In this document: positions 1 through 64,000 of the stretch, in pieces
Layout of the letters: the number at the start of each line of letters is the position of its first letter
Position numbering within the stretch: position 1 is the stretch's first letter
Assembly (NCBI RefSeq): GCF_028641065.1
Contig: NC_073378.1
Span: 14,942,001-15,006,000 of the forward strand
Origin: Leucoraja erinacea
Taxonomy: Eukaryota
Direction: 5' to 3'
Length of the DNA stretch: 64,000 nucleotides
Notes under the pieces: model-generated
Told to the model about the DNA's origin: nothing
The model's input: the letters and a program-made list of their open reading frames with translations, nothing else
Databases searched by the model: none
Program-made: the position numbers and the translations under genes

Positions 1-387
1 TTGCCAGGACTAGAGGGACTGAGCTAGATCGGGTAGATGCAGAGTCCCTTGCCCAGAGTAGGTGTGGGCATGTTGAGCCGAAGGGCCCACACTGTATTGC
101 TCTATGACTATAATAAACGTAATCTAGGACAGTACAGCACATGAATAGGCCCTTCGGCCCACAATGTTTGCCCTAACACAATGTCAAGTTCAACTAATCT
201 CAACTGCCTGCACATGATCCATATTCCTTCATTCCCTGGTTATCCATGTGCCTTTCTAAAAGCTCTAAATGGCACCATCATATCTGCCTCCACCACCGGT
301 TTCGAAGCACCCACCACTTTCCGTATAGATAAGCCTGCCCCACACATATCCTCTAACTTTTGTCCCTCCCACCTAAGGACAGCCCAC

Positions 388-682
388 TTAGAAACATAGA
401 AACATAGAAATTAGGTGCAGGAGTAGGCCATTCGGCCCTTCGAGCCTGCACCGCCATTCAATATGATCATGGCTGATCATCCAACTCAGTATCCCATACC
501 TGCCTTCTCTCCATACCCCCTGATCCCTTTAGCCACAAGGGCCACATCTAACTCCCTCTTAAATATAGCCAATGAACTGGCCTCCACTACCTTCTGTGGC
601 AGAGAGTTCCAGAGATTCACCACTCTCTGTGTGAAAAAAGTTCTTCTCATCTCGGTTTTAAAGGATTTCCCCCTTATCCTTA
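388..682 (-). mobile_element. CR1/HER1-like LINE 3' fragment
   Basis: (AAACATAG)n tail complement plus ttcggcccttcgagcctgcaccgccattcaatatgatcatggctgatc 3'UTR shared with RT-bearing copies at 49-52 kb. Confidence 0.9.
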
Positions 683-996
683 ATGCCGCTCACGATGACA
701 GAGCTCTTTGTCAACTTGTACATCCGTATTACTCCGCACATGAACATAAGAAGCTGGAGCAGGTGTAGGCCACTCGGTGCCTCAAGCAAGATTACCCCAC
801 ACCTCATTCCTTTTTTGCTCTTTCACCATAGCCATAAATTCCTTGATCTTTCAAAAATCAATCAACTTCCTCTTTAAATGCTTCAGGGATCTAGGTTCCA
901 CATCCCTCTTGAGTAGGGAGTCTGGAGATTGATCAGCCTCTCTGCAAAATTCCACACTTTTTCAAAAATATGTTTTTGTTTGAAACCTCAGTTTTG

Positions 997-1302
997 GAAA
1001 CATAGAAACATAGAAAATAGGTGCAGGAGTAGGCCATTCGGCCCTTCGAGCCTGCACTGCCATTCAATATGATCATGGCTGATCATCCAACTCAGTATCC
1101 TGTACCTGCCTTCTCTCCATACCCCCTGATCCCATTATCCACAAGGGCCACATCTAACTCTCTCTTAAATATAGCCAATGAACTGGCCTCAACTACCTTC
1201 TGTGGGAGAGAGTTCCAGAGATTTACCACTCTCTGTGTGAAAAAAGGTTTCCTCATCTCGGTCCTAAAAGATTTCCCCCTTATCCTTAAACTGTGACCCC
1301 TT
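997..1302 (-). mobile_element. CR1/HER1-like LINE 3' fragment
   Basis: Near-identical to 388-682. Confidence 0.9.
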
Positions 1303-1920
1303 GTTTTTAATTACCTCATCTTGAAACCATGTCACCTTGATTGAGATTCTCCCACTGGTGGATACATCTCGATATCTATCCTTTCATGTCACTTCACTAT
1401 CCTATGTTTAAATGATATCACACAGCATTCTTCTAAACTCTATAGGACATACATCTCATTTCTTTAGTTGTTTGTCATAGAACGCTCACAATTCCAGGAA
1501 TTAGTTGAGTGAATTTGTTTTAGACTGTCTCCAATGCCAGAATATATTCTTAAGAAGACTGTGCTCCAGGGGTGACCTCACCATTATCCCACTTCCCTCG
1601 TTCTCTCAATTCTAACTCTTTTGGAATAAAGGCCAATATGCCTTTTGCCTTCCTGACCACATGCTGCGCAAGCCTGCTAACACTTTGTGATTTGTGATTC
1701 CAACACCTAGCTCCCTCTATACTTTGTGTGTCTGCGATCTTTGGATTCCTCAAACTGAGATGCATGACTTCATATTTTACCATTTGCCAAATTTTTGCCT
1801 GCTTACTTAACCTATCTATATCCATTTGCAGCACCCAAATATTGCAACATACCCTCTCACCTAGTTTGGCAAATTGTGACACCGTACATTTTGCCTCATT
1901 CTCCAAATGATTACTATAAA
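1303..1920 (-). mobile_element. Old degenerate CR1-like RT fragment
   Basis: ORF 1550..1930 retains DIDRLS..AKIWQM..KYEVMH and VVRKAKGILAFI. Confidence 0.7.
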
Positions 1921-2049
1921 CAATGGACACATGTGTTGATGCTTGAGATGCATCTCTAAATCATGACAAATATTTATTTATTCTGACTCTCTTCTATGTA
2001 ATAACTAATCTCCAATCAATGCTAACACACTCCCAATTCACAATACTAT

Positions 2050-2425
2050 GAGTAATTACCTTTAGAATGATTCCCCCTTTTATCCCTTTACTCTAACCCC
2101 ATCCCCTTGGACCTTTTCACCCACCTCCCTCCCTCCTGCTTTACATTTCACGCTTTAATTTGCTCCTTATACTGCACCCTTTTGTCCACATTTCACTTCT
2201 AACCTTTGTTACTATCTCTACCTATCTGCCAATCACCTCTGCTCACCGTATCGACCTATCACTTGCCAGTTTTTTGCCCCATTTCCACCTTTCTTTACCA
2301 GCTTTCTCAACTCTACTCCATCTGTTGGAAGAAGTGTCTTAACCCTAAACGTCGTCTGTCCATTTCCCTCCACAGATGCTGCCCGACCAGCTGAGTTCCT
2401 CCAGCACTGTATTTGCTCGTGTCTC
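2050..2425 (+). mobile_element. Penelope-derived non-autonomous element (degenerate hammerhead-like core at ~2325-2354)
   Basis: Pyrimidine-rich body then gaagaagtgtcttaaccctaaacgtc...gatgctgcccgaccagctgagttcctccagc. Confidence 0.65.
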
Positions 2426-3394
2426 AATTTTCCCCTCTATTTACTCAGCTGATTACATTCCTGAAGAACTTGAGCAAATTTGTCAAACTTGATTTACCTT
2501 TCATAAAACCGTGTTGCTTTGGTTTGATTATTTTAACCCTCTCTAAATGACTAGATATTTTCTTCTTAATTATAGATTTGAGCAGATCAGCTTTAACATC
2601 TGTTATTGGCAACACGCCTAAAGTTACCCACCTGTTTGTGTTCCTCTCTGCAGCAATGTAATCACATTTGCAATTTTCTAATCAGCTGATACATTCCTGA
2701 ATCACTGACCTTTGAAAAATGTCAACCAATGGCTCCCATTATCTCTGCTACCACAGCAGCCATCGGACCTGGCCTAGGTGCATGAGTTTATCCAAATTCT
2801 TGTCGTGTTTCAAAGTGATTTTTACAAATGTTGCTGTTTGGGACTAGCCCATCAGATATCTTTTGGGATGTTTGCAGTGTTCTTTACCATGAAGACTGAC
2901 TCAAAATATTTATTTGACCACCATTTTCTCGTATCCTTTTAGTAATCTCCATCTCTCTCTTGAATCACATCTACCCAGGCTGCCCTCTTCTACCTGCCCA
3001 GAGAAACCCTTTGGTTTGTTTTAATATTATTTGCCAGTTTCTCTTGTTATCAATTTTCTCCCTTTTAAATTTTTAGTCTCTCTCTGGTGGTAAACTAAGT
3101 CGATTATGGATTTTGACAAAGCCTTCAAATACTTCCACATGGTAGGCTGGTTGCTCTGTAAAGTTAGACTGTATGGGATCCTGGTAGAGCACGTAAATTA
3201 GGTACACAATTGATTTGATGGTGAGAAGCAGTGGGTGATGCTGGAAATGATTTTCCAGACTGCAGGCCTGTGACCAATGATGCCTGGACATGCGGGCTTT
3301 GAGTTATTGGGAGTGGTCGGATCGGCTGGGACTTTTTTCTGTGGAAAGTAGGAAACGAAGAGGTGACCTTAGTGATGTGTACGAGGTAACGACT

Positions 3395-3648
3395 GAGAAA
3401 CATAGAAACCTAGAAAATAGGTGCAGGAGTAGGCCATTCGGCCCTTCGAGCCTGCACCATCATTCAATATGATCATGGCTGATCATCCAACTCAGTATCC
3501 CATCCCTGCCTTCTCTCCATACCCCCGGATCCCTTTAGCCACAAGGGCCACATCTAACTCCCTCTTAAATATAGCCAATGAACTGGCCTCAACTACCTTC
3601 TGTGGCAGAGAATTCCACAGATTCACCACTCTCTGTGTAAAAAATGAT
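3395..3648 (-). mobile_element. CR1/HER1-like LINE 3' fragment
   Basis: Same 3'UTR and tail as 388-682. Confidence 0.9.
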
Positions 3649-4200
3649 TTTCAAAAAATGACTTTATACTGGTTCTTGTAAATTCACAGTACTCTTGCTC
3701 TCCCACTAACACCAGTTTCATCATTTGCAGTAACTCAAAAGAACCATTAGGCTGGCTTGTTGCGTCATCAGAGCTTTGGGGGGAAAAAAGTCATCTGGCA
3801 GCCATATGCAAATTCTGCTGTAAACCTAGTTATTTTTTTAATCTTCGTCACTTTTGGCATTCTCTGAAGCGACAATTACACTCCAAGCTGCAACCCCATC
3901 TGCACCATCTTCCCATCACTAGCCTTTCCACACGTGTGCCTGCCAGCAACTAATCTTTTTACATCCTTTTCATCCTACATACTGTTCCAATCAAATTTCC
4001 ATATTTTTTTTTAAAAAGGAGGCTATTTCAGCTCATCAATACTACACTGATTCGCAGATCAATTCAATTCCCAAAGTACTTTTCTCTGAATGTTATTCTC
4101 CATTTCCATCAATTCCCCGTATATTTTACTGCTCATAGACACATCATTAAATTCATACACTGTGTACTTTTGAGGAGGACACCAACTCATTGTTAAACTA

Positions 4201-4393
4201 TTGTGTTCAAGAAGGAACTGCAGATGCTGGAAGATCGAAGGTACACAAAAATGCTGGAGAAACTCAGCGGGTGCAGCAGCATCTATTGAGCGAAGGAAAT
4301 AGGCGAAGTTTCGGGCCGAAACGTCGCCTATTTCCTTCGCTCCATAGATGCTGCTGCACCCACTGAGTTTCTCCAGCATTTTTGTGTACCTTC
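4201..4393. mobile_element. Palindromic Penelope-derived mini-element with 14-bp TSD
   Basis: Near-perfect inverted repeat 4237-4393; direct repeat tcattgttaaacta at 4187-4200 and 4392-4405. Confidence 0.8.
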
Positions 4394-5314
4394 ATTGTTA
4401 AACTAAGCATGTGCCTTTCCCGAGTTTAGTGTGAATTGTGATATCAACATTGTGTGATTGATGGAAACTTGAATGAGGTATGTAGATGCTTGACCATGAA
4501 GAGGAATCTTCTCACATCACCACCAGGAACAAGTAATGCTCTGTACCTATTATTACTTGCCCTGTCTCAAATGCCATGTGATGCTTATCACCTAGCTATC
4601 TATTTGGCACGTTTTCTCTTTATTCCCCTCTCTTCTTAAACTTGTCCTCTGGTTCTTGATCCCCGTAGCTGGGTAAAAGACTACATTCACCCTTGGATTG
4701 TCATAGTGGTCGGCACAGACATGGCGAACCAGAGGATCTGTTTGTATGCTCTGTTCTTCTATCAATTTTTACTAACACCCCAGTGAAGTGTGAAGAACAT
4801 TTTACTCAGTTTTATGTAAACAGTTGCAATGATTACTGTGACTAATACTTGTAACTGTAAAATAATTGGATGATCTCAGCATCATGCCATCTCCAGACAC
4901 CCAAAATTGGCCTATTGGTTTGTAAATGTTGTTAGATTTGAGCCATTGTAGCATTTGACTAAAAGTAAATTAAAAAGTAATTACTAGTGGTTTAATTTAA
5001 GAGCTAACTCTAAGCTTGGAAAAACACGAGATTTACGGATTATTTTGTAAATTCTCAGCATTTTATGCAGCAATCTGTAGAAAGAGGAGTAATTGAAACA
5101 TTACACCTGTAGGGTTTATTGATTTTCAAGAATTAGTTTTATCTTGATTTGTCTTTTACTGGTTTAAATTGTATGGATCATATCTAATGTTTCACCCAAT
5201 GTTTCAAAATCATTCAGAGTGGGCAATACAATTGACAGAAGTACCTATGCTGCTTCCGATGCAGTGGAGTCTGAAAGGTCAATCATGAGTGTGTGAGAAA
5301 CCAATTGAAATACC

Positions 5315-5540
5315 AACCAAATGCTAAGTGCTAGAGGAGCTCAGTGGGGTTAGACAGCTTCTGGGGAGGGAATGGACAGACAATGTTTTGGGTCTGCGCC
5401 CTTCTTCAGAAGTCAGAAGAAGGGTCCCAACCTGAAACGTTATCTATGCATTCACTCAAGAGATGCTGCCTGAACCATTGAATTCCTCTAGCAGTTTTAT
5501 TTTGCTCATGATTTCAGCATGTGTTGTTCCTTCTGTGTCT
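5315..5540. mobile_element. Older palindromic Penelope-derived element
   Basis: cccttcttcaga...cagaagaagggtcccaacctgaaacgtt head-to-head arrangement with gatgctgcctga arm. Confidence 0.7.
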
Positions 5541-5762
5541 GAATGAAACACCAGTTTGGAATGAGGACTTAAGTTAAGTTGTTAAAACTTAGTCTTGCTT
5601 GTCATTACTTATCATTTAAAAAAAAAGATCTGCGTCATTACAAAATTAAACGTTAACAGTTAGAGAGTTCTTGTAACTTAAAACAACCTGTTCTCTTAAA
5701 TATATCATTTTAAAAAGCTACTTTACATGACACGTAATGGTTTATTGACTGGATATTTGCAG

Positions 5763-5894
5763 GCTTTACTGTCTGTTCACGACACAGTGGCTATGAAGAA
5801 TTATGATCCCGTATTACCTCCAATGCCAGATGATTTTGACGATGATGAAGATTCAGTGAAAATTATTCGACTTGTCAAAAACAAAGAGCCTCTG
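5763..5894 (+). CDS. MPP7: MPP7-like MAGUK exon (L27 C-term/linker/PDZ start): [44 protein letters not shown]
   Basis: ttgcAG|...|GTaaag; 132 nt, phase 0-0; translation closely matches recalled human MPP7 [44 protein letters not shown]. Confidence 0.95.
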
Positions 5895-7246
5895 GTAAAG
5901 TGACACATTTTAGATTATAACTTATCAATTCATTTGCACTTGCAAAACGGCCTGTATTATGCATCCATTCAAAATTGCTTACTTTTGTCATTAAAACAAC
6001 TCACAGCTGCCTTTCTTTATGCGATTACTTATGGCATTAATTATTTATTAATGTGAGGGGTACAATCTCTCTTTGAACCACAGTGTTCTTGTGCATGTGT
6101 GCAAAATCTTAGCTGGGGTAAAATTGGATCAAACTTGAATAGTCAGATGCACGGTGAAATGCTTTCTAGCCTGTACTGAGAGTTAATCCTAACGATTAAC
6201 TCAGTAGAAAATGGCTGGTACAACAGTTAGATTACAATAGCTATTTTCAAGCCTTCTTAGGGCTGCCACTTGGATACAGGATGCCTATAAATCAGCCATC
6301 TGGGTTTGAAGCTCCTCAGTTCCCTGGCCAAATCTCATTCTTTAATACTTTTCATAAAATGTATTCTTTATGGTGAATCTGTTGGTCACCTTTCTAATAT
6401 TTGTTTTTGGCTCAGCATCAATTTTTATTTGATTTTGGATTTTTTGGCAATATTAGTAATGCAGTATAAATACACATTTATTTTAATACAAAATCAGTCA
6501 GTACTGGGAACTTTTAGTCCATTCCCTGGCATGACTGCTTCGAGTGTCTCTTGGACATGCCAGGGAAATGGACTAATTTCAGAAATTGATCCTAATTTCA
6601 GAAATTGTTGCAGTAAAATACTAATCATAAAGAGATTTGGTTGTTATTAGAGCATTCTATTCCAAAAAAAGCTATAATATACTTCTGTGTGTTTAGCAGT
6701 GAAAATGGATTAATGGATAATAAGTGTTAACGTGGGTCCAATAATTCTTGAGTACTGATCCTTCAATCAAAGTTTTGCTGTCAAGACTCCCTTTCCATGC
6801 AATAAGCTTGAGTCTCAGTGATTAACAACTTTAAAAAAAGTTATTTCTAAAATTCTATTCTTAATTTAAGTCAGATGCACTCAGCACTTTGTGTCGAACC
6901 TTGAAAATGTGCATTTGGCCTTACTGCATCACCCAATGAATTCAACACTAGACACTCACTTCATGAAGTGCCACCATATTATAGAGCTTGGTTCTTCAGT
7001 ATATAGTGTTTTCCTTTAATTTAACTGTGAAGAGAAAGTCACTATGCATGCTTAATGAAATTCAATTGTAATTATTGAAGATAATGTCTGTAATCAAAAA
7101 CAACTTTCCTTAAGGGGATTTTGTCTTAAATATTGTTTTGCAAATGACCACATGGAGCACGCTGATTAATTTTGGAAATTAGCGTTATATAATATTAACT
7201 TTGTCAAGAAGAATGCTTGTCACTTCTTTCCTTTCTGGATTATTAG

Positions 7247-7328
7247 GGAGCAACAATAAGAAGAGATGAACAAAGCGGTGCCATTGTTGTGGCAAGAATA
7301 ATGAGAGGAGGAGCTGCAGATAGAAGTG
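7247..7328 (+). CDS. MPP7: MPP7-like exon, PDZ: [27 protein letters not shown](G)
   Basis: attAG|...|GTacaa; 82 nt, phase 0-1; in frame with previous exon. Confidence 0.95.
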
Positions 7329-7443
7329 GTACAAATTTATTTCAAAGCATGTTCTCTGAAAGGTTTTGTAAAAGTGTAGGCTTTTAGAACTAACAAAATA
7401 AGTTGCAGTTTTTAATATTGCTGAAACATCTTTGTTGAAATAG

Positions 7444-7529
7444 GTCTAATCCATATTGGAGACGAACTGAGAGAAGTTAATGGAATCGCAGTTGAAGATA
7501 AAAGGCCTGAGGAAGTAATTCAGATATTG
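7444..7529 (+). CDS. MPP7: MPP7-like exon, PDZ: (G)[28 protein letters not shown]
   Basis: aatAG|...|GTatgt; 86 nt, phase 1-0; follows a 115-nt intron; PDZ GD-x-x-x-x-VNG motif. Confidence 0.95.
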
Positions 7530-8264
7530 GTATGTATTTCAGAGGGAACATTTGAATGTTTTAATCCCTGATTCAGTGAACTGATAAGCCTTATTCAATG
7601 TATATCTTTTGGCTTGACTTTATCTGTGTGATGATGCATCTGCCATTATTTAAGTCACATTCCTTGTGGAAATATCTGCATTTGCTTGGTATATTAAAAA
7701 CCTGCCCATAATAGGTTTAAATATAGGTTTATTATTGTCATGTGTACTGAGCTACAGTGCAAAGCTTTGTTTTGCAGACTATCCAATGAAATTAGATAAT
7801 ACATAAATACAATCAAACAAAACAAAAAAATATTTTGTACTATCAGCAAATTCTATAGTTTCCCCAAATCTGCCTTCCAGCCTATAAAGAAGCAAGTAAC
7901 AGAAATATTAACAAATTGCTTCTGCCCTTTGCACCAAACATCCGCTTGATCTGAGAGAAAACAGTGATATTTGGAGTGACAACCATCTTGTGGAAATGTC
8001 TATCAGCTCTGTTAGTTGTCTGAGTTAGCTGTCTCTTTGACACAGATAAGTGTTGAAAGGCAGAAATCAGAGTGGATTAACAACAAACTGCATTTCGTTG
8101 TCTCTGTACTGTACACTGACAATGACAATTAAAGTTGAATCTGAATCTGAACTATAAGATGTATCAAAGGCAAGGCTTTAATAAAGCAATTAACCTAGCA
8201 TGTGCATTTGGTTTGAATTCTAGTTTCATTTATCATGCAACATACTTGCTTGAACATTTGGACA

Positions 8265-8876
8265 TTCATGTGTTTTTCACTATTTATAAAATAATATGGT
8301 TGCTTGTCACTGATAGCGAACTGTCTGGATGTTGGGCTTCCTGCTTTCAAGAGCCAAATCAAGGGGAATGTCTGGGGTTCAGCTGAGTGGGGCATTGAAA
8401 CTGATTCAGTAGCACGTTATGTAAAAGAAAATTCTCAGACACAACACTAGAAATTGAAAATCATAAATTTGCCCTTTAAAGATTTATTTGTAAAAGAAAA
8501 TTCTCATTTCCAATGTATCAACAGAACACTAGAATTGCTAAAAATCATAACTTTCTTTTATCATTGAATTAAAAGTGTCCTGGCAGCAGGTGTTGGGGGC
8601 GGGAAGGTTTCGAAGCGGGGGTTTTTGACTACTTGCATGAACATTTGCACATTTTTTTCATGTGTTTTTCACTATTTATAAAATAATATGGTTGCTTGTC
8701 ACTGATAGCGAACTGTCTGGATGTTGGGCTTCCTGCTTTCAAGAGCCAAATCAAGGGGAATGTCTGGGGTTCAGCTGAGTGGGGCATTGAAACTGATTCA
8801 GTAGCACGTTATGTAAAAGAAAATTCTCAGACACAACACTAGAAATTGAAAATCATAAATTTGCCCTTTAAAGATT
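8265..8876 (+). repeat. Local direct duplication, 220-bp unit (8265-8484 and 8657-8876)
   Basis: The two copies read identical by eye, offset 392 bp. Confidence 0.9.
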
Positions 8877-9460
8877 AGAATATGTATAAAAGTTAAAATT
8901 TTCAACTAGAATGTGAAAATAATGTTTAAAATATTAATAATATTCCATTTGAAAAATGTACCAACAGAAGTTGTTAATTCAAGCACGAAGCTTCAAAGAT
9001 TGCTAATTTTCCTAGTTATACTTCCTTCAGTATCTAATAATGAGAATAATTTGTATATATCAAACATTTTATTCATGTAATTCTGGAGAAAATACAGGAC
9101 GATATATTGAGGGGAACAAAGTCACCAACAGCAACCTCTGGCTCTCCATTTTGTATACTCCAGTTGTGAAGTGTCGTAATACAGTCATATTTGTTATTTC
9201 AATTGCAAAATCAAGGCAATTAAATCCAGAAAACACATGAGATAATAAAAAGTATGGAGTTTGTGTATTAGGGTTTATAACTTCTGGGTTACTTTCACAA
9301 ACCATTAATGGAAAATTATAACGAAGGGAACAAATGTGGTTAGATTAACTTTGATTCTCTAATGCTTTCTTAATATGGTTAATTACTTGTTTTGTTGCTG
9401 TAATTTCTTAATGAAGTCGAAAATTACTAATTAGTGTATGCATTTTACAATTTTGCCTAG

Positions 9461-9535
9461 GCTCAGTCACAAGGAGCAATAACTTTTAAAATAATTCCTG
9501 GAATTAAAGAGGAGTCCCCAACTAAAGAACGTAAG
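9461..9535 (+). CDS. MPP7: MPP7-like exon, PDZ end: [25 protein letters not shown]
   Basis: cctAG|...|GTaggc; 75 nt, phase 0-0. Confidence 0.95.
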
Positions 9536-9649
9536 GTAGGCATATTAACCAGAATGCAATAAATATGCAATATGCAATAAATGAAGAAAGGTTGCCTTGT
9601 GTGAAAATACACATGTGTATATTTATATATAGTAGCCCCCCACCGCCCG

Positions 9650-10090
9650 CCCCCCCCGGTCATGACTGTCCATGGGTGATGCATCCTAGTTTGCAGGTGA
9701 TGTGAGGTCAGATGCAAGCCTGGGCGATGTCATATGGAGGACAGGCTGTTGCCCATGCAGCACGTCCCCCCTCTCCACGTCGCTGATCGATCCAAAGGAA
9801 CAGCAGGGCCATTACAGTTTGGCACCAGCGCCGTTGCAGGAGCTGTCAGAGTGAGGTTATAGACAACGACGGATTACGTTAGGGGCACCGACTCCAGATT
9901 TTCTTGAGGTTTACTCCAGGAGACTTTTCCATGACTGGATATGTCCACAAGGCAGTGGAGGTTTTAAATCACAGTTTTCCCTCTCCTAGATGGACAACCT
10001 TCCCAGGCTGACGAGCCCCATCTGCCCGAGACTCATGGGGGCGGGGGTGTCTACCTCCCCGTGCAGGTCTACAGCACCTGCCCACTGTCC
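9650..10090 (-). mobile_element. Possible RTE-clade UTR-derived non-autonomous element
   Basis: GC-richer block; reverse strand gatggggctcgtcagcctgggaagg...catctaggagagggaaaact resembles recalled RTE 5'UTR sequence. Confidence 0.4.
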
Positions 10091-10879
10091 ATTTATAAAT
10101 AGAACATTATTTCATTTGCATGAATAGAATTTAAAAAATAAGATGTGTTTGCCTTATGTCACGATGATCTTCTAATACTCTGGTGTGCAGGGTAGCAGCC
10201 AGTTTAGAAAACCGATCATCGCCAATGTTCGTGATCATAAATGTAATAATATTTGAATATTTTTAAATGATTGACAAAAAATTGAGTTCAAGGTAGATAT
10301 TTTGTTCGGCTGCCCATTCCTTCCTTTCTAACCCCACCACTATCATTGCAGTCGACAGTTGCAATATGCAACATTATTCCTGATTTTAGTATAACCCATA
10401 AGATCGTCATGGATAAGAACAAATTGATACTGTGTGTATCAGGCAGAATTGGTGAATAGAGAAACAATTATAATATCTTTAATCTTTATCTTTTATTGCA
10501 ACTGGGGAAATTGAAGATAAGTCCATCTCAACTTGGTGAGAAACTGGGGTGGGAGTAAAGAACAAAAAATAAATATTAAGTGAGGTAACGGAACAATGTC
10601 TTGCAATTTGTCAAACTATTTTTATTATTTTGCAAGTGTGTAATATACAAAGTGAAAAGGTAAGGTGCTGTCTCTAAGTTGAGCTTTAGTATGCTGTGGG
10701 AAGCAGAGGAAAGAAAGGATTGAATAGGAGTACAAAGAGAAAAGAAAAGGCAATTTCTTGGAAACTCAGTTTCTCTGTTCAGGGTGCACGTCACTGTTAT
10801 ATCTAGAATTTCTGCTGGACCACAGATGATAGAAAGTGAAGAGATCGTGGGCTGCTGTTGCAACTGCTGCAACGGGAAA

Positions 10880-11185
10880 GTTGTTTCCGAATCTATTGAT
10901 AATATTTACAAGCTTTTGTACCTTCTTCCTGAAGGGAGGAGAGGGAATGACCAGGCCATAAATGGTACTTCATCATGTTGCCTGCTTCCCTGAGACTGTC
11001 TGAAGTGTAAATAGGGTCGGTGGGGGTGTGGGGCGGGAGGATGGTTTGAATGATGGACTGGGCTACATCCACCGGCTGAAATTTTTTGCGGTCTTGGGCA
11101 AAGCATTTTGCCAACCAGGTTGTGAAGCATCCCAACAGGATACTTTCTACAGTGCATCTGCAGAAGTGCCTACTGCCCTCTGCAG
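10880..11185 (-). mobile_element. Degenerate Rex1/Babar RT 3' fragment
   Basis: FCRCTVESILLGCFTTW and LLPSGRRYKSL motifs in ORFs 10893/10906. Confidence 0.8.
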
Positions 11186-12559
11186 GTGTACTGAGCAAGG
11201 AGAGGTTGTTCAGAAAGTGCAGCAGAGTATGGTGAAACTGATAGCTTTTTATTTTATGGCAAGACGGGATGGGAAGCTATTTTTAATAGTGGCTTCACAA
11301 TAATGGTGCGTGAATGGGTAAAATATAGCCTAAGAGAGTAGAAGATGACGACAAGGATATCCAAAATCTTATTCTGAGGCTGGGAGCAAGTCATTGTCAA
11401 GTATGACATGAAAAAATTGGAACATGCCCATCAGTACATTATGCTCTGGGTCTAGCCTTCTGCTGGGCCACCTCCATAAGAAACCAAGAAGAACCAAGAT
11501 GGTCTCCAAGCTCATTGGACTGCAGTGCCTTTGTGCGTTTCAGATTCTGCCTGAAGTGCTTTAACAATCAGTGAGGCTATGCTCCTGCACCAACTGCTCT
11601 TGGTTAAATTGAATGTTCATGAATGAGATGTAGAAATATTCAAAAATATTAAAGCTCTATAAAAAAAAGTCCTGACCCGAAACGTTGCCTACCCATGTTC
11701 TCCACAGATGCTGCCTGACCCACTGGGTTACACTAGCACTTTGTGTTTTACTCAGGATTCCAGCATCTGCAGCACCTTGTGTCTCCATTAAAATATTTTT
11801 TATATTAAATAGCTTAAAAAATAACTTTTTTACAAAAATATGTTTAAATTGATTGAATTAAATTAAAGCAAAATTAACTTTCACACCACTATGAGGTAAG
11901 ATCATTGACCTGAAACATGAATTTATTTTTCTGCAGATGTTGTCTGATTTGCTAAGTATCTCCAGCATTTTCTGTTTTTATTCCTAAGTATCACACTTCC
12001 AGTGATTTCAGTGGGTCTACGGGTCTATTCCAGGTTCAAGATTCAACAGTGTTTTATTGTCATATGTCCCGGACGGGATAATGAAATTCTTACTTGCTGC
12101 AGCACAACAGAATATGTGAATATGTAAACATAGTACATAATGGGAAAAACAAAGAAAAAGTTCAATAAATAACAAATACAATGGAAATACCTGGGGCTGG
12201 CTGTGCAGTCACATCTCTTACCATTAGGTGCTGGCCCATCTCCCTCATTACAACTATCTTCCCTCTCCACTCTTTCTTCAACTGACTGTGACAAAGACCC
12301 CGCATCTGGACTGAGCGTGACAATTCCACCCCTTCCTCACTGATACTGCTCACCCTGTTGAGTTCCTCCAGTAGTTATTTTTTTTGCTTCACATTTGTCA
12401 TTTCCATTTCTCGAATTGTTGTGTTGCTGAATACAGTAGAGCTGAGAATAATAATCATTTAAAAACCACTGTCAGGATGGTGATGTGGGCAGAGTAAAGA
12501 AAGAATTGCATTCTTAAATAAATATTTATGTTTCAGGTTAAAATAAGAAACCTTAATGT

Positions 12560-13686
12560 CCAATGGAGGCTGGTTTATGTGATGCATCCGTGCATACATT
12601 ACAACTCTGTAATTTCATGCAGTCTTGTGCTGAGCTGTTGCCAAACCAAGTTATGATGCAAGTTAATTAGTCATTGGAGACATGCCAAATATCCTTGGTC
12701 CTCTGAGGAAGTAGAAGCATTGGTGTGCTTTTCTGACCATAGTTTCTATAAGGTGAGTCCAGGACAAATTGTTGGTGGTATTTAGACCTAGGAACATGAA
12801 GTTCTCGACCATCTCCACTTTCGTACCATTGATGCTGTTAATATGCATCATGATCAGTCTCTCAAAGCACTTCATGTTCGCCACTATTTCCTGGTCACTA
12901 ACTAGCTCCAACGTCTTGAAGGTGTTGTCTTGACACCATGTGACCAAGCACTCGATTCATTGTTCGAGATCTGATACCATATCATAGTGCCATCAACAAA
13001 CTTGTAAATGGAGTTGGAGCAGAATTTGGCTGCAGAATCGTAAATATCAGTTCAGTTTTGTTTATTGTCACGTGTACCGAGGTACAATGAAAGGCTTTTG
13101 TTGTGTGCTAACCAGTAAGCAGAAAGACAATACATGATTACAATCGATCCATTTGCAGTATAAAGATACTTTGATAAGGGAATAACGTTTAGTGCAAGGT
13201 AATGCCAGCAAAGACCGATCAAAGATAGTCCGAGAGTCTCCAAAGAGGCAGGGCACTGCTGTTGATAATTATTATGGAGGAAATATCATTGATTGTCACT
13301 GATTGTGGACTGTGGGTCTGAAAGTTAAGGATTCAGTTACAGAGGGGTGCTTTTCCTAAATTCAGGAGTTTGGAAATGTGTTTGGCTGAGAACATGGTGT
13401 TGAATGCAGAGCTATGGTTGATAGGTAGGAATCTGACGCAGGAGTCCTTATTATCCAGAAGGTCCAGAAATTAGTGTACGGCCAGGGAGATGGCAGCTGC
13501 TTTGGATCTGTTGAAACAATAATCAAACCGCAGTGGACTAAGACTGTCTGGGTGGCTGGAGTTAATATGCACCATGACCAGCCTCTCAAAGTACTTTGTT
13601 ATGGTTGGTATCAGAGACACCGGATGTTTATCATTAAGGGATACTACCTTGCTTTACTTTGGCACCAGGATAAGAGTGGTCATCTT
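12560..13686 (-). mobile_element. Degenerate Rex1/Babar RT fragments interrupted by a short tail element (~13045-13250)
   Basis: VENFMFLGL..TNNLSWT..RKAHQCFYFLR in ORF 12663..12947. Confidence 0.7.
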
Positions 13687-13823
13687 AAACATAGAAACAT
13701 AGAAAATAGGTGCAGGAGTAGGCCGTTCGGCCCTTCGAGCCATTCAATACGATCATGGCTGATCATCCAACTCAGTATCCTGTACCTGCCTTCTCTCCAT
13801 ACCCCCTGATCCCTTTAGCCACA
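13687..13823 (-). mobile_element. CR1/HER1-like 3' tail fragment
   Basis: aaacatagaaacatagaaaataggtgcaggagtagg... Confidence 0.85.
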
Positions 13824-13828
13824 CAGGT

Positions 13829-14094
13829 AAAATGAAAATGAAATGAAATGATTCAATTTATTGTCATTGTCAGTGTACAGTACAGAGACGACGAAATGCA
13901 TTTTTAGCATCTCCCTTGAAAGGGAGACACAGGGCGTCGCGGTGTGCCCGCGCCTGCCGCCATTCCATTACAGGCAAAGGTGGGTGAAGTGTCTTGCCCA
14001 AGGACACAACGACAGTATGCACTCCAAGCGGGATTTGAACCGGCTACCTTCCGGTTGCCAGCCGAACTCTTAGCCCATTGTGCTATCTGTCGCC
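13829..14094 (-). mobile_element. tRNA-head SINE with Meta-like core and Rex1-type tail
   Basis: Minus strand: A-box-like tagcacaatgg, B-box ggttcaaatccc, core gttgtgtccttgggcaagacactt, tail tgacaataaa + (catttc/atttc)n. Confidence 0.7.
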
Positions 14095-16356
14095 TTAGCC
14101 TGTCGCCTGGGTGGGAACCTCCGGATGGCGTAGCGGGAGGTTAAAGATGTTTGTAAATACTCCTGCCAGTTGGTCTGTGCAGGCTCTGAACACATGGCCA
14201 GGGACTCCATCTGGGTCAGTTGCTTTATTGGTCTCTGACCGAGGACTTCATCACAGAATCTGGGTGGGAGCTAATGTCAAGCAATGCCTTGTCACTCAGG
14301 ATGCAATGGAACGATGGGACCCATAAACTATGTTGCTGAATACTTTGTCTACCTTTGCTGAATACTTGTCGACCAAATTTAACTTTTTACCTTGGTAGTA
14401 GTTTTGCCTCCAATGCAAAATATTGCTGGGTTGAGGACAAGAATCAGAAGCCAGAGTGTAAATTTAGACTGACAACTGCAATGAAATGCTGAAGTGTGGT
14501 GCCATCCTTTGGAAGAGATGTTAAATGGAGGCCTTATCTGATGTTTTGTTGAATGATTCCATAACGCTAACTTGAAGAGTTATGTTCTGCGTCTTAGCTA
14601 ATATTTATTTCTTACTAACCATTTCTAAAAACAGATGTGTGTTTGTGCAAACTGCTGCAATAAAATTGATTGCCATGTTCCTTGCATTTACAGCAGCAGC
14701 TACATCTCTGATTAGTAGTTATGATAAAGATTTAATTGGCTAGCCCACTATTCCCTTCAATTTAGAAGAATGACAGGCGATCTCATTAAAGGATGTGGTA
14801 TTTGCAGGGGATTAAATTGGATAGATGCAGAGAAGAATTGAGAGGGTCACGCAGTTTTCGTACAGGGAATGGACAGGAAATGTTTCGGGTTGAGACCTGA
14901 GCCAGTTTGAAAAAAAGTCCCAAACCAAAAAATAACCTGTCCATTCCCTCCACAGAAGCTGCCCGACCCGCTGAATTCCTCCAGCACATTATACTTTGCT
15001 CAAGATTTCAGCATCCGCAGTTTCTTGTGTCTCGCAGTTACAGAGAGGATGTTTCTTCAAAGGAAGGACTCATTATGTAAAAAGAAATGGTAGTTATATG
15101 AGATTGAAAAATAGGGACATTTCTTCTGTGGAATTCTGCTTGCCAGAGAGCCAGGCTTGGTCATTGATTGCATTTAGAGTCAAGATCGATGCATTCAAGT
15201 TCAAATTCAAGTGAGTTTATTGTCATGTGTCCCTGTATAGGACAATGAAATTCTTGCTTTGCTTAAGCACACAGAAAATAGTAGGCATTTACTACAAAAC
15301 AGGTAAATGTGTCCATATATTTTATTTTAGCAGATTATTGCACCATTTTATCAAGGCTCAACTACTTCAGCTGTTTCACCTGTGTCCTTCACCATACTAA
15401 AGCAGTGAATGATTGTGCTGCTACTTTTGCAATTCCTGAGAAAGTAAAGCAGTCTGCTGTATCCTTGCAATCTTCAGGCAATTAACCATCTCAAACATGG
15501 TGTGCCCACCTGTACTTGATATTCAGTGGTGCCCATTGTTAAATTCCCCCACCATTAACATGTTGTGAGTCGCCATTAACCTAACATTTGAATGGACAAA
15601 CCTAATACTGTCTCTCTTGGAACAGGGCAGAGACTGGGAGTTGTAACCTGACTCCTAAATCTTTCATGCTATGTACAAGTTTTCAAGGAGCATGATGAAA
15701 CATTCCACACCAACTGGATTAACACTGCTCCAATAATCATGAGGAATCTCAATATCATCCAGAACAAAAGTGCCCATTTGTCCTGCACCCTATCCACCAC
15801 CCATGACGTTCACTTACTCCACCACCAGTATACGTGATTGCGCTATGAATCATTGATGACACACTTCAGTATACCCCAATCACGAACTCTCACCTAAAAG
15901 TCAGGGGTCAAGAGTGTTTGTCACAACGGAACAATGGAATTCTTACTTGCAACAGTAGCAAGCGCATAGATGCATTGCAGATAAATGTGATTATCAAAAT
16001 TAAATAAATTAATAACCATAACACTAATGCAAAAAAAAAAAAACAGACTAAGAAAAAGGCAAAAAAAATGAGAAAGGAAAAAGATCATCTTGACTTTGAA
16101 GCATGTTATTTCATTATTAATTGGTCCGCATTCTGGAACTGAAGCAAATGGCACTATGCATATTCACACAAACCACAGTTGGTATTAATTAGAATGCCAT
16201 ATTGGATCAGAATTTATTGCCTGATAAATAAACATATTTATTTATCATAAGTAACATCCTCAACTTGTGATTTAAATGCACTCGTATTCCTTTTGAAATG
16301 TAGGATCTGCCAGAGAAGAAATGGGAACTGCTTGGGTTCCGATATTAATAGAAGCA

Positions 16357-16650
16357 GGGTGGCAAGGTGAAACAGCAGTATAGCCGCTGCCTTACAGTGC
16401 TTACAACACCAGAGACCAGGGTTTGATCCCGTACGGATGTTTGTACGTTCTCCTGTGACTGCGTGGGTTTCCCCGAGATCTCCGGTTTCCTCCCACATCC
16501 CAAAGACGTATAAGTGTTTGTAGGTTAATTGGCTTGGTATACATGTAAACATTATCCCTAGTGTGTGTAGGATAGTGTTAATGTGCGGGGATTGCTGGTC
16601 GGTGTGGGCTGAAGGGCCCGTTTCCATGTGGTATCTCTAAACTAAACTAA
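16357..16650 (+). mobile_element. HE1/V-SINE-like tRNA SINE
   Basis: ggtttgatccc B-box; V-domain-like gtttgtacgttctcc..gtgggtttccc..ctccggtttcctcccacatcccaaagac; (ctaaa)n tail. Confidence 0.8.
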
Positions 16651-17557
16651 AACATAGCACAAAGGAAAGATGCAAGTCGTGGAGAAGAGGGCAATTTCAT
16701 GTTCCTGTTATGAAATGCCATTTCCTGGTATGAACAGCATGGGGAGGTAGAGCTCTCACTCTGTCATACACACTATGTTATGACCCTAAATTGAGGAGGG
16801 CACCTCTGTTTGGTAAATTTTTCCATTTCCCACATTGGCCATCCAAATTGGGACTGTCAATCAAAGCTATGTTTTGTCGTGTTGTTGCCAGGAATTTTAA
16901 GATTTCAGCTGTAGCAGGCAATTTAGACTGGTCTTGTTTTTTTGGGCTGTATCATGCAGTCAGTTGGGAAGTAAGACTTTTTAAACAACATTTGTGGAAA
17001 ATTCTTCAAACTTGGCCTATAGTTACATATTAACTTAGTGGCCAGCATCAGGAAGTTGAAGTATAGAGGACAGTGGTTCACTGGAATGCACCGAGAAGAA
17101 CTAGTGTGGATGGTTTCATTTGAAAACATATCAAGTGCTTTTAGATGTGTGTAATGAAGTAATTTCCATTAAAATTGATGAAAAACTCTTCCTAACGGGA
17201 CTGCCAATTTTTGCTTTTGTTCATATCTGTCTCTTAAAATGTTAAGTTTATAGTAATCTGTTGCAAAAGCACTATGTGTTGGCGGAAGCATTGACAAGTC
17301 CTCTGCCTCCATTAGTCCTCTGCCTCCACTTGACCCGCTGAGTTCCTCCAGCTGTTTGTTTTTTTTTACACTTTGTGAAAAACCTATTTTGATCGTTATG
17401 TGATAATGCATGAAAATGACCTCTAGTTCTCAAAGCAGGTGGCTTTTTAAGCAATTTATAGCATTTTAGTTTTGTATTGAATAGGTTGTTTGTATTTTGA
17501 TTTTAATTTAAAAAACATGATATATTGTTCCCACTGTGTAAAGGCATTTTAGATTCT

Positions 17558-18386
17558 GATTAGATTAGATTAGATTAGATTCCTTTATTGTCATTCAGAC
17601 CTTTCGGTCTGAACAAAATTTTGTGCCTGCAGTCATACATATAATAATAAATAACAAAACACACAATAAACACAAATTAACATCAACCACAGTGAGTTCA
17701 GCAGGCACCTCCACATTGTAATGGAGGCAAAAGTCTTAAAGTCTCTTCCCTCCTTGTTCTCCCTCTGCGCTGAGGCGATCCAGGCTTCCGTTGTTGTGAC
17801 CCCGCCGGATGATGGTAAGTAAGTCCCGCGGCTCAACCGTGCTCCGCGAACGGGCCGGTTCAAGCTCCGTGGCCCGGGGTGGTCGAAGATGCCGCCCTCC
17901 AGTCCAGCGGACGCAGCTGTAGTTGCGGGAGCTCCGGAAAAACAGGTCACCAACCTGTGACCTGTGAGCCCCCGACGATGTTGTCCATTGGGCCCGCGGC
18001 CGAGCCACGAATTCAGGTTGCCGCCGGGCCACCGCCACCAGAACTGGGGCACCGCCACCGCCACCGCCGCCATAACCCGCCAGCCTCGCGTTGGTAAGTC
18101 CTGGCTGGCTTTGCCTCTGGAGCCTCGAGGTCGGTCGCAGTTGGAGGCCGCCAGCTCCGCCATTAGGCCTCAGCGCAGACGAAGGCAGAGAAGGGGGATA
18201 CGACAAGAAAAAGTCACATTCCCCCGAAGGAAGAGACAAAAAACATGTTTCACTGCCCCCCCCAACACACATACCCAACCTAATAAACTAAAATTTAACT
18301 AAAAAAGGCCAAAAAAAAAAAACCCAATAAAAAAGTAAAAACAGACGGACTGCGGGCGAGCCGCAGCTGTCAACAGCGCCACCACC
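17558..18386 (-). mobile_element. ~830-nt GC/CpG-rich non-coding retroelement with Rex1-type 3' end
   Basis: Minus strand: ggcgctg..gcggctcgcccgcagtccgtctgt head, U-rich tract, GC-rich body, hairpin + tgacaataaa + (aatct)n tail. Confidence 0.7.
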
Positions 18387-20287
18387 ATGTGGCTTTGGGA
18401 TTGGGTTTCTTAGTTAAACATTTAGCTTGTGTGTTTGGTAACATGTAGATAGCTTATTACTGAATATGAAGTTAGTATTGTCCTTTAGCAGAAGTATGAA
18501 TAGGTAATTTAGATACCACTTTGACATTGGCCGTGGTTTTGTTGGTTGAGAGGATACCCTGGTGTAATAACACTTACTTTGTGTTTTAACAGTAATTAAA
18601 TGCATTGACAATACGATTGCGCAGTGTTAAAAGTGTGCACCAGAGTGAGGTTTAATGAGAGGATTTTTTAAATAATTAGTCCCTGATTTCTGTGATATAA
18701 CTTTCAGACATTTCTGCATGACATTTGTATTAAAATGTCCATTAAATAGTAAAATGTTTAAAATAATCTTCTGCAAATATAGTCTTTATTATGGCAAATG
18801 ATAATATTTGCCTAAACTCATACTGTGAGTCACATTATGTACCATGTATCAAAACATAAGACTTGGTTTGTGTTTCTGTTTCTGCACAGCAGGTGAAAAG
18901 GTGATTCACTTTCCATCAAACATGCCTACAAAATTTATGAATTGTGCATTTGTGTTATGGAAATGCCTGGAATGCATTAACATTGACAGTGTTGTGTATG
19001 GTCTATGAATCCTGCCAATATTTGCATCAAATTTTGCTCCTAACAGAACAAAATTGGCAGAGTTACATTTTAGTAGAATGCATAGTAGCTTGGAATCAGT
19101 AAACATCTAAAAAACATGTCAACTTTATTTTGTCTAAAATGCATCTGAAAAATTGGCGTCTCCTCCAAACAGTGCTGCTGTCTGTTGTTATTTTACCACT
19201 CGTTTATCATTCAAGATTTGCAGAAAATGTGGAAATGATTGCTACAATATATTGTCCACTAACTAATCATTCCAAATGTAAAGGAATGTTGTGTGAATGT
19301 GAATTCACAATATTGAACACACAACCGACCATTGTCCACCAAACGTTTCAACGAGAAGTAGCAGTACTCTAAATAAAACAACTTCCGATGCCATTCAACA
19401 TAGATTGCCAAATTCAACATTTCAGTCGAAACATTTTTTGTTGCCTCTCAAATGCCTTATAAATAAATAGATTCAAGGCCCTAGGTGTAGAAGGAAATTT
19501 CATTGGGCAAAGTGGATTTTTATATTTATTTTTTGTGTATGTTAAATATTTTTTCATTTTCCCAGTGTCCACATTTTTGTTAAGGATCAAAGAAAGACCT
19601 ACATTAAATAGAAACTTGGAGAGTTCCCAGGCTTATATTAAGTGTTTTACAGCCTTTGCAGTACCTGTGAAACAAAATCACTGTTGTGAATGGGGAGGGA
19701 AAATTGTATTAAGTAGCAACTTTCACGGCCTTTCTGCCTCCCAAAGCACTTCACAGGTGTTCGAATGTGTTGTGAAAAAGACAAGCATTTTTCCCATAAC
19801 CTAGTCCTAGGAACAGCACTGATTAACACTGAATACAACAGATTTATAGTTTTGAGGTTAAAGGTTGGCTGGAAGAATTTTACTTGCTGTTATTTCCCTC
19901 AACCTGTGGGTGTTTTATGTCCTGGAATAGACATAAAGAAACTATGTTTTATTTCTTGAAACTAATCTGAACTGCCAATCAACCCTTCCTCATCTGTATC
20001 CATCTATTGGTTGCTAGCCCTTGCCCCCGCACTCTCCCTCATGGGTGATACAGGGCCAGTGACTTGGGTTCAGTCCTGATCTTGGGTGCTGTCTGTGCGG
20101 AGTTTGCACGTCCTCTCTGTGACCGTGTGTGTTTTCTCCAGATGCTCCAATTTTGAAGAGTCAAGAGTGTTTAATCGTCGTATGTACGGAAAACAGAACA
20201 AATAAATTCTTCCTTGCAACAGCATGACAGGCCTGTAACACAATACACATAGATAATATATAATTTTAAAATATGCAATAAATTATT

Positions 20288-23200
20288 AACATAGAAACAT
20301 AGAAAATAGGTGCAGGAGGAGGCCATTCGGCCCTCGAGCCAGCACCGCCATTCATTGTGATCTTGGCTGATCGTCCCCAATCAATAACCCGTGCCTGCCT
20401 TCTCCCCATCTTCCTTGATTCCACTAGCCCCTAGAGCTCTATCTAACTCGCTCTTAAATCCATCCAGTGATGTGGCAGGGAATTCAACAAGTTCACAACT
20501 CTCTGGGAGAAAAAGTTTTTTCTCACCTCAGTCTTAAATGGCCTCCCCTTTATTCTAAGACTGTGGCCCCTGGTTTTGGACTCGCCCAACATTGGGAACA
20601 TTTATCCTGCATCTAGCTTGTCCAGTCCTTTTATAATTTTATATGTTTCTATAAGATCACCCCTCATCCTTCTAAACTCCAGTGAATACAAGCCTAGTCT
20701 TTTCAATCTTTCCTCATATGACAGTCCTGCCATCCCAGGGATTAATCTCGTGAACCTACGCTGCAAAAATAAAAACTAACTCAAGACATACATTTAACAA
20801 GACAAAAATAAAAAAAGACAGACGACTGTAGTCGAGCCGCTGCCGTTAGGCGCCGCCACTAACAAGGATGTCCTTCCTCAAATTAGGAGACCAAAACTGT
20901 ACGCAATACTCCAGATGTGGTCTCACCAGAGCCCTATACAACTGCAGAAGAACCTCTCTACTCCTATACTGAAATCCTCTTGCTATGAAGGCCAACATTC
21001 CGTTAGCTTTCTTCACTGCCTGCTGTACCTGCACGCCAACTTTCAGTGACCGATGTACAAGGACACCCGGATCTCGCTGCACCTCCCCCTTACCTAACCT
21101 AACCCCATTGAGATAATAATCTGCCCCCTTGTTTTTGCCACCAAAGTGGATAACCTCACATTTGTGTTTTATCTCATATTTATCTATATTATACTCCATC
21201 TGCCACGCATCTGCCCACTCACTCAACCTGTCCAGGTCACCCTGCAACCTCCTAACATCCTCTTCATAGTTCACACTGCCACCCAGCTTTGTGTCATCCG
21301 CAAAGTTGCTAGTGTTGCTCCTAATTCCCTCTTCCAAATCATTAATATATATGGTAAACAGTTGCGGCCCCAACACCGAGCCTTGCGGCACTCCACTCGC
21401 CACTGCCTGCCATTCTGAAAAGGGCCCGTTCACTCCTACTCTTAGCTTCCTGACTGCCAACCAATTTTCTATCCATGTCAACTCCCTACCCCCAATACCA
21501 TGTGCTCTAATTTTAGTCACCAGTCTCCCGTGCGGAACCTTATCAAAGGCTTTCTGAAAGTCGATATACACTACATCCACTGGCACCCCTTCATCCATTT
21601 TACTTGTCACATACTCAAAAAATTCCAGAAGATTAGTCAAGCATGATTTCCCTTTCATAAATCCATGTTGACTTGGACTAATCCTTTTACTGCTATCCAA
21701 ATACCCCATTATTACCTCTTTAATAATTGACTCCCCAGCATCTTTCCCACCACCGGTCAGGCTAACTGGTCTGTAATTCCCCGTTTTCTCTCTCGCTCCT
21801 TTCTTGAAAAGTGGGATAGCTATCCTCCAATCCACAGGAACTGATCCTGAATCTATTGAACATTGTTATATGATCACCAATGCGTCCTTTATTTCTAGAG
21901 CCACCTCCCTGAGGACTCTGGGATGCAGTCCATCAGGCCCCGGGGATTTATCATCCTTCAGTCCCATTAGCCTACCCAATATAATGTCTCGCCTAATGAA
22001 ATTTTATTTCAGTTCCTCGACCCACTTAGATCCTCTGTCCTCCAGTACATCTGGGAGATTGTTAGTGTCTTCCTTAGTGAAGACAGATCCAAAGTACATG
22101 TTCAGCTCTTCTGCCATTTCCTTGTTCCCCATAATAATTTCACACAGGTCTGCCTTCAAGGGACCCACATTTGACTTTGCTACTCTTTTTCCCTTAACAT
22201 ATCTAAAGAAGCTTTTACTGTCCTTCTTTATATTCCTGGCCAGCTTCCCCTCGTACTTCATCTTTTCAGCCCATATTGCCCGTTTTGTTTCCTTCTGTTG
22301 TCCTATGAAAGTTTCCCAATCCTCTGGCTTACGGCTACTCTTTGCTGTGTTATACATTTTTCTTTTTGTTTTATTCTATCCCTAACTTCTCTTGTCAGCC
22401 ACAGTTGCCTCATACTCCCCTTAGAATCTTTCTTCCTTTTTGGAATGAAATGATCCTGTGTCTTCCGGATTACGCCCAGAAATTCCTGCCATTGCTGTTC
22501 CACCTTCATTCCTGCTAGTATTGCTTTCCAGTCTAGCTTGGCCAGCTCCTCTCTCATGCCTTCATAGTCCTGTTTGTTCAACTGCATCACTGCCACTTCC
22601 GATTTAACCTTCTCCTTCTCAAATTGCAGATTAAAACAAATCATATTATGATCACTACCTCCAAGCGGTTCCTTTACCTCGAGTTCTCTTATCAAATTTG
22701 GTTCATTGGACAACACTAAATCCAGAATTGCCTTTTCTCTGGTCGGCTCCATTACAAGCTGCTCGAAGAATCCATCCCAGAGGCATTCTACAAACTCTCT
22801 TTCTTGGGGTCCTGAACCAAGAAAGAGAGTTTCTTGATTTTCCCAGTCCACCTGCATATTGAAATCCCCCATCACCACAGTGGCATTACCTTTGTTACAT
22901 GCCAGTTTTAACTCCTGCTGCAACTTACATCCTACATCCGGGCTACTATTTGGGGGTCTGTAGATAACACCAATTAATGTCTTCTTGCCTTTGTAATTCC
23001 TCAACTCAATCCACAGTGACTCTACCTCATCAGTCCCTATGTCTTCCCTCGGAAGGGACTGATTTCCATCCCTCACCAGCAGAGCTACCCCCCCTCCTCT
23101 GCCCACCTGCCTGTCCTTTCTATAGGTTGTATAACCCTGAATATTAAGTTCCCAGACCCGATCCTCCTGCAAGCGCGTCTCGGTAACCCCCACAGTGTCA

Positions 23201-23700
23201 TATCTACCAACCTCTATCTGAGCCTCAAGCTCATTTACTTTACTTCTTACACTTTGCGCATTCAAATACAGTATTTTTAATTCCTTACGCATCTCACCAT
23301 TCACATCGATCCCTACTACATTTGGCCATACTCTCCTATCCCTTTGTGAGCTTTCTTTCCCGTTAATTCTGGGGTCATTAACTAACCCTTTACTCCCTTT
23401 CCCTTTAATTTTGTCCTTGACTATCCCATTTGACACCCCCCCTTATTTAGTTTAAAATCACCTGTGTCGCATTGGCAAGCATGCCTACCAGAATGCCGGT
23501 TCCCCCACTTGTTGAGGTGCAATCCGTCCCTTTTGTACAGTTCCCCCTTACTCCAAAACAGATCCCAGTGATCTAAGAATCTAAATCCCTGCCGCCTGCA
23601 CCGGTTACCCAGCCACACATTCAGGCCCTGTTCCTGCTCTTTGCCAGCATGAGGAACTGGAAGCAAACCGGAGATAACCATCCTGGAGGTCCTTCCATTG
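20288..23700 (-). mobile_element. Near full-length decayed CR1-clade LINE (ORF1 SGNH esterase remnant, APE endonuclease, RT)
   Basis: DGLHLN (ORF 23421), LYLNAQS..GVTET..YRPPN..GDFN..SDH (ORF 22303), NYRPVSLT..GVPQGSVLGP..FADD (ORF 20846); frameshifted. Confidence 0.95.
20765..20860 (-). mobile_element. 5' head fragment of the GC-rich Rex1-tailed family inserted in CR1 RT
   Basis: Minus strand ggcggcgcctaacggcagcggctcgactacagtc.gtctgtc + U tract; CR1 sequence resumes on both sides. Confidence 0.65.
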
Positions 23701-24379
23701 GTTTCATTAACTCCTATACTAGTGCAAGAAAATACCCCAAGTCCTTTGTGCAACCAAAGACAATAGATAGTTCATAGGTAAGTGGAATGTAGTGTTTGAT
23801 AGGGCAGTGCCTGCCACTCTTTGTATTCTCCTTCATTCCTGGGCATTCAAGTTGCTGCACCAGGCCTTGATGCAACCAGTCCCACATCCCCAACTAAGTG
23901 TGGGTTAGTACTGAACTAAATCTGTTATACTGGCCATCTCTCCTCTGTCCTTTCAGGCCCAATGAAGGGTCTCAACCCGAAACATCAACTGTAGAGATAC
24001 AGCAGGATTGGCTGAGTTCTGCAGCAGCTGTTCTTGAGCAAAGGACAAAGTGCTGGATAACTCAGCTGCGATAACTTCTGCAGTCTGAAGAAGGGTCCCA
24101 ACCCAACACATTTCTGATCCATTTCATACCCAGATGCTGCTTGCACAGTTACTCCATCGTAATGTATTTTGCTCCAGAATCCTGAATCGGCAGTTCTTTT
24201 CGACTACAGCAGCTGTTCCCTGCATGGATTCCAGCATATTCACAAGTCATTGCTTTCCCAAGCAATTATTAAATAAGCAGGATGGAAAATGCATTGGGGG
24301 GAGATGATTGGCATGTGGGAGCATAAAAATGGGTGAGGATATGATTAGTTCAAACTGATGCTTGATGATCAATGGGCAT

Positions 24380-25215
24380 GCTTTACCTCATAACTCTACT
24401 ACTGAAATCCTCTCATTCTTGTCAACTGGGATGCTTATTTTCTTCTTGTAAGACAAACCCATGTCCTTCCCAGGAATCAGTCGGGTGAACTTTGACTGCA
24501 TGCTTTTTCCAGAAGTGTATCCATCCCTAAGTAAGGAACCCAGACTTGTATTCTGTATTCCAGATGCAGTCTCACCAGGGCTCCATTCAATTGGAGCAAG
24601 ATGTTTCTACCATTGGACATCATTTCTCATGCTCTGTACTGTACCCTTTTCCATCCTAATCACTTGCTGATTCTGCATATTACCTGTCAGTGATTCATGT
24701 ACAAGGACCCTTTCTCCTTCTAAACATCAAAACCCTTTGGTCTTTCGTCACAAATATATATCCTACCATAAAAATATATCTTTGTATTTTTTTTAAACTG
24801 AAGTAGGTTACAGGTGATATTTATTCACATTAAATGCATCATGTGTTTAACCATTCACATAACTTGGCTATATTCCCAGAGCCTCTCTGTATCCATATCA
24901 CAGCTAACATTGCCACCCAGCTTTGTATCATCAGCTGACTTTAATGTATTGCACTTGCTCCTCATCTAAGTCATTGATATAGATTATATCAGTTGTGATT
25001 CTTGCACCCATTTCTGCAGCAATATCCCACTGAATACAGCTTCCATGTAAATGATTCATTTATTCCTACCTTCTGTCCCTCTCTCATATTGCATAATTTA
25101 TAATGATGCATGAGCAGTCCATTTGGCCCATCAAAGCTGTCTCAATCCATGCTTTATTGTTGTACAATAATCTCTTGTGCAGTTCCTCACTGTAGTCCTT
25201 CTGAAAGTCCAAATA
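24380..25215 (-). mobile_element. Old degenerate CR1-like RT fragments
   Basis: cccagctttgtatcatcagc and ttctgaaagtccaaatac match CR1 RT complement. Confidence 0.6.
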
Positions 25216-25734
25216 CATTGCATTAGCCCATTTATCCTTGACTCATTCTTTTCAGAGAGTCCCTTGAAATCGAGGATAAAGTAATAGACATACAGGATGG
25301 AAACAGGCCTTGCATCCCAACTTACCCGTCCAAGTTAGTTCTATCCAAACCAGGCGTAAGCTAGTCCAAGAGATGATTTATATTCAGCTTCTGTTGTTTC
25401 TGAGGTCATGTTAAGAAGTCTGCATAGAGAGGGTAGGAAATGGCCCAGATATTGGAATTTATGAAGTGGTGTACTTCTTCTGAGGCCTTTGCATGGTTTC
25501 AATGCAGTGCCTCAATGTTGTCAATACCGTACTTATTGCTTCTCCCCCTGTGTTTTTATGGGCCAAAGATTCCCAGCAGTCTTCAAAGAGGCTTTGAATC
25601 TTTTCCTCTACCTGTCTGGTAAACATGATAGATTTGGAATATGTTAGACCAGATAATGTTTCTCTCTTATCTCTCCAAGGTTGACAATTAGAGGGGCAAT
25701 ACGCTACCCTCTAGTATGTGAAAACTGTAGCATT

Positions 25735-27510
25735 CCTTCAGGAGACCGTGGCTGACAAGGGAAATGAAGGACAATATAAAAATAAAGTATAGCAAAGGTG
25801 AGCGGGAAGCCAGAGGATTAGGAACATTTTAAAGAGCAACAGAAGATAACTAAAAAGGCAATACATAGAGAAAAAATAAGGTACGAAGATAAGCTAGCCA
25901 AGAATATAAAGGAGGATAGTAAATGTTTCTTTGGGTATGTGAAGAGGAAAACATTAGTTAAGACAAATGTGGGTCCCTTGAAGACAGAAACAGGTGAATT
26001 TATTATGGAGTTTAGAAGGATGAGAGGGATGCACTAGTGGCCAGATGCACTAGTGGCCAGAGGACCTAGGGTGATGGAGGAAGTGAAGGGAATTGACATT
26101 AGGCAGAAAATGGTGTTGGGACTGAATGCTTACAAATCCCCAGGGAATGATAGTTTGCATCCCAGGGTAATAAAGAGGTGGCTCTAGAAATCGTGGACGC
26201 ATTGGTGATCATTTTCCAATGTTCTATAGATTCAGGATCAGTTCCTGTGGATTGGAGGGTAGCTAATGTTATCCCACTTTTTAAGAAAGGAGGGAGAGAG
26301 AAAACAGGGAATTATAGACCAGTTAGCCTGACATCGGTGGTGGGGAAGATGCTGGAGTCACTTATAAAAGATGAAAGAGCGGCACATTTGGATAGCAGTA
26401 ACAGGATTGGTCGGAGTCAGCATGGATTTACAAAGGGGAAATTATACTTGAATAACCTTCTGGAATTTTTTGAGGATGTAACTAGGAAAATTGACAAAGG
26501 AGAGCCAGTGGTTGTAGTGTACCTGGACTTTCAGAAAGCATTTGATAAGGTCCCAAATAAGAGAATAGTGGGCAAAATTAGAACACATGGTATTGGGGGT
26601 AGGGTACTGACATGGATATAAAATTAGTTGGCAGACAGGAAACAAAGAGTGGGGATTAACAGGTCCCTTTCAGAATGGCAGGCAGTGACTAGTGGGGTAT
26701 CGCAAGGCTCGGTGCTGGGACCGCAGCTATTTACAATATACATTAATGGTTTAGATGAAGGGATTAAAAGTAACATTAGCAAATTTGCAGATGACACAAA
26801 GCTAGTGTGAACTGTGAGGAGGATGCTATGAGGATGCAGGGTGAATTGGACAGGTTGTGGGAGTGGGCAGATGCATGGCAGATGCAGTTTAATGTGGACA
26901 AATGTGGCGTTATCCACTTTGGTGGCAAGAACAGGAAGGCAGATTATTATCTGAATGGTGTGAAGTTAGGAAATGGGGAAATACAACGAGATCTGGTTGT
27001 CCTTGTACATCAGTCACTGAAAGTAAGTATGCAGGTACAGCAGGCAGTGAAGAAAGCTAATGGTATGTTGGCCTTCATAACAAGAGGAGTTCAGTAAAGG
27101 AGCAAAGAGGTCCTTTTGCAGTTGTACAGGGCCCTGGAGAGACCACACCTCTAGAGTTTTGGTCTCCAAATGTGTGCAGTTTTGGTCTCCAAATTTGAGG
27201 AAGGACATTCGTGCTATTGAGGAAGTGCAGCGTAGGTTCACCAGGTTGATTCCTGGCATGGCTGGACTGTCATATGCTGAGAGAATGGAGCGACTGGGCT
27301 TGTATACTTTGAAACATATAAGATTATTAAGGGTTTGGACATGCTAGAGGCAGGAAAAATGTTCCCGATGTTTGGGGAAGGCAAAACGAAGGGCCATGGG
27401 GAGAAGGCAGGAACGGGCTACTGATTGTGGATGATCGGCCATGATCACAGTGAATGGCGGTGCTGGCTTGAAGGGCCGAATGGTCTGCTCCTGCATCTAT
27501 TCTCTCTTGT
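25735..27510 (+). mobile_element. 5'-truncated CR1-clade LINE, decayed RT
   Basis: ORFs 26178, 26628, 26807, 27159: NYRPVSLTSVVGK, YLDFQKAFDKV, QGSVLGP, FADDTK; 3'UTR at ~27400-27510. Confidence 0.95.
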
Positions 27511-28366
27511 CTATTAAGGAGAGGATTAGCAGGTCAATGAGGTCCTTGCACACAGAAATGGGAGCATTTGTACTGAAAATATGGAAATAAGAGAGATTAA
27601 CGCACTGAAAATAAGATATTAAGCAAAAGTCGTGTCTGCCTTCATGGAAGAAACTGAAAACCACTCTGAAACCATGGAGGGCTACAATTCTAAACAAGCG
27701 GCCCCATTAAAATTAACAACAATATCAGAGAAATTAATAGGACTGAGAAGCACGAGGTCCCCAAATCATGATGACCTATGTCCCAGGATTTTGAAGGAGG
27801 CAGCTATGAAGAAAGCAGATGCCATACAAAATTCTTAGATTCTACAGCTTGCTGCATTTAGCAGGGAACATGGATGAGATCCAAGAAAAATATGAGAAAC
27901 AGGACCTTATACCAAAATCTGAAATTATTTTTTTGAAATATAAGGTTAATTTAAAAAAAAATTGAAATAATAGCTTTATTAAAATCTCTACTCACAGATT
28001 ATAACTCTGAAGTTAGGAAACAAATCTTTTTGGACTGAATAAATTAATCATCTAATGTCTAATCGAGCTTCTCCACCATAGGCTGGACGTCTCTGAAGAT
28101 CTCGGCTCGGACTTAAAGAATGAGCTAATCCTCAAGTGCTCACCATTCCTGGTCAAATCTTTGCCTTTCCATGTAGCATGAAATGAGTTGATCCAAGCCT
28201 CTTTGAAAGTTGATACTCCTTTCTATGACAGTATCAACGCCCAAATTTCAAACCTCACCCAATGATCCATGAATGGTTACTGCAGTAAACGCTGTCTTAG
28301 CAGGCTCTGTCTCGTTCTCACCCTAGTTCCCTGCTAAATGCAGCAAGCTGCTCGGGTTTCTTGTTT

Positions 28367-28575
28367 TTAAGAAGGAACTGCAGATGCTGGAAAATCGAAG
28401 GTACAAAAAAAAACTGGAGAAACTCAGCGGGTGCAGCAACAGAAAAAGGCAACGTTTCGGGCCGAAACCCTTCTTCAGTCTGAAGAAGGGTTTCGGCCTG
28501 AAACGTTGCCTTTTTCCTTCGCTCCATAGATGCTGCTGCACCCGCTGAGTTTCTCCAGCTTTTTTGTGTAGCTTC
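28367..28575. mobile_element. Palindromic Penelope-derived mini-element with 15-bp TSD
   Basis: Inverted arms; tcgggtttcttgttt at 28352-28366 and 28574-28588. Confidence 0.82.
28480..28507 (+). ncRNA. Minimal type I hammerhead-like core (mirror copy on minus strand at 28451-28478)
   Basis: CTGAAGA-a-gggtttcggcct-GAAAC-GTT; palindromic ACGT stem III; stem I weak. Confidence 0.55.
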
Positions 28576-29249
28576 GGGTTTCTTGTTTGTTGCTTCCTGC
28601 TGGTGGAAATTGATCAGCTTAAGCACCTCCCCATTCTTGGCTGTCAAATTCCTCCCATCTGTTTGGCCAGCTTCACAACCTTAGTGATTTAAGTGTTGAT
28701 GGTGGTGATGCCTCAACAGTCATTAATGAATTCATGGCAACATTTATGCCAACAGGCCTTAAAAATTAAAAGTTTGACTGGCTTCTCAGCCACCTGGATA
28801 ATGTTGATGCACTGAAAATGTTTCATTGTTTCCAAAACTGATAGATATGTCAGCTGTGTCGTCAAATGTATCCAGTGCCTCTCCTTTGAACATCTTTGTG
28901 TAAGAAATTTTAATGGAGGCAGATTGAAAAAGTGAGTGCATTCATTTATCCGTGGTAAATACCAAGAACTCAGGTTTAAAATTGTTTGGACTTTTCTTCA
29001 TCATCAGATCCCAATTACATATTGCAGGTAAAATTCCTGAACAGTGAATGCTTGGTATTGCCATTATTTCCTCCACTTAAGATGCTTTAGCTCTAATTGC
29101 TGTGCCATTGAGAACTGATCCTCTTCCATTAATTATCTCATTGACCCAAAGATAGAATAGTTTCCCAACCTTATTGCATTGAGGAATTTGTGGCATTAAA
29201 TAAACTTTTGAACTTGGTTTTTGCTTTCACAGACTATTTTAGAAATAAA

Positions 29250-29690
29250 GCAAAAACAAGTGCTGGATTAATTCGGTGGGTCTGGCAACATTTCTGGAAA
29301 GTATGGATAGGTGACATTTTGGGTCTGGACCCTTCTTCAGACTGATTGTAAAGGGAGGGGGTTGAAGACAGCAGGGTGAGAGGAGGGGCAGGACAAAGCC
29401 TGACAGGTAATCACCTGATACAGATGAGGAGGGGGGTTGAATAGGCAGATGGTGGACAAAGATCAGAGATGAAAAGACAAGTGTGAGACAAAAGGAATGA
29501 AGAGTTGGTCATTGTGAAGCTAGAAGAAGGAATGTAGATGGAAGAGAAGGGGAGAAATCTAGGTAGGACACAGAGGGGAGGGGAGGGGAGAGGGGGGGGG
29601 TTATAAAATTGGAGAACTCAATGTTCATACCATTGGATTATAAGCTACCCAAACGGAATATGATGTGCTGTTCCTCTAGCTCGCTTGTGA
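29250..29690 (-). mobile_element. Penelope-derived element (GIY-YIG C-terminal remnant + hammerhead-like core)
   Basis: Complement of EQHIIFRLGSL..NGMNIEF at ~29610-29675; gtgacattttgggtctggacccttcttcag at ~29310-29340. Confidence 0.75.
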
Positions 29691-30014
29691 TATTTAGCAT
29701 TATTATTGTATGCACATTTGCATTGTTTAAATTATTTTGACAAACAACACATCAATATTAGTGATTTTCATTTATAGTAAATTGACATGATATTTTGAGC
29801 ACCATGTCATAAGCTTTTTTGATGTCACATTCACAAGTATGGCACGGAAGCCCTAAGCAAACTGGCTGGGATTTCAGCACCTAATTAGCTGCTGCATAAG
29901 CATGCGAACAGTGTGACTTGAATCTCTTCATTGCCTTTTTCCTGCATGCTCCATTATTGTCTGACTCGATAAATATCATGAAATTTATCTATCTCTGTAT
30001 AGACAAAATAACAC

Positions 30015-30214
30015 AGTAACTGAGCCACGCCGGGCTGGTGGAACGCCGACGCCGAACCCCGACGGTGAGCATCCTCCTCCTCAGCGGCCCGGACCTCCTG
30101 ATCAGCCGCCTCCCGCTGCCGGAGTCTGCAGCTCCTGAGTCCGCTGCTGGAGCTCCAGTCGATCCCGTCAGGAAAGGCCACGCCAATCCAGGTAGGTAGG
30201 CCGCTGTGGGGGGT

Positions 30215-30256
<42 letters not shown>

Positions 30257-30285
30257 GGACGCGACTACTCCGCGTCCTCACCACG
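30015..30285 (-). mobile_element. Internally deleted fragment of the GC-rich family (related to 60085-60880) with expanded poly-G
   Basis: Shares ccggagtctgc.gctcc, caggaaaggcc and gaggacgcgact with 60430-60691. Confidence 0.65.
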
Positions 30286-30909
30286 AGGATTATATCCACC
30301 ACCTGAATCAAGAAATTGGATTTCATAATACTGTAGTAATAAATTGCATACCCATTATTCTGAGTCTCTGACCCTTGATTCTCGGCTTGGCCAACGGAAA
30401 TGGAATCCCTGTTGAGCTCTGCAAGAATGTTGTACATTTCCATCAGATCTCTTTGCTCTGCTCCAAACTCCAGAGAATACTGGTTTAGTGTATTCAATTT
30501 CACCTTGTATGACTAGCCTGCCTTTGTCGGAAATGGAGTTGCACTCCCTCGAAGACAAGAGGATGTCTCCCAAGGTACAAAAACCCAGCAGATAAAGTGA
30601 TTCAGCTGCGGAAATGAAGTTATAGTTAATAGTTCAAAACAAAATGTTGCCAAATGTTTGGGAAATTACAGTACTAAGCAAAGGAGGATTTAGGAAATAA
30701 AACATGGAAAACTCGTATGATCTAGTGGGAAACAAAGACAGACTTAAAGTGTCTACAGTTGTGAAAAAAGCAAGATATTAGCAAAATAATAATGTGCAGT
30801 CCCTTAGAGACCAAGCAAAGAAATTGGAGAATAAGGAAAAGTCAGAAAAATGAAACAGATTCTGTGATTCTCTTCATGGAAGAAGGCAAATCTAACTTTG
30901 GATTAATGG

Positions 30910-31360
30910 AGTCCCTTTCCCACACTGACCTTTCTGTCCTGGGCCTCCTCCATTGTCAGACTGAGACCCAGTGCAAATTGAAGGAACAGCACCTCATATT
31001 TCACTATCGGTTTACACCCCAGCAATATGAATATTGACTTTTCGAACTTCAAGTAACCCTTGCTTTCCCTCTCCATCCCTTCCCCTTCCCAGTTCGGAAA
31101 CCAATATTATCTCAGAAACCATCTTATCACTGTTTACTTTGTTGTTACCTCCTAGCTAACAATGATCTATTCTACATTCTCCTTGATCTCCATCCCCTTT
31201 GACCTCTCGTTCCCACATCTTACACTTCCTTATCTATGCATCTCCCCCTGCCCCTCCCCTGACTCTCAGTCGGAAGAAGGGCTTTGACCCGAAAAGCCAC
31301 CCATTCTTTCCCTCCAGAGATGCTGCCTGTCCCACTGAGTTACACCATCATTTTGGGTCT
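30910..31360 (+). mobile_element. Penelope-derived element (GIY-YIG C-terminal remnant)
   Basis: SHTDLSVLGLLHCQTETQCKLKEQHLIF (ORF 30792); degenerate core cggaagaagggctttgacccgaaa at ~31270. Confidence 0.8.
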
Positions 31361-31837
31361 ATCATAGGTCTAGAGGCAATACAGTATTATTTCATTTGTC
31401 ACCAGAGCAAAGGGTGTGCTTGTAATTTGTTTTTTTGGGGGACCAACTTGGTCCACCTGAGGATGAGAGGAGTATATGTTTGCAAGAAGGAGCACAAATT
31501 TGATTCATTTTCTCCCAAGAGGGAATGTACATCCTGCCTGCTCTGGACATGGACATGTGTCTCTCTGCAAGGTCAAAATATGGTAATAAACAATTAGAAT
31601 CAAAAGTGCACACCAAAACCATACTTTAAAGTAAGCATCACATTTGTTCCTATTTTCACTTGTATAGCAAAAATATCATTCATGATTGTGCCAAGACTAA
31701 CGAACAGGAAGCAGCTTAAGAAACAGCGTTTAAAAGACATGTAGACAGGCACATAGATAGGACATGTTTAGAAAGGTGTGGGCCAAATGCAAGGAGATGG
31801 GACTAATGTAGATGGAACATATTGGGTCGAAGGGCCT

Positions 31838-33800
31838 GTCAAGTCAAGTTTATTTGTCACATACACATACGGGATGTGCAGTGCAATGAAAAGTGGCAAT
31901 GCTCGCAGATTGTGCAAACAAACTACAAAACAAAATGGAATAGAATCACATATTCACATATTATATATTTGTGGGAGGAAAAAAAAGGAAAAACAACAAT
32001 TTTAAAAAGACACCACACAACAGAAAATTGGTACAGTAAAGTTAGTCCCTGGTGAGATAGCAGTTTACAGTCCTAATGGCCTCTGAGAAGAAACTCCTTC
32101 TCATCCTCTCTGTTTTCACAGCATGGCAACGGAGGCGTTTGCCTGACCGTAGCAGCTGGAACAGTCCGTTGCTGGGGTGGAAGGGGTCTCCCATTATCTT
32201 GTTGGCTCTGGAGTTGCACCTTCTGATGTATAGTTCCTGCAGAGGGGCGAGTATAGTTCCCATAGTGCGTTCGGCTGAACGCACTACTCTCTGCAGAGCC
32301 TTCTTGTCCTGGGCAGAGCAGTAGGGGGCTGAAGATGCAACCCTGGAGGCGATCCTGTGCTCATGGTGAGGGACTTTGATGTATTTCCTCCCATCTTGAC
32401 TACCTGGGACCTGGTGGTGAGAAAGTCCAGGACCCAGGCACACAGGGGGATGTTGAGCCCCAGTTCCAGCAGCTTCTCAGCAAGTCTGGTGGGGACAATC
32501 GTGTTGAAGGCTGAACTGAAGTCTATGAACAGCATCCTCACATAGCCCCCCTTCTGGCTGTCAAGATGAGAGAGAGTGGTGTGCAGAACCTGGGAGTCCA
32601 CATCATCCGTGGATCTGTTCGGACGATATGCAAATTGTAGTGGGTTCATGTTGCGAGGGAGGAAGGCGCAGATGTGATTCTTCACCAGCCTCTCAAAGCA
32701 TTTCATGACTACCGAGGTGAGGGCCACCGGACGGTAGTCATTCAGACAGGCTGGGGAGGCATTTTTAGGTACAGGCACAATGATGGATTTTTTGAAGCAG
32801 GCAGGGACCACGGACTTGGCCAGGGTGAGGTTGAATATTGTAGTGAGCACCGGAGCTAGCTGCGTAGCACAGGACTTAAGTACTCGCCCCGAGATGCCAT
32901 ATGGGCCATACGGGCAGCTTTCCTCGTGTTCACCCGTGTCAGAGCCCTCCTCACATCGTGCTCGGACAACGTGAATATGTGCACATTCCTCCCCTCAGCT
33001 TCGATAGCCAGCACGCTGGCGGTATTGTCGTTAGTCGGCAGACCTGGGGTGATGTTGCCCGTCTCGAAACGAGCGTAAAAGGAGTTCAGGTCATCAGCTA
33101 GGGAGGTGTCGGAACTTCCGGTTGATGGGGGGGCTGCTCCGGTAGTTGGTTACAGTCCGTAGCCACTGCCACAGGCGTCTGGTGCCCTGCTGCTCCATCT
33201 GTGACTCCATCTTGTCTCTGTACTTCCTTTTTACGTCCTTCACCGCCCTTCGCAGTCGGTAGGACTCTACCTTGTAGACGTCCATATTTCCGGACGCCAG
33301 GCCCGAGTTGTAGGCAGCGGTGCGAGCATTCAAGGCAACACGAACGGACCTGTCCACCCAGGGTTTTGATTCGGAAAGGTGCTAACCCTTACCGTGGGGA
33401 CGATGTGTCGGCTATTGGTGCGATGCAGTCCGTGACTGCTTCTGCGAACTCACTGCCGTCAGTGGAACTTGCTTGGAACATATTCCAGTCGACATCTGTC
33501 AATGCATCATGCAGCATGGTCCCTGACTGGTCGGACCACCGCTTTACGTCCCTCGTCACTGCCGCTTCCCGAACTATCCTCTGTTTGTACTCCGGCAGCA
33601 GGAAAATGGCAGCGTGGTCAAATTTTCCTAAGGGAGGGAGCGAAACGGCCTTGTAGCCCTTCCGGAACGGCGTATAGCAGTGGTCCAGTGTTCTCTCCCC
33701 CCTGGTGGCACATGTGATGTGTTGGTAGAAGTCCGGCATGACCTTCTTGTGATTTCATTTATTAAAATCTCCAGCCACCACCATAGCCGCATCCGGGTTC
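31838..33800 (-). mobile_element. Rex1/Babar LINE, EN-RT with internal deletion of the RT core at ~32325
   Basis: [44 protein letters not shown]; (cttga)n tail. Confidence 0.93.
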
Positions 33801-33994
33801 AACGCTGTAAGACTGACTATTAACAGGATTGCATGGAGCCTTAATGAAACAATTATTGCCATATCTGGCTGGATCATGCATTAATTTTAGGCTTCTCTAT
33901 TCCAGACAAGTTCTGCGGTAACTCTTTCCACTATCAATGTTCTTAATCCCTTCCTTCCACAATCAGTTCCAACACATGCGAGAAACTCACATTT

Positions 33995-35290
33995 ATTGTA
34001 TTGTATATCTTTATTGTCATTTCCTGAGTATTCACATACCCAGAAGAAACAAAAAAACGTTGCTCAACCAGTGTCCATTCAGTGTGCATTAAAAATAAAT
34101 AGAAATAAAAATACATATATCATGAACAAATTAAACACTTTACTCTCTACTAAACATCAACAGGCGTTCCGATCGGCAGCGGCACGACAGTGGCTCTGCT
34201 GCAGTGTGTCCAGGTTGGTGGTTGGTGCGCGATACTTTGGCAGGGGGCAAAGTCCGTTTATCAGTCTTATAGCCTGCGGGAAGAAGCTGAGGAGCATCCT
34301 GCTGGTTTTGCAGCTAATGCTCCTGTACCTCTTCCCAGATGGCAGGATGGTGAATATGTGATGCGATGGGTGGTAGGGGTCTTTGATGATGGAGATGGCT
34401 GCTGATACATCTCTTCCTCTATATGTCTAGCAGGAAAGGGAGTGGAGCACCAATAATCCTGCTGGCGGTCTTCACAATCCTGTCTAGTTGGTGCCGTTCG
34501 TACGCCTTGCAGCTCCCAAACCAGGAAGTGATGCCGTAGGTCAATGTGCTCTCGATTGTCCACCTATAAAAAGTCCGTAGGTGTGTAGTGGGGAGACCTG
34601 CTTTACGTAGTCTTCGGAGAGGGTGTAGTCGCTGCTGGGCTCTCTTGACCAGTGCTGTGGTGTTGGCCGTGGACGTCAGGTCATCTGACAGGTGGAGTCC
34701 TAGGAACTTCACGCTGCTGACCCTTTCCACATCAGCTCCATCGATGTGCAGAGGTGTATGGTGTTGTTTTCCCGCCCTCCTGAAGTCAACCACCATCTCC
34801 TTAGTTTTTCCCACGTTGAGAATGAGGTTGTGGGATTTGCACCATCCTGTGAGCAGCTCCACCTCCATCCTGTACGCCGACTCATCATTGTCACTGATGA
34901 GACCCACCACTGTTGTGTCATCAGCGAACTTGTTGATGAAGTTGTTGTTGAGTCTAGCAGTACAGTCGTGTGTCAGCAGACTAAACAGCAGGGGGCTTAG
35001 GACACAGCCTTGGGGTGAGCCAGTGCTCACGGCTATGGTTTTTGATGTCCTACTGCCCACCCTGACTGTCTGCTGCCGTTGCGATAGAAAGTTCAGGACC
35101 CAGTTGCATGTGCCAGCATCAACCCCCAATAGCTCCAACTTCTCCACCAGCTGCTGCGGAATGATTGTGTTAAAAGCAGAGCTGAAGTCTATGAAGAGGA
35201 TCCTGGCATAAGTATTTTTCCGATCAAGGTGTGACAGTACGAGGTTCAGTGTTGTTGAGACTGCGTCCTCTGTGGATCGGTTGGCAAGAA
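33995..35290 (-). mobile_element. 5'-truncated Rex1/Babar LINE (RT)
   Basis: ORF 34419..35294: [26 protein letters not shown]; (tacaa)n tail. Confidence 0.95.
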
Positions 35291-36735
35291 TCAACAGTCA
35301 AAAGCATTTTATTGTCATATGTACCGAAACATAGCAATGAAATTCTCACTTGCAGCAGCAGCAGAACAGCAGGTTTGTAAACACAGTACTCAATAGATAA
35401 TACAATAAACAAACAAAAAAATAAGTTTAATAAATAAAAATCCCATATAGTACAACATACCCAATAAAGCTCAAAGTCCCTAGGAAGTTTGGAGTTAAGT
35501 TGGAGTTGATAATGTTCAATAACCTGATAGTTGTTGTGAAGAACAGGTTCCTGAACCTGGATGTTACTGTTTTCAGACTCCTATATCTTCTTTGGATTGT
35601 TTTCTGATGCCGGAGGTTGCGGGGAAATCTGGTAGAAGCATATAAAATTATGAGATGCATAGATAGGATAGATGGTCAGAATCTGAAGAAAGGTCCCGAC
35701 CCAAAGTAAAGATCGATATCTGTGAATACTTCCGTCTGAAGAAAGGTTCCAACCCAAAATATCACCTATCCATGCTCTCCAGGGACTGCTGAGTTAGTCC
35801 AGCACAGTGTGTTTTTATTGTAAACCAACATCTGCAGTTCCTTGTTTCTGTAGTCAGAATCTTTTTCCCAAGATAGAAACATCAAATACTCGAGGGCATA
35901 GCTTTAAGGTGCTAGGGCCACAATGAGATGTGTGGAGCAAGTTGTTTTACACAGAGGGGTGATGAATGCTCAGGGGGTGGTGGGGTCGGGGGTGGTGTTT
36001 GAACCGGATACGTTAGTGGGAATCAAAATACTTTTGGCTAGGCATATGGATATGCAGGGAATGGAGGGAAATGGGTTATGTGCAAGTTGACAAGTGATGG
36101 TCTAGGCATAGTGTTTAGCACAGACATTGTGGGCCGAAAGACCTGTTCCTCTTTATAAATATTTTGGCATCTGGCAGGATAAGCTGAAATTGGAGTGTAA
36201 CCACATTTGAATGACACTTAGAAGCACTGGGAGTATAAAAGGGTATTGTACTTGATAAATTAAGAAAAAAGTTGATGTTACTGCATGATGAAGGGCAATT
36301 GTTTATCCTGTTGTCTGACTATATTCATCCATTGACAACACTCAGTGACCTTGTATGCTGTACAGTGGCAGTGAACAATTGTAATCATTTTTTCAAAATA
36401 TTGCCTTTTTGAATTTAAAGCAATGCATCTTTTCAATTTGGCAGCAGTTTCTAGGAATGTAAGATGGATTGGTTTCTTCACACTGGAGTTTTCCTTGTAG
36501 ATTAAATTGCATTAATTTTTAATTATTCTTCACAATGTTTTGATGTGCGATAATTCTTTCTGTCAACAGATTGCTTTATAAGAATTTTGAAATTATTTCT
36601 CTCTGCACAAGAGCTTCCGTGCGTTGTGTAGTCTCCTCGCCATATTGCCAGTGGAAGATATTCCTGGTATTTGAGAGGCAGCGGCCATGTCACATTGAAA
36701 TATGAGTAAACATGATCATTTTCTCTCTTTCGCAG

Positions 36736-36932
36736 ATGTTTGTCAGGACTTTATTTGATTATGACCCTAATGAGGATAAAGTTATTCCATGCAAAGAAGC
36801 TGGGCTTTCTTTCAAGAACGGAGATATTCTTCAGATCGTTAGCCAGGATGATGCAACCTGGTGGCAGGCCAAGCAAGAGTGTGATGCCAATCTGAGAGCA
36901 GCACTGATCCCATCAAAGCAGTTCCAAGAGAG
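36736..36932 (+). CDS. MPP7: MPP7-like exon, SH3 domain: [65 protein letters not shown](R)
   Basis: Polypyrimidine tract + cgcAG|...|GTaacc; 197 nt, phase 0-2; MAGUK SH3 motifs LFDY, IPC, WWQA, LIPS; follows a 27.2-kb intron. Confidence 0.96.
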
Positions 36933-37189
36933 GTAACCACCACATAAACAGCCTTCAGGCTGCTACAGTAATACAATAAACTCCATAAGCATGGTTTCAT
37001 GCCAAAAATGCACAATGGAATGAGATCCATTACAAATTGTTTTCTGAATATACATTTGATAACAGAATGCCATATAGTAATGATACAGGCCATTCATTCC
37101 TCTGTCCATGCTGGCCATGTTACACTATCAACATTTCATTCTTCCCACATCTCCATCAACTTGCCCCAAATCCTATCTTTCAACTAGCA

Positions 37190-37365
37190 CTAAGAGGCAA
37201 TTTACAGTAGCCAATTAAACTATCACATATTCCATTTGGGGAGAACCCATACGGCCACAGGAAGAACATGCAAACTCCACCCAGATAGCACAGGGAGTCA
37301 GGATTGAACCCGAATCACTGGAACTGTGAGACAACACATCTTCCTGTTGGGCTACTGTGCTGTCC
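37190..37365 (-). mobile_element. Degenerate V-SINE/HE1-like SINE
   Basis: gaacatgcaaactccac and ggattgaacccg complement motifs. Confidence 0.65.
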
Positions 37366-37642
37366 ACATATAGTATGTAAATAATACAAGTCAATATAAA
37401 AATCCTTGTGAGTTCCTCATATCTGGTTTATGCTGTTGAGAATAAAGACAATAGACAATAGAAAAACACATGGAAAACACAACTGTTTCTTGGCATCACT
37501 TGGATAGCTTGTGGATTTGTTCTGTCTGCAGTAAAAGCAAATATTTTGCATTAAAATAATGTTGTGATATTTGTTAAAGGTTTTCTGTACTTTTATCTGC
37601 CACTGGTTCACTATTGACAGATTTGTCACTGGCTTCTTGCAG

Positions 37643-37707
37643 GAGATTTGCACTTCGAAGACCTGTGGCATTTGTTCAGCCACAAAGGAATTCCAATAGA
37701 CGATCAT
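37643..37707 (+). CDS. MPP7: MPP7-like exon, HOOK start: (R)RFALRRPVAFVQPQRNSNRRS
   Basis: ttgcAG|...|GTAAGT; 65 nt, phase 2-1; resembles recalled human RLALRRPEILVQPLKVSNRKS. Confidence 0.92.
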
Positions 37708-39945
37708 GTAAGTCAATATGTTGCATGATAATTGTTAAAAAGATTCACATTTTTGTAGCAAACGAAAAGAAACCCCAAGTGTTTCCACACAGTAAGTTAG
37801 CCTAGTTTATTTCTCTCAGTTCCCCCCCAAAATCTCCATAGCATGCCGGTGTCCGAAATCTGGTGGTGATTCTCTGTTGTGCTGTTGCTTGATTTGGCAG
37901 GTGGAGCCATGGTTAAAACCAAATTATGTGTGTTAATGCCAGGCAATGACATGCTGAGAATGGTAAATCTCCCTTGTGGAATGGTAACTATTTTAAATGG
38001 TTGGCAACACTGAGACACTGATTCATGATATTATAGTTTGGAGATTTTATCCAGCCATACAGAGATTTGGGACTGTTTTGTCATTTGTAATATGGAAGAC
38101 TGTTTTAAATGCACCCCTATCACACATGCATATTACAATCTCTGGTGTAATTCATGTTCTGCCAGATGGACTTCAGAGCTAGACAAATAGCAATTGGTCA
38201 TTTTTCAAGCACATAAGAACTTTTAACAGAAGTCGGATGGATTTCCAGGTCATTGGTGAGAATGTTCTTATGTGACTTGAAAAATTGATGTGATGTGTTC
38301 GGACTTGGGCAATCATGCTCTCAAATTTGCATTTTTAATCCATAAATTAAATCAGTGCTCCTTACTTTTGACTGTCTGTGGTAGATATTTTGGCCATTAC
38401 TGCAGAACTGAGCATGATTTGTAAATTCATCATTAGGTTTTCCACCAACTTGAATAGCTTTAATTTGTTTTAAAAAAATTGATTCAGCATTTGATTTGTG
38501 GAATTGGGCAACATGAACAAGAGGAAGTTTTTAACTGCATCCAAATGTTGTTCATTTGAACAAGATGTAACCTGGTTTTACTGGCAAGTTTTGTCTCTCA
38601 ACTGTGGTACCGCTTTCAGTTGCATTTGAACTTGAACTGAGACAAAAGAAAGAATGCATTGTGAATGGTACCAATTTTGAAAGGCTAAAAGTTTAAAAAT
38701 AATATAAACCAGGTGTTTGCAAGCAATCTGACATCTTGCAGTAATGAACCTTGTCTGTCGTGGCAACTTCTTGCAGACATTTCTCGTAATCAATTTATCC
38801 AATTAAATTGAGTACTTTAAACATGCCAAAGTTTAAATAATTAACAGATTTTGTCACGGTTTGTGTAAATCAAGCACTCTAACATTCTAGGTGTAAGCTG
38901 ATGATGAAGTAAAGGAATTCCACAGATCTAATCACATCCTTTTAGTTCAAGGCGGTTCAGGAAACACCACAGCAAATCATATGAGGTGTAATATTTTTCC
39001 TTGATGCTCGCACAGTGTCGAGGACATGAAGTATGAAGACATTAGAGTAGTCGTTCTGCTTTACCTGCAATCAGGAAATTAGAGACAAAATGTACTTGAA
39101 GTTGTGCTGGTTAGATTCCAGTAAATTTTGCAAATTAAAATCGTCTATGAGCCAAACCAAATGAAATATAATTATTTATTTTCTATTTTAATTAAAATTG
39201 ATTCATTGATATACTTTAGAGTGGTATCATTGCACATTTGAAAATTACTACTGAAAATTAATTCAGTACCAATAATAAGTATTTTGAGGATTTCTAGTCA
39301 TGGGTAAAGTCACAGAAATGTAATTCAAAAACTGCAGCAAATAGTTTAATATATTGTTTTGCTTGGAAAAGTTTAAAATATGGTTCTTAGATTCTGCATA
39401 CCTGAGGAAATTGGTGCATTTGAAACGAATCTCAAACTCGTGAAAAAAAATTGCAAAGGAAACTAAGATGTGAATGGTTTTGAAAGTAATAAGTTTGGTT
39501 TAAAACTGTCTTTTTTTTTTAATGTTAGTTTGGTTGATTTTGCCAAGATAATTAGAATGTAAATTAGCTGAAATCCTATCCCAATATTCCTGAAAGAAAA
39601 CTGAAGTTAGATGTCATATTAAGTAACCTTTATTTTGCATAGGAACATTTGTTTTGTGTGGTACAATGAATGCCTTGAGGTTTTAATGTGATAACATAAA
39701 GTTGAAAATAATTTGGTCATTTCAATAAAATACATGCAGATACATTCCTAAATGTGTTAAAATGACAAAGTACTTGAAAGATCCAGGATTTAGCTTCGAT
39801 GAAATATGTCACTTGCTTATCTTAAAATTATAGATCAAGGACTTGTCCTAATATAGGCGTGTGCCAATTTGTGTGTGGGTACATCCTTAATTCTTATGAG
39901 ACAAAATGTATTTTCTTCTTCCTCCTTTCTGTTGGCTGTTCTAAG

Positions 39946-39966
39946 ATGAGGAAACTATTGAGATTG
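39946..39966 (+). CDS. MPP7: Putative 21-nt alternative microexon, HOOK: (Y)EETIEI
   Basis: Long pyrimidine tract ttttcttcttcctcctttctg...ctaAG|atgaggaaactattgagattg|GTAGGT; phase 1-1, open in the MPP7 frame. Confidence 0.75.
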
Positions 39967-40070
39967 GTAGGTTGAGTTTTGTTTCTTTTTGAACAAAATT
40001 AGAGCAATTTGAACTTTTTCTTCCAACTATTTCAATTTTGTGCTTTCTCAATTTTTTTACTGCTTCGCAG

Positions 40071-40082
40071 AGGAAATTGAAG
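40071..40082 (+). CDS. MPP7: Putative 12-nt alternative microexon, HOOK: (E)EIE
   Basis: U-rich tract + TGCttcgcAG|aggaaattgaag|GTattt; phase 1-1; 104-nt intron after the 21-nt exon. Confidence 0.62.
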
Positions 40083-40175
40083 GTATTTGAACTTATATTT
40101 AACTACAGAACTAAATTGATTTGTAATATTAAAAAAAGTATAATGGTGAAGCTGCAAGAGCTATAATTCTATAAT

Positions 40176-40288
40176 TCTATAGTGTGTTGAGTCCTGTTTA
40201 TTTTTATTGTATGGCTGTATGGGAATTCATTTCACTGTGCCATCTGGCACATGTGACAATTAAATCTATCTTGAATCTTGAATCTTGA
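40176..40288 (+). mobile_element. 3'-end fragment of the 60085-60880 family
   Basis: Near-identical to reverse complement of ~60090-60200; (cttgaat)n tail. Confidence 0.8.
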
Positions 40289-41089
40289 GCAGTTTGTCAA
40301 TTGCATGTTGAATGTGTAGAGCACATGATTAAGTGCATGAATATGAGGTATTCTTCAATAACTTGGCTGCACTTAAGTTTTTTTCATTTTTCACTGGTCT
40401 ACTTTTGTAAAGCATATTAAAATTAAACAATTGAATAATATATAAATGAACATGATATTTTATATCACAGTTCCACCAACAGTAAAGATTTGTGGTGTGA
40501 ATCTCGTTTATTGTTTTTGCTGGTCTATTTTAGTAAATTAGATATGTAAGAGTATTTATGAAAGAGGATCAGTATAGGGCAAACTTTTGATATCAAGTAA
40601 TTTTCTATGATATGAATTGTAGATTTTTAAGCTTGTCTTGACAACTTGGCTTGACAGCAGATTTTCCCAAATGGTATGGTTCATCAAAATATAATTTGGA
40701 TCCCTCAGGCCAAGTTATTTGTTATAAATTCAGCAGAATTAGAATGCATTAACTAGAGTAAGAAGGAGAAAATAACACAATAGTGCAGCTTACTGAAAGG
40801 GAATATAAACAACTTTAAGTCTATGTTTGAATTCATGGTCTTCTCCATTTTGTGAAAAATATCTGGGGAAGTGCAATTTGTGTTTATATATGTTGCAATG
40901 GGTGATTGGCAGTAGCTTGGATGTCTAGAACTGTGATATTTCCCCTTTTATTGATACAATAGTAATAAAAAACAGGATTATCGACAGGCGGTTAAACTTT
41001 TTCTTCCTATAAAATCCAATAATATCGTGTTTGTTCAGTTTTTTTGCCTGTGCACTATAAAGTTTATCCGACACATCACAACCAATACT

Positions 41090-44000
41090 TAGTATGAATA
41101 CTCATATATGTATTACTTTATATGTAAGTCTGAAGAAAGGACTCGAAATACACATTGAATATAGACCTCCCGGTCTCTATGTGAATATAGTTAAATGTTT
41201 AAAAGAAAACTTATGTATAAAAGAAACAAAAAGATAAAAAGAAAAAAAAGAGAAAAAAGGAAAAAACAAAACCCCCCTAAACTAAAGAGGAAAAAAAGCA
41301 AAACAGAATCTGGGCTGCAAAGAATTTCAACAATTTAAATCCCTGTTTGTCGTCAAGTCCGTTCCACTGTATAAAGGTAAAATAATTATTATAACAGTTG
41401 GAGAGGGGACAATTTATGTTGTGTGAAAATGTTGAACAAATTTTCCCCAAGTCCTATCAAATTTAACCAAGGGTTCAACAACGTCACTCCTGATTTTTTC
41501 TAAATTTAAACATGATATTGTTTCAGAGTACCAATGGAGTGTGGTCGGAGGGTTAGAGTCTTTCCATTTAAATAAAATAGATCTTCTTGCAATTAATGTG
41601 GTAAAAGCAATCAGCCGATGGGCGGAACGGGACAGATGAATAGAATCTAACATTGGTAGCCCAAAAATTGCAGTAATAGGATGAGGTTGTAAATCAATAC
41701 CTAAAACTACAGAAATAGTATCAAAAATTAATTTCCAATATTTTTCCAAAAGTGGGCAGGACCAAAACATATGAGTCAGTGAGGCCACTTCAGAGTTACA
41801 TCTGTCACAGGTAGGATTTATATGACCATAAAAATGAGCTAACTTATCTTTTGACATATGAACCTTGAATTGTATCAAAGCGTATCTTGCACACATTGAG
41901 GAAGTATTAACTAATTGAAGAACCTCTCCCATTTCTCTATAGATAGAGAAATTTGAAATTTGTCTGAAATAAATACAAAAATGTAGGTGATAAACATTTG
42001 AATATTGATTCGGCCGATTAAAGATAAGGACATTGGTGAACATTTAGTAAACTGTTGTTTGATATGGTCAATTAGAGGCGTAAAATTAGCTTTAAATAAA
42101 TCCTTGTGTTTCTTGGTAATCTTAATACCTAAATAAGTAAAACATTCGGTAGTCAATCTAAATGGAAACTAGATTGTTTAATGGAAAAAGCTCACTCTTA
42201 CTAAGATTTAGTTTAGAAAAACTACTAAATTGATTAAGTCGTGCTACTATTGCCGGAATAGATTTCTCAGGATTAGAAATGAATAATAACAGATCATCTG
42301 CATAAAAAGATAGTTTATGTGTCTTATTCCCGCGGACAATACCAAAAATATTAGGGGATTCCCTAATAGCGGTGGCCAAAGGTTCCAAAGCGATATCAAA
42401 CAGTAAAGGACTTAAAGGACAGCCTTGTCTAGTACCTCGAAAGAGCCTGAGAAAAGGGATCACTGATTATTGGTAAGTACAGAAGCCTGAGGTATAGGAT
42501 ATATCAGCTTGATCCAATAAATAAATTTTGGACCAATCTTAAATGTTTCAAGTGTATTGAATAAGTATTCCCATACTACTCTATCAAACGCCTTCTCGGC
42601 ATCAAGTGAAATGACACATTCTGGAGTTATATTTGACGCGGTATATACGATATTCATTAATCTCCCAACGTTAAAGTATGAGTAACGATTTTTAATAAAA
42701 CCTGTCAAATCTTCAGAAATAATTTGCGGTAAAATATTTTCCAATCTCATAGCTAATATTTTGGAAAGAATTTTGGAATCTACATTTAACAGTGATATAG
42801 GTCTATATGATGTCACTACAGTAGGGTCTTTATCTTTTTTAAGAATTAAAGAAATAGATGTTTCATAAAAATATTGTGGTAATCTATTCATTAAAAAGGC
42901 TTCTTTAAAAACCTTGCATAGCCAGGGAGACAGTAAACTTGAGAAATACTTTAAAAATTATACTATAAACCCATCTAAACCGAGAGCTTTACCAGAATTC
43001 ATCGAAAGGATTGGTTTCTGTATTTCTTCCTCCGTGATGGGTTCGTCTAACAACAGAGACTCATTATGTACTAAATTTGGCAAGTTCAGTTTCTTTAAAA
43101 ACTGATGCATTATATTGGAATCAGTAAAAAGTTCTGATTGGTATTGGGAGGTATAAAATTCCTGAAAGGATTTATTAATTACATCATGGTCTACAGTCAG
43201 TGTACCATCCCGTTTACTCACTTTAGTAATCTGACGTTTGGCCGACACCACTTTTATCTGATTGGCCAGTAATTTACCAGATTTTGCGCCATGTATATAA
43301 AATTGACTTTTGGTTTTAAGTAGCTGATTCTCAATCGGTGATACTAATAACAAATCATGTCTCAATTGAAGTTCAACTCTATTCTTATAGAGCTCTAAAC
43401 TAGGAGCTTTTGAATATGTTTTATCAATTTCTTAAATCTCATCAGCCAATATACATATTTCATTTTGAGTTTGTTTTTTTAATCCCACGGAGTATGAAAT
43501 AATTTGTCCACGGATATATGCCTTAAAAGCATCCCAGACTACACCATTGGATATTTCTTCAGTAGAATTTGTTATGAAGAAAAAAGCAATCTGATCTTTA
43601 ATAAAATTAACAAAATTTAGATCTTGAAGCAAAGTAGTATTAAATCGCCATTGTTTAGCACTAAACTTGGAATCAGGTAGTTTGATTGATAGTTTCAATG
43701 GTGCATGATCAGAAATAGCAATTGATTCACACTCACATGCAGTGACCGATGAAACCAGCCGAGAATCTAGTATAAGAATCTATTATAAAGTAGTCAATCC
43801 AAGAGTAACTATGATATACATGAGAGAAAAAATTACATTCTTTGTCATTTGGGTGTGAGAATCTCCAGACTTCTAACATTCCAGAGTCAAGTAAAAAATA
43901 ATTGATAAAACTAGCTGAATTATTTGGAAGCACATTAATCAGAAGCAGATCTGTCCATCGAGGGGTTCAAACAACAGTTAAAGTCTCCACCCATTATTAA

Positions 44001-44460
44001 AAAGTGTTCATTTAAATTAGGAAAGGATGCAATTAACTGTTTAAAAAACTCAGGGTGATCAATATTTGGTGCATAAACATTCACCATAGCAACTTTTTGG
44101 TTATGAAGAACACCAATAATCACCAAAAAATCATTGATTGTCATCTTGCCTTACATGATATTCCTGAAAAAATATAATCTGAGCATTTAGTCTACGAAGA
44201 ACTTTAAAAAAAAAATTCCTCTTAATGGGATGGTTCAAACCATTCACATTCCATGAAAGGAAGTTAATAACGTTATCCATATTGTTTGTAAAAATTATCT
44301 GTAATGTAAAGGGTTAATTTCTTAAAGCATAATAGTTCAGGATACTGGAAGAAGAAAAATCTAGGGCATAGCCAGAAGTGACGACATTTCAGATTTTTGT
44401 AGTTCAGATTCTACACAGATGAAAAAAGCTAAGCTAAAAGCAAAAGGCTCCGCCCCACCC
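41090..44460 (-). mobile_element. Decayed L1-clade LINE: ORF2 (EN, RT, Cys-rich C-term) and spacer
   Basis: ORF2 start at 44280 MDNVINFLSWNVNGLNHPIKR; VNVYAPN, GDFN, SYRPISLLNVD, RGTRQGCPLSP, YADD, CDRC...HMFWSC. Confidence 0.93.
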
Positions 44461-44464
44461 ATGC

Positions 44465-45450
44465 AACTGAATTAGCGAATTGTTGGTTTGCCGGAAGGTC
44501 AAGAAGGAGATAATGTTATACAATATGCTTCTAAAATGATAAAGGAGACTTTCAACATCGAGTACTATGAAAATCTTCCATTTTTGGATAACGCACACAG
44601 AATTGGGAAGAAATCTGGTCCCAAGATAAACCGAGACATTTGATTGTTCGGTTTCACTTCTTGCAGATGAAGGAGAATATTCTCCAGGCAGCAAAAAAGT
44701 TGGGCATGGTTGAATATGAAGGATGCAAGTTTTTGGTTTGTTCCTGATTATAGTTACGAGCTTTTGGAATTAAGAAAGTCTTTCCATAATGTAATGTCTG
44801 AGTTGTTTAAGAAAAAGTTGCGCCCTGCCTTACTTTATCCAGCTAGACTGCGTAAACGACTCTTTAATGGTAACATTCGATTTACTAACAATACTCAAGA
44901 TGCTTCCAGCTTTCTGGAGGCTTATGAGGGTGAAGTTGCGACCGGGAGCAATAATAGCTGATTAATTTATAATTGGAGATTCACTGTTCCTATTTTGATA
45001 ATAAATCGTTTTGTAATGATTATGAATTGGATGAGTTGGGTTTTTTTATTTACTTTTTCGAATTTTAGTATGATGGTATCAAACAACAACTTTTACATTC
45101 TCTAAGATACTGTTAATTTAATGTAATGGTATATATATATTAATTTTTAAGATTTTCTTTGGTAGCCTTCCTATTTTTTTAAATTGAAGGAATTTTTTTT
45201 TACTTCCCGTCTTGAGACAAATTAAGTGAACGCAGTTCTTGTTTTTCATATTTTGACCTTGGATAAATAATATGAAGTAGCTCTTGTGTCCCACTGCTAA
45301 AATTGACTTTTTTAACCATAACATTAATTTTGTTTTGCCTATTGAGTGGCAAATATGCTTTCTTGTTACGTTGGTTGCTGTCGTTAGGAGAGATGGGGGT
45401 AGGGAAGGGATTAGGTAGCGTACTGACTGTCTACTGGTCAGTTTCGGGCT
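44465..45450 (+). mobile_element. L1 ORF1 3' half plus inter-ORF spacer, inverted relative to ORF2
   Basis: RIVGLPEG..E..AHRIG..PRHLIVRF..PDYS..LLYPARLR; stop at 44961. Confidence 0.85.
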
Positions 45451-45494
45451 TTGCAGGTTAAATTCCATCTGCCATTTCTCCTCCTGTATCGAGA

Positions 45495-46700
45495 TCCTTC
45501 ACTGTGAATCGTATGCAACTTCATCTTCTGGATCAGCCTATCATGAGGGACTTTGTCAAATGCCATACTAAAATACACGAAGGCATTAATCACCTTCATT
45601 GCCTCATCAAAAAACGTAATCAAGTTAGAAAGATGTGACCTGTTGTGGACATAATCAAGGTGACTGCCATTCTCTTCCAAATTGGAGCAGATCCTATTCC
45701 GAGGAATTCTCTCGAATAGCTTCCCGATCACTGATGTGAGGCTATCTGGCTCATAATTTTCTATTGTTATCTCTACTTCCCTTCTTATACAAAGAAACAA
45801 CAATGGCTGCTTTCCAATTCTCCAGGACATTGTTTGTGGCTAGAGAGGAATCAATGATCTTCGTCAAGTCCCATACAATCTCTTGTCTCGTCTCAATAAC
45901 CTGAGTTAAATACCACCAAGCCTTGGGAATTGATCCGCCTTAATGCTTTTCAAGAGACCCAACACCATCTCCTCCATGGTCTCAAACAGCCCGAGCATAT
46001 TAGTACACCACGGACTGATCTTGCTGTCCTCCATGTCCATCTCATTAGTGAATACCTATGCTAAGTACTCGTTTAGTACCTCACCTACATTCTGTGAATC
46101 CAAGTATAAATTTTTTTATTTTATCCTTGATCAGCCCTACATAGCCCTCTCGTTTTTAATGTACATATAAAAAGCCTTGGAATTTTCTTTATTCTGACAT
46201 GCTCTTGATGTTTCAAGGCCTCTTTTGTTCCTTCTAATTCCCTGGTTGAGTTATTTTCTGCTTGCTTTATATTCCCGGAAGGCTCTGTCTGGTTTCAGTT
46301 TTTTAAACTGTACACATGTTTCCTTTTTGACCAAATTTACAACCTCTTTGGTCACCCGAGATTCACTTACCTTGCCATCCTTGTCCCTCCTCCTTACTGG
46401 AACATGCCGGTCCTGAACTCTGATCAGCTGATCTTTCAATGACTCCCACATGTCTGGTGTGGACACGCCCAATATCAGCTGCTCCCAATTTATTCTCCCG
46501 AGTTCCTGCCTAATGATGTTGAGATCCACCTTACCCCAGTTTAGTACTTTCCCCCCAAGATCTAGACTTGTCCTTATTCATAACTATCTTAAAGCTTATG
46601 GAGTAGTGATCAATAATGATCACTGTTCAAAATGCTCTTCCACTGAACGACCAGACTCGTTTCCTACTACAAAGTCCAATATGGCTCTCCTCAAGTTCAT
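45495..46700 (-). mobile_element. Degenerate CR1-like fragment
   Basis: FSMAFDKVPHDRL (ORF 45438) and IRQELGRINWEQ (ORF 46251). Confidence 0.8.
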
Positions 46701-46854
46701 AAGATCATAAGGAATAGGAGTAGAATTAGGCCATTTGGTCCATCAAGTCTACTCTGCCGTTCAATCATTGCTGATCTATCTCTCCCTCCTAACCCCATTC
46801 TCCTGCCTCCTCCCCATAACCCCTGACACCTGTACTAAGTTGGACTATGCACAG

Positions 46855-47258
46855 AAGATAAACACAAAATGCTGAAGGAATAGGTGACGTTTCAGGTCAA
46901 GACCCTTCTCCAGTCTGGGAATCAGGGGAGGGGAAAACTAGAGGAAAGAAAGGTTCAGAACAAATCAGAGCCAGCACCGATGACCAAGGAAAGGTGTAAC
47001 TCACAATGATATGTTGGCTGATATGGGGAAGAGGTGATAATGAAGGGATATATGCATGCAAGCAGTGGAACTAGTAGGACCACTAGAGTGGAGGAGGGGC
47101 GCAGAGAAAGAGGGAATGCAAGGGTTACTTGAAATTAGAGAAATCATAATTCATATCGCTGGGTTGTAAGATGCCCAAGTAAAATATGAAGTGCAGTTCC
47201 TCCAATTTGTGTGTGGCCTCACTCTGACAATGGAGGAGGCCCAGGGCAGAAAGGCCCA
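46855..47258 (-). mobile_element. Penelope-derived element
   Basis: Complement of LGLLHCQSEATHKLEELHFIF; gtgacgtttcaggtcaagacccttctccag core. Confidence 0.75.
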
Positions 47259-47874
47259 AGAATATCCACATGCTGCTTTAAGAAATGAGTTTGGATATAC
47301 CTGACAAATTCAGCCTTGTCTAATACTTTTGTATTAAGCACGTCCCAGTCAATTGTTAAATAGTTAGCTAGCTGTGCTCAGTTCTGGCTGAAAATAATAG
47401 AAATGTGGATGTTTAGAGAGCAATGGTCACCATGAAACTAAAACAGATTAAAATAAAATGCTGGAGGAACTCTTCAGGATGGGCAGCAGCTGCGTCGGAA
47501 AATTGACAGATGAGGTTTTGGGTCGGGATCCTTCTTCATGACTTGGATCCACAGATGTTGCCTGACCTACTGAGTTCCTCCAGCAGTTTGTTTATTACTC
47601 AGACTCCCAGCATCTGCTGTTTCTTGTATCTCCAAACTTAAACTGATCTTTATCCTCCTCTTTTTCAATTGTTTATCTTCTTGCTCTTTTAAAGGTACAG
47701 TAATTTCTGTCTCTTTATTTCATATTTTATACAATTTGTGTTCTTTCTCGGTACCCTGTTATTTGTAATAAATAATTCATTACAAACTGCCCATCCAGGG
47801 AATAATTTTACTATTATTTTCAAACTCTTCATTTTTGAGACTTTTTTGGGAAGTATTTTGATGTTCTCTAGTAC

Positions 47875-48350
47875 AATTTACTAGAATGTTGCCTGGGTTT
47901 CAGCAACTAAGTTACAGAGAAAGGTTGAACAAGTTAGGGCTTTATTCTTTCGAGCGCAGAAGGTTAAGGGGGGACTTGATAGAGGTTTTTAAAATGATGA
48001 GAGGGATAGACAGAGTTGACGTGGAAAAGCTTTTCCCACTGAGAGTAGGGAAGATTCAAACAAGGGGACATGACATGAGAATTAAGGGACTGAAGTTTAG
48101 GGGTAACATGAGGGGGAATTTCTTTACTCAGAGAGTGGTAGCGCTGTGTGGAATGAGCTTCCAGTGAAGGTGGTGGAGGCAGGTTCGTTTTTATCATTTA
48201 AAAATAAATTGGATAGTTATATGGATGGGAAGGGAATGGAGGGTTATGGTCTGAGCGCAGGTATATGGGACTAGGGGAGATTATGTGTTCGGCACGGACT
48301 AGAAGGGTCGAGATGGCCTGTTTCCGTGCTGTAATTGTTATATGGTTATG
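47875..48350 (+). mobile_element. CR1-clade 3' fragment (second subfamily)
   Basis: LSYRERLNKLGLYSFERRRLRGDLIEVFK (ORF 47886). Confidence 0.9.
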
Positions 48351-49046
48351 ACATCCAGCTGAACCTCTCCAGTGAATCTGCTGTATCTTCTTTACACTTC
48401 AGTGCATGTGGGCAACCCAAAAACTACACAGTTATAATGGTTTCTTCTGTAAATGTTCATTGCTTTTTACTTTGCCACCCAGTGTTTCTGTTTGGGAAAT
48501 ACAACTTTTATCCACCTGCTGTCACACACGTGGGAATTTGTGTTTTAACCTGTTTTTATCTTTGCTCAGAAAGCTCCTTTGCCTTGTTTCTCCCTTCTAA
48601 AAATATGGCTAAAATAGTGAAGTTAAATCCATCACCAACTCTTTCCAATTCTTGTCATTGCCCATCTGTGGTTAACCGTATCCTTTCTTTTGATGCCGGG
48701 CTCATTTTAATTCAATTTGTGGAATCTGATCATTTCCCCACAGCTAATGTTTGAATCTCAATTGTATTGCTTAGAAAATTGTCAGAAATATTTTAAACAC
48801 AAGAGAACTCAGACATTTGTTTCCTTACATCCTATGGCATCAATTGTCACCTCATGCACCAAATTCCTGTGGATTATGAAAATATTGAGTCAGATTTTGA
48901 AACTGGCAATAAATCAGAGGACCAATCAATCATTACATTGACAAATGTGCATAAATCTTTCTTTGGCAATTAAAAATTCAAACCTCGCATTAATTAAGGG
49001 GGATATATTATGAGATTGAGCAGCATAAGCAGTAATCCGTTTCTTT

Positions 49047-52000
49047 AACATAGAAACATAGAAAATAGGTGCAGGAGTAGGCCATTCAGCCCTTCGAGCC
49101 TGCACCGCCATTCAATATGATCATGGCTGATCATCCAACTCAGTATCCCATACCTGCCTTCTCTCCATACCCCCTAATCCCCTTAGCCACAAGGGCCACA
49201 TCTAACTCCCTCTTAAATATAACCAATGAACTGGCCTCAACTGCCTTCTGAGGCAGAGAATTCCACAGATTCACCACTCCCTGTGTGAAAAATGTTTTTC
49301 TCATCTCGGTCCTAAAAGACTTCCCCCTTATCCTCAAACTGTGACCCCTTGTTCTGAACTTCCCCAACATCGGGAACAATCTTCCTGATTCTAGCCTGTC
49401 CAACCCCTTAAGAATTTTGTAAGTTTCTATAAGATCCCCCCTCAATCTTCTAAATTCTAGCGCGTACATGCCAAGTCTATCCAGTCTTTCCTCATATGAA
49501 AGTCCTAACATCCCAGAAATCAGTCTGGTGAACCTTCTCTGTACTCCCTCTATGGCAAAAATGTCTTTCCTCAGATTAGGAGACAAAAACTGTACGCAAT
49601 ACTCCAGGTGTACAACTGCAGAAGAACCTCCCTGCTCCTATACTCAAATCCTTTTGCTATGAATGCTAACATACCATTCGCTTCCTTCACTGCCTGTTGC
49701 ACCTGCATGCGTACTTTCAATTACTGGTGTATCATGACACCCAGTTCTCATTGCATCTCCCCTTTTCCTAATCGGCTACCATTCAAATAATAGTCTACTT
49801 TCCTGTATTTGCCACCAAAGTGTATAACCTCACATTTATCCACATTATACTGCATCTGCCATGCATTTGCCCACTCACCCAACCTATCCAAGTCACCTTG
49901 TAGCCTCCTAGCATCCTCCTCACAGCTAACACTGCCCCCCAGCTTCGTGTCATCCGCAAACTTGGAGATGTTGCATTCAATTCCCTCATCCAAATCATTA
50001 ATATATATTGTAAATAGCTGGGGTCCCAGCACCGAGCCTTCTGGTACCCCACTAGTCACTGCCTCCCATTCTGAAAAGGACCCGTTTACTCCTACTCGCT
50101 GCTTCCTGTCTGCCAGCCAGTGAAGAGAAAAAGATTAGTTAAAACAAATGTAGGTCCCTTGCAGTCAGATACAGATGAATTGATCATGGGGAACAAGGAC
50201 ATGGCAGACCAATTGAATAACTATTTTGGTTCTGTCTTCACTAAGGAAGACATAAATAATCTGCCGGAAATAGCAGGGGACCGGGGGTAAAATGAGATGG
50301 AGGAACTGAGTGAAATCCAGGTTATCCGGGAAGTGGTGTTAGGTAAATTGAATGGATTAAAGGCGGATAAATCCCCAGGGCCAGATAGGCTGCATCCCAG
50401 AGTACTTAAGGAAGTAGCCCCAGAAATAGTGGATGCATTAGTGATAATTTTTCAAAACTCTTTATTTCTGGAGTAGTTCCTGAGGATTGGAGGGTAGCTA
50501 ATGTAACCCCACTTTTTAAAAAGGGAGGGAGAGAGAAAACGGGAAATTACAGACCAGTTAGTTTAACGTCGGTAGTGGGGAAACTGCTAGAATCAGTTAT
50601 TAAAGATGGGATAGCAGAACATTTGGAAAGTGTTGAAATCATTGGACAAAGTCAACATGGATTTATGAAAGTTAAATCAGGTCTGACGAATCTTATAGAA
50701 TTATCCGAGGATGTAACTAGTAGAGTTGATTAGGGAGAACCAGTGGATGTGTTATATCTGGACTTTAAGAAGGCTTTCGACAAGGTCCCACATAAGAGAT
50801 TACTATACAAACTTAAAGCACACGGTATTGGGGGTTCAGTATTGATGTGGATAGAGAACTGGCTGGCAGACAGGAAGCAAAGAGTAGGAGTAAACGGGTC
50901 CTTTTCACAATGGCAGGCAGTGACTAGTGGGGTACCGCAAGGCTCAGTGCTGGGACCCCAGCTATTTGCAACATATATTGTGTATAATATAAGTACTGAG
51001 AAGGTTCACCAGACTGATTCCTGGGATGTCAGGATTTTCATATGAAGAAAGACTGGATAGACTCGGTTTGTACTCGTTAGAATTTAGAAGACTGAGGGGG
51101 GATCTTATAGAAACTTACAAAATTCTTAAGGGGTTGGACAGGCTAGATGCAGAAAGATTGTTCCCGAAGTTGTGGAAGTCCAGAACAAGGGGTCACAGTT
51201 TAAGGATAAGGGGGAAATCTTTTAGGACCGAGATGAGGAAAACATTTTTCACACAGAGAGTGGTGAATCTCTGGAATTCTCTGCCACAGAAGGTAGTTGA
51301 GGCTAGTTCATTGGCTATATTCAAGAGAGAGTTAGATGTGGCCCTTGTGGCTAAAGGGATCAGGGGGTATGGAGGGAAGGCAGGTACAGGATACTGAGTT
51401 GGATGATCAGCCATGATCATATTGAATGGCGGTGCAGGCTTGAAGGGCCGAATGGCCTACTCCTGCACCTATTTTCTATGTTTCTCTATCCACATCAATA
51501 CTGAACCCCCAATACCGTGTGCTTTAAGTTTGTATACTAATCTCTTATGTTGGACCTTGTTGAAAGCCTACTGAAAGTACAGATATAACACATCCACTGG
51601 TTCTCCCTTATCCGCTCTACTAGTTACATCCTCGAAAAATTCTATAAGATTCATCAGACATGATTTGCCTTTCATAAATCCATGCTGACTTTGTCCAATG
51701 ATTTCACCACTTTCCAAATGTGCTGCTATCCTATCTTTAATAACTGACTCCAGAATGTTCCCCACCACCGATGTTAGACTAAGTGGTCTGTAATTCCCCG
51801 TTTTCTCTCTCCCTTTTTAAAAAGTGGGGTTACATTAGCTACCCTCCCATCCTCAGGAACTACTCCAGAATCTAAAGAGTTTTGAAAAATTATCATTAAT
51901 GCATCCACTATTTCTGCAGCTACTTCCTTAACTACTCTGGGATGCAGCTGATCTGGCTCTGGGGATTCATCGGCCTTTTATCCATTCAATTTACCTAACA

Positions 52001-52660
52001 CCACTTCCCGGCTAACCTGGATTTCACTCAGTTCCATCTCATTTGACCCCCGGTCCCCTGCTATTTCCAGCAGATTATTTATGTATTCCTTAGTGAAGAC
52101 AGAACCAAAGTAGTTACTCAATTGGTCTGCCATGTCTTTGTTCCCCATGATCAATCCACCTGTTTCTGACTGCAAGGGACCTACATTTGTTTTAACTAAT
52201 CTTTTTCTCTTCACATATCTCTAAAATCTTTTGCAGTCAGCTTTAATGTTCCCTGCCAGTTTTCTTTCATAATCTATTTTCCCTTTCCTAATTAAGCCCT
52301 TTGTCCTCCTCTGCTGGACTCTGAATTTCTCCCAGTCCTCTGGTAGGCTGCTTTTTCTGGCTAATTTGTATGCTTCATCTTTTGTTTTGATACTATCCCT
52401 GGTTTCCTTTGTTATCCACGGATGCACTACCTTCCCTGATTTAATCTTTTGCCAAACTGGGATGAATAATTGTTGTAGTTCATCCATGCAGTCTTTAAAT
52501 GCCTTCCATTGCATATCCACCGTCAACCCTTTAAGAATCAATTGCCAGTCTATCTTGGCCAATTCACGTCTCATACCCTCAAAGTTACCTTTCTTTAAGT
52601 TCAGGACCCTTGTTTCTGAATTAACAATGTCACTCTCCATCCTAATGAAGAACTCAACCA
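49047..52660 (-). mobile_element. CR1/HER1-like LINE split by an antisense insertion
   Basis: RT ORFs 49140, 49748, 51568, 51978, 52221; sequence breaks at ~50121 and resumes at ~51483. Confidence 0.93.
50122..51483 (+). mobile_element. Same-family CR1 inserted in opposite orientation, with internal deletion at ~50985
   Basis: ORFs 50743 and 51026; 3' tail ttctatgtttct. Confidence 0.93.
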
Positions 52661-53264
52661 GAGGATAGGCACAAAATGCTGGAGTAACTCAGTGGGACAG
52701 GCAGCATCTCTGGAGAGAAGGAATGGGTGACTTTTCGGGTCGAGACTCTTCTTCAGACTTCAGAAGAACGTGAGGACATGGGTTTAAGGTGAAAGGGGAA
52801 ATCTGAGGGGCAGTGTTCCAACACAGAGGCTGGTGGGTATATGGAACAAGCTGCCAGAGGAGGTAATTGAGGCAGGTACTATAACAACATTTAAAAGACA
52901 TTTGGACAGGTACATGGATTGGACAGGTTTAGAGGGATATGTGCACAATGCTGGCAAGCAGGCCTAGTGTTGATGGGGCATCTTGGTCAGCATGGGCAAG
53001 AAGGGTAGATGGGCCTCTTTGCATGCTGTATGACTCCATGACAACAGTTAAAACTTTTATAATACCTTTAGGAATTGGTTTGTTTTTCAAGGATTTTTTA
53101 ATTTCCTGTGGTGGGCGAGGAGATGAAATTGCAATTTTACATCTACTACTTATACTCTTGGAAGTTAATAGTGAATAAATATGGATCAACAGAGCAAAGT
53201 GGAGATTTATTTCTGCCCTCTGCGCTGTGTTCTCTGCACTTGTGCATAATGGATTTCTTTAGCT

Positions 53265-53930
53265 GTCATTTCAACTCCCCATCCCACTTCCATACTGGCC
53301 AGTCTGGCCTCAGCCTTCTTCACTTATAAGGTGCGGCCAACACAAATCAGAAGAACACCACCTCATATTTTGCCTGGATAGTTTACAATCCCATGGTATG
53401 AACATTTCCAGTTTCAAGTTACCCTCGCCCTTTGTGTTCCATTCCCATACTCACAAGTCCTCTCTGGAAACAAGGGACGGCGGATGCTGGTATGAACATT
53501 GAATTCTCAAATATTTGGTAACTACTACCACACCCCCACACTCCCCTCCCCTTTTCCTTTACATTCCCCCGTTCTTCTCCCCAACCTCCTCGCCTTTGCC
53601 CCACCTTAATTCGTATCTATTTCCCGAATCCCCTACACTTCCACCTATATTCTTTTCACTCGCTTCCCTCCCCCCCCACTCCTTTACCTGTATCCACTTT
53701 CACCTACCAGCTTTCCTGGCCCTGTTGTCTTCCAACTTCCTTCCCACATGACAATCGGTCTGAAGAAGGAACCTGACCTGAAACTTTACCTATCCATGTT
53801 CTCCAGAGATACTGCCTGACCTGCTGAGTTACTCCGAAGATAGACACAAAAAGCTGGAGTAACACAACAGGACATGCAGCATCTCTGGAGAGAAGGAATG
53901 GGTTTTGGGTCGAGACCCTTCTTCCAGACT
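53265..53930 (+). mobile_element. Composite Penelope-derived elements
   Basis: CHFNSPSHFHT...EEHHLIFCL..GMNI remnant; core ctgaagaaggaacctgacctgaaac at 53760. Confidence 0.7.
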
Positions 53931-54267
53931 AAATTATCTCTTAGCACCAAAAACGTACAAGCCTCTGTCTCAACACTACCCACTCCCCCTCTTCAACCTA
54001 GCTCCATCTACTCATCATTTCCCTTTTCTCATTTGGTCCACCTATTACCGAACAACCACTATATCACCCTCCCTCTCATTTTTGTACACAAGCTTTTACA
54101 CACACTCGGTCAACGCAGGATCTCAACCCAAATCCTCAACCATCCCTTTACCTCCACATGTCCTGCTTGACCTACTGTGTTCTTCCAGCAATACTATAGA
54201 GACACAAGAGACTAGAGATACTGGACTCTTGAACAAAAACAAACTAACGAATGAACTTAGCAGCCAA

Positions 54268-54580
54268 GTTTAGTTTAGTTCAGAGATACATCGCGGAACC
54301 AGGCCCTTCAGCCCACCGTGTCCGCACCGACCAGCAATCCCCGCACATTAACACTATCTTCGCACTCTCGGGACAGTTTTCACTTATACCAAGTAACCAT
54401 TTAACCTACAAACCTGCACATCTGTGGAGTGTGGTAGGGTTTGGATCTCGGATAAAAACCCACGCGGTCACATGGAGAACATACAAACTCCGTACGGACA
54501 GCACCCGTAGTCGGCATCGCGTCTTTGGCGCTGCAATGATGCAAGGCAGCATCTCTACCGCTGCGCCACCGTGCCGCCCC
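54268..54580 (-). mobile_element. HE1/V-SINE-like SINE
   Basis: Reverse-complement similarity to 16357-16650, including (tttag)n tail. Confidence 0.8.
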
Positions 54581-54997
54581 CTAGTTTCCTTCCATAGTTA
54601 CATCTATGGGAGGAAATGGACAGATGACATTTCAGCTTGGAACTTTTCTTCTGAATGTTATGGTAGTACAGTTAGAAATAGCAATATGTATTATTCATAG
54701 GTTGCACTGCTTTTCTGGAAGTGTATTATAAAATGAATATGGATTTGCCTGCACAGAGTAAGACCATTAATAAGATGATTTTTAATTCTAATTGCGAGGC
54801 CCACTCTAGTATTTATATACTACTGGATATTTTTGTGTTACAATTTCATATCCTTCAAAGGTGGTATGGTTGTCTATCGACGAAACCATCATAGATCACA
54901 CGGTTGTCTACAACAGTTCTTATAGTTCTTGACCAGATTACATTGCATCATCAGGGTGTGTGGATAATTAAAACTAACTTTTAAATGCATTTTGAAG

Positions 54998-55422
54998 ATA
55001 AGTTAGGTCTTTATTCTCTGAAGCGCAGAAGGTTAAGGGGGGACCTGATAGAGGTCTTTAAAATGATGAGAGGGATAGACAGAGTTGATGTGGACAAGCT
55101 TTTCCCTTTGAGAATAGGGAAGATTCAAACAAGAGGACATGACTTCAGAATTAGGGGACAGAAGTTTAGGGGTAACATGAGGGGGAACTTCTTTACTCAG
55201 AGAGTGGTAGCGGTGTGGAATGAGCTTCCAGTGGAAGTGGTGGAGGCAGGTTTGTTGGTATCCTTTAAAAATAAATTGGATAGGCATATGGATGAGAAGG
55301 GAATGGAGAGTTATGGTATGAGTGCAGGCAGGTGTGGGACTAAGGGAAAAAAAGTTGTTCGGCACGGACTTGTAGGGCTGAGATGGCCTGTTTCCGTGCT
55401 GTAATTGTTATTTGGCTATATG
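54998..55422 (+). mobile_element. CR1-clade 3' fragment, same subfamily as 47875-48350
   Basis: ORF 54985 LGLYSLKRRRLRGDLIEVFK. Confidence 0.9.
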
Positions 55423-55971
55423 GTTAAAAGTATTATTTTGTACCTCTCCCAAATTTGTTTCTCCCTGCCGCATGTTGAAACATACAAGCCTAAGTGGAAC
55501 CCACTAAGTATTGACAGTAGTTTCAAGTGTACTTCTAGTGACATGGTGACACCAAAACAGAATATTTATTATCCAGTTGAGATTTCATGACATGGTGTCC
55601 AGACTTGTGTCTTTGTTATGAAATTGCATTCGGAACTATTTGATTATTGGTGTCCAGATGTTAATTCGTCCTTCATTTAAAATGAAATATTTATTAACTT
55701 TTCCTTTATTTCTGATATGTTTCTATTCATGCACTTAAAATAGGCCAATGCTTGCTGAAATCGACCATAATCTTTCACTACTATTGTTCCCAAGTTCAAG
55801 ATTCCTGTGTGATATGATACGATCACATATGATTTTTAGAAGTTTTTTTAATACAGCATAAAGAGGACTTCATAGTTTTGATTGGTGGCCAGCCATCAAA
55901 GCATTTTTCAGAATTTCTCAGCGATTTCATCTCGGGCTTTTTCTGGCTCTCTAATCTGATAGTACAATTGG

Positions 55972-56500
55972 TTAATTATTGCCATGTGCACTGAGATATA
56001 GTGAAAAGCTCTCCTTGGTCTATCGTATCCACTGTATCTTGGACTATCCAGTCCAATCATGAGTTCCGTCAAGCCATGCACAAGTACACCAGGTAGTGCA
56101 AAGAGAAAAATACCAATGTGCAGAATATTGTGTTACCCCATTGCAGTTGCACAGAAAGTGCAGATATAAAAATAAAGTGCAAGGTCAGCAATGAGGTAGG
56201 TTGGAAGATCGGGGCTCCACCCCAACTGGGTGGGAAGGCCGTTCAGTAGTGTGACAACAGTAGGGAAGAAGCTGTTCCTGAATCTTCTTGCTTTCACGCT
56301 TTTGTATCTTCCGCCTGATGCAGAGGGGTAAAGATGGAATATCTGGGCTGAAAATGGTCCTTGATTTTGTTGGCTGCTTTCCTTACGTTGCTGCGGTATG
56401 CTTTGATACTGAGGATTGAGCTTGAACGACAAATTGACAATGATGGATTTGATAAGTGCATATTTACTGGATAGGTTAGTGATGAGCATGGGGATCCAAG
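55972..56500 (-). mobile_element. Degenerate Rex1-type 3' fragment
   Basis: GGRYKSVKARRFRNSFFPT in ORF 56133. Confidence 0.6.
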
Positions 56501-57319
56501 TGGAAAACGCCAATGTAAACTCATCATGATGTACTTGCACTATATCCACCCAAGTCCTTCAATATTTAAGACCTTTGGATAACTACATGGATAGAAAAGG
56601 TTTAGGATGTAGGCCAAACGCAGGGAGGTGGAGATGAGGCATCTTGGTTGCTTGGATAAGTTGAGCTGCAGGGCCTGTTTTTATGCTGTATAACGCAATC
56701 AATCAATACTAGATTGTGTTGCTATATTTCCTTGGTGGGGTGATGCAGGTTGTTACAAAGCCACAGAATCACATGAACGTATGAGCTTGTAATAATAGTA
56801 ATTGGCCAAGGTTTCATAGAGGTCCTTAAGAAAATTAAAGACGGAATTGCAGCGAAATCCTCAGAAATTCAATAGTATAGTAACTAATATATGAGTGGTG
56901 TATTGAAATTTGACTGGTAAAGTTGGAATCAATACCAAACCTCTGGCTCTTTGTGACTGTAAAACACACACTAGTGGTATAAACGTCAACTGTGATATAT
57001 CTTAAAGATAAAACACTTCAGAAATTTGTTCCATGATCCCCAATTAATTATAAAGTGCATTTGGAGTCCTATTTTATGTTTATTCCTTTTCTCCTGTTTA
57101 AAATGTTGTTTGCATTTTTCAAAGCATTATACTACAAGGTCAAGTGTAGCGATCCATCTCAAATTGAAAACTTTAGAGCTCTGTCAGTTTGGTGCTTGGT
57201 TAATGAGAGCACTTACCTTGATGGCTTACATTGTATCTGTCTGCATTTTTTGGCTGAACCTCTAACTGTTCTGCTTCTTTTTCTGGCCTTTGTTCACTGT
57301 GCTTGTATCCTTTCTCCAG

Positions 57320-57361
57320 AAGATGCTGAATATGGTGACCTTTTCAGTGGACTCTATATAG
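57320..57361 (+). CDS. MPP7: Putative 42-nt alternative exon, HOOK: (E)DAEYGDLFSGLYI
   Basis: AG-free zone ~57210-57317, CTAAC branch-like motif at ~57262, tttctccAG|...atag|GTGAGC; phase 1-1; same length as recalled MPP3 ETCDCEGYLKGHYV and shares its G-x-Y ending. Confidence 0.8.
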   Translation, partial: KMLNMVTFSVDSI

Positions 57362-58394
57362 GTGAGCAAATGGACACTGCGCATGCTATCATTTTTTTTC
57401 TTCTCTTTTCTTAATTGCCAATTCCTTTTCTCTATAACATTGCATAACATTTGCAAGTTCATTTAATTGATCTTTCTGTTTGTCATTGTTAATTTTTTGA
57501 ATTTACTTTGTTTTTTAGTCAAAGTTTCTCAAGTTACTTTTAATGTATCTTACAAAGAGCAGAGCTGCTGATACGAGGAATAAAAGTACTATCCATTTGA
57601 AATGTTTCAAATTCAGACTTGATATAATCTTTGCAGGCAAGTGCAGAAGATCATAATTTCTCACCATATGCTGATACTAATTATATTTTCTGCAAAATAG
57701 TCAAAGATGTCAGTGAGGTGAAATGAGTCTTGAATGCCCAATTGTTGCTTGTTTGATTACAGCATGGAGGTGCAAGATTGAAGGGAAATGGGCAGGATAT
57801 ATATACTGGGCTCAAAATCTATCGTGGGCCGACACAAAACAAAGTTCTCCAAATTTAGGGTGGAGGGGAGTGAGTTTCTTTGCGGCAGTACACAATTCAT
57901 TGGACAGAACTGCAGATGCTGAATATCTCAAATCTGTGCATTTGTTTGCGTATACTGTGCATTCGAGCTCATCTACAGAGAACAGGTCTGTCTAGCTGGA
58001 GTGTTTTCCAGCATTTTGTACTTTTGTATGTATTATAATGGAAAAGGAAGTTTTATTCAATTTTGGGATACAAATTGTCTTTTTTAAGATTAAAACGATG
58101 ATACGCATTAGGATTAGCTGTCCACACCACTTCATTGGTTATTGGATAATAATATATTTTTTAAACTCATCGATTCAAGTGAGCCGTGGAGCACGTTATT
58201 TATACAAACTCAATTATTAATAATTATTTGCAATAATCACTCAATATCTTTTAATATAGTTCACAAAAGCTTCATTACACTTCTTTGTTAGTTATCCATT
58301 GGTATTGAAGAAATTACAGAATTCTAGAGAGCAGAACTAGAAAGTCTTGTTATACTGGTCTGGTCGAGATGGAGTGCGTCCAGTCTAGACATTT

Positions 58395-59165
58395 GAACAG
58401 TGCAGGGACAGGCCTTTCACCCAACTAAGTTTAAATCAACCATGACGTCATTCTGAACTGATCCCATCTGCCTGCACTTGGTCTATTTGCCTGTTTTACC
58501 TACCTGTTCACCTGTTTGTCTAAATGTATTTTAAACATTGCTGGGTATGCGGTTCCGCCACCTCCTGAGGCAGTAGGTTCCTGGCATCTACCGCACTCAA
58601 GTTAAAAAATGATCTTGCCTTGCAAATCTTATTTAAACTTTCAAACTTACCCCATCTCCTCTTAAACATATGCCCTCTATTATTTGACATTCCCACCCTG
58701 GGGAAAATGCCCTGACCAACTATGCCTCTCGTAATTTTATATACTTCTTTCAGGTCACTCCTATACCTACAACGTTCCAGAGAAAACAATCAGTTTCCTT
58801 ATAGCTAATACCCTCTAATCCAGATAGCATTTTGGTGAATCTATTCTGCACCTATCCTCCACATCCTTCTTGTCATTTTGCAACCAGAACTGTACACAAT
58901 AGTCCAAATGTGATCTAATCAAAGTTTCATCCAGCTGCCACATGACTAGCCAAACTTTATAATCTATGACCAGACTGCTGAAAGCAGGTGTACTATGTGC
59001 CTTCTTTACCACCCTAGCCTCCTGTGCTGCCACTTTCAGGGAGCTGTGGGCATGCACCCCAAGATCCCTCTGTACTTCTAAATATAGGTCCTGCTAAGGA
59101 TCCTGCCATTTACTGTATACTTCTACATTATTCACCAAATGGAACATCCTGAACTTGGCTGGATT
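58395..59165 (-). mobile_element. Old CR1-like 3' fragment
   Basis: LIRSHLDYCVQFW and FSLERCRYRSDLKEVYKI in ORFs 58815/58520. Confidence 0.8.
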
Positions 59166-59179
59166 CATAATTTCTCAGC

Positions 59180-59862
59180 CTAAATTGCTCGCTGGCCTTG
59201 CTCATGTCAGCCGCTTCCCGCCAATCCTTAAATTCCGACTGCCGTCGGGAGCAAGACATGGCCTCACTTGCTGCGCTTGGTGACACTACATGGCATTCAC
59301 TGCTGATCCGTGTCGTTCAATGTAAATTAGCATGGGGACATGCTTTGGTGGAGTGTGGCTGTTGTCGGTTAAATGAGAATTATAGAGAGAATAAGAATGC
59401 TGCTGCCTTGTCAACAGACGTGCACAAAAGCAGTTGGTATTAGTTTTGCAATTCTCGTTATCCCTATTTTTGACCTGGCTCGGAGACTGGACAGTGAGGG
59501 GACTAGCAGAGATCATAGAGCGGAACGGGTCAGCGGGCGAGGGAGCTTACTCCTGTGTCAGCGCGAGTAACCTCAATTGGTCCCCTAAACTAGTATTGTC
59601 ATTCAATAAGATCACAACTGATTCAACTTGTCCCGGTTTGCTCCCGTTTTTCCCACCATCTCTCTACCTGCCGTCACCCTCCACCCCCCACCCATTCAGT
59701 TATTCAGAATGGAGGAGATCTGGAAGCCTTGAGCAAATTGAATTGTTACTTTATTTTTATTTTTTTTTTGAGCGTGAGAATTTATACGTCCGCCAGCCTT
59801 TTTCAAAATTTAGCAACTCTAAATGGGGTTGAGTTGCGTCTTCATTGCCGGGAAATACGGTA
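59180..59862. mobile_element. Possible Tc1/mariner-pogo DNA transposon fragment (one terminus)
   Basis: Ends gcgtcttcattgccgggaaatacggTA, resembling the complement of TACCGTATTT-type TIRs; CpG-retaining block; no partner end seen. Confidence 0.4.
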
Positions 59863-60084
59863 ATTTAGGTCATCAGATTTTAGGAAGAAGCCAATATCTT
59901 GTAAAGGATTACTTGAATGGTAACAGAGATGAAGAATTTAAACACTATAATAAATCAACTGGGATAGTCCTCCTTGGAGAAAGGAAGTTAGGGAGATTTT
60001 AATCAAGGTGTGTAAGATAGTGTTGAATTTAGAAAGGCAAATTAAGAAACCACTGGGTATACTGTGTAGCATGGTTTCCTCTAG

Positions 60085-60880
60085 ATTATACAAGATACAA
60101 GATACAAGATAGATTTAATTGTCACATGTGCCTGATGGCACAGTGAAATGAATTTCCATACAGCCATACAATAAAAATCAACAGGACACAACACACTATA
60201 GGGTTTGACATAAAACATCCCCACACAGCAGAATCAAAGTTCCCCACTGTGTGGGAAGGCACCAAAGTCAGTCTCTTCCTCCACTGTTCCCCGTGGTCAG
60301 GGCCTCCCCGTGCCCTCCGCAGTTGCCGCTACGGGCGGCCCGATGTTCAGGACCGCTCGCCGGGTGTTGTAAGTCCGACGTCGGGGCTGCGGGACGTCCT
60401 CAGCAGCGTGGACACAGAGTCGGCCCCCTCCTACCGGAGTCTGCGGCTCCCAAAGTCCGCAGGCCGCGCCGGGTGGAGACTGCTGCTGGAGACCCTCTGC
60501 AAGGTGCCCCAGGACTCCACGATGCCGATCAGCGCCGCCCGCGTTTCAGCGCCGCCCGTGTTGGAAGCTCTCCGCACCAGAGCTCCACGACGCCGCCGCT
60601 GTAGCAGCCCTGGTCCGGTTCCCGGTCCCCGGCAGGAAAGGCCGCTCCGATCCAGCTGGTAGACCGCGAGGTGGGGGGCGAGGACGCGACTCGGAGAAAT
60701 AGTCGCGTCCCCGCCAGGAAGAGACTTGGAGACGGTTTCCCCCTTACCCTGCCCCCCTCCCCCACATAGAAAAGTTAAAGTTTCCCCCTACACAACACTT
60801 TGGACTAACTAAAAATAATAAAAAATACAGAAATAACAGACAGGCTGTAGGCAGAGGCTGCTGCCAGTGCAGCGCCCCTA
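60085..60880 (-). mobile_element. ~800-nt GC/CpG-rich non-coding retroelement with Rex1-type 3' end
   Basis: Same architecture as 17558-18386; (cttgtat)n tail. Confidence 0.7.
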
Positions 60881-61589
60881 GTTGCAAATTATGCTGGTTT
60901 TGCCACGTTAAATCCCTAAATTAGACATGCGGGAGTAATAAATATTAAGGAATTTGAAGCATAAATTATGTTCATTAGAGTCAGGTTTTGGCAACCTTTT
61001 ATTCTATAAAAAAACACCAAGGCAGAAAGCTGCCTCTCTCCGTCACTTCTGCACTCATTACAGTGAAGTTTTGCTCATTTTTAACATTGCTGTCCTTCAA
61101 GGAAGATCATAAATCAAAGTTTTTAGGTCCTAAACTTTTTATATACTGGATTAAAAGCTGTTTTATGTATATATTAAAATTGCAATAGGTCGTCATTATT
61201 CTATATATCAAGGAATATAAATGTGATTTTGAAATGTAAAGATGCTCAAACACTACAGTTTGGGTTATTTATAAAATATTTCTCATTTTACAAAATGCAG
61301 AAAGGCTTGAGTGGTAACTTGAGACAACAATACTGCGTTTTGGAGCTCGGACATTTTGCAGTTGGATCATCAATTCCAAGCAATGGAAGGAAATGGGTAT
61401 CCCGTGCTTTGACTGGATAATCTTTGATTGACGAATGTGATTAAAATTTAAAGGCAGCAGGATTCCTGAGCTTTTTTAATTCAAGAACATTGCTTTTTTT
61501 TACTTTCTGTGAATAAATCCTTGATTCAACTACAGCATTGGGCTTTGTTAGCTGATTCCAAGCTGTCTTGTTCTTTGTAATCCACAAAC

Positions 61590-62790
61590 AAAGAATTCCA
61601 GATGCTGGTTTACAAAAAAAGACAAAGTGCTGGAGGAACTCAGCAAGTCTCGCTGCATCTCTGCATAACAAGGATAGGTGACGTTTCATGTTGGAACCAT
61701 TGTTCAGACTGACTGTGGTGGAAGAAGAATGCTGGAAGGTGGAGAGGGGCAGGACAAAGTCTGGCAAGTATTAGGGCAGGATACAGATGAGTGGGGTTTT
61801 GGATAAGCAGATAGTCGGACAAAGGCCGGACTAAACGTGGGAGAATTGTGAAGCTAGAGGAAGAAATGTAGGTGGAAGGGGAGGGGGAGGTTAGAACTGG
61901 GTGTGTCTAGGTGGGGCACAGGGAATGGGAGGGGGTGTTAGGTAAGTTACCTAAAATTGGAGAATTCAATGTTCATACAATTGGGTTGTAAACTACCAAG
62001 CGGAATATGAGGTGCTGTTCCTCGAGTATGTATGTGGCCTCACTCTGACAATGAAGAAGGCCCAGAACAGAAAGGTCCATCTGGGAATGGGAAGAGGAGT
62101 TGAAATGGTCAGTAACCGAAGGATCCAGAAGCCCCTGGTGGGCTGGGCTCAAATGCTTGGCGAAACGGTCACTGAGTCTATGCTTGGTCTCGCTGGTGTA
62201 AAGGAAGCCTTATCAAGAACACTGGTTGCAGTAGATGAGGTTAGAGGATGTGCATATGAGCCTCTATTTCACCTGGAAGGATGCTGGGGTCCCTCATCAA
62301 TTACATCCGGTGTTCCCGATGTGGATTCATGTACATCAGCAAGAACAAGCATACACTCAGCTCACTTGTGCTCAGTCCCGTCAAGGCCTTCTTGATCACT
62401 CGGTTGCTAACCAGTGCAAATGCTGTTGCCATTCCTATACTGACCTTTCTGGCCTGGGCCTCCTCCATTGCCCGAGTGAGGCAACACACAAACTGGAGGA
62501 ACAGCACCTCATATTCGCTTGGTAGCTTGCAAGCCATCAGTATAAACTGTGACTTCTTGAATGTTAGGTAACTTATCAAAACTCCCCTTTTACCCCACAC
62601 TCTTTCCTCTGCCCCACCTGGACTCGCACCCATTTCTTCCCCCCACTTTCACCTATATTCCTTTGGCTTCACAATTTGTAACTGTTCTATCCTTAACTCA
62701 CACCTTTAGCCTTTTCATCTCTGGTCTTTGTCCAATCATTTGCCATCCTTTCATCAACTTATCAACCTATCAATTGTCTTTGTACCCATC
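61590..62790. mobile_element. Two divergently oriented Penelope fragments with GIY-YIG remnants
   Basis: Minus 61590-62290 (NLIYC..C..GFLY.SETKHRL.DRFAKH); plus 62290-62790 (YIRCSRCGFMYI...LGLLHCPSEATHKLEEQHLIF). Confidence 0.8.
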
Positions 62791-62977
62791 ACTCTTATGC
62801 CTTCCCCCTCCCCCCCCCCCCCCCATTAATCATACCCTCTGGTCCTTCTAAATTCCAATACAGCCGTCGACCTTTTCATCATCTGGTCTTTGTCCCAGAA
62901 TTAACCTGGTGAACCTACGCTGCACTCCCTCAATAACAATATTGTCCTTCCTCAAATTAGGAGACCAAATCTGCGCA

Positions 62978-63202
62978 TACAATGCCCTTCAAAATGTTTG
63001 GGATAAAAACCCATTTATTTATTTGCCTCTGTACTCCACAATTTGAGATTTGTAATTAAAACAAAATCACATGTGGTTAAAATGCACATTGTCAGATATT
63101 ATTAAAGGCCATTTTTATACATTTTGGTTTCACCATGTAGAAATTACAGCTGTGTTTATACATAGTCCTCCCTTTTCAGGGCACCATAGTGTTTGGGACA
63201 CA
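62978..63202 (+). mobile_element. Tc1-like terminal repeat fragment
   Basis: TAcaatgcccttcaaaatgtttggga start and internal direct repeat tgtttggga near 63190 (IR/DR type). Confidence 0.5.
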
Positions 63203-64000
63203 GATTCAGATTTTCAATTTAATTGTCTTTGTCCAACAGTACACCTTTACAACTTTGCATTTAGCATCTGGTCTTTGCGACATAGCAAACGATTTGAATA
63301 AATAATAATAAGTTCGGGGGGGGGGGGGGGGGGTCTGGTGTGGCAGTCACCGAGTCACGTTGTTGAGTAGAGTGACAGCCGCTCTGTTCCTCGACCTGCT
63401 GGTTCGGCAACGGAGAGACCTGTAGCGCCTCCCGGATGGTAGGAGGGTAAACAGTCCATGGTTGGGGTGAGAGCAGTCCTTGGCGATGCTGAGCGCCCTC
63501 CGCAGACAGCGCTTGCTTTGGACAGACTCAATGGAGGGGAGCGTGGAACCGGTGATGCGTTGGGCAATTTTCACCACCCTCTGCAATGCCTTCCGGTCGG
63601 AGACAGAGCAGTTGCCATAGCATACTGTGATGCAGTTGGTAAGGATGCTCTCGATGGTGCAGCGGTAGAAGTTCACCAGGATCTGAGGAGACAGATGGAC
63701 CTTCTTCAGTCTCCTCAGGAAGAAGAGACGCTGATGAGCCTTCTTGATCAGAGTAGAGGTATTGTGGGTCCAAGAGAGGTCATCGGAGATGTTGACTCCC
63801 AGGAACCTGAAACTAGAAACACGTTCCACCTCCGTCCCGTTAATGTGGATGGGGGTTTGCGTGCCGCCTCTGGACTTCCTGAAGTCTACAATGAGCTCCT
63901 TGGTCTTCGTGGAGTTAAGGGCCAGGTTGTTGTCAGCGCACCATGCTGCTAAGTGCTGGACCTCCTCCCTGTAGGCCAGCTCATCGTTGTTGCTGATGAG
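63203..64000 (-). mobile_element. Rex1/Babar LINE 3' part (runs off window)
   Basis: ORF 63347: ERVSSFRFLGVNISDDLSW..KKAHQRLFFLRRL..LLPSGRRYRSL. Confidence 0.93.

Follow-up and report, generated by a model that had tools for sequence, protein, structure and literature searches.

Does the linker between the SH3 and GUK domains of skate MPP7 carry optional exons, and, if so, which combinations of them can make protein and in which cells? A preliminary description of this DNA had proposed a hidden, ancestral cluster of three frame-preserving microexons, retained in this lineage and spliced in up to eight in-frame combinations. We examined the proposal across the window, by which we mean the whole 64,000-nucleotide stretch of the little skate (Leucoraja erinacea) genome that was analysed. 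We conclude, with a probability of about 0.7, that the locus holds three optional, conserved exons of the HOOK linker, probably a nerve and retina cassette, which would weaken the positive charge of the linker and tune partner binding.

The skate MPP7 linker and its transcripts

The gene in the window is the skate MPP7, as had been proposed. Its SH3 exon finds its best matches among MPP7 proteins of skates, rays and sharks, the domain order L27-PDZ-SH3-HOOK-GUK is present, with best matches that carry the name MPP7, and a quick tree, built from 29 proteins after removal of the HOOK, groups it with MPP7, apart from MPP3 and MPP4 (SH-aLRT support 96). All exons lie on the forward strand. Four upstream exons (5763..9535) encode approximately residues 106–230 of the skate protein P0129, comprising the end of the L27 region and the PDZ domain. 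Downstream are the SH3 exon (36736..36932, 197 nt, ending in phase 2), recognised from sequence matches, and a 65-nt first HOOK exon (37643..37707), which closes with a single T, the first base of the junction codon. The three short exons follow: microexon 1 (39946..39966, 21 nt, 7 residues), which is bounded by AG and GT, starts with AT and ends in G; microexon 2 (40071..40082, 12 nt, 4 residues), which starts with AG; and exon 3, with a long form of 42 nt and 14 residues that starts with AA (57320..57361) and a 39-nt form that starts with AT (57323..57361). The next coding exon, of 171 nt, lies beyond the window, 22,096 nt past 57361 (L003:5458-5628). From the 65-nt exon through the 171-nt exon the introns measure 2,238, 104 (39967..40070), 17,237 and 22,096 nt. 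AG acceptors and GT donors were confirmed in the sequence for the 65-, 21-, 12- and 42-nt exons, and the three short exons, all of phase 1-1, add 25 residues (10 acidic) without a stop when joined in order; boundaries, phases and composition are thus as the preliminary description gave them.

The decisive evidence that these exons are genuine comes from assembled transcripts. The skate protein P0129 (601 aa; four Logan contigs, the longest of 2,907 nt) contains the exact SH3-to-GUK peptide that the window encodes when the three exons are included; P0001 (589 aa) contains, again exactly, the peptide of the 39-nt form alone, with a 13-residue insert. Both are identical to the RefSeq protein P0121 except for the insert and its junction residue. 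Because their residues 106–601 map to exons scattered over ~135 kb, the underlying contigs represent spliced transcripts. Two little-skate RefSeq proteins, P0121 and P0127, carry an exact copy of the skip peptide encoded by the window, and skip forms are seen again in P0131 and P0133. We also mapped reads and contigs on positions 37500–40400, an interval that takes in the 65-nt exon and microexons 1 and 2. The 14 contig runs, listed without a tissue label, are presumed to be RNA. All three contig runs examined (X1, X5 and X8) join the 65-nt exon directly to the 171-nt exon, and also join the SH3 exon to the 65-nt exon; the one raw-read run, X21, had no reads on the 65-nt exon. Skip, 39-nt-only and full forms therefore all occur among skate transcripts, in line with the earlier suggestion of alternative splicing, and both AGs of the NAGNAG tandem acceptor of exon 3, which lie 3 nt apart, are used (57320 in P0129, 57323 in P0001). 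All three exons are genuine and enter spliced transcripts in skates. Calling the cluster hidden is apt only for the two listed little-skate RefSeq isoforms, which lack all three exons; the RefSeq models of a related skate include the insert.

Splice sites by themselves would have given a less certain answer. When the 41,750-nt span that separates the flanking exons was filtered for segments of 6–51 nt that are multiples of three and keep an open frame (thresholds that we chose ourselves and that are uncalibrated), 10 candidates at eight acceptors passed, four of the eight being the real acceptors, including the tandem one. Splice-site quality is thus modest evidence, which enriches for real exons without proving them. 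The four unrelated acceptors in the same intron span that pass this simple filter are what might be said for regarding the exons as chance intronic sequence, or pseudo-exons. We consider this practically negligible, and rejected it, on the exact transcript matches of P0129 and P0001, the conserved presence of the insert in animals as distant as chimaera and mammals, and the inclusion values published for the mouse and chicken exons.

Conservation in MPP7 and its paralogues

We collected 318 MPP7 proteins, of which 302 could be parsed and 16 could not; two platypus forms were read by eye, and 140 inserts were split. The rows are mostly automated models and include isoforms of related species, hence they are not independent. 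Among the parsed proteins 160 skip the insert and 142 carry one. The 140 split inserts are mainly of 25 residues (46, one of them a read-through model), 13 (35), 24 (22) and 21 residues (16, four of which are the shrew 13+8 form), followed by 31 (8), 11 (4), 7 (3, one being exon 1 alone) and 8 (2), with sizes 6, 18, 20 and 27 found once each. The 18-residue insert is the pike 7+11 form. Forms of 24 and 25 residues, in keeping with use of both acceptors of exon 3, are found across vertebrates. Of the 140 split inserts, 136 have Tyr at the junction, and every one of the 160 skips has Ser or Phe there, a pattern consistent with a conserved T at the end of the 65-nt exon. Within the insert, the acidic positions 2, 8, 12 and 13 are the most conserved, Gly22 is invariant (23/23) and Tyr24 nearly so (20/23).

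The insert is present in chimaera, sharks, rays, bichir, paddlefish, gar, bowfin, pike, crocodiles, birds, monotremes, a marsupial and placentals, the last including rodents (the mouse protein being P0479), bats, ruminants and a tarsier. No insert is seen in the four parsed human entries (P0096, P0097, P0583 and P0584) or in the coelacanth models listed. From these alignments the cassette is conserved across jawed vertebrates. The expected conservation in relatives was thereby borne out in sharks, chimaera and gar; retention in this lineage proved too narrow a description, with the insert also present in birds, crocodiles, monotremes, a marsupial and placentals.

The same genome supplies evidence on the age of the cassette. 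Skate MPP3 has exons of 65, 21 and 42 nt at this position, and skate MPP4 exons of 65, 18, 39, 21, 15 and 42 nt. Like MPP7, both paralogues have a 65-nt exon ending in T, 21- and 42-nt exons in phase 1, a direct join to the 42-nt exon that reads as a stop, and skip isoforms in the databases; the MPP4 42-nt exon also has the same tandem acceptor as MPP7. At the nucleotide level, the 21-nt exons of MPP3 and MPP4 match that of MPP7 at 12 and 14 of 21 bases, and the 42-nt exons at 27 and 23 of 42, respectively. The C-terminal half of the MPP7 insert resembles the MPP3 and MPP4 exons. There are also differences: unlike MPP7, the MPP3 proteins mapped lack a middle exon, and MPP4 has a middle exon of 15 nt together with two extra exons (18 and 39 nt), with a full HOOK that is net negative (-5). 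The preliminary description had split the MPP4 insert off by one residue, its middle exon in skate being 15 nt long; the exon lengths of MPP3 and MPP4 nonetheless match the layout, and the claim of an ancestral cassette is well supported by their exons. Because skate MPP3 and MPP4 share both the layout and the stop joins, the layout likely predates the MPP3/4/7 duplications, with inheritance from a common source gene as the simplest reading. These duplications belong to the early vertebrate genome doubling.

Junction codons and the open combinations

All three exons are multiples of three in length, but this does not guarantee an open frame. We translated all 12 combinations of the three exons, counting both forms of exon 3. 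The terminal T of the 65-nt exon turns a direct join to the 12-nt exon into TAG and one to the 42-nt exon into TAA: the three combinations that start with the 12-nt exon read TAG, the 42-nt exon alone reads TAA, and the other eight are open. The 21-nt exon takes up the T as Tyr and passes on a G, and is therefore required for an open form with the 12-nt or the 42-nt exon. The 39-nt form, reached through the tandem acceptor, is open alone and sidesteps the stop. The count of up to eight freely combinable isoforms consequently needs revision, since only five of those eight are open, the other three carrying a stop where the first exon is joined. With three more from the tandem acceptor, the open set again numbers eight but differs in its members. 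Each of these eight open combinations occurs at least once among the MPP7 proteins. None of the four closed ones occurs among the parsed proteins, an absence that is partly circular, as closed forms cannot be full-length proteins, and that says no more than that those joins are still closed in the species sampled.

The premature stop falls at codon 318, with later exons reaching residue 601, a position that qualifies a transcript for nonsense-mediated decay. As several introns come after the stop, the four stop-bearing forms would quite probably be removed by this route. It is tempting to see in the junction codons an ancestral gate of MPP3, MPP4 and MPP7, in which the lone T makes the 21-nt exon the key for the other acidic exons, wrong combinations are decayed and the tandem acceptor yields a separate, weakly acidic isoform, the whole having been selected since before the radiation of jawed vertebrates and producing a stepwise series of HOOK charges. 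We put this forward tentatively and give it clearly less than even odds.

A somewhat better than even case can be made that the junction stops are a by-product. Donor sites favour G as the last base of the exon, and with selection for acidity in the insert the junction codons would often be Glu, which after T reads as a stop; co-regulation rather than decay would hold the exons together. Glu is as constant away from the junctions as at them: among 24 distinct 25-residue inserts it occupies the non-junction position 2 in all 24, and the junction positions 8 and 12 in 23 each. The 42-nt exon of MPP3 begins with Asp, which gives an open join, in two of 14 distinct versions, and only 104–122 nt separate microexons 1 and 2, a short intron that may favour joint inclusion. 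Two observations fit the by-product account less comfortably. First, position 9 of the MPP7 insert tolerates Asp whereas positions 8 and 12 never do. Second, both MPP7 and MPP4 retain the acceptor that avoids the stop, and the 13-residue insert that results from it is frequent, with 35 proteins.

The stop joins could also be purposeful, either lowering the level of MPP7 or producing a short L27-PDZ-SH3 protein of ~317 residues without GUK. Of the 15 short-ended MPP7 proteins, five (a mouse, macaque, camel, whale and coelacanth entry) have as their final residue precisely the last one encoded by the 65-nt exon, although a different terminal exon, or a gene model that is incomplete, would give the same picture. 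In skate, no stop-bearing direct join of the 65-nt to the 12-nt exon was seen in contigs X1, X5 and X8 over positions 37500–40400, and we regard a purposeful stop as improbable.

A literature search returned no paper on stop gating or junction stops at this locus, or on the MPP7 cluster as a unit; most subscription journals lie outside its coverage, making this weak evidence of absence. The new detail may be the dependence on junction stops together with the bypass through the tandem acceptor, which is shared with MPP4 and possibly a by-product.

Probable neural and retinal inclusion, and HOOK charge

Splicing tables for mouse and chicken already list parts of the cassette. The mouse Mpp7 and chicken exons correspond to those of skate in gene, order, lengths, 65- and 171-nt flanks and the short intron between the microexons (122 nt in mouse), and the mouse insert in P0479 fits the skate pattern. 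The mouse rows are catalogued separately, with the cluster undiscussed, and the intron before exon 3 is ~936 nt in mouse versus 17,237 nt in skate. In the source tables, the mouse 21-nt exon (chr18:7430395-7430415) is classed as NEURAL-UP, with a PSI in islets of 0.13 at low and 0.40 at high Srrm4 (PMC8395343). The mouse 12-nt exon (MmuEX6000123) is a retina microexon with PSI values of 93.1 in retina, 48.7 in neural tissues and 2.97 in others, and the chicken 39-nt exon (GgaEX0010525) has values of 77.3, 33.7 and 8.5, respectively (both PMC9303857, where MPP7 goes unnamed in the main text and appears in supplement rows). The 21-nt exon and the mouse 42-nt exon (chr18:7429282-7429324) also appear in an rMATS table (PMC4991804), in which inclusion of the 21-nt exon in mouse retina is 0.43–0.89, from 4–9 inclusion reads per sample, and neither exon changes significantly (FDR 1) in the photoreceptor-less retina of the Aipl1 knock-out. 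Strict gating by the junction codons predicts that the 21-nt exon is included at least as often as the 12-nt exon; the 0.43–0.89 of the former is instead lower than the 93 reported for the latter, albeit in different data sets obtained by different methods. Within these tables, neural or retinal enrichment holds for three of the four catalogued exons, all of them mouse or chicken orthologues, and the skate copy joins a known type of neural microexon cluster. By analogy, the skate cassette is likely enriched in nerve and retina cells.

The regulators may likewise be shared. The two microexons share several features with RetMICs, the SRRM3/4-dependent neural and retinal microexons of PMC9303857, namely a length of at most 27 nt that is a multiple of three, conservation and a place in a scaffold linker, and the 12-nt orthologue of mouse is itself listed among them; skate MPP7 differs in that a multiple of three leaves the frame open only where the join makes no stop. 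By the 27-nt cut-off of that study the 21- and 12-nt exons are microexons, as the preliminary description had called all three; the third, at 42 or 39 nt, exceeds the cut-off and is better termed a short exon outside the microexon class. UGC occurs upstream of the acceptor of the 12-nt exon (-10 and -30, within the 104-nt intron) and of exon 3 (-20 and -48), but equally of the constitutive 65-nt exon (-5 and -45), and no TGC lies within 60 nt upstream of the acceptor of microexon 1; motif support for SRRM3/4-type control is thus weak. On loss of SRRM3/4, our search, which took in 12 of the 18 supplementary files of PMC9303857, yielded the mouse islet correlation alone. Because of the mouse and chicken orthologues, together with these weak motifs, we infer that the two microexons are probably under SRRM3/4-type control in the neurons and photoreceptors of skates, like the class elsewhere in vertebrates. 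Enrichment of RBFOX motifs was considered and rejected, TGCATG occurring 46 times in the window against 46.6 expected by chance. No rows for mpp7, mpp3 or mpp4 were found in the supplements of two zebrafish microexon papers (PMC12626424 and, for 12 of 13 files, PMC12626420), and none for these exons in the readable parts of the Musashi knock-out tables (PMC9509328).

From the end of SH3 to the approach of GUK, the net charge falls from +12 in the skip form to +10 with the 39-nt form alone and +2 with the full insert. The insert is thus an acidic addition to a basic HOOK, as had been supposed, and the HOOK remains net positive even with all three exons. The SH3-HOOK of MPP7 is described as the binding site for MPP5/PALS1, and the HOOK of several MPPs as binding protein 4.1 (review PMC7662862; also PMC12781724). 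A comparable arrangement is described for DLG1/SAP97, in which the inserts I2, I3, I4 and I5 are alternative exons of the SH3-GUK linker that alter charge pattern, calmodulin binding and location, and for which a stop is reported when I2 and I3 are combined (PMC9307800). DLG1 belongs to another subfamily, its inserts leave the HOOK net positive, and the likeness drawn here is one of arrangement. By this analogy the acidic block would dampen or reshape binding at the basic HOOK, and we give roughly even odds that it changes SH3-HOOK binding to PALS1 or to other readers of basic linkers.

The insert could instead act as a plain spacer, or through a motif of its own (the conserved Tyr and Gly, or possible phosphorylation sites), and not through charge. 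The 39-nt form alone shifts the net charge by just 2, Gly22 of the insert is invariant and Tyr24 nearly so, and its C-terminal half is like the MPP3 and MPP4 exons. We find this account doubtful, given that the acidic positions are the most conserved of the insert and that splicing of the DLG1 HOOK is reported to affect calmodulin binding through the charge pattern (PMC9307800). No solved structure covers the MPP7 HOOK, the MPP7 entries matching residues 4–121 and 134–225 and the PALS1 entries skipping 293–374; a single-sequence fold of P0129 has a mean pLDDT of 32.6, and no structural claim here rests on it.

An effect of the insert through charge remains our preferred reading, and the locus has several practical consequences. 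The little-skate gene model is corrected, its two RefSeq isoforms being listed without any of the three exons. More generally, exons tallied as frame-preserving can still form stops at phase-1 joins, so that isoform counts and microexon knock-out designs may mislead; deletion of the 21-nt exon, for instance, would silence the 12-nt and 42-nt forms too. For the MPP family, the age of a catalogued mouse retinal microexon can be set back to the ancestor of jawed vertebrates, and, should the insert change how PALS1 is bound, neural splicing would be linked to the Crumbs polarity scaffold.

HOOK exons of skate MPP4 and MPP7 entries ending at the 65-nt exon

The HOOK region of skate MPP4 contains five short phase-1 exons of 18, 39, 21, 15 and 42 nt (G000:C7:46843516-46837347; DNA stretch L037), among which a direct join to the preceding 65-nt exon is open, with no stop codon at the junction, only for the 18-nt exon, the 21-nt exon and the final exon in its short form. 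Five MPP7 protein entries (P0304, P0589, P0575, P0065 and P0219) terminate precisely at the final residue encoded by the 65-nt exon, and their ends are such as a junction stop at this exon would give.

Repeated sequence

Closely 3' of MPP7 microexon 2 (40071..40082) lies a short repeat (window 40173-40288) matched by many unrelated transcripts. Elsewhere, one SH3 exon, which we take to resemble that of CASK, is present in two copies ~110 kb apart (G000:C13:25004265 and 25114581; stretches L019, L020 and L029-L036). The 40-kb stretches surrounding the copies share ~98–99% identity across most of their length, and the paired region represents either a tandem duplicate or an uncollapsed haplotype.

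Additional pieces at the HOOK position

Three teleost MPP3 models (P0301, P0307 and P0323) carry an extra stretch of 22 residues at the HOOK position that corresponds to the cassette. The MPP7 cassette is itself enlarged in places, since MPP7 of some mammals (mole-rats, marmot, a dolphin and shrews; entries P0029, P0118, P0477, P0056, P0561 and P0564) has an additional piece of 6–8 residues following exon 3.
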